From Leucoraja ocellata (Eukaryota), in the NCBI GenBank assembly GCA_036785375.1, contig JAWMAR010000361.1:248001-312000 (forward strand): 64,000 nucleotides of DNA, read 5' to 3'. A program made the translations under genes and the position numbers. Numbering within the stretch: the first letter of the stretch is position 1; each line of letters begins with the position of its first letter. Below are positions 1 through 64,000 of the stretch, one piece after another. Below the pieces are notes generated by a model. It was not told the origin of the DNA. It did not search any database and was given only the letters and a program-made list of their open reading frames with translations.

Positions 1-85
1 AGACTGTCCCACTTTACGGGACAATGGCAAATGGCACAGAAATAACCGTAGCTACCTTCTAAAGTTTTCTTTAAAAAAAAGATCA
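1..85 (-). other. COX10: Start of COX10 3' UTR (continues outside window)
   Basis: Directly downstream of the TAA stop; no AATAAA seen in this stretch. Confidence 0.85.
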
Positions 86-510
86 TTACACTTGCATTTC
101 TGTTTGAACTTGATGTTGGATCGTACTCTCACTACCAGCTATCGATTTCTTGCAGGTCAGCATGAGGAGCAGTAACATTGGAAGGTGCCACAGGCTACAG
201 AAGAAAAGTTTGCGAGCACTGTTACGGCTGGAGTCCCTGTAAAATCGGTAGCCGAGATAGCTGATGTACAAGTTTATTGGGAGTGAAATGAGGGGAAAGG
301 TCCACGTGGTCACATCAAAGACGGAACAGAGCGTTGATAGTCCAATGAGACCAAAGCAGTGGCGGAATGCCACCCGTTTACAGAGCGCGGGGTGCGTGAC
401 GGACATCATACGGTATCCTCCTCGTGAATAATCCTCTCTGAGGTTCCAGCTTAACGCATTGAAATGTGGGAACTGCCAGGAGTAGAGAATGCCACCTAAT
501 AACAAGGCAC
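86..510 (-). CDS. COX10: COX10 terminal coding exon (equivalent to human exon 7)
   Basis: Acceptor ctttgtttAG (plus-strand ct at 511-512). Reads G|[39 protein letters not shown]...[20 protein letters not shown], stop TAA at 88-86. Phase 1 matches the upstream exon. Confidence 0.97.
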
Positions 511-603
511 CTAAACAAAGAGAAAGGGAGATGTCTTAGGTTTGAAACATTACGGAATTAAATGTTTCTTGCCCCACATTATTGAATTCCGTTAAGAATA
601 TAG

Positions 604-738
604 AGAAGCAAAAAAATCTGCGAGTGCTGGTTTACAAAAAAAAAAGTAATGCTGGAGTGACTCAGCAGGTCAAGAAGCATCCGAGGTGGGTCACCACAGA
701 TGCTGCCTAACCTACCGTTACTCCAGTACTGTTTTTTT
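604..738. mobile_element. Foldback remnant of PLE terminal repeat, hammerhead centre deleted
   Basis: tgctggagtgactcagcaggtcaagaagcatc followed by the inverted arm gatgctgcctaacctaccgttactccagtac. Confidence 0.65.
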
Positions 739-815
739 CCCTTTAAAAATATCTTTTACAAAACATTTTCCCTTTTCAAGGTTGAAGCCCTTCTGAAGTA
801 CAGCAATATCAAGTT

Positions 816-912
816 GGTCGGAAGAAGGGTTTCGGCCCGAAACGTTGCCTATTTCCTTCGCTCCATAGATGCTGCTGCACCCGCTGAGTTTCACCAACAT
901 TTTTGTGTACCT
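816..912 (+). mobile_element. PLE terminal repeat with mutated hammerhead core
   Basis: ggtCGGAAGAAGGGTTTCGGCCCGAAACGTTgcc; CTGA has become CGGA. Downstream sequence is nearly identical to the 61457 copy. Confidence 0.8.
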
Positions 913-1543
913 ACGGCAATATCAACTTTGATTATTCTTTTACACATTACAATGCCCAGCATGCACATTGTTTTGCCATTAACAATGCATAACAGCTTCT
1001 TAAAACCAGGTGAAACAAATACAGAATTAAAAAGAGCACTTAAAAGTGAATACCAAGCACATTTTTTAACTTTTTGATTCACGTTAATTCTGCCTTGTGA
1101 GTCGATAAGTCCACTGCAATGTCTTATCTGAAAAATTGTGTACACACAAAAACTAATTTCACAGAAGATCAATGTGGCATCAGATTTAATCTACTTAAGA
1201 TGTCATATGTGCTAATTAATGACTCAGAATGTGATTAAAAATGTGAACTGTTTTAGTTTGCTTAAAAATTCATTTTACAAAAGCAAGATATTAATTATAT
1301 TACAGATGCAAAAAAATAAAAAGAGTGAAGGAGCCAAGGGCATGGTTTGTGCAGTTATATCAGTTATATACTGTGTCCAGATTTGTACACAATTCACTAA
1401 CAGCAGGCTAAACAGTGATTAAGGCCTTACAAAGTAATATCAAAGCCAAGACATGGAGTTGTTCTCGAGTGGGGGACAGAAAATCAAACACAAATTCACT
1501 TCATATAGGCCTTTGAGCAAGCATTGGACGATGTAAACAACAA

Positions 1544-1946
1544 CTCTGCACAGTTCACATTAACCAACCTGATCTCCCGGTAACTCAGCACTTCAACTCC
1601 CCCCTCCCATTCCGAATCCAACCTTTCTGTCTTGGGCCTCCTCCATGGCCAGAGTGAGTCCCACTGCAAATTGGAGGAGCAGCACCTCATATTTCGCTTG
1701 GGTAGTTTACACCCCAGCGGTATGAACATTGGCCTCCAATTTCAGGTAGTCCTTGCTCTCTTCCTCCTTCCCCTCCCCTTCCCAGCTTTCCCACGGCTCA
1801 CTGTCTCCGCTTCTTCTGTTCTTCATTCCCCCCCCCCCCCCCCCCCACATCGGTCTGAAGAAGGGCCTCGACCCGAAACGTCACCTATTCCTTCGCTCCA
1901 TAGATGCTGCCTCACCCACTGAGTTTCTCCAGCATTTTTGTCTACC
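1544..1946 (+). mobile_element. 5'-truncated Penelope-like retroelement: GIY-YIG endonuclease C-terminus, pyrimidine-rich UTR and terminal repeat
   Basis: Translates PDLPVTQHFNS/PSHSESNLSVLGLLHGQSESHCKLEEQHLIFRLGSLHPSGMNI, with a +1 frameshift in poly-C near 1601. This fits the E..I..L....P.G.N ending of PLE endonucleases. The hammerhead-bearing repeat follows. Confidence 0.85.
1852..1885 (+). ncRNA. Minimal type I hammerhead ribozyme motif
   Basis: GGT-CTGAAGA-A-GGG(cctcga)CCC-GAAA-CGTC^-ACC. Both core boxes present, stem I GGT/ACC, stem II GGG/CCC, palindromic ACGT stem III, predicted cleavage after C1882. Confidence 0.75.
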
Positions 1947-2139
1947 ATCTGTAGGGTGGAAATTATTGTGCAATGTTGGGTAGAGAATCCATTTGAGAAG
2001 GCCTTTACCAGCTCTCTCCTCACTCCGACATGACTACAAACAGGATTGGGAAGTGCAAAATTTACAAAAAATACAGGAGGAGGGATCAGCTGCCATACAT
2101 TATGTTTTACAAGCTTACAGAATCCTTTGCCTCTGTCAA

Positions 2140-2284
2140 CCCAGGGCAACTGTGGAGAATCCTTCTCAAATCTGGTTGATCCCAGAAGTTCATCGACATT
2201 GCAGAGAGTTGTGGAGCATCATGCAGATCAGCCTCCCTTCCATCTACACTTCACGCTGCCTCGGCAAGGCCACCAGCATAATCA
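2140..2284 (+). mobile_element. Rex1/Babar-like LINE ORF fragment
   Basis: Decayed LQRVV...LPSIYTSRCLGKATSII peptide typical of the post-RT region (recalled similarity). Confidence 0.6.
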
Positions 2285-2385
2285 ATAGACAATAGACAAT
2301 AGGTGCAGGAGTAGGCCATTCGGCCCTTCGAGCCAGCACTGCCAGTCAATATGATCATGGTTGATCATCCCCAATCAGTACCCCA
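2285..2385 (-). mobile_element. CR1/HER1-like LINE 3' end
   Basis: caatagacaataggtgcaggagtaggccattcggcccttcgagcc; reverse complement of the tail at 8430-8490 and same family as 59797. Confidence 0.75.
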
Positions 2386-4100
2386 ATAGTTGGGTTAAAT
2401 GGCCTGTTCCATGGCGTATGATTCAATAATTTCATTAATAACAGGTAAAAGACACAACGGCAGAAATAGAATACAATGTGCAATTACAAAAAACTATGAA
2501 TTGAGGAAGAATTCATTATCATGATGATGATTATAATTCTCCCCACAGGAAGGACAAAAATGATATGCTGTAATTACCCTTTGACTGCCTTCTTTATGGT
2601 TCACAGCATGGAAGTGACAGGCATTAGCCTTGTTTACATTAGCAGATGGAATGGGTATCTAGTCCGTGAAGATGTCCAATCCTGAAACTGCCCTGTTTAC
2701 ATTAGTGTCTCAGAGCAGGGTCACTCTGATGACAGATTACGAGTTACATTTGCTCCGTTCACTTGGAAATATGTCAGAGAAACAGCGAGCTTCACTGTTC
2801 CCAGGTAGCTCAAAGGCCATTAGTGTGGCCGCTAGTGGCAGCAGTTTATGTAGAACTTATACTGATGTCAAAGTATTAAAAAAATACACTGAGTAGGAAA
2901 ATGCTTATGGTTCCAGAAAGACAATTATACCACAGACATTGTGTAGAGTGTTGAATTGTTATGAAATGAATTGGAATTTAGCCTTGATTTCAGATAATCG
3001 ACATCTGCTAAAATGATTTTGACATTTGTTCATGTTAATTGCAATTTATTACAAGGACCTATTCAGATACATATTCTGAATGTGAACTTAAGCTAGAGTG
3101 CATGCCCTTATATTGCATTTACTGTATGTGTTGGTGGTTCTAATGGAATGAAGATTTGTTTACACTTGGGGGGATCCTGCCTTGCTGAGATCCAGAGATA
3201 CAAATATAGACAGCTCCACTTAAATGTGCCTCCGTCTTTTAAATAGGGTTACAGCAGAGACCACAGTGTACAAAAAAATGGAATGTGTTTAAAACTTAAT
3301 TTTGAGCTCACTTCCCACCAACCATTGAAGTTTGAATATGCCTGCTAGCAACAGGGCAGAAACATCTTCATTAATCCACTTTAGATAAAGCAATATTGAA
3401 GTAGAAACATTCAATGAGTGAAAATTGCAGCAGCTTTTTGTATCATTAATATCTGGGATAAAACATTGGTCCTTGGAATCGTGGTGACCTGAGGCCACCA
3501 AGGATGCATCGTGTCAAGCGCTCTTCCACAGTGCCACCACCCACCATGAGAAAATCTCTTTATCTGATGAACAATTAATGATAAGGGCCATTGTGTGTCC
3601 ACTGGGACAGGGTTAGATCAGCAGTTGGGTGGTTTGTGCATTAGTTATAAGCCTTTAACTTGTGCTTTTCTGCATTTGGTTTAGGAATAAGATAGCATTT
3701 AGCAACAAGCATGTCAAGTGCATTCGATGATTTGAATGTGTGCCCGGAAAATATTCATTCATCTAAATGGCTGCAGACGTTGTTTATGTCTAATTAAACC
3801 TTGGTGCCGGAAAGAGTCAGGTTTAGAAATAATCATGGGATGAACATTCATTGAACTATCACTTTGATCCTAACAGGAACAGAGACTCAATGACATCCTG
3901 CGTAAACAACCAAACACAGCTAATTGGTTTAAATTATAAAACTGATGGCCATTTAATGCACGGTGAACAACAGACTTAACCCAACAATGTTGATGCGCAC
4001 ATTGATGGTTCATGAGGGAGAGCACTTTAGAAATATGACTAGATCAGTTCAAAATAAGTGTTTAAAGGAATATAATTTATGTTACAGAGATAAACATTTT

Positions 4101-4373
4101 GGCAGCACAGAGGCGCAGTGGTAGAGCTGCTGCCTTACAGAATTACCAGAGACCTGGGTTTGATCCTGACCAAGCGTGCTGTCTCACTGTGACTGCATGG
4201 GTTTTATCCGGGTGCGCCCATTTCCTCCCACATGCCAGACACGTACAGGTTTGTTGGTGAATTGTAAATTGTTCTAGTCTGTAGGATAGCATTAGAATAC
4301 GGGGTGATCGTTGGTCGGTGTGGACTTGGTGCGCCGAAGGGCCTGTTTCCACATTGCATCTCTAAAATCTAAA
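4101..4373 (+). mobile_element. HE1-like tRNA-derived V-SINE, near full length
   Basis: tRNA-like head (ggcgcagtggtagagc; ggtttgatcc), V-core (gggtgcgcccatttcctcccacatgccagacacgtac), LINE-type tail gccgaagggcctgtttcc...tctctaaa. Confidence 0.85.
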
Positions 4374-4722
4374 GTGATAATACACATCTGTAAGAAATCA
4401 GCTATCCCTTATTCATCTACTCAGTACGTTCCAATAAGTTGATCCTCCACTGTATTTGATTCATCTTTCAACCAACTCACAGGTACAGACCTTCCAGGTG
4501 CAAGATTTAGTTATTCAACACTAATGATACAACATTGTTAAGGTTTTTCCACCTAGTCTGACCCAATGAACAGTTGTATCAGATAATGGGAGATTTTGTT
4601 CCTCAAAGCTGTTCATCTTAAAATTTACAATTGATATAGATGAGTTTTTACAAAATCAAATTGCTGTATGGTTAATGCACATCTTTAATCTTCCTGGGAA
4701 GATTGATTAGTAAAGGACTTAC

Positions 4723-4955
4723 CTGCGCCGATGCTGCCAGTGGCTGCTGTCCAGCCCATGACTGGAGGAATAGCACCAACTACAGAGCCCACCCAGGTGT
4801 TGAGAATACTCAGCCGTTTCATTGGGGTGTAGCAACATGTGTAGAGGAAAAGGTTAAAGGCTCCCAATGCTCCAGTTAGTGGGTTAATTCCAAGTGCCAA
4901 TATCGCTATACCGGGCACCCCGCAGGCAGCAGCGAAGGATACTGCATGTAAAGGA
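4723..4955 (-). CDS. COX10: COX10 internal exon, 233 bp (equivalent to human exon 6)
   Basis: Acceptor AG at 4957-4956, donor GTAAGT at 4722-4717. Encodes (S)[77 protein letters not shown](G). Confidence 0.97.
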
Positions 4956-5210
4956 CTAGGGGTTTAAAAGAAAACACACAGATCAGCAAGTTGGATATGT
5001 AATTCACAGGTAGCCAGAAGAAAAGTTAATCTCTACTTTTCAATAACACACTGTTTAAGATCCCAGGGCTGCACAACTGGTGATACAGTACATTATAAAC
5101 TCAAAAAGTTGCCAGTTTTCATTTTCTCCCTTGCCATCCCATGCCACAAAACATGTACATCAGTTATAGGTGTTTAGTTTGAGATTATGAATGAACTTGC
5201 TTATGCTACT

Positions 5211-5515
5211 TTTAGTATCGTTTAGAGATATAGCTGTGAAATAGGCCCTGCACGAGTCTGCATCGACCAATGATCCCCATACACTTGCACTATTCTACAT
5301 ACTGTACTGGGGACAATTTATAATTTTTTACCAAAGTCAATTAACCTACAAACGTGTACGTCTTTGGATTGTGGGAGGAATCAGGAGCACCCAGAGATAA
5401 CCCATGCGGTCACAGGGAGAACGTACAAACTCCCTACAGACAGCACAGTTAGAATCAAACCTGGGTCTCTGGCGCTGTAAGGCAGCAACACAACCACTAT
5501 GCTACCGTGCTGCCC
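5211..5515 (-). mobile_element. HE1-like V-SINE
   Basis: Reverse complement of the 4101 family across head, core and tail. Confidence 0.85.
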
Positions 5516-6299
5516 TTATAGTTAGGCAAATATTAATTTCCTCGATCAACGATGGGTATGATGGAGTGCAATGAAGTCTCAAATGAGTATTTTGTTTTCA
5601 AAATGACTGCATTAAAAACTATTAATTGTAAGGAACTACACAAGTTTTCTTTTTACTCTTCTGAAATTCGGTAGAGCACATTTATCAGTTCACATTTGCA
5701 AGGACCTCTGGAAGAGTGAATAATGGGAGGATGTTTCACATAGGCTATTTAATGACCCATCTGGACATGACAAACATTGCTCCACACATTAGGCTGACTG
5801 AACACAAACTCAGCAGTGATTAAATGAACCATAGATTGCACACAAACGGTGATAATCGTTACACATCAAGCTTGTTTGTTTATTGAACATTCAGCAACTT
5901 TCAGCAGGATATATTTAAATCATTTTTACAACTTCAGGATGACAAATTGGCTTGTGTAATTTCCATATATTAATTGAACTAATACAATTAAGTTCTAGGA
6001 ATCAGTGGCATCTTTCCTGATGTTTCGGAGTTTATTGCGTGAGAAAGGGGCAGGTTGGGTTCCAGATTTCAGCTGCTTGATTTCCCAAACATAAATTGCT
6101 CCCAGCAAACCCAGGTGAACAAAGCTGAGCCCCTGCTGATGTGCATGATTACTCAGGGTAGTAGACATGAGCAAGAGAAGCACATTCAGCCCTTCAGGAG
6201 GCTGTCTATTACTATAGTTTGTATTTGAAAGCCACATTCTGGCCCTGCTCCAAAATCGTAGAGTTTTGCAAATATCCAGCAATCTATAGGGTTAATTTA

Positions 6300-6420
6300 A
6301 GGGGAGCATTTGATGGCTTTGGGCCCATACATGCCAGAGTTTAGAAGGATGAAATCTAGCAAATAACGAAAGGCCTAGATAGAATGGATGTGGAGAGGAT
6401 GTTTCCTGTAGTGAAGAACT
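6300..6420 (+). mobile_element. CR1-like LINE fragment
   Basis: gagtttagaaggatga...aaaggcctagatagaatggatgtggagaggatgtttcct (KGLDRMDVERMFP). Confidence 0.65.
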
Positions 6421-7292
6421 GGCTTCTAGAAAGGAAAACAATTAAACCTGAAACTAAGGTGAAATGGTGATATAAAAAACATTGATATCAAAATAGAACA
6501 ATGTTGGTTTGTAACTTTTACTGCACTGTTCTGGTTACCAAGCATGTTAGAAACGAGTTGCTCCTGAGTTTGATCTAATTCCTTTGGAATTACTGGTGCA
6601 AACAGCCCAAGAGTTGCAATAGCAGGTTATCTGTATGGTGATACAATGTTATTCTCAGTGCAACAGACTCGGGAATCAATTGCCATTCGAGGCAGGCTTA
6701 ACTGGTTTCATCAGGTCAGTTTTATTTCGAATTACCACCTTATTTGTTCATTTGTCAGAATCATTGGTTACTTCAGCGATCGTTGTCCATCCCTTGTTAC
6801 CACATTGTCATGAAACCACAGAGAGACCTGACTGTGTTTCCTCTTGTGAAGGGCACTGGTGAACCAAATGAGTTCTCACGACAAGCTTTTAGTTGTCTAG
6901 ATTACTGTTAGCTGGCCTTTTCTTTCCAATTACAGTTTTGCTCAAGGCTCCAGTATCTGCAGCACCACATGCCTGCTGATTACTAGTGCACTACCAGCAC
7001 TATACTGTAAATGGGCTGCATGTTCCATGGAAGTCGGTGGGAGGAGCCAGATCATCTGCAGGTCACCCCTTCCTCAAGTCTGATAGCTGATGTCCACAAT
7101 TTCTGCTTAATTTGCAAAACCTATAGGTGCCAGGGATTCATTTCAGTTTTGCATCTGCAGCTCAAAGAGACTCTGATCCGTTTTGCAGCAGAGATGTAGT
7201 TTGCAAGTTGATATACCGTTATTACTTTTCTGAATGATGGATTTTATAACACATGAATGCAAAAAAAGATAGCATAAGTATAGTGTATCGCA

Positions 7293-7358
7293 GTGGGTCA
7301 GGCAGCATCTGTGGAGGGAGTGGATAGGTGATGTTTCGGCTCTGAATCCTTCTTCCAG
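7293..7358 (-). mobile_element. Decayed PLE terminal repeat
   Basis: gggtcaggcagcatctgtggag...ggataggtgatgtttcgg...ccttcttccag. Confidence 0.65.
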
Positions 7359-8331
7359 TTCCGAGGAACAGAAGATGGATGTGTGTTAATTTTATTTAAT
7401 GAGGGATGGCCATTGCATTCTAGCTAACAGATGGTGTTGACAAAGGCTTTGTCCATTGGCAAGGGGGTCCAAGCAATCAGGAGGTCATGCTGCACAATCT
7501 TATGTCTCTTAAGGATGGGATAATATATATTTTTTTTACAGTGATTTATGATTGTACCAATGCTCCAGCATGTGGACATAAACAAGGTTGATTTATTATC
7601 ATTCCATCATCAACAAATTAATATTTCACACAAAAGGAAGGAAAATCTAATATTACCTCAAAATATCAAAATGTGACATTATCTAAAAATTATTGGTTTG
7701 AATCTTCAGGAATTCTGAACCTGGCTTCACGCATTGTTCAAAATCTATTGTGCAAACTCCAGCACTATTTTAATTCTTTACTCGCTAAACTATTTATATA
7801 ATTGTTAAAAACAACTTTCAGTTGGTTATTGACATTTTTTTAAGGAATGTGCGCTTATTTCACCAAAAAAGGTCTATGGAGCTCTCCGATGTAAATATTA
7901 ATGACAGTATCTTTTACAAAGGGTTTTTGGGGGCAGGTGTTGTTGCTTCATAATTGGGTAGCATGAACAAGTTCTGCTGCAGAGCCAGGCGTTACTTCCT
8001 ATCCATCATCCCAAATCTAACCAGGAACATGATGGAGTTGCAGTAGCCTGTCAAATGAGGATGGCAACCACTTTAAACACATCAAGGTTGGTTACACAAT
8101 TGGCCCATGATCAGGGCAGCCACTTATGCTTTATCACAGCAGAGAGATTATTAACCTCAACACAGTAAAGAGGAATCAAATTACATTTCAATTCACTTAA
8201 AAATAGATTTTTTTTAGACCTGCAAGCTCTTTACAGCATTGGAGCGCTTTTGAAGTTTTCTTTTTCAAAAGCTTTTGCCCCTAATTTTTTTATGTGAGGT
8301 TTGGATTCCAGTTAGATGAGTTAGGGCTTAT

Positions 8332-8491
8332 GAGTTAGATGTGGCCCTTGTGGCTAAAGGGATCAGGGGGTATGGAGAGAAGGTAGGTACAGGATACTGA
8401 GTTAGATGATCAGCCATGATCATATTGAAAGGCGGTGCAGGCTCGAAGGGCCGAATGGCCTACTCCTGCACCTATTTTCTATGTTTCTATG
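8332..8491 (+). mobile_element. CR1/HER1-like LINE 3' end
   Basis: gatcagccatgatcatattgaaaggcggtgcaggctcgaagggccgaatggcctactcctgcacctattttctatgtttctatg. Confidence 0.8.
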
Positions 8492-8492
8492 A

Positions 8493-8618
8493 GACTGCTG
8501 TTGCTGGAATCTTGCACACAAAACAAATGACTGGAGTTACTCAGTAGTTCAGACAGCATCTGTGGAGACAATGTTTTGGGCTGGACCTTTCTTCAGACTC
8601 CAGCAGTTTGTATTTATG
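8493..8618 (-). mobile_element. Decayed PLE terminal repeat with short inverted arm
   Basis: tgctggaatcttg...ctggagttactcagt...cagcatctgtggag...cttcagact, then ccagcagtttgtattt. Confidence 0.6.
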
Positions 8619-9614
8619 ACTGTCATCTTTATTTTCCATTCTATTGTTCTGCATTCATGATGCCCATCAACACATCTGATTGATATATTATTAATGGTTA
8701 ACATTTTCTACAAACATCAACTTAAGAGCAAAAAAAAGATCAGAATAATTAACCAAAAACACAATTCCTAATGAAACTTAATTAAAAGAGCCTTCAAGAT
8801 TCAACATTGCCTGTACCAAATGTAAAAAACGATTGGATTAAACACTCATCAGAACAAGCTCCTTAAAGATTCTCCTTAAAAACTCCTGTTGCGGGCATGA
8901 ATGCTATATTACTCTTCCACTTAATACTTCATCCAAACATAATAGGAACTTACACAGGATCAATGTGAAATGGGCAGGTCAGAATACACATAAATATGAT
9001 AGATTATAAATAAAACACCATAAAAAAGTTTTGCTTCATTCAGCTTTCATGGCTGAGGAATGGGATTCAATTTGAAATTGGAGTGAGTGTTTGCAGAATC
9101 CATGAATAAAAATTACATTTAACAGTTTCATAAATCCTATTTTATATTAATAGGCTAAACTGTTCTCTTCAATAAACCAGTCTCAACCATTGAAACAATT
9201 GGCTTTGAAATGTGGTGGATAGGATACATTTATTGAATATTATAAAATAATTTATTCATGTAGATTCTGTGATGACTTTTTTCAAAAGTAGTACGCACAC
9301 TCAGGTGATACTCAAGATGGGTTTAAACCAATATTTCATGAATATTCAACATAACTTCCTTGCTTCTCCACACATTTATTTATCAAATCCCAAATTCCAT
9401 GTTCGTCTATGTCTACTTTTTCAATTTCCCATCTCCTCTGCCACCTTGCCAAGACATGCGGACAAAACCCCAGGACTTGTGAGCTCCACCGAAGTAAACA
9501 CGTTAGATTCGAGTAAATGTGCGGATAAATGCATGTAACAGCCACTGGTATCTCAAGCCCATCAAAGCCAGCCATTGAATATGGGATATCCAGATTCTGT
9601 ACCATTGTAACAAG

Positions 9615-9817
9615 GCACAATTCATTGTTTTTTACCAAAGCCAAATTAACTTACAAACCTGTATGTCTTTGTGGTGTGGGACGAACCCGGGGCACCTGGG
9701 GAAAATTCAAACGGTCACGTGGAAAACGTACAATTTCCGTACAGACAGCACCTGTAGTCAGGATCGAACTCAGATCTCTGATGCTGTAAGGAAGCAACTC
9801 TACAGCTGCTCTACCAT
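9615..9817 (-). mobile_element. HE1-like V-SINE (tail lost)
   Basis: acaaacctgtatgtctttg...cgtacagacagcacctgtagtcaggatcgaac. Confidence 0.8.
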
Positions 9818-11344
9818 TATATTTTACATAATACCTAAAATTAACTGAACCCTATGATGTGCTATGCAACTCCACATTAACTCATGATACCAAAACAGGG
9901 GCGGAAATTTGTTTTCTGAGCTCTCATCACTCGCTACTTTTTTTGTCCCCCTTTCTCAGTTAAGTAAAAAGGGATAATACAATATGTTATTTTGACAATC
10001 TGCTAGAATCAATAGGATTCTCACAAATAAACTGAAAATGTGTGCACATATTCTTCAAAATATAGTTACTCAGTTAACAGATTGTGACATTGGAATGAAA
10101 TTTGCAGTTTAGAAAGATGAGTACACATTTTATGAGATATTGTAAAAGTGATGTAAGAAATGATACTGTCTTATTTTGAGCTTTAATGATCGTATAAATG
10201 CTTAATTAAATATTTTACTGCTCTGAACAAGTTTCAGTTGCCAAAGGTGGAACATCCATAACATTATAGGGATTACATTTAGAAAATTTAAATTTGGAAT
10301 TACAACTATCTGCCTGCTCTTGGAATTAAAATAGGTAGAATTACAAACCATGAATTGTACATTAGTGAGGATAGTTCCATAAAATTAACTCAGTTTGACC
10401 TCTGGAAGAAGATGAGAGCAACAGTGAAGGCAGCTCCATTAGGAGTCCATCGTTCTTCTCTGCTCCTCACCAAAAGCAGATGGAGCCTTCAGTTAGGAAA
10501 ATGGACTGTGACTCCAAGTTTATAGATGAGCATCTGGGATGTTTCCTCACACAGCGTGAGGTATAACGCAGTCAAATTTATCAAGTGCCCGAGCTTGCAA
10601 TTAATGTGTTGGAAACCTGCATTGTACACCTCTGGATGCATGGCCCCCTAGCCTCCGGAAAGTAATGAAAGAATGTCTTGAAATGTGAAGAGTCAATAGC
10701 GTGCATGCAAGATTAATGTGTAAGAATCCAAGGTCGTGAGACCACTGGAATTTTACATCATGATGCTTTAAGTTTTATACCTTTGAGGCAGAGCACACTG
10801 GTGAGAGAGTAAAACGTCACAGAGCGCTCTGTAATTGTTGAGATCAAAATCACAGTGCACATTAAATGAATGTACGAGAGGAATCTGCGTTGAATCATTT
10901 CATTTTTTCATCTAAATCTTTAGAACAGTGTCGGTTCAGTGATTTTAACAACATAGACTAGTTTACATTTTAACAAAAGAATGGCATTTCATTGATTGTT
11001 TCTTTCCTGTACTGGAAGAGACCTGAAACCAATACTTTAAATGACTCTATGGGGACAGGCAATTTTGGAAATGCAATGTGCAGCTCAAAATGTGCAGGAG
11101 GCATATATTCCAATTAGTCACTTTTTTTTTTTAAACAAAATCTATCGCCAAAAAATTACATCCCTGGTATATAGTGCAAAATGCTTTTGTCGTAGAGGAG
11201 ATATATTATACTTTTGCATTGAAAACTTAGGTCTATTTATGTCCAGGGAAATAAATTTTGGAACCACAATAATACATCACTGCTATTATATAGCCGGCTT
11301 AGATGTGTCAGTCAGGGTAAATATCAGGGTTCAGGGTTGATAAC

Positions 11345-11930
11345 ATTATCTAAGAAAGATCTTATCTAGCCTTGAAAATGGTTCAGTACAGAAGTTTCAA
11401 TAACTATTGCGTGTGGAGTGAAAGAGTTCTAAATTTCTGCTATTACTTTTATGGAACTAATTTAACTTCTACTTGATCAGGCAGTAATCTTATTTTTTTC
11501 TCTTGTTCGGGAATCCTCAACGCATGGAATAGTTTCTCCGGATTTATCCGACTGAATCCCTTTAAACATCTTAATTAAATAGATAACCTCTCAGCCTTTT
11601 AAACTCGAGGGAATATAAGCCAAGTCCATATAATTGGTCTACAAAATTAAATCTTATAAACTCTGATATTATTATGGTGAATCTCTGCATTATTAGTGTT
11701 GGAGATGAATAATGCGTTAAACTGAACAAAAAAATAGTCCAGAGGCAATTCAACTCCAACTCCATACAACTAGAGAATAACCTACTCTCTTTCTATCCGA
11801 CCTTTTTTAGAGAAAGGCCAACAGTACATCAGTATTTTCTTATTAGTTTTTCTGCCTGTAGGGCAACTTTTAGTGATCTGTGTTCACAGAGAGCTAAATT
11901 TCTTTGCTACTTTGCAGCTCCTAATTCCTC
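11345..11930 (-). mobile_element. Old CR1-like LINE fragment
   Basis: Minus-strand peptide QLYGLGLYSLEFKRLRGYL matches the CR1 ORF2 C-terminal motif L.L.SLE.RRLRGDL. Confidence 0.6.
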
Positions 11931-12568
11931 ATCACCAGCATCTTATTTTGAGCAGATACTACTGGAGCAGAGAAATTAAACATCAGAAGTTTCAAAATGT
12001 AGTACGACTGAACGCTCATTATGTGGAATTGGAATAATAAGGTGGTTGGTTGTTCAGAGACAGCTGAAGCAATTGAGAATTTTTAAACTTTCATTCAATT
12101 TGCTTCACATTATAGAGGCAAATAGAATGGAACGTTTGATCTTGAAGTCTGGAATTCAAGATCAGCTTGTCTTTCTAGTTCACATTACACATTACAGGTC
12201 CATCACTGATTTTTCGTTAAACTGAGCAAAATTAAGAGAGCATTGCGTCTGGTGCATGCTCTTTAGGGATGTGTGCCTCTGTCATGAAAGAGTTAATTAT
12301 TTACTTATTTGTTAATTGCTATTTTTTTATTTAAGTTTCCAGCAGTCCATGGTACTATAGAAACACAGGAGGGGTATAATTAGTGGGCCAATAATTGTTG
12401 AAGTATTATTACACAACCTCTGTTGGTCCGGCAAAATGGATAATCTGACAAGGCTCTGGAACCAAGGATGGTAGACTTGTACCAACACACATTTCTAATT
12501 CTATAAATCCTTAAAAAAATACTTGAAATTGTTAAAAGTAGCAAGTACAATGGTGAAAGAAGACTAAC

Positions 12569-12639
12569 CTAATCTGCCCCCTGACAAGAGGTCGGTTCTT
12601 TGTCCTGTTCATGTTCGAGTCAAAGGGCACCTCGAAAAA
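12569..12639 (-). CDS. COX10: COX10 internal exon, 71 bp (equivalent to human exon 5); not in ORF track
   Basis: catgcAG|TTT TTC GAG...CAG ATT AG|GTTAGT. Encodes [23 protein letters not shown](S), the acidic/RTxxRPL motif of UbiA-family heme O synthases. Phases 0/2 fit both neighbours. Confidence 0.97.
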
Positions 12640-13199
12640 CTGCATGGAATTATAAAACAATGTTAGGCGTTCAGTTCACAGTATAAATCCTATAAAGTCA
12701 TTCCACATTTTACATAGGGGATTAAAAGATCAATTTTCAAATTATATCGGTAAAATGAACCTGATATTATGCAGAATAATAGGACTATGGAGAAACATCA
12801 CAGAAGGTTTATTAAAATTAAGCCCTTTTCTGGGAAATCTACTGATTTCTAATTTGAAAACCAAGAATCATCATTTTGCTTTTACACTTTCCAACAGTAG
12901 ATGACCATTATACAAAGGAAAATAATGCAACACCCACATTTCCTTCCCCACTAAATCCACCACGATTTAGGATTTCTAAGTAGATCAATAGAGTGTCTGG
13001 TGGGTTATGATGGTACTAAACATTATTTTCAATGCCACTTCTCAATAAGGTATGAAATTGCAAAATTCCTCTAAAGAATGATGAACTATCTCAAGACTAA
13101 ATTTGAAACTAAAACTACACAGAAACAAAGCTAAAACTAGTTTTAGTAACTCCAGACTGATGACATTTTGGCCACGGTGCTGCATAGATTCCCAACTAC

Positions 13200-13598
13200 C
13201 TAGATTGTTTTCTCTGGAGCATCAGAGGCAGAGTTTAAAAAACAATGAGAGGCATTGACAGGGTAGACTGTCAGAATATTTTTCCCAAGGTCGAAACAAC
13301 AAATACTAGAGGGCATAGGTTTAAGGTGTGGGAGAAGAGGGAATAGTTTAATGGAGTAATGAGGAGCAATGTTCTTTCCCCCATTGGTAGGTGTCTGGAA
13401 TGCACTGCCAGGAGTGGTGGTGGAAGCACATATGATAGTGGCAATGAAGGGGCTTTAAGATAAGGCACATGAATATGCAGAGAATATAAAGATATGGATC
13501 ATGTGCAGGCAGAGGGTTTAGTTTAATTTTGCATCGTATTGAGCACAGACATTGTGTGCTGAAGAGCTTGTTCCTGTTCTGTACTGTTCTATGTTCTA
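13200..13598 (+). mobile_element. CR1/HER1-like LINE 3' portion
   Basis: ttttctctggagcatcagagg...actagagggcataggtttaagg...gttcctgttctgtactgttctatgttcta. Confidence 0.75.
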
Positions 13599-13899
13599 AC
13601 AGGTTTTCAGAAAATAAATAAATGTCAGTTCATAATTGTATTTTGTAGTTTGAATAGTTTCACTGAATCACTACTATACAAATGTCCATGACACAGTGAA
13701 ATTGAGCACAGTTGAGTTTCTAAATTAAAATGAACTCTTGAATAAAAACTGAATTTGAGTATGGCTACAGCTGGTTTTATATTATAAGAGCCACCTATGG
13801 CTGTAGCATCTGACGAACAACTCCATGCAAAAAAAAATTATCATTGCAAATGTAAAGTTGCTCAAATTTGTTATGATTAGTCTGCTGAATAATTTATGC

Positions 13900-14522
13900 C
13901 AGTTATGCAGGCAAGGGACAGGGCAAGCGGGGCGAGTGCAGTCTGAGTGAAATTCACATGGTGCAAAGCCAATGTGATACAGACACACACCGCGATGAAC
14001 AGGAAGGTTGGCGCTGTAATTAAGATCTGAAAGTACAGAGTACGGGAAGGGTCACGTCAGTCCCCTAAAAGAGAGGGGGGGGGGGGGGGGGGGAGAAGGA
14101 GTTGAGACAACTTTTAGAAGCATGAGATACACAGCTGTGAAGCTCGGCGGACATTATCCTTGATTCTGAAAACTATTGCTTACGTTTTTTTCCCCCCAAA
14201 TGAGCCAATGAAATTCACCGGTCAACAACGGCTACAACCTACAAGAACGTACGACAACCTTCGACCTCCTGGCAACCCACTACCATTGCACGTAGAGCAT
14301 GAAAATTCTCACTACTCTCCATGGCGGCTTCATTCTACTTGCCGCTAATTTTTCAACATGTTTAAAAATTTGTGATGACCATAATGAGGCGGCGACTAGT
14401 TCCCATAATGCGGGAACTCCTCACGACCATGAACGCGACTCCCCGGCAACCACCCGCAAACGTGTGGTGACCGCATAGTCTTCTGCAGTTGTCTAAAAAG
14501 TCGCCTAAGTGGGACAGGCCCA
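13900..14522 (+). mobile_element. PIF/Harbinger-type non-autonomous element, right part
   Basis: Ends TCGCCTAAGTGGGACAGGCCCA followed by TTA. Interior is colinear with 20245-20690. Confidence 0.8.
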
Positions 14523-17294
14523 TTAGGCTGTCTTCAGTAATTTACATTCGATAAAATTCAGTGTGGATATTTTGCCACTGTTTACTTTGATGAGCATAAG
14601 AAATCTACCAAAGACAATTTCTTAAATATCACAACCAGACAAAATTGGAAGAAATCTGCTTTACAAACTGAAACCATTTACTGTTTGGCTTTGGGTGTAT
14701 TTAATTTTCACAATCCTTTCACGATCTTTGTGTCAGATCAGTGGGATTTCCAGGGTGCACAGCATACTAGCAGTACTGTAAAGGTTTTAATGGAACCTGA
14801 AGCTTAGGCTAACCCAATTGGATATTTGATAATTTCATATTGTGTTATATTTTATTGCTCTTAATGTATAGTTGAAATGAAGTGTGATGTTCATTAGTTA
14901 AACCACTTGTATACTGATCCCATGTGTATATACAAATTGGTTCCAGTTAGAGTATTTTCTGAATGAAAGTTTTTTGGGAGGATTCAAACGTCTATTCCTT
15001 GCAAGGATAAACATATCACATCCAGACTTGCGCACTATTTGAAGGACACATGGACATACATACAGTTTGTCCAAATGGTGCTTGAAACAGCTGGTTTATT
15101 ACTTCAAAGTCTAAATGTTAGAGAGAATTTCCCTCACAAGAAAGGCACACAATTGACAGCTGATCTAGTACAATGGCATAAAACAGACTTAAGAGCTGCT
15201 ATACTGTGTATTTTTTTGTAACTGACCCAGAACATTGGACACTTGCTGATTGGGTTGCAGCTATTTGACTAACGCCAGGTGCAAATCTATAGAACACTTG
15301 TTTTAGCTCATGGTGCAAGGCACACATCCAGCTTTCTTTGCCCTGTTATGTTTATGCAGGACAGCTAATGAATCAAAGTAGTTTTGTTGTACATTGTTTT
15401 GGATACAGCTAGAACAGAATTTTGTTTATTTCAAGTCTCATTCTATGACAAGAACTTTGAAGGTAACTTTCTAAATGTATAATTCTTCACATTAGTATAA
15501 GCAGCAGTTGTTTCTTTTTCCAGAATCTCAATGTATTTTAGACTAGTTCTGAGTTTTCACTTCCACAAATAACCAGATGTTGGCTGAGGCTGAAGGTGAC
15601 GAAGAAAATCATCTCAATAAGGAAGGAAATGAGAACGAAAACTTAACAGGGCACTTGAAAACCGATGTTCCTTTGACATAACACGACCTAAAAAATAAAC
15701 GTTGGCCAATTAGATCCAGCAGGAAACCCTTCAGTAATTTCAGTACGAACAAGATTTTTAAGCATACTGCAAATGCCACAACGGTTAAAGTACTGGATTG
15801 ATAACCCAGAATCTTGGGGAAACAATGAGTGTACCCAAACATCAGTGATAGGATGAGAATTTTGTATACTGACGAATTGTAATGTTTATGTTGGCCTAAA
15901 ATAGGACACCTTGATAGTGTCCTCTGTGATGTTCAAAGGAAAGACTCTGAACTCTAGAAGTTGATGGAGAACAATATAGTCTACATAGTATAGTTCCTTT
16001 TGGATATCATTCAAATGTATTGACACAAATAAATGCAGAAATGCAGAGGAAGGTCATCTTGAAATTATAATCTTTACATGGAAATAAGTGTAATTATGAG
16101 ATAATATTATTGAAGAAACTCACAATTCTGCTCACATGTTGCATTATTTCATGTCAATCTGCCAATATATTTAATGCCAATGAACTCTGGTTGAATTTTT
16201 AACCACAGTTCTTCTCCTCTGTTCAAATAGGAAGATATGAAACATTTAAAGAAAAGCACTTTGGTAAAAAAAAACATACTAGCATTTGATGAAGAGGGCT
16301 ACCATTAGATAACTAAGTCTGTTTCCTGAAGAACAAATTGAATTATCTGTACAAAATAATGCAAACTTAAAACAATTTTACTTCCAAAGATGTCGGAAAA
16401 ACGTAACAGCAAAATTGAATTCACAAAATTTGACAGTTCCCAAAACCATCTAGGTGTTTTTGATAAACATTATTGTGAACAGGTCGACAATGAGGTTTAG
16501 TACATGAACAGGTGCTTTGGGAGAGGGAAATTCTAGACACTGAGTGCGTGGTAGGAAGAATGACAACTTAAGTCGACATCGGCCACTTATCAACATCTAT
16601 AAGCGGTGACATGAAATGGGACCATGCAAGTTTTGTACTGTCCTCCTAATCTTCTAATCATCAGCTGCTTCTTCCCTAATGATAGTCAGCAGCAGTACAA
16701 TATTAATACTGCTCTGGCAGCCAGTTGTCTGCCTGTACCCTCTGCTGCTGATAAGAACTCAGTATGAAAAGTTGATTTTGCTCATTCAATACGAGGACCG
16801 ACCAGGAATTATGGCAAACATGTAGTTCAGATAAGATAAAACAAACATTCTCATGAAAAGATCAAAGAATCAACTGAAAATGGTCACATTAAACGATAAA
16901 CCAGAAAGTTGCATAAACTGGATCGATTCAGACTTGCAAAACACCTTTGGCCACATTTACAGTATATATTGAAAGTACTACCTGAATGAAAGCTGTCTGT
17001 GGCACCCATACACATACAAAAAGCAATAAAACTTTGTCACCCGCATCTGTTGCTTGGCAAATAAATGATAATTTTACAACAGTGTTTGCTTGCAATTACC
17101 CTTCCATCAAAGTGTTTACTTTAAAACGCACATCCAGACTTGTAAAATGATCCAAACATCCTTTTAATACATTGCAGGAAAGCTACAAGCTTGGCTAAGC
17201 AGGTTGGAAATATTAATATCAGAGATGCAGTTAAAGATAGAGGCACACTTAAAATACAAATCACCCCCACATCCCCACCCCCCCCCCCCCTCTC

Positions 17295-17510
17295 TTTTCC
17301 ATCTATCACTTTCCTGGTTTTGACGTTGTTCTGCTCCCGCCTCCCTCTCTGCTTTCGCTCATCCCACCCCCATACTACAATCACTTTAAAAAGAGTCCCG
17401 ACCCAAAACATTTGCCTATCCATGTCTTGCAGATGCTGCCTGACCCGCTGGGTTACTCCAGCACTTTGTGTCATTTTTCGTAAACTAGCATTTGCAGTCC
17501 CTTGCGTCTA
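17295..17510 (+). mobile_element. Decayed PLE 3' UTR and terminal repeat
   Basis: Pyrimidine tract, then aaaagagtcccgacccaaaacatttgcctatccatg...gatgctgcctgacccgctgggttactccagcac. Confidence 0.7.
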
Positions 17511-17864
17511 AAGGGATAATTGTTTAAGTACATTTCCACTTAGTCTGACGTAAAAAGTGTGCTGGACTTCAATTCACATCAAAAATTATTAATAGTTTGA
17601 ACAGGAAAGCCAAGCGTTCAATGTTAATTTTGTATTTTCCTACGTATTTTGCTCTTTTAAAAAGCTACAGACATTTGTTGTTCACTCTGTAAATATCATA
17701 ACTGACGTATGCTGTCACAAAGTCTGGCATATGTAACTATTCCAGAAATTCTGGATTTCCAATGCTAATATCTAATATTTTAGACCTAAGTGGCAGGACT
17801 CCTTTGAGTCGAAGATTTTGTAGTTTTGGCCAATATGGAGACATTTGGTCTATCGGGAGGACAA

Positions 17865-18217
17865 GTCTCACCCCTGGTCACTTCCTCGTCTCCTTTCTCC
17901 CATGAGGCGTAGAAGTGTGAAGACGCACACCTCCAGATGTAGGGACAGTTTCTTCCAAGCTGTCCCGAAGCTTCCAGGAAGCTGAACCATTCTATCAACA
18001 ATGAAAGAGCAGTCCTGAGCTACTATCTACCTCATTGAAGACCCTCAGACTATCTTCAATCGGACTTTACTTTGCACTAAATGTTATTCCCATCATCATG
18101 TATTTGTACACCCTGGATAGCTCGATTGCAATCATGTATTGTCTTTCCGCTGTTTGCTGGGGAGCAAGCAACAAAAGCTTTTCACTGTACCCCAGTTCAC
18201 ATGACAATAAACTAAAC
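17865..18217 (+). mobile_element. Rex1/Babar-like LINE 3' end
   Basis: Decayed SHPGH...VKTHTSR.RDSFF peptide; 3' UTR ends ttttcactgtacc...catgacaataaactaaac. Confidence 0.65.
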
Positions 18218-20094
18218 AAAATGTGGGTATCAAATCCATGCTGACGCTTCAGATCAGCGTTCTACTGTTGGAAATGCTGACAATGTATTTTTGAAGAGAG
18301 GGCTATTTACCCTCTCAAGTGGATGGATAATTGGCAAGAATTGGTCATCAGCAGAAAGGTGCCATTTAATGTTGTGAAGTTGGGAAAGATTCTGCATAAA
18401 AATTTCCTGCCCTTAGCTGGAGAGAAAGAGTTTTGTTTTGGGGGGACGGTGGAGGGGGAGGGAGGGTAGTAAAAGTATCACCTTGATTGTACAAAAACTA
18501 GACTAAGCACTGAACAAGGATCCTTGTCAAATAGACAAAATATTGCAAGTTGATGGACAATGCATACTGTGTCAAGGACTAGTACAAATAAATCTGCCAC
18601 TGCAACTGCCGTCTAAAACCTCATGGTTAGATCATCAGCTGAAATATGAGCATGTTAGACTCTAAAGACTCCCTATGACTTTGTACCTGTGAGGTACGAC
18701 TGCATGCACGTTTCACTGAATGATATCATGCACAGAAAATAATGTTTTGGTTGAGTCGTGCATTACCGTGCCACTATAAACTTTATAACGCATTAGTAAA
18801 TAATTAATCAAATTAATGATCAGATCGCTGGGGACAGTGGGTATTAATCCATTCTAAAACCTGGCTTTCACATCAGAAACTCTTTGTGATGTAATCTATC
18901 TTAGAGACAACTTGGTGCCATTAACAGTAAATGTACAGCACTTAAGGCTGCATTATGTGGGCAGCGGAAGAGGAATAAGATGTTTGTAAGTAATATATTT
19001 TAATATGTTTCAAACCTCGGATAAACCCTTCATTACCTCTGCAATCAAATCTACAGTCTAATCCCTTATTTTGGTTGATAAATGGAGCCCTGTGCATTTT
19101 CTGCATTATTTGGTTTGATTGCTTCAAACAGTAAGAACACTCACCGTGAACTTTCTCAAGATTAGACAGTCTAAACCAAAAGGAAATAGATAAAAGCTTA
19201 TGATGCATTAATCTCTAACTACCATTGCAGTGGAATGCATGCTGGAAAACTCACAGATAATAATTCATTATATTCATTGAAATAAATAAGGTAATATATT
19301 GTGTCTACTTCTGACCATTTGATAAATTAAATGTAATGACCATTTTAAAATATCACGTCGAAAATAAAATGTATTTAGAGGTTCTTCTGGCCAGTTCAAA
19401 GTTTTTGTAACGTAAGGAAATTACTTTGTCCCTTTGCTGCATATCTTTCCCTCTATCGAACTTTGTTAATTGTTCCCCCAAATCAGAATATCTAGAAGTA
19501 AAAATTCAATTCAGCTGCTCACCATGATAGACTTTTGGACTTGTCTAAAATTTGTCAAACTATTTCAATCTCAATTTATCAATTTTCTTGTAAACCCAGG
19601 CCTTCTAAATTCCCTTGGTCCCAAGAGAAAACATTGCCATTTTCCTCAAATATCTCCTGATGGATTTGGGATTGAATCCTGGTTTTCCACTGAACTGTGC
19701 TCATTTTCACTACTTCGAAATCTTGCCATCTGCACAGTTCCAAGGGGACATGAATAATGCATAGAAGCACCTTGGGTGACGCTAATACTCAGACTTTAAT
19801 TGATCAGCACAAAGCATAGCTAGGCTGTGAACGACCCCTTTAGAAAACAGTGCTATTTTATTCTTTTATCCCAGGTCAACTGAGAGTACTTGATGAAATA
19901 CCAAGTGCACTCTATGACACTCATGTACTGCAGTCTATCCATTACCCATTTATTTGTCATTTCTAATATTCAATTTCCTTGTCCCTTCCTGGCAATCCCA
20001 CTTCCATTTTGGGAAGCTAGCCTAAGTTTTCTTCTGTGGCACAAAATATTTTTTTAGGCATTGCCCCTCACTTGGTTACTTGCCATCAGATTGA

Positions 20095-20695
20095 TGGGCC
20101 TGTCCACTTCGGCGATTTTTCAGCGGACTGCCGGTGACTGTCAAGTTGCCGGTAGTCGCCTGAAAAACCGGCAACTGGAACGGCGACTGTCAGAGTGGAA
20201 CACACACACACACACGTAAACACATCACTTCCTTCACCAGCCCGTTATGCAAGCAGGGGGAGCGCTGTCTAAAAAATTCACACGGTGCAAAGCCAAGATG
20301 ATACAGACACACAGCGCAATGAACAGGAAGGTTGGCACTGGAAAAAGATGGCTAAGGCACAGTGTAAAGTAAGACCTTTAAAAGAGGGGGGAGGGGGGGG
20401 AGGAGAAGGAGTGGAGACAACTTTTAAGAAGCCAGAGATACACGGCTGTGAAGCTCGGTGGACATTTAACATTACCGGTCGGTTATCCTTGGTTCTGAAA
20501 ACTACTGCTTACCTTTTTTCCCCCCAATGAGCAAATGAAAGTCAGTACCGGCTACAACCTACGCGAACCTCCAAGAACCTTCTGCCTCCCGGTGACCCAC
20601 CTACGGCGCGAGACTTCTCGCTACTCTCCATGGCGTCTTCATTCTGGTCGTTACTAATTTTTCAACATGTTGAAAAATTCACGGCTACCGTAATG
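20095..20695 (+). mobile_element. PIF/Harbinger-type non-autonomous element, left part
   Basis: TGA|TGGGCCTGTCCACTTCGGCGA left terminus; homologous to 13900-14400; ends at an adjacent SINE. Confidence 0.8.
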
Positions 20696-20697
20696 TC

Positions 20698-20954
20698 TGC
20701 CAAGTCTGCGCTGACCAGTAATCTCCTCACACTTACACTATCCTACACACTAGGGACAATTTACAATTATACCAAGCCAATTAACCTACAAACCTGTATG
20801 TCTTTGGAGTGTGGGTATAAACTGGAGCTCCTGGAGAAAACCCACGTGGTCACGGAGATAACGTACAAATTCTGTACCGACAGCATATGTTGTCAGGTTC
20901 AAACCCGGGTCTCTGGCGCTGTAGGGCAACTCTACCACTGCGCCACCGTGCCGC
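20698..20954 (-). mobile_element. HE1-like V-SINE
   Basis: cctacacactagggacaatttac...aaacccgggtctctggcgctgtagggcaactctaccactgcgccaccgtgccgc. Confidence 0.85.
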
Positions 20955-22079
20955 TCATTATGTGCCACATCTATCTATGCTTTGTACAGAATCTTACTAA
21001 ATTCTTATACTAAAATGTTTAAGAATTATTTATGATGTTAAGAATGATCATTAATAAAAGACTATCAGTTATCAAGTTGCATGGTTGACATTTTGTTTTG
21101 ATTGGGTTTCACAAATCCATTAATGAAACCATTAATCTCTTGCACCTTGATTCTGCCGTCTCTCCAGCTTCTGAACTGAACATAGCATCAATGACGTACA
21201 GGGAAATAATGTTCTAATCTGTCCTGCCTCTACCACAGATCTGTAATACGTTGCATACCTTGCTATATACATTCCTCACCGCACACTTGACCTCTGGGAG
21301 AAAAGACCAATTAGACTAAAACAACCCAGGTCACTTTGTGGGAACAGAGGGGGGGAATCTGGGAACTTCCACAGCTCAATTATTCTCTGCATTTTTTCTC
21401 ACATTCCAATCAACTAAGTGTATTTAGGCATTTCCCAATCTTGCAGGAATATCCCTCACACACCAGCTCGTGGTTTAGTCTTACTCCCAAGTTTGACCTG
21501 AAAGCACCACTCAACTGGCCAATTTCTTCAGTATAATAATTATCTTCCTAATTATTAGCCAAATGGATGTATGAGTTAGCTACCAGCCAATCTCCATTCT
21601 CTGGGCAATCTAAATTCCTTATCACATGTGTAGTCCCACATATCTTAAAGTAGGCAGTATAACCATTCGGCAATGAATCAAATTACAACAAAGCACGCTT
21701 TATTACAATAATTCTTTTGTTTTAGTTTTACGTAGTCTCTCAGAATACTTCAACATCCTTTGCCAAAATCATAAATTAAATCTTTGATGAATGCCTCAAC
21801 AGTTTATCAAAGCTTTAAGCAAGGTCTGGCCTCTTTAGGGCCTCCACTGAGTTGTTTAGTTAATGGGACTGTTCTTGCTAGGGTATACTTTCACCAAACA
21901 TACAATATTTGACGAGGGGTCATTATGTGTGCCAGCACAGTCTTTGGCTGCTTAAGGAAGATGTTTGAAGATCAAGGTCTTAAACCTGGCACTTGCAATC
22001 TCTTGTCATGAATGAGTTCAGAGTAGTATCAGTTTTGAGCAAATGAACAGCATGGCCTGAGCATAATAAAAATCCTCTG

Positions 22080-22368
22080 TGACAGGAAGCGAGGTCCTAA
22101 ATTTCCAAGTTGATAGCTCACTGAGCCTAGCTGCACGATAGATCGAGGGTAAAAAAGACGTATGGTATGCTTGTCTTCATTGCTAGGGGCATTGAATACA
22201 AGAGTCAGGAAGTCAGTCAGAACCTTCCTTCCCCCCCCCCCCCCCCCCGCAACACAGGAAATAAATATGGATCACGTACAGGCAGATAAGTTTAACTTGG
22301 CATCATGTTCAGCACAAACATTGTGGGCCAAAGGGCCATTCCTGTGTCGCACTGTTCCATGTTCTATA
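22080..22368 (+). mobile_element. Internally deleted CR1-like LINE remnant
   Basis: tatggtatgcttgtcttcattgctaggggcattgaatacaagagt joined to a tail homologous to 13490-13598. Confidence 0.6.
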
Positions 22369-23469
22369 TAGAAACACTCATTCAGCTCTGGTGATATATT
22401 GACTTGTAATTTGAATTCAAAATTACTTTCAAAATATCTAAATAATAAATGGTCCACAATTATTCAAAGAGAAGGAAGTATTGACTCAAATCAGGAATTG
22501 AAAAGGATTGGAAAAGAACATACAGAACAAATAAAAAGGAATGGAAAATCAACAGGCAGGAAGAAAATGAATTCCATGAAAAGATACCCATTTTTTTGGC
22601 ATAGATTAAAACCCATAGAAGAATGATGCATATACCTGTGCTACCTTTTCACATGAGGCCCGAAGGGTTTTACAAGTGGAGACCTTGCAAAAACGGGCCA
22701 AGCCGTCACAAGTTAGAGCAAGTTTAGGCAGCTTCATATTTGGCTTGTAGCCATTTAGGCAAAGCACCAAACAAATCTTCATATCATGCATGCTTTTTCA
22801 CTGGTTTATGATGGGAAACAAGCCAAGGAACATGCGTTACATAAAGGATTTGTTTTCGCAATCAGCAGCAAATGAATAGTGCTCACCATTCATACTGCTT
22901 ACAATTGTCCAGCATTACTAAGGGCCTTTGCCCTATCATTTGCAGTAATTAGAAAGTTGAAGCAGAGTACACATCCACTGTGCATGTGGGCCATATGAAC
23001 AGGGTAACTGACTGTATAATGCCTTAGCTACCGGTAATCAGAATGAGGACCAAGTGAGCAGATTCTAGGACAGGCAATATAAGCTTGAATATTTAACACA
23101 ATGAAACATTCTGCATACAAAACAAACTTTTAAGAGCTAAGGAAAACTTATTAACAGAAACAAGAGTAACAGGAAAATATATACCAATAATAATCTACCA
23201 AAATTAAAATCTCAATATTTAAAATTCTGGACTTAATTTTTCAATCCAGAAACATTATTTGTCAATGATTTAAGATTCCATGCGATCCGAATGTGAGTTT
23301 GAAGATTTTATGACCATTTAACAGATATTCAATGTGCTACTATCCTTCATAATAAAATTCACAACATTAGTACAGAGGAGCAGGAATACTCAGGCAAGAT
23401 ATCAAATCTGTGTTTAACTGTTCAAATGTTGAAAGTCACTGATATATTTATTCCTTAATAAGGTCAGAG

Positions 23470-23792
23470 AGTTGTACAGCACGGAACGGCCCCCTTGGCT
23501 CAACCCGTCCATACCAGCCAAGATGCCCCATCTAAACGAGTCCCATTTGGCCTACACTTGGCCCACACGCACTCTCAACCGTTTCTATTCATGTACCTGT
23601 GTAAATATTGTTGTAGTACTTGCCTCAACTACCATCTCTGGCAGCTCATTCCGTTTACCCTCCACCCCCTGAGTGAAAACATTGCCTCCCAGGTAACTAT
23701 TACATGCTTACCCTCTTACCTTAAACTTATGCTCTCTGGTTCTTGATTCCCCTACACTGGGTAAAAGATTCTGTGCATTCACCCTGTCTATC
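23470..23792 (-). mobile_element. CR1/HER1-like LINE 3' portion
   Basis: tacagcacggaacggcccc...ccttaaacttatgctctctggttcttgattcccctac...ttcaccctgtctat. Confidence 0.7.
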
Positions 23793-24276
23793 AATAAAGT
23801 TAAGTGCCAACTCAATTCAAAGCAGATACTCACTCTTTTTTGTCATTGAGGAACGTGAATTGATGCAGTCTGTTTGTTAAAGCAATAATTAAAATGTAGC
23901 AAATAATAGAAACTTTTCAGATTCAATTAATTTACTTTAAAATATAAAGAATGATAGAGTATTTACTGGTCTGAGGTGTTCACAAATTTGGTGAAGCATT
24001 CGGGATACTATTTGGGGTAATAACATGTTGATCTTACATACATTACAATAGTAATTGTGTTTATTGTTAATTGAAGACTAACAAACTACAGTTCTATGTT
24101 GAAATAAATGTCAGTACACAAGTAAATTAGTGTGTGTTTGCTGTAATCAGAAACCAACCCTTCCAAACACATTAGCCTAATGACGTATTTTCTGTTCCAC
24201 TGCGCCCAGCAAACATCATTTACTCTCAATGCACCTAGAATGCGTTTTTTGAGCAGGAATCTTTCATACAACTCAT

Positions 24277-24413
24277 GTTTGTAGGTTAATTGGCTTGGTA
24301 TAAATGTAAATTGTCCCTAGTGTGTAGGATATTGTTGTGTGGGGATCACTGGTCGGTGTGGACTCAGTGGGCCTGTTTCCACGCTGTATCTCTAAACTGA
24401 ACTTAACTAAACT
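24277..24413 (+). mobile_element. HE1-like SINE 3' half
   Basis: gtttgtaggttaattggcttgg...gcctgtttccacgctgtatctctaaactgaacttaactaaact. Confidence 0.8.
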
Positions 24414-25199
24414 CGCTTTTATCAGCCTATAATTCCATTTTAAATGTTCATCTGAAGTAGCATTTTTTAAATATAAATATACAAAGTCAAATCGATGCAT
24501 GTACGACAGCCATTATAATTGAATTGAATTGAATTTCCTTTATTGTCATTCAGACCTTACGGTCTGAACGAAATTATAACCCCCTTATGATTGCGTGATA
24601 TTTTGTCATGAACAAGAACTTGGTAATTTTATTCACTCATAGAGACTCAAATAATTTATTATCTATAGTCTGTGAGAATAATACCTAAACTTATCATTGG
24701 AAAATTCCCTTCAAAATTTACAAACAATTATATTTTTGTTGTCCATGATATTTTGAACTGGTTTGAAGTACAGGTACATCCAAAAAATTGAAGCAATTGC
24801 ACACTGCAATACAACATTACACTCTTAAAATGCAAGGAGGAACATAATTCTTCCAGTTGCTAAATTATAAACATTACCTTACGACAATTTTCTCCAATTG
24901 TCCTTTATCAGGCTTTAGTCAGCTTCAGTTTTAATCTAGGTGCTTGGTGTTTAAGGTTAAATACTGAGAATTGAAAGTGTTTTTTTCACTCATCTGAAGG
25001 TGTTAATAAAAGTGTATTTGTTTCCAATGAATGCAAGCATACAAAGATTATTAGCTGTTCAAATGGAAGCAATTTATAACTATCAACCAACTAACTTGGC
25101 TTTCTTGGGCTTTCTCAAGACTCAGCATCTAAAACAATTCTGCCAATGTTGGCCACAGTGCAGTCTGAAGTGTGTGAGCATGTGGCGCACTGCTGTGGT

Positions 25200-25365
25200 T
25201 TGAGTGTCCAGCTATAGTTTAGAACACAAGTATAGCACTAGAGAAAGTTAGACCATCAGGAGTATTGTCTTCCTGATCAGCTCGAGTAGGTGCCGAAGGC
25301 TGCAGGGGACTTTCTCCGAAGAAAAGCAGTGGAGTTATGCTTGGAGTACGACCAATATTTATTGC
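25200..25365 (+). mobile_element. Highly diverged Deu-domain SINE (SacSINE1/AmnSINE1-like) remnant
   Basis: cgaagaaaagcagtggagttatgcttggagtacgaccaatatttat resembles the recalled Deu-core segment gaagaagagcaggggagttctcc...ggccaatatttat. Confidence 0.4.
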
Positions 25366-27614
25366 ACGATGGATATTAATAAAGTGGGGTTTTTTTTCCT
25401 TGAAAGAGCATGTTAGCAGAAATTAACTGATACTTTTTCCACACTTTGAAATGTTCCATATTATCCGAAGGAAACCATGGGAGGGTCTTGATTGTGAACA
25501 ACCCAACAGAACTTTGCAAAAGCTGCAGCATATATAAATGAATTGTGTGCACTTGCCTCTCTAGCCTTGAGCCAACACACCTTGTGGCAGTAATAAAGAT
25601 GGAATCCTGCCTTAAACATACATTTAAAACATGCAAATTTGAAAACCTATTTAGATGCATTAAGTCATCACTCTTAGCTGCTATTTGAAATTGTAATTCC
25701 AGTTTTGCCTGCAAGTCTTGGAATTTAAATAATATTGCCTCATTAATCTTAAACCAGGTTACGTTGGAAGTTAATGAAAAAAAGTGAATCAAATGTTCAG
25801 GCTTTTATTTATTTTTTAACCCTTTAGCAGACTGTTTTTAGATCAATTGACAATTAGTATTGAATTTTAGAAAATTAGATCTAACATTGATTATTCAAAC
25901 TGCAACGATTTACAATAAATGTATTACAAATGCGGTAGAAATACTAAATCAAATAGGATAATGGGAGCATTCATGCTCTATGTTTCTTTTCGTGAAAGAT
26001 TAGCACTCAACATCATCACGTATATATTTAATTTCTATCTAATTATTCAATACATCAAATTAACCCATTAAATAAAATCCTTCCCTGTCAGATGTTCCTT
26101 ATGAAGTCAAACTGTTGAGTTGTCAAAAAAAATGAAGTAAATAGAAGGTGCCGTTCCAATCCACAACTTTAATAGTACTTATGGGAGATTAATGAACAAA
26201 TGCCTTCTAGGTATTTACATTATTTGACAGAGGTCTTTTCTGGTTGTGGAATTACATTATCTTTCTGCTGCAGATCTCTTCAGAAATGTTTCTGCTTTAT
26301 AGCAATGCCATAGCGCTGCTACTTGATATTATTTGATCTAAAATAACAGCCTTTTAATGCGCCATGTTGTGAAAGGTAAAGCAATCATCCTGACTTGAAA
26401 CTTCCTGCACAGATTTCCCAACATGAATGTTGACCTGTTTGTAAATTATTTGAAAACTGTGCAAATTAAAATGATATATTTTTGATGAAGTGTAAAGTGT
26501 ATGTACTAGGAAGTAGTCATTATATTTACATTGTAAAGTGGAATCAACCGTGTGCTTTTGCTTCAAAATACTATTTAAAATGCAGATGAATGGTGACTCA
26601 TAAATACCAGCATGGGTCTGTGGACTCAAATTCTCTTTTTTGATACAAATGCAAACATTACTGTCTACTTTTTACTGTAATAACAAAATATACAGATGCC
26701 ACCTGAATGGAAATAACAATGTTATCTTGGCATTCAGCTATATAGTAAATGTACTACTGTAGTAGCATCTCACAAATGTTATTCTTTGTATTAATTTAAG
26801 GTTTAATATTGGAAGATAGCATAATGAAAGTTCCTCATGTACTTTAGTTCCTCAAGGTTTCTCAGGTTCCTTCCTCAAGTACACTATTCCCATAGCTCTG
26901 CGGGAAAAAATGTTTAACCTGAATTATGTGAACTGTGCAAAAATGTACTTAGAAACTGATAGCCAAATTGTAATGTAGCACCACTGCGTCATCAATGAAA
27001 GTGCTGGAATGGCTTGAGAAACACAGAAGCTTTCAGAGGTGCAACATTGCCAAGAACCAAATTAAATGTGGATCAATGAAGTTGATCATTGGCATTGACG
27101 TTTGTGAGCATCACATCATTGGTCCACGCATTTGAGAATTCTGACCGTGAGAACGATAAAATCACAAATATCAAAAATTGGCAACTGCGCACATTTAAAG
27201 TTTGTACATCTGGAGGCAGTGCCAGGGTCTGTATACATTTCAACTCACACACACAAATGTGGTACATTAGGAGGTGCAGAATGATCCTTTTCTATTATTA
27301 AGTGTAACATAAATGGACAATTAAAAAACCCATATCATTTCCCACATGCAATTCAATTAATACTTGGCTTTGTCTTATCTACCTCTTGGCTTCTAATTCA
27401 GATTCTACTATATAGGGGCAGTGCACCAGTTTCAGACTCTAGCTGAGTCGTTCCAGGTCCCGATAAGGTTAATCATCAATGGAAAGCTTATTTAATTGAA
27501 AAACCATCTGAATAATAGACCTCAAAATCATGAATTAAATAACAAACTAAGAAAACATTCTTAATCTTACATTATTTTACTTCAAATAATAAGGAAAGAA
27601 ATCGCACATCTCGA

Positions 27615-27810
27615 AGACGCACATCGGTAGGTTAATTGGCCATTGCAATTTTTCCTAATGTGAAGGTGAGTAATAGAATCAGGGGCAGGCAATGAGAATG
27701 TGTGTGGAATAAAATAGGATTAGTGTCGGATTACTTTACATGGTTAATAGTCGGCATCAACTGGATAGGCTGAAGGGCCTGTTTCCATGCTGTATATCTC
27801 AATGATTATA
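27615..27810 (+). mobile_element. Diverged V-SINE 3' half
   Basis: gtaggttaattggccattg...gggctgaagggcctgtttccatgctgtatatctc. Confidence 0.6.
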
Positions 27811-28520
27811 ATGCAGTGAATTGTCAGCTAACTCTCAAATGCCACAAATGCTCCAAAACTAATATGAATATAGAACATATCCCACAATGTTATTTTGCAA
27901 TCAGTAGAACCCGCATACGACAATTACATTTCCTGTTAATCTATTGAAAAGTCGCACCAGTAAATTTGGCAGCGTATGGATGACAGGAAATTGTTTTTGA
28001 TAGGTTTTATAGTGGACCACAAAGCACATACAGTAATGTCAAGAATCATTCTTTGCATACCTCAATCAGCAACCAATTCAAGCCCTGGTGGTTACTTATC
28101 TCAGTCCACTTGTTCATCACATTATGAAAAGCAAGTGCAGAAAAAACAAGCAGCTTTTGCTCATTAGTTGTCATTGTTGTTTCACTTAATACAGGCTGGA
28201 AATTGAATACAGGTAACAAGCCATACATTTTGTTTTGGTTCTGGATTTAAAGTATGCAGGTACAGGAAGAACGCAGGTTAATTTTATTATATATATTCCT
28301 CTCTTCAAATTAGATGTAAAAAGATTTGCCAAATATAACTTGTTCCATTTTGAATGGGTTTTGGAAATAGTGAATTGCACGTATTCTAATACACCCACAT
28401 TAAGTTCTGCTTGCCGGTATGTCAATGTCAATGTCAAAGGCCTTTTCCAACATAAAAAAGCACCAACAGTTGGTTGATCTACCTGATCTTTCTAAATTTT
28501 TTTTTTAAATGGGTAAGATG

Positions 28521-28676
28521 GAGACACAAGGAAATGCAGATGCTGATTTATTAAAAATAGACTCAAAGTGATAGAGTAACTCAGAGGAAGGGGCCCGGCC
28601 CGAAATGTCACTGAGACCTGTTCTCCAGAGATGCTGCTTGACCCGCTGAGTTACTCCAGCACTTTGTGTCTTTTCT
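28521..28676. mobile_element. Foldback PLE terminal-repeat element
   Basis: Arm agactcaaagtgatagagtaactcag is inverted against ctgagttactccagcactttgtgtct; centre holds the hammerhead remnant ggaaggggcccggcccgaaatgtca. Confidence 0.75.
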
Positions 28677-29463
28677 TTACGGATAAGCTGGATATGTCCA
28701 AACATTAAATCAGAAATAATGGCTTTTCCAAGAATGAAGTTACCTCTAATGTACCTAACAAGTTTTGTATCATTGCTTGCTGGACAAAAATAGCACATCG
28801 TATAACTCTTATTTTCAACTGTGCTATTTATTGAAACTAAAAAAAAAAAAAAAGTCTAAAAGGAATGATTGAGTAGGCCGGGTCTTTGTATTTTTGTTAG
28901 GATCGAGAAGTTAACTGATTGAAACATTCAAAACGATTAGAAGTGTTTAATAGTATAGATTTGGGAAAAATGTGGGGATATAACGAAGGATTTCAGACTG
29001 AAGAGAGGTGATTTTTTTTTCACTTTAAGGGTGGTAAATTAGAAGAAGTCCCTGTAATGGAGGCTCGATCATATATTGTATTTAAAAATGAGATCGATAA
29101 GTCTCTAGATGTTAGAGGAATGGGGTGGAAAGTGATGTTGAGGCTCGGTCACTGTGAATGGCAGTGCAGGCTTGAGGGGACTAATAGCCTTGTCCTATGC
29201 CCATTTTGTGGTTTCTTAAATATATTACCATGAAATGCAAACCTGGTAAAGAACAAGTTAATATTGTAACAGTTCTCTGAACACTTGTACTTCATTTGTC
29301 TCCATCCTCAAATGCTTTTGAGTGTTGTTTTGATTATAAAAGCAATCACGGTTCATTACATTCTGCCACTGCCCAGTACAAGCAGAGATAAGAAAGTTAT
29401 AAGAGATTACCCAATGCAAAATTAAAAGAGACCAGCCCTGCATGTACATTATTTAATATATTA

Positions 29464-30032
29464 AGGGCCTGTCCCACTTAGGCGATTGTTTAGGCGACTG
29501 ATGGCGACTGTCGTAGTCGTAGCAGGTCGCTGAAAAAACGGCAACTGGACCCCCCTACGACAATGTCTATGACAAGTTACAACAACCTACCACCTAGTCG
29601 ACATCAAACTATCGACAACTGGCAACCCATTAGGATGTCCACCCACGACCACATGTATGACCACACAGGCGATAACCTACGCAACCGAAATCAACCTACG
29701 TCCACCACGCGACAAGCTACGACCTACGTCCACCTGCGACAAGCTACGACACGTCCACAACTGAACACAGCTGAAGACAATTCAGTCGCCGGTACCTGTC
29801 GCCGGTTGACATAGGTAGTCACCAATGGAATTTACCAAAGTCAGCACTGGCGACAACCTGTCGCCAAAAAATTTTGAGCATGTTAAAAATCCAGCGGCGA
29901 CCAGAAAGATGCCCCGATTCTGGGTGACTGAGGAGACTGCTCACGACCAGACAGGCGATACCCCGGCAACCATGTGGCAACAGCCTAGTCACCTGCAGTC
30001 GCCTAAAAAATAGCCTAAGTGGGACAGGCCCT
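29464..30032. mobile_element. Complete PIF/Harbinger-type MITE, 569 bp
   Basis: 37-bp TIRs AGGGCCTGTCCCACTTAGGCGATTGTTTAGGCGACTG (2 mismatches); TTA target-site duplication at 29461-29463 and 30033-30035. Confidence 0.92.
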
Positions 30033-30934
30033 TTACTTATTTCTATTGGTAGCTTAATGAAATGCAAATCAGTCCAGCTGCATTTCTGAAAAATACCAAA
30101 AATCTTTAAAAATTAGTTAATTCAGTCCAATTAACATAATCAAAAAGGTTTTTTATATTTTCCTAATTCTACAATAGATCAACAAAAGCTGCCAAACATT
30201 TCAATATTATACTGTAGCCAAAAATCTGCACTTAATTTCATAACTGGTTGAAATTTGGTGTATGGAATACCGCTTACTAATCATATTGGGTTGTGTAATA
30301 ATATAATTTTGGACAAGTGAAAAAACTTCTATTTCAGGAGCAGAGAGATTGGATTAAAATCTTCCATAACATCTTTGGAACCCTGATTGACAGCAGTTAT
30401 TTCATTTTAAAGAGTTATTGTTGACAACTCTACTGTAATCCTAAAAGCTGGCTACAGTCTCATCTAACAGCAGGATCTGGCAGGCATTGAAGGGATAGCC
30501 AAGGTGGGCAGATAGGAATCTGTATGTTGTCTACAACAGACAATACAGAGCGGCAGATACAATTTCCAGCACAATCTTAATTCTACACAAGTGTTATGCT
30601 GAAGATTGTGAAACTTCACAGAAATATTTTTTTTGTAGCATGAAGCAGAAAAAAAAATGTTTAGTGATACAGGACTGTACTGGCAGGGTCTAGAAAATAA
30701 ATTAGTGCGCTAAATGGAAAATGTTGCAAATGGAACAAACGACCTGTGATCACATTAAAAGTAATGGAAAAAAAGGGACTAGAACATGGCAGAATTTCAA
30801 AATGTTCTGCATGTAAATTTATCAAAGAGAGGAACAATAACACATAAAGCAGCCCATGATCGGATTAAAACTCTTCAAACAAGCCACTTACTCCAACCAA
30901 GATGGCAAGTGATTCACGTGGTTCCAGGATAGCA

Positions 30935-31055
30935 CAAACATTTAGAAGGATATGGGCCAAACATGAGCTAACGGAATAGGCTTAGATGGGACATCTTGGT
31001 CGGCATGAAGGAGTTGGGCCGAAGGGCTTCTTACCATGCTATATGGCTCTAAGAC
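30935..31055 (+). mobile_element. CR1/HER1-like LINE 3' tail
   Basis: ggatatgggccaaacatg...ttggtcggcatgaaggagttgggccgaagggc. Confidence 0.65.
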
Positions 31056-32172
31056 TTCCAGAATATCCGCAATGTCTCACTGATAAAAAAACATCAACTT
31101 CCTCGTGAACTCAAGAGAATTGGAAATAGAAACAGAAAGCGTTCAACAGATCAGCCAGCATTTATAGAGAGATGCTGTGTAACCGTTTCAGGTAAATGTC
31201 TTGTCATGAGCTTTTTGATTTTCAGCACGGTTTGGCTTAAGACCGCACAAATTAACAGAAATATCCGGACTAGAAATGAATGCTTCAAGTCCCTCCAGCA
31301 GGAGCATGAGAAGGTCAAAGGCAAGTATGTAATAGTCTGGGGAGCCCACTGATTTGTCCCATCAAGCCCCATCGTCCCCATCCATGAGTCTGCAAATCTC
31401 ACCTTATAACTCAGGGAACTGGAATGGAAGCAAAACATCTTAAATCCAAGGGACTGCTTTAGACAACTGCAAGGTTTTCATAGGTTTTGCTGCATTACAA
31501 CATAATACTCAGTGTAATTAATGAGTCAAGACCCATGCAGGGATATCTTGTGAATTCCACTGAATGAAAGATATGCAATACCTCTCTGCAGTATCTCACA
31601 ACCAGATGTTTAAAGATATAATTCCAAACACTAATGAGGCTACATACTTGGTTTTGTAACAAAGGGAGTATTCTATATTTAATTCTCATTTTTTTTTAAC
31701 AGCTCCCTGTACTTGGGGGGGAAAGGCAACTGAAGACTTGATCATTACAAGTTACCATGTAATGCAAGGAATACGCCACACAACACTGCCCTATAATTTT
31801 TCAGCCTTTTCCTGGGGACGTGCCTCCCCTACTGTTCAAGGCTTCATTGTGTCACAGTAGAAATTAGGAATTCAGTGCGACGGCAGTCTCAGGAATGAAT
31901 TGGAGCACATTGCATCAGAGTGGCAACACTCCGTCAGCAAGTCCTTATATTTATTCAGTGGACATGCAGCATGGTCCTTTCTTTTAAAAGAAAATCTAAT
32001 AAGCCACACCATAAGCTCATGGTGTTTTTCCAGTGGAGACATTTTGAGAAGGGTTTGCCTACATCAGTTCTCATAGTCACCAAGATTGGGGCTGCATTTC
32101 GTGTTTATTTTATCACTCCAGTATGCAAGTTTCTCAGATGTGCATTATAAGCATTCACTTGAGACTTAATAA

Positions 32173-32220
32173 AGGGCCTGTCCCACTTGGCCGTCATTTA
32201 CGCGACAGGTTGGTAGTGGC
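32173..32220 (+). mobile_element. Solo PIF/Harbinger terminus
   Basis: TAA|AGGGCCTGTCCCACTTGGCCGTCATTTACGCG; no partner end seen nearby. Confidence 0.7.
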
Positions 32221-35200
32221 TGACAGTCGTTTTGATGAGAGATTGGCAGGAGAAAGCCCAGCCCCACAATCAGTGAACACTCATCAATTGTTTGGAGCAC
32301 ACAATATTTTTGTTTTAAAGTTATATTTCAACAGACCACATGTGGAATCCCCTGAGTAGAGCATGGTATCGTCAGCGGTTCAAGGTAACAAAGTTTGGTT
32401 GGCAGTACTTTTGGGATGCCCTTCCTGATCTCTACAATGGAAACTCCGGAGATGGTTTGTATGACATGATTAAATGTATTACCTGTTAAGAGTAATAAGA
32501 GTCTGCCACAGTAACATTCATCCCATTTCCAACCCATGGACTTGCAGCTTAAATAATATATTTTGCCTTTTTATTTTGTGAAACCTCACCAAGCATTTAG
32601 AACTTGTGCAAATGTGTTCCTCGCCCCCTCACTAAATTTAAATGTAAAAAAAGTTTAGCTCTATCTCGTTTACATTTATTTTCTCTGATTGTTACTAAAA
32701 TACGTGTTGGTCGTATACTTTTCTCCTTAAATCAATCTTCCTCGATCTAATTAACATACGCTTTCCACAAATCTTGGCTCAGTCCACAAACCCTGGAGGA
32801 AATTCTCAAGCACTCATTTTGTAGCAAACCTTTGCAGCGTAATTACATTCTGAGAGTAATTAAATTGAATGGGTTGGTGCCATTAGATGTGAAGCATTCT
32901 GGAGATTACATAAAAATATGATATATAAAGAAATTATTGTCATCTAGATTTTATTACAGTTGAGAACAATTCCACTTCATCATCTATTATTTCCTTGGCA
33001 AATTAAAACTGACGTTAAGATACCTGGTGAATAAAGTTCTCTCATAGATCTTGCCACTACCATCTTTTCTCCACATTTTGGTTACTCTTTATCCAGGCAA
33101 AACTCCAAGTCAAAATGTTTCCAAGAACAACTTTTTGCTGAAGGCAGAAAATGTAGTCAAACGTATGTAGGGTTCATTTACCAAACACTATTTATCTTTT
33201 TTTTTAAGGCAGTAATAGTTACCATGTCAAGATATCCTCACAGTAGTTCCTTGGCAGTTACATACACACAAAACAAAATGTAACCAGGCAATGTTGGAAG
33301 ATTACAATAAACAATGATGTTGATAAATAATGATTGAAATGACAGAGGTTGACCATACATGAAAAGAATTTCATTCAAAGGACTTTGATTCAATAAGTTC
33401 CTTTACATTCCCAATGGAAACAAATGATGGTGAGTGCTACTCCAGCAAACAGTTTCAGGAATTTGTTTGGACATTACATTTATAATTCACACACCATTGG
33501 TGTTTTTAATGTGGGGAAATAGCAAGCAAACTAGCAGGCCACACAGCCAGAGCATGAGGTGAGCAAACAAATAACTGCAATTGGTCAGTCTGAGCAAACA
33601 ATTTGTGGTACCCAAACTAAAAACCAAATGTTAATATGTTCCCAACTAAAGCAATTATTACAATTAGTCAACAGCAGCCACATGCTTCAAAGCACATTTC
33701 AAAATCATACTCATCTGGATGAGGGAAAGCTTTTAGCATTTTGAGGAACTTCAAAAACAGCAGTGTGATGAAGCCTTGGCCTGTGGATTCAAGGAAACAG
33801 CTCGAATCCTTTGGGCTTTCAAATATGTATTCCAATTCAAATGGGTTGGCCCAGACCATCATATTTTATTAGGGACTTGCCGAACACACACAAACATTTA
33901 TAGGATCACACAATCTACCCTCTGTGTGCCTCCAGGCAAACAGCCAATCAGCTCGGGGGTACCCAAGGCCTAAGCACCTGCTGATTTTTAATCGATAACA
34001 GATGCAATTCTGTTTTTCACATCAGATGTTGAGGAAACAATCTCTTAAAAAAATTTAAATGCTGTGAGAGTCAAAACTGGATGCAAGGAACTAAAGGTCC
34101 GCATGTGCTCCTATATTCATCTCTACCCTTCAAGATAAATAATTCCACTGTGACCAGTCAATAGTACTTTCTCATTGTATAATATGGGAACGTTATTCAA
34201 ATTGTAACAATGGGTGACATTTCCACAATACCCAACTTAAATAGTTAATTTTAGCTTTCAGGTAAGAGTCATTAATATAGTTGTACAATGCAATATAACA
34301 AAAACATTCAGCTGTCATGCTGGAGGTAATGATATGCTGGCTGAATTATTACTGGGAGAAAAGTATTGAAATGTTTAAACAACATCACGTCCCTTCACTG
34401 CCGGTTGTAAATAAGTATCTACCCTGAAGGCTAAGAAAAAACACAAATGACTCGTTTCCAAAGCAAACCTCTGGCTAACTTCTTATATCTGCATTACATC
34501 ACTGGTACTGAAATTGAACTTTAAATATCTATAAAACTACTCATTTCCTGCAGTATTATTCAGAACAATGTTATTCCGAAGTGGGGTGCGGTCTAGTGAT
34601 CTCTGTACACCCCGAATATGTGACCTCAAATGAAAATGTTTTATCAAACATATGCCTCAGTACCTTACCAGGCTGAATGCACGATCATTTATCTGTGAAA
34701 TTCTTCACAGACTTGATCATATTAACAGATCAATTAAAAAATTCTGTAATTTCATTAATCTGGTGACATTAAACAGTTTTTTTTTTACATTTTTTCTAAC
34801 AAATGTAAAATTATTGCCATATGAGCACAATGAATTTCACCGGTATGATTTATTGATTTGTGTATATTTCCTTACACACACAGTCAATGATATAAAGCTT
34901 TTAATTGTGTATTGTAATTGTAATTGTATTGTATATGTGTATTATAATGGACAAATGGGCAGACACACACAACTAACCATGAGAAATTACGGCAAATCTA
35001 ATCAACAAACACAGGAATATACGTGCAAAAATAATCAATTTTATCTGTCACAATCATTAAAAATGAAAACAAAATTCAAATTCTGCCAAACCAAATAATG
35101 TGGCACAGCTGGCAGTTGGATGGGCGTTGGTGAACGTTATTGGTGGCAAAGCAATGGTTGAGGCCTACGTCAAGTACCACCCTTCATTCACATAAGAAAA

Positions 35201-35228
35201 TAAATAAGAGTTTTGCAAAATATAGTTT

Positions 35229-35469
35229 GCCTGTCCCACTTAGGCGACTGTTTAGGCGACTTCCAGGGACTGGTGTTCATGGAATTCGCCTACGACATCT
35301 GACGACAGCACCTACAACAGCCTACGATAACACCTACGTCAACCTACAACAACACCTATGACAGCAAAAAAATTCGCCACTGTTGCCGAAAAATTTTCAA
35401 CATGCTGAAAATGTTGTGGCAGTCGCCTGTAGTCGCCCAAAAAAAAATCGCCTAGGTGGGGCAGGCCCT
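35229..35469. mobile_element. Internally deleted PIF/Harbinger MITE (~240 bp)
   Basis: GCCTGTCCCACTTAGGCGAC...TCGCCTAGGTGGGGCAGGCCCT|TTA; interior related to the 29464 copy. Confidence 0.85.
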
Positions 35470-36277
35470 TTATTCCACCAGAGATAATGAAATAACAACC
35501 ATGCACTTGTTGGTTGAATTGGGGTAGAATATAGTTGGTGTGGAAGGTAGAATTACCCACCAAATACAATTGCAACATATATCATATTGGGCGAGAATTA
35601 TAGCAATCAACCAATTGATCCTTCTGATGTTGATAAATTGTTTTAATTTAAAGGCTGCCAGATAGTCTGTGCAGCTTTCTGATGATGTTGGACTCTTTAA
35701 ACAGAACCAAGATAAGAAATGCTGCTTTATAGAAAACAATGTTGTCTTGAAAGTTTAAATTACTGTCTAAGCTCTGGTACTTTTGAGAGATACAGAGACA
35801 GCAAAAGGGACGTGCTTTGCTAACTTTTGCTTTCTACCTTCAAAATAGATTCCTAATTAATGAAGTTGGAAAGGAAAGTAATTCCAGTATATTTGTTTTC
35901 TTCATTAAAACAAATGGCTGCAGGCTAATTAAAAAATGCTGACAGCTTCTGAGACACTCACACTGCAAATCTTAGTCAAGCAGTAACATAAATTTACAAC
36001 AGAATTTCCAAACTGGTGCTCGTTAACACTTCAAGGACATGAACTTTAATTACAGCAGCAAATAATCGCTTTTATGACAAGCATCGCCAAGTTTATTTAA
36101 CAATGATAACATCAAAGTCAGGAAAGATTAATGCCTAAATTCTTGTAGAAAAAGACTTCTAAGATTACAGTCCAAGGGTAAAAATAACATCCACTCACAC
36201 TATTTCTTCTGGTCGTACTTATAGTTTGGATGTCTAAATAAAACGTGACTGCTCTCATCAGCCATATCATTCCGATG

Positions 36278-36590
36278 TTTAGAGATACAGCATGGAAACA
36301 GGCCCTTCGGCCCACAGCCCACATCGGCCATTGATCATCCATTCACACTAATACTATTTTATTCCACCTTCTTATTTACTCCCGACACATTAGGGGCAAT
36401 TTTACAGAAGACAATTAACCTACAAACCTGCATGTTTTTGGGATGCAGAAGGAACCCGGAGCATCGGAGGAAACCCACATAGTCACAGAACGAATATGTA
36501 AACTCCACACAGCAAACACCCGAAGTCAGGATTGAACCTGGGTTTCTTGCGCTGTGAGGCAGCAGCTCTATCAGTTGCTCCACTGTGCCA
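36278..36590 (-). mobile_element. HE1-like V-SINE, near full length
   Basis: tttagagatacagcatggaaacaggcccttcggccc...gtcaggattgaacctgggtttcttgcgctgtgaggcagcagctcta. Confidence 0.85.
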
Positions 36591-37349
36591 ATCCTGCTTA
36601 AAGTACTTGCTTGGGTTAAACCATCTTCCATGATGTAAAACAATTCCAATTGTAAAGATACATTTTTCGTATAAATTGTTCATTGCATTGCATCAAAATC
36701 ACTTTATCATAGAATATTACCTAGTTAAGGATTTAATATGAATTCACAAAGCTTGTTATTTCATACTACTGGAATAAAAAACACTGCAAGTATCACTCAG
36801 CCCTGCTGGTTAATAGGGTGGACATGCTTCATAATTTATGTTTATGCAGAATGATTGCTATAATAGTGTTGGGCAGACACCTACTGTCAACATAATATTG
36901 TCGGATGCGTCATCAATATTATCCAAGTACCACACTGAGCTGAACAGAACAGTAGCCTTGCATCTATTTTCCAATGTCCATAAAAGTCAAAATATATTCC
37001 TGCTGTTAAATTAATTGCAAAATAATTGGAGTAAATCAAACACACATAAAAAGGGCAGCCTGTTCACCATCCATAAAGGAGGGGGGAAAATGATCTGAAA
37101 AGTGCCAACAGGTGTTAGCACTAAAATATGAGCCTAGTCCTTTTATTTTCTCTGATTTTCAAACATCTGGATATATATCTCCAGCTGGACATTCTTATAC
37201 AGTGTGAGATTATAATAATAAATAATAATGGCTGCTGCTGGTACTTGGGTATGGCCATTTCGACACTGGCATTCAGTTTCCACATGTAGGGCTCAGGTAA
37301 CATGCAAGGGAAAGTTGGTGTCCATGTAACCAACCAACAGGTCATACTG

Positions 37350-37553
37350 CAGAACCAAGGAACGACAGATGTTGGTTTACACAAAAGGACACAAAGTGCT
37401 TGTTTAACTCACCGTGTCAGGCAGCATCCCTGGAGAACATGGATAGGTGATGTTGTGGGTCAGGATACTTCTTCAGACTGAACCGAAACATGACCTATCC
37501 ATGTTCTCCTGAGATGCTGCCTGATCCATTGAATTACACCAGCACTTTGTTCC
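37350..37553. mobile_element. Foldback PLE terminal-repeat element
   Basis: acaaagtgct...ggcagcatccctggagaacatggataggt is inverted against acctatccatgttctcctgagatgctgcc...agcactttgt, around cttcagactgaaccgaaac. Confidence 0.8.
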
Positions 37554-37919
37554 ATTGTTTGTTCCATTTCCTTCACGGAGGAGTGCCAGGTTTATCAATG
37601 GTCATATATTCCCATCCACGTTGCCCGTGTGGTGATTGATCAGCCCTTGGTGAGTTTGGGATGGGCACCCTGCCTACTGATTTTCTTGAATTCACTGTGT
37701 GAAACTCTTTAAAGCAATGTATTGTTGAATATTTGTATGATGTTGTTTGCCCACGTCAGGTATATTAGCGTGTTCAGCATACATGCATTGAGATGACCAT
37801 TGGCCTCATGAAATACTGATAAGCTATTCACCAAATTTTCCATATTCCAGGCCACAAAATATAAGCTCCATTTTGATTAGGTTTTATAGTGCAACAAAAT
37901 GGGATCCCAACATGCCCGT

Positions 37920-38055
37920 TTGATTAGTGCGGGTGTCAGGGGTTATGGGGAGAATGGGACTAGGAGGGAGAGATAGATCAGTCATGATTGAATGGCGGAG
38001 TAGGCTTGATGGGCTGAATGGCCTAATTCTGTTGCTATCACTTATGACCTTATGA
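37920..38055 (+). mobile_element. CR1/HER1-like LINE 3' tail
   Basis: gattagtgcgggtgtcaggggttatggggag...gggctgaatggcctaattctg; same family as 45030. Confidence 0.7.
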
Positions 38056-41000
38056 CCACAATAGGCTGGTCTGAGCTTGAATAGGCCACTAGGATAACAC
38101 AATGTCATTTGCAGTCATTGACTTTTTTGTACGTAGCTTAATGTTTTCCCAGTCAGTAGATAGTTGCTGGCAATATGTACAGCTCTTACTTGTTGGAGCG
38201 GTGTCAAAAAAGTTTGGCGATAACAAATGCATGAGGTTTGAATGTATTTCTTGATGTACGATTTTAGAATTGAAACATATCATTAGAATCTGAATCTTGT
38301 GTTTTAATAATTTTGACATATAAAATCAATGCTTTTTTTTAAACACTAATTTCAATTTTTATTGATTTGAAGCTTTAATATTACACCTCGGGCCAGACAA
38401 TTTATCAATGACAATATACCATGAAAATATAATCATTTGTCAAAACATAGAAAGTAAATATGCATGCATCAATAAATCATCCCTGCTTTAATTGTGTTCA
38501 TTGGCAGTAATATTATATTATTATGAACACAATTGAAAAAAAAATCCAGGCTTTATGTTATTGTTACTGAAATGAAAACATTGATAAATTCTTATTAGTA
38601 AATGGTGGAAATGTTCTTTTATGGATCTGTGAATGCAAAGTGAACTTGATGTTATCAATAAAAAGGCACTGCCAAGCTTAAATATAATGTTCAATCTGTG
38701 CAACAAATTAAGATAAATGTTAATATGCATTCATAGGCCTGTGGTGATTTATTTGGAATATATATTTGATCATAGCTAAAATGGCTTTAATACATCTTAT
38801 TCTTATATTTCTTTTTGAGCAATGTACATTTGTTGATTCAGATCTGACGAATTTGGTCATTAATAGTTCTGCATTTTGCTGGAAGAAATTAATATTTTGT
38901 TTCTGCATCTGCATTTAATATTTTGAAAGAAATTGAACATACTTGACTGTTATTCATGCTCTGAAATAATTAGTCTTGGGCAGATTAATGAGCATTTGAA
39001 GGCAGCCTTGAGGCGCACCTGCATGACCAAAACAGACAGTCAGCTGTGAAAGGGCATGACACGAGCAGCGAGAAAAGAAGGATGGATTAACTGCTTAAAA
39101 AACCAAAAGTTTTCCCATTGTTGGATATAATTCAGTTACATTCGTTGACAGAAGGCATCGCAGTCAAAAACAATTACAGCTGTGCACAACTGAATCGTTT
39201 AATTTTAACATTTCTGCCAATGCCTGCATACCAGAAATTCAAAATTATGTGCATTTATTTTTTTTTGTTACTGAACAAGCGGTGCGTATTTTATTCAATT
39301 GCTATGCTGGAAATTTCGAGCCTTGGCGTCTTGAAGAAGATTGTAGCGCTCAAGGGCTTCCTGATGAGTCAATTTTTACAGTGTGCAAACATGCGAGTCA
39401 TTAAGATGGCCATTTCATGTTAGTTCATGCATAAAATAGTCAAACAAAACATGCCGTTTAAATTGCTGTCTGAGGTACTTTCCAGCATCAGTTCCTGTGT
39501 ACAGATGAGATGGAGTTCAAGAAAAATAAATGTAAGAAAATATTTAGAGAAATATGCTGGATGAAACAATGGTCAATTTTTTCAGACTGCACAGATTCCA
39601 ACCACTTCCTGCCATCCCTCCAGCTAAAGTATCCAGCAGAAAATCACATTCAGTTTTCCCAAGTGAAAAATGTTACAAAATGGCTTTAAGTCTCCTTTTC
39701 ATGCAAGTCTTAAAGAATAGGTATTGTAAAACATTTGCAGCACAGCAGAATGTTATAGAAGAGAAAAAGAGCTCTGACACCTACATCACTCTCGAGTAAT
39801 AACCAGATTTTGTTTATGCATCTAAACAAATGTGTGTGGTGCCTTCTTCTCCAAGTGACACAATGGTATGAAGGAGCTCAGTGGGACGATTTTACAGTTT
39901 TTGGGGCCAAACATAACCACTTAATGATTTTCTCTCCTGGACATTAACAAAACTCACCATTGCCAATTGTAATTGATATGCATGCAACTCCTTCAAAGTT
40001 GTTCCCTTAAAAGAACCAACAGAACATAACACTTAAATTTCCACAGGAGTCAACCATATCGGCATACAGTGAACAAACATTAACAGCTGTCCAGCTGGCT
40101 CAAATTTCCATTCTGACAAGTGACCATTTTCCAGTAGAGTTAGTGTTAATTCATCCATACACCAAAGACTCAAATAGTATTTACGTACAATTGGGCACTA
40201 CAGTTGGATCCAGAGCATGCTGAGCAGCACAATCAAAATAAAGACAGCATTTAGTAAATGCTTTTATAATATCCCCTACCATGTTTATGGTGGATAAAAG
40301 GTTCTGAGTGGGAAAATACCCAGCCACCATCTTTCTCCTGCTGTGGACTTGTGCCTTGTTTTAAAAATAAAAATATACAGAAAGTTTGAACAATTTCTTG
40401 GAAAGAGAATAGTGGATCTGATTGTGGACTACTTATCTTTCACATCTTTAATCAAACATTTGAAAAACACGCAAGACGTCCTCCGTTATTCAAACTCCCT
40501 TTTTAAACGTAACTCCATCTAAGCCAGCGTTTGTTGTTCATAGTCCAGTTGTGCAAAGGACAAACAGTTTTAATTTTCCTCAAATATTTAAAATTATATT
40601 ATGACATGCTTTCAAACTCTGAAAGGCCCAAACATACATATTTGTTGAAACATGCTGCTTCACTAATGCAAGAAATCAATCATTTGTCTTTTTAACGGGC
40701 AATGTGGCTCGATGGTGTGGATTCCAGCCCTCCAGCAGTAGATGTGTTAATACCACAAACCACAAAGACTCAGTCTCAACGGAGAAACATGTTTCTGTGA
40801 TTTAGAATGTAATATACCGGCAACCTATTATTCTGCTCACTGTCAAACAGCAGAAGATCATTAGGTGAACCTCACCAGTCTGTGCCTCTGGTTTCGATAC
40901 ATATTATCAGTAATTGGTGGGATACAACAAACTACTCACATTTCATAGTCAAGAAGAGTTGATACTGCCAAAGTGCCCCTGTATCATTGACGACATTTTG

Positions 41001-42007
41001 CCTGGATTAGAATTTCAATTGCAGATTTTGAAAAACACATCCGTTCTGTAGTTCCCCTGCGATGATTAATCTTTTGTTTGGCAAATTCAGGCAAAACTTA
41101 AAAAATACTACAAACATCATTATTACATTAAAATAACTAGATGCAAAATTACAAAGCAACAGGCTACCACAGATCCCAAATGGGCTTTGAAGAATGATGA
41201 AGAAAATGGAATCAATGCCAAGAGACAATCTGAAATTAAGTGTCCACTGCTTCGCAGAAGAGACATGCCGGAGTGCCATAAAATAGGCAGAATAATTCAG
41301 GGCGAACTGTCTGAGAGAAGGAGAGCTATGTGGGAAACACCGGACACTGGAATCTTGCACGGAACACAAACTGCTGGAGTAACTCAGTGGGTCAACATCT
41401 TGAGAATGCAGGTTAGTAAAGATGAGGAGTGGTTTTTGAATGAAAAAGTGTGTGATCTGGAATGGAAGTCTTAAGGTTTTGGATAGACTGGAACCATAGA
41501 GGATAGAAAATAGGTTGGCAAAGTAGAGAGCACTGGGATAATCATGGTAGGCATTGACAATGACTAGCTTTAAGTGGCAGGTGAGCTGAAGGAGATGAAG
41601 TAGCAACAGAAAAGGACTTGATTCGGAGACACAAGTAGCTAACCTTGTGCTGGAGTCTTAAGCTCAGCATCATAAGAACATGTACTTCCAAATATTTTTG
41701 CTTCATCCACGATTTTTGCAAGAGGATGGAGCTGGTGGGTGGATTTTAAGATAAATTGCTCTTGACTCCCAATGTTTAGCTGGAAAAAACTTGGATGTTC
41801 AAGAATTGATATCAGACAAAAAGTTTCTTAATTCATCCTGTAATTGTCTCTGAAAACAGTGTCTTGACTGATGCATTGTTGACTTGGGTCACAGGCTTTC
41901 CAAGGATAAGAGTGCATCTGTGCTACAAGATCCCAGAAGTATATATATAACCCTATTGTATATCTATCTATGTGTGCGTGCGTGTGTATTATATACCACG
42001 GGCACAG

Positions 42008-42225
42008 CCAAGTCAAGTCAAGTCAAGTTTATTTGTCACATACACATACGAGATGTGCAGTGAAATGAAAGTGGCAATGCTCGCGGACTTTTGTGCAAAA
42101 GACAAACAACAAAACAACCAAACAAATTATAAACACGATCATAACACCCATATTCTTTTACATGATAAATAATGGAAGGAAAAACGTTCAGTAGAGTTAG
42201 TCTCTGGTGAGATAGGCGTTTACAG
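42008..42225 (-). mobile_element. Non-LTR retroelement 3' end with (CAAGT)n tail, Rex1/Babar-like
   Basis: caagtcaagtcaagtcaagtttatttgtcacatacac...cagtgaaatgaaagt. Confidence 0.6.
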
Positions 42226-43855
42226 TCATGCACTGTCACAGTTCCTGAGAACAAACTGCACACATTTAGTTTATATACATTAGTATCCGTACACTTTTCA
42301 AAATCTTTATTTTAATGCAGTGATTATGAAAGCTTTTCTCCATAAACTGACATAAATTTGTTCTTTATTTTCTAATTTCTGCATATTTAATAATTGTAAT
42401 CACTCTCACAAAGACAGATTAATTTGGATTTTTCTCATTTAAAATCTTAGCAAAATTAACAATGTAATGTTTATTTGCACAATGGTCCCATCTAGAACAC
42501 GGTTTAAAGTTCCTTGCTTGATTACACTTTCAGTGACTAAAGTACACAGTCAGTAAGAAAATGACATGAGGATCTGTACGACATTGAATCATGCAGATTC
42601 ACTTCATTCTTTCCCTGGGCACCGTACACTTAGATGAGAATCAACACGCTGATTAAATAGATTCCCCAAGTGTAATCCATAACAAACTTTCTCCATCCTT
42701 CATCGTTAGTTTTGACAAAGCACCATAACAATCAGATCATTAATACACCCACAGTCTAAAAAGAACCGGAAGCAACAAAATTAATGTAGTATCTTAATAT
42801 TGATCTAAGCCCCCAAACACATACATTAAGCATCTGCATGAGAAAAGCAAGCCAGCATTTTCCTTTGTGCCTCTCCCTCTTGCAGTTAATGCTGCTAATT
42901 AATTAAGTGCAGATCTCCTGAAGAAGAAATATCACTTGCCAATAGAATAATGTTTAGAAAGTCTAGAGGCACGGGCACATTGCATGCTTTTAAAAAAAAG
43001 TCTGGTTTACAGCAATTGCGTTTCATTGTCACAATATATTTTATTAATAGTAACTTGGCAGGGGAGCTTATTGATTAGGTTTGAACAGAAGTGAAACCCA
43101 ATTAGAAATTTGCATCTAATTAACATATGTTTAACATAATTACTGTCCTTCCCAACAAACTCATTTATATTGATTTCTGGATGGGTTGGCAAATATCGGA
43201 GGCATGACAAATGTGATTTAGTAACTGGTGCACTCAATTGTTAAAACTGGTACAACATACTGGTTGCAGGTCTAAAACATATTGCAATTGATGCATGAAG
43301 GAATTGCCCTTGACCCATACATTAACATCACTCATACAATAGATTAATTATGTATTCAAAATGTGTTAGGGGAGTGCATTTAAAATGATTAGTGGGGTTG
43401 TCAGAATTACTTAAAGTTGACCTGTGGTTTAAATAAAAGCTGCAAGATGTCCATGTACAGGTAAATTCAAGGGATGGACTCATTGTTTTTCGATACAAAA
43501 GCAACATAGAAAAATAATCAGGGTGTGGGCATTAAAAACTAGTTGTGCAACATTTTGTTTGAGAGCACAAATAGCAAGGACAAAAACACATCTAAAAGTG
43601 AAATGTCAGCCAATAAACAGAGGAATATTTTGATAGTTGATGCCTTTATCATTTTGAATAGAAGGATAAGAAATCAAAATATCATCTTTCAGATCCATGG
43701 CTTGTGTTTATTTGAGTCAATACACTTCCTGAGAATAGAGTGAAGTAACTGTATGCATATTTAAAATTATAGTTCTATTCCAGGAGAACCATAATGGTGT
43801 AAATACTTTGTGGGAAAGACAATTAGACATTGCTGAGATTTTATTTTGAAGATTG

Positions 43856-44165
43856 TTTAGAAAGATACAGCAAGGAAACAGGCCCTTCGGCCCACTGATT
43901 CCACGCTAACCATCAAATATCCGTTCATACTCGTTCTACACTATCCCACCCTCTCATCCACTCCCGGCACACTAGGGGTCATTTACAGAGGTCAATTAAC
44001 CTTCACACTCACACATCTTTGGTATGTCGGAGGAACGGGGAGCATCTGGGGGAAATCTATGCAGTCACAGGGAGAACGTGCAAACTCCACACAGACTGCA
44101 CCCGAGGTCAGGATGAAACCGGGGTCACTGTCACTGTGAGGGAGCAACTCTACCAGCATTCCATT
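43856..44165 (-). mobile_element. HE1-like V-SINE
   Basis: tttagaaagatacagcaaggaaacaggcccttcggccc...gagaacgtgcaaactccacacagactgcacccgaggtcaggat. Confidence 0.85.
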
Positions 44166-44530
44166 ACTGAAAATAATCACTCCACAGGACACTTTGAAAT
44201 CAACTGGTCACCGCAAATACTCAATTAATATCATATTAACATTTATCAAAAAAGAACATAACTTCATAAAATTGTTAGATCAATAAATTCTTCATCAAAC
44301 TTATGTAAACCTGGGATTAGATTTTTGTTTTGATTTCTTTTCCTATAATGGTTAACATTTATTCATGTATCTCATTTGCCTTTGAAGTAGAAATGAGCCA
44401 CCTACCTGAACCCATGCAGCCCTGTGATAATGTTGCTGCAATCAGGGTGGTACAAGTACGAGATGTTGAATGAAATCTGAAATAACTAGCAAAGGAGAGA
44501 AAGCCACAACAAACACTTCTCTTCCAAGTG

Positions 44531-44732
44531 TGTCTGAAGGAACTGCAGATACTGGTTAATACCGTAGACACAAAATGTTGGAATAACTCAACAGGACAAA
44601 CAGCATCTCTGGAGAGAAGGAATGGGTGACGTTTCAGGTTCAAACCCTTCTTCAGACTAAAGAAGGTAGTCTGAAGAAAGATCTCGACCTGAAACGTCAT
44701 CCATTCCTTCTCTCCAGAGATGCTGCCTGTCC
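44531..44732. mobile_element. Foldback PLE terminal-repeat element with a hammerhead core on each strand
   Basis: 65-bp inverted arms 44594-44658 and 44668-44732 with a 9-bp spacer. Minus core CTGAAGAAGGGTTTGAACCTGAAACGTC; plus core CTGAAGAAAGATCTCGACCTGAAACGTC. Confidence 0.85.
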
Positions 44733-45029
44733 AGCTGTTATTTCTCTTCCAAGAATGCTTTCTGCAGTACTTTGGCTCTGCAGAATTCAGACACTGGGCA
44801 ACAGCAGGCTCCAAGATATTGAGCTGTTAATATGAATAATCTCCAAGATTGGTTGGTTTGTATCTTAAAAGGAAACTTACAATTTGCAAATCTGGGATGT
44901 ACAAGTGACCGTTGGCTGACATGGACTCAATGGGCCGAAGGGCCTGTTTCCACGCTCTATCTCTAAACAAAACTTCTTCCATCATGTCAATGCTTGCTAA
45001 GAGACTGATGAGGTGGTAACTGGCTAGTA

Positions 45030-45195
45030 ATTTTTAAGACAGAGATAGATAGATTATTGATTAGTACAGGTGCTAGGGGTTATGGGGAGAAGGCAGGAGA
45101 ATGGGGGTTTAGAGAGAAAGATAGATCAGCTATGATTGAATGGTGGAGCAGATTTGATAGGCCAAATGGCCTTATTCTGCTCCTATCACATGAAC
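45030..45195 (+). mobile_element. CR1/HER1-like LINE 3' tail
   Basis: tttaagacagagatagatagattattgattagtacaggtgctaggggttatggggagaaggcaggagaatgggg. Confidence 0.7.
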
Positions 45196-47927
45196 TTAGT
45201 TTGGGAAGTTCCGCTTGCAAAGGACATACTTGGGCAATTATTTGCATGTTGGATGGATGCCAGTGTTAAAGCTATTTGGCTCTTGACTCATCAAGTTCTG
45301 AAGCTCATGTTCAGCACTGAGTGGAGATGTTCTGGGTAACTCACATGACAGGGTGAAATGAATGAGCTTTTGTGAAGATGCAACTACAGGAGGCTCTGGC
45401 CATCATGCTCTCAATGGAATAAGGTTGATTGCAAACATCAGCCTTGCATTTTGCACACATCTCTCAAAACACTGGGGTTTCACTAAACATAAGCTGCAAT
45501 TCAAAATTAGGCAAAAAAAATCACTTGGATTCCAATCTATTCATATAAAAATGCTACATTCTCTTTATGTATCCCAGACCTTTCTAATATAGTTATTCTT
45601 TACAAATTAGAATTTATAAGGAATTCTAAACCGGCCACCTACCTGAATTCCTGCAACCCTACGATAACATTGCTGCAATGTCGGGGTGGAATTAGGGATT
45701 CAGGTAAGCGTTTTTTTTTAGAATAATGGAAACATTTAAGCAACCTTGTGAAATATTTTGATATACTTGGGAGATCAAAATGATCTTCAGCCTCAAAAAC
45801 CTTTTAATTCTTCTCATTGCTTCCAGTTGTACTGAAACGTGTTTGTTTAATGTAAGATTAGTGTAATTTAGTTTAGAGATACAGTATGGTCTCAATTCTA
45901 CGATCCACTGAGTCCACACTGACCAATGATCACCTGTCACACTAGTTCAATGTTATCCTATTTTCTCATCTACTACTGTTACTGCTCCTTTACGTAACAG
46001 GCTTCCTCAAACCTCTTGCTGTCTCTAACTCTCTCCATTAGTCTCTATTTTTGTTCATTAAGATTAGGTCATTGACAGAAATGGGGAAACTGGACTAGTG
46101 AGACCATATCTACTTGGGGGAATTAACGTTGGCAAATGCAGCTAATTATATTAAAATTATATTATCTCCTGGGCCATGAAATGGGTAGCTGCAGAAGCTT
46201 TACGTCTCTTCACATTAAGATACATTATAAGATATTAGCACAAAAACATACTTTCTACTAAAAATCAATTTTAGTAACAAGTCGAGTTGAGTCAAGAGAG
46301 TTTATTGTCATGTGTCCCAGATAGGACAATGACATTCTTGCTTGCTGCAACACAACAGAGTATTGGAAGCATAAATACAGAATAGTTCAATGGAAGAGAG
46401 TTGAAAATTCAGTAAAAGTAATGTTTTGCAAAATATTTACAGAACAGTCAAAACAGAGATTATGCGATTGTCTAAGAGCCAGATATCAACGGAAATATTA
46501 AATTGTGAATCATTTATATTTTGTCCGACATTCTAAAATGCGCTGAAATTTATAATGTGGAAAAAAAAATCCAAAAATATGTTGCAATAAATGCTTTAAA
46601 AACTTCAACTTTTAAGAGCAAAATTAAATTATTGATCTATAATGATTTATGTGCTTTTGAATTATATCAGTAAAAATGATAAGCCTATTATTACATAACC
46701 GACTATTTATACACCACAGCATTTGATTCGCAAGTTCGAGAAGCTTTCTTTCATAGCACCTTTAAATTATTTTAAGGAAACAAATGTCTGTACAATGTAG
46801 TTTGCAAATTGATACTAAAAGGTAAAGAGAACATAATATTTTGCATTCGTGTCTAACCTGAAAAACCCAACCCAAAACCATTTGTGTGTAAATGTTTGCT
46901 TGCTGTTTTTTTAATATTTAAATTGCTGCAGCTTTCTGCAGACTGAGCTTGACAGCAGCTTTGATGAATTAAGTAATGCTTGGTTTAATTCATTAAATAA
47001 ACTACAGAACCTCATGCCATCTCCCTTATCTGTCTCTTTGCATTCATTCTTTAGGTGCTTCATCATGAGATTTTAACCCGAGGTTCTTCATCAAATTGAT
47101 CTGACCCTGAAACGGATTCCAAGTAAAAACTTGTAGCTGAAATATTGACATATTTATATCATCATTATTCATCTTACAAGTTACACTTGATCTCATTTCA
47201 ATGTTCAAAAACACATTAATTGATACTACTGAGCAAATGATATTCAACAATGAAAATATCAACTCTAATTAGTTTTATAACACATTCACTGCCTACATAT
47301 TCTATGTAACAACCTATTTAAGAACAGACTAACATCTCAACTACAGTGTTTTATCTATTAAAGCAACCCATTTCAAAACTAGCCACAAAGGGATGGATTA
47401 AATAAAAGTCATCTAAGATGCCCTGCTTTTAGCCAAGCAAAGCAAAATTTATTTTGATCTAATCCTGCATTCTAACCATAATTTAGTTTTAATGAAACAA
47501 AATGTGGACAACATTAGGCAGGTCGGTTTCAATGTATTTTAAGACAACATGGCTCTGAAAAGATTAAGGCGTTTTTTTGGCATGCATAAAATTTAGAAAA
47601 ATAAGGTTCTGGACTATTATTCTGGTGTTTTAGAGGATGATAAAAGCTTAGTTTGAATAATTTCATCTGGGCTATTTCAGAGTGGTTACGTACTATATCT
47701 CACCTGACAGATGCCTCTTTATGTACTGAAGTTGATCATTGATGGAGGACTACAGAACCATAATATGTGGAACAAAGTGTGTACCACTTGGTAAGTAGCC
47801 TAAATCAAGATTATTTTGGAAATAATGATAATAGAAGGAACTGTCAACTTACTGCATTTACCAAGACTGAACATCACCTCCATAGATACACATTTTAAAT
47901 TTAATTTTTGTTCAAACTTTACAATGG

Positions 47928-48204
47928 CCACTGCCTCGAAGCTCGAGAGACCTAGGTTCAATCCTGACCTTGGGTGCTGTCTGTGTGGAGTTTGCATGTT
48001 TTCCTTGTGACCGTATGGATTTCCTCTGGGTGCTCCAGTTTTCTCCCACATCCCAAAGATGTGCGGGTTTGTGGGCCTCCGTAGATTTGCCACTAGTGTG
48101 TAGGGAGTGGATGAGAAAGTGGGACATAATTGAACTACTGTGAACAGGTGATCGATGGTCAGCATGGAACCGGTGGGCCGAAGGGCCCGTGTATCTCTAA
48201 ACTA
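47928..48204 (+). mobile_element. HE1-like V-SINE
   Basis: ggttcaatcctgaccttgggtgctgtctgtgtggagtttgcatgtt...gggccgaagggcccgtgtatctctaaactaa. Confidence 0.85.
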
Positions 48205-48231
48205 ATCATTTAAGCAGACAGGTTTCAACAC

Positions 48232-48440
48232 AAATGGAGGGAATGGACAGGCAACATTTCAACTGAGTCTGCATCAGTCTGAGGAACTGTATGATTCAAA
48301 AAGTTGCCTGTTCCAATCAATTTGAAGAAGGGTCCCAACTCAAAACTTTTCCTGTCCATTCCCGCCACAGACCAGCAGAGTTCCTTCAGAACTTAAATGT
48401 TTTGCTGACGATTCCAGCATCTGCTGTTTCTTCCATCTCC
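48232..48440. mobile_element. Decayed foldback/tandem PLE terminal repeats
   Basis: gggaatggacaggcaacatt is inverted against aaaacttttcctgtccattccc; two plus-strand core remnants (gtctgaggaa; ttgaagaagggtcccaactcaaaac). Confidence 0.6.
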
Positions 48441-48949
48441 AGACTAGTTCCATGTGTTAAATACTTTGAAGATAAGCAAATTAACAAGTTCAAATGCCAC
48501 CTTCAAATGTTTCCAGTAGAGGATCCCATCTTATTCAGATCACTACTTTAAGATGGTGAAGCGCATTTTTGTCGATATTTTTCATCACGGAATCTCATTT
48601 CTTCCCTTTCATAGCAAACAATGTAAGGCAGCAGCTGGAGATTTAATTGCATGATACGATAATTCTGTGTGACATATAATGGAATCTTACCAAAAGCCCA
48701 TCCCATGCCTTGGGTATTTAATGTGCCAGTAACATACTTCCAAAACATTTCTCTATGTACATACAACACACTCTTGCAGAGAGCTGCAAGGCATGTATAG
48801 CAATGTTAAATGTTGCACAATACCTTGACGTGACTTGCAAAATAACTCCTATGTGTAAGCATAGCCCTTGTACGCCAAATAATTTTGTGTAAATTATATC
48901 ATAATGAGAAGCATGCTTTATCTAAAAATTGCTGGAGAAACTCAGTGTG

Positions 48950-49142
48950 TTGATCCTGACTACGGGTGCTGTCTGTACGGAGTTTCCCCGGGTGCTCCAG
49001 TTTCCTCCCACATTCCAAAGACATACGGGTTCGGAGATCAATTGGCTTTGGTGAAAATTGTTCCTTGTGTAGGGGATAGTGTGGGAATTGCTGGTCGGTA
49101 TGGACTCGGTGGGCCGAATGGCATGTTTCCGCTCTGCATCTG
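48950..49142 (+). mobile_element. HE1-like V-SINE lacking its head, abutting a PLE arm (48905-48946)
   Basis: ttgatcctgactacgggtgctgtctgtacggagttt...gggccgaatggcatgtttccgctctgcatct. Confidence 0.8.
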
Positions 49143-49749
49143 TATGAGTGCATAGCAGAATCACCAGATTCATTTGCTTCTTCTAACATCAGCTCTTTTG
49201 AAACTGTAACAATTTTAAGAAAGAAACAACCATAAGGGACATCCATGCATTTTATCTCATTGTTCTGTGTGAGATCCTCCTCTGCACTGGTGGCTACATT
49301 ACAATAGTGGTAATGACACTTCAAAAGCACCTCATGGTCATTAAACACCAGCAGTGATCGTGGATGTAATGGTTGGTACATAAATACAAGTTTGGATATC
49401 TGTTCATTATCTGAACATTACAATTCTTCTGCAGCCTTTGATGTGTTACCATTCTTTAATTGATGCATTAATTTCATGGGGTTGCTTGGGATTCTTTAGT
49501 AACTGCCATCAGGCCTGAAGGTATTTAGATCGTAAGACAAAGATCCAGTTACAAACTGGTAATATTCAATTGGAGAAAAATGAACAGAATGTTCCAAATA
49601 ACTTGGAGGATAATAACAAGTGGTACTAACAACACAAAAGAAAAATATTACCTCGACTGTCCCAGTCTCTACTGCATTTCTTCTACAATCATTGCTGATC
49701 ATAATGCAATGTAAAGCCTAAGTTGTGCAATTGTTATCTATCTATCTTA

Positions 49750-50701
49750 TCTATATAACTAAAAGTATCATCTTGACCACTTCCTGTCTGTGCTATATAT
49801 TGATTTTCGAAAAAAAAACACTTCCCAATATCGCTATGATTTTTGGCCATCTTACTCACAGTCCTGCTCCGCTGAGGCAGCCCCGAGGATTTTTCCGATC
49901 GATGAAAAATAAGAGTTATTAGTGTTTAAAATATCTTGAGATCAGCTGATTGGTCCTCTCGCCTGTCAATCACCATGATGAAAATAACGCCCCTTCCTGG
50001 GGTGGGAGGTTGCAACCTTCACATGTTTCCACGAATGCAATCAACCTGGCGTGCACAATCATATAAGATCAAATAGAACAAGTTGTCCTCCCCCTCCCCT
50101 TCGACCACCTCTCTATTGATCCTCCTCCCTATCTACCCCCTCCCTCTCTACCCCCTTCCCTTCCCCTACTCCTCCCTCTCTACCCCTTCCCTCTCTGCTC
50201 CCCCTCCCTCTTGATCCCCCTTTCCTCTCTCACCCCCCCTACCTCTCTGCCCCCCTCCCTCTCTAGGGTGTGGTGAGTATTGGGACCTATGGGTGATTGG
50301 TGGAGTATTCCGTTCGGGAACCAGCCCTCCCCTGTGACGCTGCTCCCCCCCCCCCCCCTCCACACCCCTCAATCTCTACCCCTCCCCATCCCTCTACCCT
50401 CCCTCTCTACCTCACTCACCCTCTCCCTCTGCACCCCCCCTCCCTCCCTAACCCCACCTGCGCAGTTGGGGGCTATGCGTGAGTGGATAGGGTGGGGGAA
50501 AAGGAGCAAATGAATAANNNNNNNNNNNNNNNNNNNNNNNNNNNNNNNNNNNNNNNNNNNNNNNNNNNNNNNNNNNNNNNNNNNNNNNNNNNNNNNNNNN
50601 NNNNNNNNNNNNNNNNNNNNNNNNNNNNNNNNNNNNNNNNNNNNNCCCCCCCCCCAACACGCGTTGAGGGGACGGGACCCAACGGGTCCCACTTGGTCTA
50701 G
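49750..50701 (+). mobile_element. Non-autonomous Helitron
   Basis: 5' a|TCTATATAACTAAAA; 3' hairpin GGGACCC-AAC-GGGTCCC (50674-50690), 7-nt spacer, CTAG|t; inserted at A|T with no TSD; C-rich low-complexity interior. Confidence 0.85.
50518..50644. other. Assembly gap (127 N)
   Basis: Run of N inside the Helitron low-complexity region. Confidence 1.
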
Positions 50702-51760
50702 TTTATTTTAAATATATATTCTCAAACTAGTCGTCATTAGTACTGTTTAACCAGAATATACATTTTTTTAAATGGGGAAAGCTGCATACAGATTATGTAA
50801 CAGTAGAGGTTAGATGCTTTTGCGCTCCTCTAAACAATGCTTATCTTGTAATGGACTAAAAGGGCTGTTGAATTTCCAGTGTGACACTTAATTAGCCCAC
50901 TGCAAGTGGCACTCGAACGAAAGAACAAGAATTTCAGCTGCATTTCAAAAACTGCAAACACAATGCAAATACAAAACCAAGCTCACAAACACTGGGAACA
51001 CACGAGTAGCTCGTTAACTTTGCCCCCTGGATGCCAAACATTTACATTCACTCATGGTCTACTTTTAAAGGGCAGAGCACTTTCTAATGTTTGCAGCGGT
51101 TGAAAGTGATAATTAGCATGTCCTGCCACAAAAGGTTCTTGCTGTTGCCCACTGCATTGTAGCAAAAGTAATTGTTTTCCCCAAATAAAGAATTGATGCC
51201 AAAATTGGTTTCCTACTGATGCAAGATCAGAAGTCCAAGCCAAGCAGCTGAACATGGTTATTACTGAACACACATCTCTTGCCAACCAACACATTGAATG
51301 GCGTTTATATTTCTATAAAAAGTATTTTGTTACACTACTAAAAAACTAGGCTTCCTTTGCAAATATATAGCATATTCACTCCCTTAATTATTCTATGCCA
51401 AACTAGAAATTATTGCCCAATATATTTTTATACCAGCATTAGTTAGTTCAGTTTTTGGCACAAGAGTACATTATTTGATTGCATTAGCTAATAAGTGTAT
51501 ATGTAACAACTAAAATACCTGAAATTGACTTTCAGATGTAAACTCTTGTTAAACAATATCATTCAATTAAAATGGCTGATCAACTTCTAAAGTTGCTGCT
51601 TGGAGTATCTATCTTGTAGCATATCCTTCTCTAAAATATATTTCATTTAATGGATATGTGATTCACTGATAAGATCACTTGGGTTTGATTACATGGTGTT
51701 GTAAAAGAAAAAAATATTAGCCTATCAATCTATTAAACCTAATCGTTTTGAAACAAAAGA

Positions 51761-51948
51761 CAATGCTCTCCATAATATTTGGGACAAAGACCCATCATTT
51801 ATTTATTTGCCTCCCTACTCCACAATTTGAGATTTGTAATAGAAAAAAATCACATGTGGTTAAAGTGCACATTGTCAGATTTTAATAAAGGCCATTTTTA
51901 TACATTTTGGTTTCACCATGTAGAAATTACAGCAGTGTTTATACATGT
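51761..51948 (+). mobile_element. Tc1-like transposon terminal fragment
   Basis: CAATGCTCTCCATAATATTTGGGACAAAGAC resembles CAGTG-starting Tc1 TIRs; no TA TSD or partner end seen. Confidence 0.6.
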
Positions 51949-52545
51949 ATTGCCAGTGTTGGAAATCTTAAATAAAAATAAAAAATGCTGCAAATACTCA
52001 ATAGACGGTATTTGTGGTAAGAGAATCAGGTCAATGTGAAACATTAATTATGTTTCTCTTTAAACAGATGGCTCCTGAACTGGGAACTAATTTTTATTAT
52101 TCTTCGGTGGGAAATGCAAGTTGCTGGAAAGGTCAGTATTTGTTGCATATTCTTAATTCCCTGGAAAAAAGCGAAGATAAACTGGCTCGACATACTGTTG
52201 CAATCTCGATGCTGAAAACACTGAAAGAATGCGGTTTGGTGGGGGAATTTTAGGATTCTGACCTATCATGATCGAGGAATAGCAGTAAACATCCAGGTCA
52301 GAATAACAAGGGCCATGAAGGAAAACAGATTCAAAATAATGGATATTTTTCAGACGAGGAACTGCAGATGCTAGAACATTGAGCAAAACGCAAGAAGTAC
52401 TGAATGAAGTAGGTCAGTGGCTCAGGCAGCATTTGCAGAGGATAAGAATAACAAGAGTCCTGGTAGAGCTTCAGCAATCCAAGGATGGAAAACATCAGAA
52501 CATCACACCTAATGATCTGTTAGATGGTGGAAAGCCTTAGCCATT

Positions 52546-53030
52546 TAGGTTCAAAGGTATTTTATTGTCACGTGTACCATTTAAGGTGCAGTGAAACTCG
52601 ATTTACCAGTCATACCATAAAAAAGAAACAAGACACACAACTACAGAAAAGTTAACATAAACGCCTACCACAGCAGATTCCCCACATTCCTCACTGATGG
52701 AAACATCTACAAGATACAAGATACATTTAATTGTCATTTGGACCCCTTGATCCAAACGAAATGCCGTTTCTGCAGCCATACATTACAAACAAATAGACCC
52801 AAGACACAACATAATTTACATAAACATCCATCACATTGCTGTGATGGAAGGCCAAAATAAACTTATCTCTCCACTGCACTCCCCCCCCCCCACCCCACCC
52901 TCACCCCCCCACACACACACCCCAACAAAAAATAACAAAAACTACATAAAAACATAGACAGAAAATAATAAAACGCGGACAGACTGCAGAGGCCGCTGCT
53001 GACGAGAGTCGCGCCGCCCACCGGTTCTAA
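52546..53030 (-). mobile_element. Two adjacent related non-LTR retroelement 3' ends
   Basis: tttattgtcacgtgtacc...caagacacac...acataaac...tgatggaa, repeated in diverged form after caagatacaagatac (52710-52850). Confidence 0.55.
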
Positions 53031-53354
53031 TCTCCTTCCCTCTTTATTCTCCCGCGGTCATGGCAGCCAAACCATCCACAGCACCCGCAGCTGGAGATCG
53101 AAGGCGGCTCACTTATCTCAGGATACACGGGCTCTAATATGTTGGTTTGATTAAATTTGTAGTCAATGACAAATAATAGGATATTTATAAAGGCAGTTAG
53201 ATTGTTAATATTGTTGACTGCCAAGGAGACATGGTTAGACTTTCTCTTGTTGAACTCTTATTGGAACATATGTATCAGTTGTCAATCCATGTGTAAATTT
53301 TGTTCAGGCACCAAGTTGGCAGGCAGGTCCAACAAGTGTTGCCATGTTGGCCAT

Positions 53355-53945
53355 CACTACATAAGGGTTGGAGTTTAAGAATAGGGAGGTTGTGCTGCAG
53401 TTGAACAGGGTGTTGGTGAGGCCACGGCTGAAGTACACAATTTTAGTTCCTTTACCTAAAAAAAGAATATGGCATGATTGGAGGTAGTCCAACAGATTCA
53501 AGCTGAAGCCGCGGATGAGCGGGGTGTCTCCACAGGATATTTTGGGTCTGTATTCCTTGGAGTTTAGAAGACTGAAGAGTGACTTACTCCAACAGTACAT
53601 TAACCTAAGGGGAAATAGACATTGAGATATTCTCAAGATTGGGAAAGTGATGAACAAGGGGACAAAGTTCCAAACTAAAGGGCCAGTCTCTGAAGCACAG
53701 AGAAATATCTTCCCTCAGAGATTTGGGAATCTTTGGAATTCTCTGATCCAAGGGTGGTGGAGGCCATTATAAAAATATTTAGGGTATAGATAGATATTTG
53801 AAAGATTGAGGGAGTTTGGGTTTCAGGGAACACGCACAGAGAGAGATTGAGGCCAGTGGAGGTCAGCCACCATCATACTGAATGATGGACCAGGCTTGAG
53901 TGGCCTAGTAGCTGACTACCCAACCCCAGCTCCTATTTTCTTGTG
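53355..53945 (+). mobile_element. CR1-like LINE 3' portion
   Basis: ttggtgaggccacggctgaagtac (LVRPRLKY, from LVRPHLEY)...tattccttggagtttagaagactga...cagccaccatcatactgaatg...ctcctattttcttgtg. Confidence 0.75.
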
Positions 53946-56078
53946 TTTAAGTTAAACACAACAACATCCTGTGACATGCATTTGATGATGGATAATAAAT
54001 GTGAATTTTAAAAAGAGACTATTATTTTGAAGGATGCTTTCCATAACCCCATGCTGGTCCCAAGATGGCTGGCAAAACATTTGTCAAAATTGCAGCAGAC
54101 TAACTTTTACAAGTAATCAACACCAACTTGCGTTTGAGGTTTATTTCTGAGATACGAGCTGAGAAACACAAGGAAAACTTCAGTTAGTACAACCATATAC
54201 TTGACAAACTTCTGAAAGGGAACATGGTGTCTCAACTGAATGGTTCATATTAAAGTTGCCAATTGTCTCAGTGCAACAGTCCCTCAAGACTCAGGGTGTC
54301 TGGAGTGGTCCTTTATCCCATGACTGAGATTGAAAAAGGAAAATGTTATCATTGAGTCGTGATGCAAGCAAAAGGGGGAAGTATAAGAGTTTTGGCACTA
54401 TCATGCAACAATGTTGTGATTAAAGGCCCCAAGAACCTAGAATAACAAGGTAAACAATAAGGCAACATTTAGAGCACATAAAAAGGTTTCAGAAAGTTGG
54501 TGGATCAGTTCATGAAAGCTAGTTTGACAAGTTAGAAACAACAATTCTACGTTTAAGTATAACTCACAGACAACCCAGAAAATTATGGCTTAAATGATAG
54601 TCTTTCCTGTGTTCTTTTACTTAACTAGTTTTTCACATTTTGATCACCTGGAATGCTTTTGTTCTCAGTGCAATGATTATTTGTGAAGCAAGACCTTGGC
54701 ACAAGATCTGTCAATTTTACATACAGCTGCTGAGATCAATCGCACAGGTATCAATGTAATCTTAAAATTATGATTCAGTCAGAGAACCAGTCACTTAACC
54801 AACTCATATTGATTCAAACTTACCTGTATTATTTTAAACAAAATATCGGGAAAATTTAAGAATTTAATAAAGATATCAAACTTTGATCTTGTATTCTTCA
54901 CACATTGATTATAACAGAGTGAAAAGATGTGGGGATGTGCTTGAGGTAATTCTACTAAAATAAATTAATGTAGGACTGTCTTGTCATTAAATATATAAAA
55001 CTTCAATCTGAGGTAAACTGCCTGCGTGACACTGTTAAATAAATTATACCAATCATTTGGAATTTTGCCAATTGGATTAAGAAACAACATTTATTCTACC
55101 AACATCTTGTGGCAAATGTCAGTTTGGCTGCAGACAGCCAAAATAAATGAAATATGTTTCAATCACAAAAGGACATACTTTTGCCTGATAACAGGATAAC
55201 AATTGAATAACAAGCAGCAAATCAAAAGGCTTGATTGAGACTATAGATTACAAATGAGGCCGTTTATGACAGTTAGCTGAGCAGTGAACTTAAATTGTTA
55301 CCCAAAATTTAGAGCCAGGCATTTATCATATGGTTAAAAGATGTGTACAGGTCAGATAATAGCAGAGAACTAGATGTTTCTGAGTCTGGTGATAAGTGGT
55401 GATTTGTGTACTTTACTGCTCTGGAAGAATTTTCTCTCTAGTTTACACAATTTTATAGTTTATCAAATAAAATGATAAATTAAAGACAAGAATTCACAAG
55501 ATGTATTGACACAATGACTTCAAGATGCAGTTTCATTACAACAGCATGAAACCACCAAGGAATATTTTGATATGTCGCTATCACGATCACTTCATCGACT
55601 GTGATTCAAGGCAGCATGATTGCTTAAGGCAACCTGTCTGACTAAAGCCATGCAGACTTTGCTGAGGTCAATCAGATATTTCTATCCAACTTCTGTGAAA
55701 TACGGCTCACCACCATGAGCAAAGGCTGTCAAAAAAGATTCCCTACGGCTCAGGAAATGTCTACTTTTGTTTTTTTGCAGTCCTGCTGGTAGCCATCGTT
55801 TTTCCGACACTTGGAAAACTTTGTAATATCATTTGGAAGAAAACAAATTTCATCTTCCGTCCAGTGATGCACACAATGCAGCCGGAGTGAGAAACTAACA
55901 CAACCAGCTGCAGATCTTGGCTCAAAATGGAAATGCTGATTGTGCCAATACAGTACGAGAAATCGTTATACTTAGTCAAATGGAGTTCATTCATCTTCAA
56001 TCAAGTTTTCACTGAAACTTCAAAATAAATTGCGGTGGAACTTGCATTTCTGAATTACAACCCAGATGATAATTAATT

Positions 56079-56190
56079 GAAGATAGACACAAAATGCTGG
56101 AGTAACTCAGTGGGACATCTCTGGACAGAAGGAATGGGTGATGTCTTGGGTCAAGACCCTTTGTCAGACTGAAAGTCGGGGGAGAGGGAA
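56079..56190 (-). mobile_element. Decayed PLE terminal repeat
   Basis: gaagatagacacaaaatgctggagtaactcag...gggtcaagaccctttgtcagact. Confidence 0.75.
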
Positions 56191-56584
56191 ATGCTGTTTG
56201 AATTCTCATGCAAGTGTTATATTGTACACTCTAGAGCTATGATTTGCCTATTAACCTTTGGGGAAAGCAAAAATCCAGACCTCTCAAGTATAAACCCAAG
56301 TTCATTACTGTGGGAGGAAATGTTACATGACGAAATCGGTGGTAAACTCAGATCTCCCAGATGTTCAGTTGTGATTCTGGGCAATCTTCCCTTCAGGTGC
56401 AGAAAAAAAAAGTAGAAATCTATACATGGGCAATCATTTGGGTTATTGTTAAGATAAAACTAAAAGCTGAGCAAAGCTGAGAGATATTTTATTGTTTGAA
56501 TCAAGTAAGACGGCAGTACACATTTTTTCTTTGTGCTTTCATATAACATACTGACTAAGATAATGTATGTGATTGGACTAAAAT

Positions 56585-56800
56585 ATAGAACATAAAACAG
56601 TACAGCACAGGAATGGTCCTTTCAGTCCACAATGTTTGTGCTGAACATGATGCCTAACTGAGTGGATTTCACCTGTCTGAACATGATCCATATCCCTCTA
56701 TTCAAGATACAAGATAGATTTATTCATCACATGTGCCAGATGGCACAGTGAAATGAAATGCCCTGCACTTCCATGTGCCTATCTGAAAGCCTCTTCAACA
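56585..56800 (-). mobile_element. CR1-like tail interrupted by a short retroelement 3' end (56702-56760)
   Basis: tagaacataaaacagtacagcacagg...atatccctctatt | caagatacaagatag...gaaatgaaatg | ccctgcacttccatgtgcctatc. Confidence 0.65.
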
Positions 56801-57156
56801 CCAGTTCTATAACAACTTTTAAATGTCTAGTTTGCATAAATTTACCTTTGAAATAAAAAAGTCACATTCTTACTAATCACAAGAAGATTGTAAAATTAGA
56901 GATTAAAGAAATATTTATTGAACAGTTCAGGTCACAAGGGATACCAGGTTATCTCTTTGTACTATTACATACAGCTCAGCTGATGTCACCTTTTATGAAA
57001 TTAAAGTTACAAATTACTTATTGGTGTGACTGATTCTACTGTGTACAAGAAATTAATGACAATGGCACCTGAATTTTACAAATCAGCTGAATTCATTCAG
57101 AAGCATTTTATTTTGATTTAAGTCTCAACATGAAGTGCATGCCGATTTGTCATTAC

Positions 57157-57350
57157 GCAAAATGCTGGAGGAATTCAGCATGTCTGGCAGCAAATGGGGA
57201 TGGAAATGGGCAAGCAACATTTTGCATCAGAACCCTTCTTCAGACTGATTCAGTCTAACGAAAGGTCTGGACCCAAAACATGGCTGCCCTATTTCGCTCC
57301 CCAAATGCTGCCAGACCCGCTGAGTTCCTTCAGCATTTTGCTCAAGATTC
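57157..57350. mobile_element. Foldback PLE terminal-repeat element
   Basis: ~92-bp imperfect arms gcaaaatgctg...cagcattttgc centred on AGACTGA-T-TCAGTCT (57242-57256). Confidence 0.8.
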
Positions 57351-58162
57351 CTCAGTCTCATGTGTCTTCATGTTATTTTGTCGAGTCAGCCATCTTTCTG
57401 ATGAATAACTTTATAAAGTTCATATCAGCACTTCAAATGAGCACAAACATTCCATAATGTTATTCAAAGATAATCTGGAAATGTAATGTTCCAGCCGTTA
57501 CCTGGCCTTGGTAGTTGGCAAAATGGTCATTTATGTCATCTGCTGCTGGTGGGACTTGACAAAGTTCAAACCTTGCAGTTGACTACATAACAATAACTAG
57601 CTTCAGATTTCCTTCAACTGTTACAAAGCATTTTGATACAACTCGAGGCCAGGTAAACACAAACTTCATTGCTTGTTAATATTCATTATAATATACATAT
57701 AAGATTTAATCGAGAGAAATCAGGAGTACAAATCTTTAACAACAGAAAATTATGAACAAAATTAATCATCTGCTTCAAAGTTATACTATTAAATGCAGAG
57801 ATGCAAGGTACCCAGAGTATAGCCTCTTCCTTACTTAAAATGACCAACCCCTTATAATGCTCATTATACAACTAAAGCATAAAAACAAAATATCCTGAGC
57901 TTCTTATGACAGAATGGCAGGAAATATCACGTGATTACTTAATTTTTGTCAGATTTTCAAAGACTATTTATTTTAAATGAACAACAAAGATATTAGATTA
58001 TTTTAAGTGGGAGCAACATTGAAAATTATGTTTTAATGGTGAAGGTTTACTCACTCAGCATTGCCATACACACACCAACATGATTTCCTACCCAGGAAGG
58101 TGTGATTCTGTAAAACAAATGCTCTGTTTTTTGCCTGGTGTGTGTTAAAATGAATGACTCAC

Positions 58163-58287
58163 CTGATTAATGGAGTTGGCAGCACAGGAAGCAAGGCCTG
58201 TTCCAAGAGTGGCGAGAAGCAAACAGCTAAGGTCGAAGGGTACAGGTGCCATTGCGAATCCAGCCGTCGCAGTGGTTGCAACTAACG
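58163..58287 (-). CDS. COX10: COX10 internal exon, 125 bp (equivalent to human exon 4); not in ORF track
   Basis: tttatttcAG|CG TTA GTT...ATT AAT CAG|GTGAGT. Encodes (A)[41 protein letters not shown] and joins in frame to FFEVPFD. Confidence 0.96.
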
Positions 58288-58931
58288 CTGAAATAAACAG
58301 GAAACAGGAAGAAAATAAATCACTTATAATTTCATTATCACCTTATTTCAGTTACTTCTATGATCGTTGAAAAGTTAGTCAAAAATGTTTGATATCCCTT
58401 TCAATGTTTGTTCAATTTATGTTGAATCTTTGCAGACTATTTATGGTATTCATTATCAAAATGAGTCTGGGTAGATATTGGGATAATTTGGAGAAATGTT
58501 AGTTTAAGACTAATCCATGATTGGGCCAGCTATCACCATGATCAGTTTTCTTTTATGTATTCACAAAATATTTAAAATAATAGATTCCCTATGTGTTAAG
58601 TACAAAAAAGTACATAGAAAATAATTAAAAACACTAACCCTCAGCTACAGAGGTCTAGTTCAAAAATGTCATTCTCAGCAACTAACACTTCCAGAGCATG
58701 CACCATTTTGAAGCACTTTGGAAATAATTATAAATTAAAATGGCACAGGGCTACGTAGAACTTTGCTGTTTTTTTTAGGATTTCCTTAAGTCAGTTGATT
58801 GAGAGAGTTTCGTGGAATCTTCAATCTGTACTTTTTCGATTTTGTGGTCAACAATTCAAGCTATCCTTATTCATAATAATGTTGAGTCTGGAATATTGCA
58901 GAACTGTCTGAAGGGTCTCGACCCAAAACAT

Positions 58932-59345
58932 CAGCCGGGGCCTGGGTCAGCGCTAGGGTGGCATCTGGAGAGGTCCCGGCGGCAATAGGAGAGGCGTGGA
59001 GTAGTGTGGAGTTGCGCACGGTATCGCGCGGCGTGCCAGGATTTCGTGCTGCACAAAATCCTCGCGCGCCACCTGCGTAACGTATCGCTGACGCATTGGG
59101 TACGCACGCTGACGCATTGGGTACGCACCCTGGCATCCCGACGTCTTACGTGTATCGCGTGGTGACGCATGGTTACGTCACCGTGCGAAAACATGCGTCG
59201 CCGCGCGCTGCAGGGAAATTATGAAATCACCAGATGAGCACCAGACGGCATGATGACGCGTGATTTGCGCGCTACTTCGCACGTAACGACGCAGCGACCT
59301 ATTTTACATATGACGAGTAAATGAGGCGCAAATGGGACAGGCCCT
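58932..59345. mobile_element. CpG-rich PIF/Harbinger-type element, one terminus preserved
   Basis: Ends CGAGTAAATGAGGCGCAAATGGGACAGGCCCT, close to the reverse complement of the 32173 terminus; contains a 21-bp tandem duplication at 59086-59127. Confidence 0.7.
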
Positions 59346-59346
59346 A

Positions 59347-59475
59347 AAGAAACAACTGCAGATGCTGGTTTAAACCAAAGATAAACACAAAAAGTTGGAG
59401 CAACTCTGTGAGACAGGCAGCATCTCTGGAGAGAAGGAATGGGTGACGTTTCAGGTCGAGATCTTTCTTCAGATT
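59347..59475 (-). mobile_element. PLE terminal repeat with hammerhead core
   Basis: Minus strand reads aatCTGAAGAAAGATCTCGACCTGAAACGTCaccc. Confidence 0.8.
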
Positions 59476-59796
59476 AGGAATAACAAAGGGAATAACGTTT
59501 AGCATAGTTAGAAAGGCTGCTTTTGGGTAGAGATTTAAAAGTGTGGAGTGATTGTAATGTGTAATTGCAGATCCACTTCAGTGACGAGCACACAATGAAT
59601 TGCCTGGTTTGTGTGTCATCTTGGATCGCAATGGGCTTTATTTAGGTCTGCTAATTTAAGCAAAGTCACAAAGATTCCTTCCTTCCTTACGGCACCCATC
59701 TTTTCATTCAGAGAAAGGTGGTAGAGATATTGAATGGGGTACAAACTGATAGAGGAGGTACTGGAAACTGTGTTCAATGGGTGCCATCCAATGTTA

Positions 59797-59955
59797 TAGA
59801 CAATAGACAATAGGTGCAGGAGTTGGCCACTCGGCCCTTCGAGCCAGCACCGCCATTCAATGTGATTATGGCTGATCATTCACAATCAGTACCCCGTTCC
59901 TGCCTTCTCCCCATATCCCCTGATTCCGCTATCTTTAAGAGCTCTATCTAACTCT
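59797..59955 (-). mobile_element. CR1/HER1-like LINE 3' end
   Basis: tagacaatagacaataggtgcaggagttggccactcggcccttcgagccagcaccgccattcaat. Confidence 0.78.
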
Positions 59956-60139
59956 TTGCTTTGCTGTTGCTTTGAGAGGGGAGGGTTTAAGTTGCAGAAG
60001 GGCTTGTCACATTCTTGCTAACTGCCCTTGGTGCAGGAAAGACACCAGCGCAACTGGTAACATGCTCAAAAAATGATGTATGACATGCCAGGCATTACAG
60101 GCCAGTGTGTTTAGCTGCAGGTGTGAGGAAGCTTTTTAA

Positions 60140-61050
60140 AATAATCAATATGGACTGGCACTTGGAAAAGTTTCAATTGATAAAGCAGATTTATTAGGTT
60201 GGATTAACTTGAGTGATTGCTTTCCGATCAAGGCAATGGGGTGGATGAGATCTGGTTAAGTCTCACACAAAAGGTTAATTAGTAAAATTGAGGCAAAATA
60301 AATTAAAGGGTCACTGGGATTGGAAATAGGCTTCAAAAGAAAAAGCAAATGACTTGGCCATGGATGTGCAGGATAACATTTTGCAAACTCCCAAGTGACA
60401 CAAAGGTTTTGAGTGTGTGGACAGTAGCAGACTGCAGAACGACAGGGATACGTATGTTATCAGAACAGGCAGATAAGTGCAGCTGAAAACTAACACAAGT
60501 GTGAAGTGATAGATTATTGCGGACACAAACGAGACGGTACTCCAGTTCTGGTAAATGTTAAAGTTCTGAAGGGTGTCAAGTTACAGATGGTTCTGGGTGT
60601 ACATGCGCATAAATCACTGAAAGAAATAGCTATAACATTTGCAATCCTGGCAGTGTTAAATAGGGGTTGGAGGTTAGAAAAGCAAGGAAATTATGTTCAA
60701 CTTGGACAAAACACTGGCGGGGCAACAAATCTAGAGCATTGTGACAAATTCACAGTTGCACACGCCAAGGTCTGCAAGCTTCCTTTAAATGATGCAGAAG
60801 AGATTTATTAGAATAGTGTAGAGATGGAGTATTTCAGCCAAAATGGAGGACCTGAGATCAAGATCTTTGATGAAAATGCAGAGATTGAAGTCTCCATGAC
60901 TGGATTACATAGGGTAAGAAGGCAGAGATATTGAAGTTAGCAGACAGTTCATGGACCGAGGGAAACACTTTTAAAGATACAAGGGAGTAATAGAAATCAC
61001 TCCCTGAATAAGATGTCAAAAATCGAATCAATTCAAATAACATTTGGATA
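60140..61050 (+). mobile_element. Old, deleted CR1-like LINE ORF2 remnant
   Basis: Decayed blocks in CR1 order: tctcacacaaaaggttaattagtaaaattg, tggcagatg-like/gataagtg, ctgggtgtacatgcgcataaatcactgaaag, gtgcagagaagattta-like. Confidence 0.55.
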
Positions 61051-61456
61051 GGTAATAGACAGAGTAATAGACTCTGTAAAATAAGGCTCAGTCTCCCCGA
61101 GATAATTGTGCCTCTGAGATGAATGGTTTCTTCCTTGTTTATGATTTAAGTTATTTTTCCCTTTTAAAACAAATTGCCATACTTTCTCCAGCCTCTACAG
61201 CAACACACTCGTCTCTCTAATTTGTGTTAGAAGTTTTTTGAATTTCATATTCAGTTAAGAAGATAGTTACAACACTCTGTTGGAATATGATGATATCCAA
61301 TCCATCATTTTCTACATGAGCAGAAGCCAGGTAATTATTGAGTTCTCCCATGAAGGGTTTGTTTGGTATGTTGGAGACCAGCTAGCATTATTGCAATTGA
61401 TTGCTGACAACTTTATGGATCATTCAAAGTTACCACTTAAGATACCACTAAAGTGT

Positions 61457-61553
61457 TATCTGAAGAAGGGTTTCGGCCCGAAACGTTGCCTATTTCCTTC
61501 GCTCCATAGATGCTGCCTCACCCGCTGAGTTTCTCCAGCATTTCTGTCTACCT
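61457..61553 (+). mobile_element. PLE terminal repeat with intact hammerhead core boxes
   Basis: CTGAAGAAGGGTTTCGGCCCGAAACGTTgcc at 61460-61490; stem I 5' strand not preserved; triplet is GTT. Confidence 0.8.
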
Positions 61554-61942
61554 GCAATTACAACTTGTGTCCAGCACAGTTACAAAACCAGATTTATAAT
61601 GCCTTCATGATCTTATCTTCTATTGATAGGCATACATAAAAGGAGAGCATACTGTGATCAGCTTCTAACGGTAAATACTTTCAAGAAAATTGGGTACGAT
61701 ACTTCAATGTTTGGGGCTCAGTCATGCATGTTAGTCACTCCTGTATTTGTTTGAGGCCAAGGAAATCAGGTAATGTTTGCTTATGTATGCAAATGCATAA
61801 AGCACTGATAAGACACCCAATGTTCAACTTTTATACTTTGCATAACATCAAAACTTTCTCGCAGATTCGCTTTTGACTACAAATGGTTCATATCTTATTA
61901 GACTAATTGGTTGCAATAATGAGCAATACTTTTCTCCTGCAC

Positions 61943-62068
61943 AGGAAGGAACTGCAGATGTCGGCTTACACTGAAGAGATACAAAATGCTGGAGTAACTC
62001 AGCAGGACAGGCAGCATTTCTGGAGAGAAGAAATGGGTGGCGTTTCGGCTTGAGACCCTACTTCAGAT
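61943..62068 (-). mobile_element. PLE terminal repeat, core mutated
   Basis: Minus strand reads atCTGAAGTAGGGTCTCAAGCCGAAACGCCaccc. Confidence 0.78.
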
Positions 62069-62718
62069 AGCTGAAAAAAAATCAACTGTGGCACTGAACA
62101 ATTGGTGAGTTTTAAAGGCATCCTGACCGATCGAACACCCTCTTTGATCCTGAAAATGTAACTTTATAAGTGTATCATTTAATTCCTTTTGAAACAAAGC
62201 TTTTTGTTTTAAATGTTTAAATCTTTTATTTCCTCCCCAGTAATTGGATTTTCCCAATCTTTATTCTATTCTGATTTACATTTCCTACTGAAGGCTTCCG
62301 CTTTTGGACTTTGCTGATCACAGAAAGGATTCTATAGTTTGATTGTGTAGAGAACGTGTCGATTCTGTGATTCTTCGCCTGGTCCCATCCTTGTACTTCC
62401 AATGTAGAATGCCTGCACGAGCTTGGTAGCTGAATTTTAAATGGAATGTTGATGCCCAAGAGAACTTTGTGACACTGTTCAGCTGGATGAATATCAAGTG
62501 CAATTCCTTCATTGCTAATTAGAAAATACAACTCATCAGAAGTTTTGCGTGAATCATTATTTTTCTGGTGATCGTTTAGTATCCGATGTTTCCTCACCAC
62601 CAGTAATATTATGTGTGGCATCAGGTTGGCAGTTTGCTCTCTGACCATGTCAGATTTAAGACCGTTCTAGAACGCATGGAAGAATTGCAAGTCATCAATC
62701 TCCCTGCTAATTATTGTC

Positions 62719-62993
62719 ACGTGGAGGCACAGTGCCTTACAGCACCAGAGGCGCAGGTTTGATCCTGACTACGGGTGCTGTCTGTACGGAGGTTGTACAT
62801 TCTCCCTATGACATGTGTAGGTTTTCTCCAGGAAGCTGTGGTTTCCTCTCACAGTCCAAAGACATACAGGTTTGTAGGCTAATTGGCTTGGTATAAATGT
62901 AAATTGTCCCTGGTGTTAGTATAGAGGGATTGCCGGTGGGTGTGGATTCGATGGGCCGAAGAGCCCGTCTCTGCGCTGTATCTCTAAACTAAA
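62719..62993 (+). mobile_element. HE1-like V-SINE
   Basis: gccttacagcaccagag...tttgatcctgactacgggtgctgtctgtacggag...gctgtatctctaaactaaa. Confidence 0.85.
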
Positions 62994-63738
62994 TGTCATT
63001 CATCAAAATACCTTCACTTCTAGTCTTTGAGGAGAATTACTAGGAACAATTCCACAAAATGCCATTTAGTATGCCCATCAATAATGAGCTGATACAAACT
63101 TCTCTTTATAAAAACTGTCCTGGACTTTGGCCAATGAGGTGAAAACAAATTTGGATTCTAAATATCTTGTTGCATTGCAGTTTAATCACTTGATGAATTA
63201 CTAAATTCCTTTCAACAGCTGCTATTCAGTCTTGTTTATGTCCACAATATGCAATTGTTGGCATCCTTTTACTAGCAGGCTAAAAGAATAAGGTAGCAGT
63301 TAGTTCATTACGAGTATCAGATGTTATCTGATACCATAATTTTTTGGAATAGCTGTTCATTAGTTTTAGTTCATAATCCTTTACATAGTTTAGATACAGC
63401 TAGTCTTCTGGGCACATGGCTTTACATTCAAATCCTTCTTTGTAATTGCCTAACCAGTCTCGTGATGAATTAGAATTTTGCCATGTCGGTCCATGCATGA
63501 TACATGTCAGTTTACACCACAATCTCTTAACTGAACAGTGTGTGTTGAATATCCATTTGTACAATATAGGATAAATTTAATGATGAACCATTCGAACTTA
63601 CTAGTCAAGAAATTTTAAATAGATCCTTGATAGAGATAACTAACCACAATTCTTCCAATAACTGCTCGCCCTAAAATTCAGATACTGTTGAAATGTCTGA
63701 ATTAAAACCCCACCTGCCTCAAAACAGCAGGACATATT

Positions 63739-63860
63739 TGTGTAGGAAGGAACTGTAGAAGCTGGTTTAAACTGAAGATAGACACAAAAAGCTGAAGTAA
63801 CTCAGCGGGACAGGCAGCATCTCTGGAGAGAAGGAATGGGTGAGGTTCCGGATCAGACTG
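63739..63860 (-). mobile_element. PLE terminal repeat, core partly deleted
   Basis: gtaggaaggaactgtagaagctggtttaaactgaagatagacac...ggaatgggtgaggttccggatcagactg. Confidence 0.78.
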
Positions 63861-64000
63861 GCTGGGGCAATTCAATTTAGATATTTGCTAATTAGGTTAG
63901 ATACATCTGCTAAGAGCAGGACAACGCACTGGAAAATGTACTAAGACATAGCCATTATTTTCTTAACCTCAACATTAGGCATAATTATATTAATGCAGCA

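Follow-up and report, generated by a model that had tools for sequence, protein, structure and literature searches.

In endonuclease-bearing (EN+) Penelope-like elements (PLEs), among them Drosophila virilis Penelope, Adineta vaga Pen2 and Pen3 and the Neptune clade, the terminal pLTRs have been described with a 5'-truncated copy in inverted, head-to-head orientation, together with partial tandems, a palindrome at the junction, a C-terminal GIY-YIG domain upstream, a one-sided tail of 30-40 nt and a target-site duplication (TSD) of variable length (PMC3846280, PMC8557442, PMC2377424; statements on published systems refer throughout to the accessible parts of the cited papers). How the tandem and inverted structures originate is described as unresolved in PMC8557442, and in PMC3846280 the inverted palindromes were read as self-priming on an antisense template, not as two-ended priming. 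The PLE protein of Anolis carolinensis Poseidon (PAc) cuts and extends both strands, starts reverse transcription from two internal sites whose spacing corresponds to the tail, is predicted to form a dimer and is independent of ribozyme cleavage (PMC11167929). PLEs also carry minimal type I hammerheads, which are without loop III, require a second same-sense copy and show low activity even as dimers; most of the PLE motifs are singles from truncated elements, and in Schistosoma pairs lie 100-700 bp apart on opposite strands (PMC4209133). Like the copies described below, non-LTR retrozymes are ORF-free, pLTR-related, equipped with a type I hammerhead and probably dependent on a PLE enzyme (PMC7229834; bioRxiv 10.64898/2026.07.22.740005, which lists one chondrichthyan). 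Unlike our single or inverted copies, they consist of head-to-tail units of 150-450 bp with a core in each and give circular RNA (PMC7229834).

Here, we analyzed a window of 64 kb, the whole stretch of Leucoraja ocellata DNA presented above, for short inverted pairs of a hammerhead-bearing arm (foldbacks). These foldbacks are a known kind of PLE insertion structure and share all of the EN+ PLE traits listed above. Unlike in those elements, the structure is reduced to 130-210 bp, since an ORF is absent from the foldbacks, and the TSDs measure 13-17 bp compared with 8-10 bp reported for A. vaga (PMC3846280). In the literature searched, with most subscription papers outside reach, we found no description of this PLE family in elasmobranchs, which is not proof of absence. 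Each foldback is likely an old, separate by-product of the insertion of a Neptune-like PLE, with two 5'-truncated 3' ends placed head-to-head within TSDs, and not a unit that multiplies by transcription, self-cleavage and renewed copying.

Identity of the repeat arm

Sequence comparison identifies the arm as the 3' end (pLTR) of a PLE, with the Neptune clade as the likely assignment. One copy in the window still joins the arm to coding sequence:

1529..1946, plus strand: 5'-truncated parent PLE with GIY-YIG remnant, UTR and arm with intact core (C3 at 1855)

Within this copy, 1529-1749 represents the remnant of a C-terminal GIY-YIG endonuclease (EN) with one frameshift near 1602, separated from the arm on the same strand by a pyrimidine-rich UTR of approximately 105 nt. 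The earlier note was right in regarding the arms as terminal repeats of PLEs that bear minimal hammerheads of type I. The remnant is 81% identical over 43 aa to a predicted protein of Leucoraja erinacea, the last 100 residues of which begin with a weak GIY-YIG match, and it matches the EN ends of the proteins P0121, P0127 and P0162-P0164. The latter three are RT-GIY-YIG ORFs, with RVT_1 and GIY-YIG of P0164 above or near the cut-off, and via P0127 the remnant is linked to shark and unnamed proteins in which an RT is followed by GIY-YIG. In the zebra-shark protein P0162, a Pro/Ser-rich read-through past the EN terminates in a peptide that equals the arm translation at 7/11 aa. The score of this match (37) equaled the maximum among 18,276 peptides sampled from the window (99.9th percentile 25), with a single-pair E-value of 0.037 for so short a match, and the read-through can be taken as an independent, short sign of the same EN-then-arm order. 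The link of EN and arm comes from one copy in the window, for which we estimate chance adjacency at about 0.03 in view of 29 arm matches in 64 kb.

A tblastn search of the window with four RT-EN proteins found no RT remnant, the RT being seen in database relatives only, and Pfam assigned only UbiA (a COX10 exon) among nine window ORFs; the 55-aa EN remnant misses the Pfam GIY-YIG domain because it lies too far C-terminal. A CX2-5CxxC linker, assigned to Neptune and Nematis (PMC8557442), precedes the GIY-YIG domain in P0127, P0163 and P0164, and the window remnant starts downstream of it. PAc belongs to the Penelope/Poseidon clade (PMC11167929), whereas these relatives of the window element carry the Neptune/Nematis linker. 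The gene models of P0121, P0122 and P0127 fuse the PLE EN end to unrelated domains, namely a LINE-like RT, a GPCR and DUF4518, and are probably the outcome of exons mis-predicted from PLE remnants.

Structure of the focal foldback

The whole focal insertion spans 44529-44739 (211 bp), thus exceeding the interval 44594-44732 delimited in the earlier note, and is asymmetric. Its layout is an inverted arm, an abortive start and a full arm, enclosed by a TSD:

44515..44528, plus strand: TSD, left copy, 14 bp, 13/14 identical to 44740-44753
44529..44563, minus strand: PLE "tail", 3' extension of about 35 nt, on the left arm only, inner edge approximate
44564..44658, minus strand: left arm, 3' part of the pLTR spanning -3 to about +92 (nhmmer E 2.5e-29)
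44655 (C3) to 44628 (H17), minus strand: left-arm minimal hammerhead core, intact
44657..44667, plus strand: junction, abortive copy of the arm start with 2-base overlap with the left arm
44668..44739, plus strand: right arm without tail, part of the pLTR spanning -3 to +69 (nhmmer E 9.7e-21)
44671 (C3) to 44698 (H17), plus strand: right-arm core, intact, stem II weakened by an A-C mismatch
44740..44753, plus strand: TSD, right copy

Numbered from C3, the left arm including its tail extends to +127, while the right arm ends at +69. The inverted arms of 65 bp each (44594-44658 and 44668-44732, 57/65 identical), the 9-bp spacer between them and the core on each strand were all confirmed as originally noted. 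The spacer (44659-44667) is not foreign DNA but an abortive third copy, as judged by the identity of 44657-44666 to the first 10 arm bases at 9/10 positions. Folding of the focal region gave -113 and -123 kcal/mol with z-scores of -16.6 and -18.6, calculated from 40 dinucleotide shuffles per strand.

Compared with 1500 random site pairs, the focal TSD had p=0.002, and the same p was obtained in a wide and adjacent-site search. Since one TSD boxes both arms, they are shown to have been inserted in a single event. By eye, the left TSD copy begins with the same three bases that come next in the arm sequence at the right junction, suggesting microhomology at this position. The left tail reached a score of 40 against the tails from six single copies (p=0.003). 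A candidate tail on the right arm (score 23, p=0.026) was rejected, its position beyond the TSD identifying it as flank.

The right arm is 63/65 identical to a single copy at 59472-59445 (minus strand), 14.8 kb away. Both have two stem II G-to-A changes in common that are missing from the focal left arm. These changes may reflect a subfamily variant, with two templates used in one insertion, gene conversion, or chance, the last of which we estimate at roughly 0.1.

Host intron and neighboring repeats

The focal element is located in an intron of COX10, with its left arm in the sense of the COX10 pre-mRNA:

12643..58162, minus strand: COX10 intron, 45.5 kb, edges approximate, from tblastn exon matches
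58294-58163, 12642-12571, 4957-4721 and 484-89, minus strand: COX10 exons, compared with ray COX10 proteins

The ORF at 86-535 matches protoheme IX farnesyltransferase, the best named matches being from rays and sharks (86-93%).

Several other repeats share the window. An element of 567 bp at 29465-30031 has the appearance of a true MITE, in contrast to the PLE foldbacks: it is bounded by terminal inverted repeats of 55 bp, contains tandem repeats of 27 bp in its interior and is flanked by TAA/TTA. We take its 3-bp flank to suggest PIF/Harbinger. Its terminal 12-mer occurs six times (0.18 expected), including 14510-14521, 32174-32185, 35457-35468 and 59333-59344. One copy of the element (about 58937-59344) lies at the tail end of the 59.4-kb PLE arm, beside an arm fragment at 58904. 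An abundant dispersed repeat of 150-300 bp (D3, D8, D12, D14, D16), presumably resembling a shark and ray HE1-type SINE, was found at 5326-5486, 9631-9806, 20766-20941, 36400-36574, 43981-44156, 48008-48190, 48970-49163 and 62811-63005. Another one (D19; 8401-8478, 37964-38041, 45112-45189, 2290-2370) ends in short tandem units, presumably like a LINE 3' tail, and one of its copies adjoins the 8.5-kb foldback. The window further holds a long degenerate C/T-rich tandem repeat with strong strand skew (50090-50460) and, in the intron, a sub-threshold Rfam SNORA41 match at 23962-24090 (30 bits vs 80, E 0.71), which is probably due to chance.

Other foldbacks and single-arm copies

An arm profile built from six window copies gave 29 matches at E<=1, which condensed to 22 loci, seven foldbacks and 15 single arms, after a weak match at 779-799 (E 0.89) was dropped. 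The earlier note had listed the focal layout at six further loci; the head-to-head order held at all six, the back-to-back intact cores did not. These foldbacks and two of the single-arm copies are:

603..742: foldback, both arms begin near +45 without core, tail on left, candidate 15-bp TSD (12/15)
8488..8618: foldback, full minus-strand arm (G12 mutated, 13-nt deletion, tail) and a stub of about 16 nt
28522..28678: foldback, left arm short, tailed and core-less, core start of the right arm damaged, candidate 14-bp TSD (11/14)
37350..37553: foldback, left arm tailed and extending to -5, right arm begins in stem II
48228..48434: foldback and partial tandem, candidate 13-bp TSD (10/13, p=0.055)
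57156..57364: foldback, 1-nt center, both arms begin at -5/-6, both cores mutated
816..911, plus strand: single-arm copy, no tail, own TSD at 799-815 and 912-928 (15/17), 5' end at -3 to -6
59352..59473, minus strand: single-arm copy with tail and intact core, of the subfamily of the focal element

The stub at 8.5 kb is the 3' part of an arm, joined by a 3-bp overlap and not included in the alignment; no significant TSD was detected at this foldback. Neither a TSD nor an intact core was found at the 37-kb foldback. At 48 kb, an inverted arm is followed by a forward piece of about 40 nt (48274-48312) and a second forward arm with tail, and at 57 kb a weak tail on the right is accompanied by a candidate 14-bp TSD (10/14, p=0.087). 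One arm is without all or part of the core at 28.5 and 37.4 kb, and apart from the core-less locus at 0.6 kb, the remaining non-focal foldbacks have mutated cores. Partner arms are 69-85% identical over six pairs, which indicates old copies.

On one end, the tail score had p<0.02 in all seven foldbacks, with the 57-kb case weak in scoring no higher than a single copy in which no tail is discernible (p=0.017 for each); at 48 kb, the end without tail reached p=0.056. The TSD search gave p<0.05 at 3/7 foldbacks and 1/15 single copies and failed at 18/22 loci, and these p-values are optimistic because several boundaries were set by hand after candidate repeats were visible. According to such hand-set boundaries, 3' ends fall into two classes approximately 35 nt apart, near +92 to +98 and near +127. 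This resembles PAc, in which the hammerhead is situated ~100-130 nt upstream of two tail-defining 3' end classes and copies likewise seldom begin at the ribozyme cut site (PMC11167929). With regard to the cut site (+29), at most one weak copy in the window has a 5' end nearby (52449, about +33).

A second 9-bp odd palindrome was noticed at arm +68 to +76 (e.g., 28571-28581, 8596-8605), placed at or beside the point where the focal right arm terminates 3' and the junctions at 8.5 and 28.6 kb. At 61459-61551 (plus strand) and 61940-62067 (minus strand), single arms from two different subfamilies stand tail-to-tail 440 nt apart and represent an inverted pair by chance.

Hammerhead cores

All 12 checked invariant hammerhead positions are present in both focal arms, as are the conserved core, stem II and the palindromic 15.2-16.2 pair. 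An Rfam scan of the window at E<=1 reported no hammerhead and two weak unrelated sub-threshold matches, taken as chance; the hammerhead call therefore rests on inspection of motif and secondary structure. In line with the PLE hammerheads of Cervera and de la Pena 2014 (PMC4209133), the copies show CUGAnGA, one unpaired base, GAAA and the palindromic 15.2-16.2 pair in the absence of loop III, and 10/14 window copies have the G10.1-C11.1 closing pair, which is lost in both focal copies unlike in the published consensus. Stem II comprises 4 bp and stem I 2 bp, the latter compared with 4-5 bp in the consensus and 2 bp in D. virilis (PMC4209133). The two focal cores are separated by 15 nt, compared with the 100-700 bp of the Schistosoma pairs (PMC4209133).

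Within the window, the core is intact in five of 24 aligned arms and recognizable in 16; among the 14 aligned foldback arms, only the two focal ones have it intact. Over 14 copies, stem II pairs in 82% of cells, far above slid controls, and stem I shows two consistent pairs with the third one unpaired in 9/14 copies. Covariation in the hammerhead stems of these copies was not above shuffles (175/500). The core mismatches the majority in 10/160 non-CpG cells, similar to three family-invariant non-core blocks (6/105, 4/80, and 10/78), and this similarity to neighboring sequence fits neutral decay after insertion. G12, located within a CpG, is lost in 7/16. Mismatch over all non-core columns is higher (185/963), but includes subfamily differences.

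As anticipated in the earlier note, a transcript of either strand holds a core and its antisense copy, hence one core and never two. Its suggestion that the long hairpin competes with ribozyme folding is likewise supported by the energy model: forcing the hammerhead fold is predicted to cost 30-35 kcal/mol in the whole element vs 5.5-8.6 kcal/mol in single arms, and the whole element leaves core bases almost never unpaired (0.00-0.01). Transcription of COX10 would produce the antisense arm ahead of the core and let the two pair, leaving the ribozyme silent. Because the cores never share one transcript and the predicted hairpin buries the one that is made, retrozyme-like processing appears unlikely. 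Two or more head-to-tail units with complete hammerheads, which would characterize a retrozyme, were not found in the window. Dimer cleavage by such hammerhead variants was reportedly addressed in a 2017 paper.

Origin of the foldbacks

The seven foldback junctions in the window are all different, with a common junction in 0/21 locus pairs. They comprise a 1-nt center (57 kb), a start in stem II (37 kb), the abortive copy (44.6 kb), the 40-nt partial tandem (48 kb) and the stub (8.5 kb), and those at 0.6 and 28.6 kb are positioned downstream of or within the core. In an arm tree of 18/24 arms (>=70 nt, six shorter ones excluded; 101 columns, 3/15 forks well supported), foldback arms group with single copies in at least three subfamilies. 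An AU test, run after the tree had been viewed, rejected one clade for the nine foldback arms among the 18 rows (p=0.00011). A partner arm was the closest match in 6/12 comparisons and among the top four in 12/12. None of the nine TRF rows of the window represents a tandem array of the arm unit, same-strand intact cores are at least 14 kb apart, and the partial tandems are without a second intact core. The foldback loci vary from 130 to 211 bp, with ends differing between loci.

These data bear on the proposal of the earlier note that the foldbacks are a self-contained, retrozyme- or MITE-like family, transcribed and mobilized as a whole by a PLE RT. This idea is favored by the frequency of foldbacks (seven of the 22 loci), by the existence of non-autonomous PLE derivatives (PMC8557442; bioRxiv 10.64898/2026.07.22.740005) and by a common upstream limit, which stands: five of the seven junctions, like numerous single copies, stop within a few bases 5' of the core, and the loss of UTR similarity within 9 nt in 16 of 19 arms reaching the core start suggests a defined unit. 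The remainder of the proposal did not hold. Comparison of the junctions across the window, as the earlier note had advised, found all seven unlike, the outcome it had itself named as speaking against a family. The arms span at least three subfamilies instead of one clade, and the cores decay like neighboring sequence. No same-strand pair of intact cores or tandem array of the unit was seen, the ends are asymmetric, and the ribozyme fold would be costly in the foldback. We therefore regard mobilization of the whole foldback as improbable. MITEs, as class II elements, are similar in being short, ORF-free, inverted repeats with TSD. They differ from the foldbacks, which have asymmetric ends (+127 and +69 in the focal one) that vary by locus, and arms derived from a retroelement. 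MITE TSDs are short and superfamily-specific (2-11 bp), unlike the 13-17 bp of the best TSDs found here. Arms could also have come to lie side by side through separate, independent insertion of two single arms, or through local inverted duplication at a later time, considering the density of arms (29 profile matches in 64 kb), their divergence of 15-31% and the fact that the focal right arm resembles another copy more than its partner. This origin is still more improbable, given that one TSD encloses both focal arms, junction gaps amount to 0-10 nt at six loci, 7/7 close pairs are head-to-head, and partners belong to the same subfamily more often than by chance; the only tail-to-tail pair (61459/62067) combines two subfamilies 440 nt apart.

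If the host had retained the hairpin or ribozyme to serve in COX10 RNA processing or to supply small RNAs, this would agree with the position in a transcribed intron, where a long duplex would form, and with the siRNAs that inverted Penelope repeats give in Drosophila (PMC3681739). The arms, however, diverge at 8/65 sites without compensation, covariation does not exceed shuffles, and an Rfam match to mir-788 reached 29.6 bits against a cut-off of 90. Single arms show neither strand bias nor depletion relative to COX10 sense (10/15 sense, p=0.30). We consider host retention the most remote of the explanations. The interpretation as separate insertion by-products, favored above, agrees with the layout with a one-sided tail, which equals the published PLE insertion pattern (PMC8557442, PMC3846280). 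It applies to one 64-kb window, and a family with fixed junctions is possible elsewhere.

Mechanism of formation

Given that the foldbacks are insertion by-products, we infer about an even chance that they arose from two-ended priming with annealing. The endonuclease would make a staggered cut, creating two 3' overhangs of ~14 nt, both extended by the RT, with the tail start site (about +127) used for one and the second start site (about +92) or internal microhomology for the other. Both cDNAs would halt early, often a few bases past the core. Because they are of the same sense, their ends could pair solely at a self-complementary sequence, for which the native 9-bp odd palindrome (-5 to +4) would serve; annealing of the cDNA 3' ends and fill-in would then generate the foldback. 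Template jumps would give partial tandem pieces such as 44657-44667 and 48274-48312, and completion on one side would give single-arm copies. With each overhang priming its own cDNA, a head-to-head repeat with a one-sided tail within a TSD would be the expected product. The palindrome is also present in a single copy keeping the upstream UTR (56172). For 14-nt ends taken from three copies, cDNA ends halted at -5 are predicted to anneal at -7.5 to -7.9 kcal/mol, and the same 14-mers form no hairpin, apart from a marginal one in the 37-kb end, which extends beyond -5. Against this model, the focal right arm ends at +69 and not at the second start site. We found no two-ended priming model for PLEs in the literature searched, most subscription papers being outside reach.

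Alternatively, a cDNA or antisense template could snap back at the core-adjacent palindrome, copy itself and join the opposite end of the target by microhomology, as proposed for PLE inverted junctions (PMC3846280). On the premise of an insertion by-product, this self-priming falls somewhat short of an even chance, and taken outright it is a tentative option, slightly lower again. It is consistent with the arms of one locus being usually of one subfamily and with the focal and 37-kb junctions running straight into the complement of the core start. On the other hand, 1-nt centers cannot close as hairpins, and the tested cDNA ends give no stable fold-back. A self-copy should moreover often reach the tail, whereas arms without a tail terminate near +92, as do single copies without a tail. 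The identity of the focal right arm to the 59.4-kb copy (90%), compared with 85% to its partner, is a weak hint of two templates. Sequence alone does not separate snap-back from two-ended priming.

The 5' boundary of the arms

Of the 19 arms that reach the core start, three retain at least 20 nt of pyrimidine-rich upstream sequence, and these were the only references for the 5' similarity extents, many of the short ones being within random range. Two copies have pyrimidine-rich flanks, possibly decayed UTR, and in the copy at 816 the TSD fixes the 5' end at -3 to -6. The boundary fits a transcription start, a 3' splice site after the pyrimidine tract, or simply the palindrome. In our view, bases -5 to +2 fit the vertebrate initiator consensus with +1 at position -3. 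For Penelope of D. virilis, an internal promoter has been described, along with an intron close to the 5' end (PMC2377424); this intron ends at helix I (PMC4209133).

Of the remaining observations, this boundary speaks most strongly for a defined short RNA. If it were the true RNA 5' end, internal initiation nearby would yield a cDNA of ~95-130 nt, comparable to a retroviral strong-stop product. A dimeric PLE enzyme would make one such cDNA on each cut end, and the two would anneal through the palindrome overlapping the hammerhead core. The conjunction of RNA 5' end, one short cDNA per cut end and palindrome annealing is speculative and, on balance, unlikely.

Significance

The arm represents an abundant family of PLE remnants in a batoid genome, with 22 loci found within 64 kb, and is of relevance for repeat annotation; foldbacks of this kind may be mistaken for microRNA precursors or MITEs. 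In these minimal foldbacks, the junction, the side of the tail and the TSD can all be read within ~200 bp, and there are probably many of them per genome, which makes them a convenient natural dataset for discriminating two-ended priming from self-priming. If the strong-stop scenario were true, the conserved core region would also be a DNA joining signal, two-ended priming would yield head-to-head repeats as its programmed product, and short RNAs of the pLTR would act as SINE-like passengers in skates; thereby, it would account for the puzzle of inverted repeats in PLEs.
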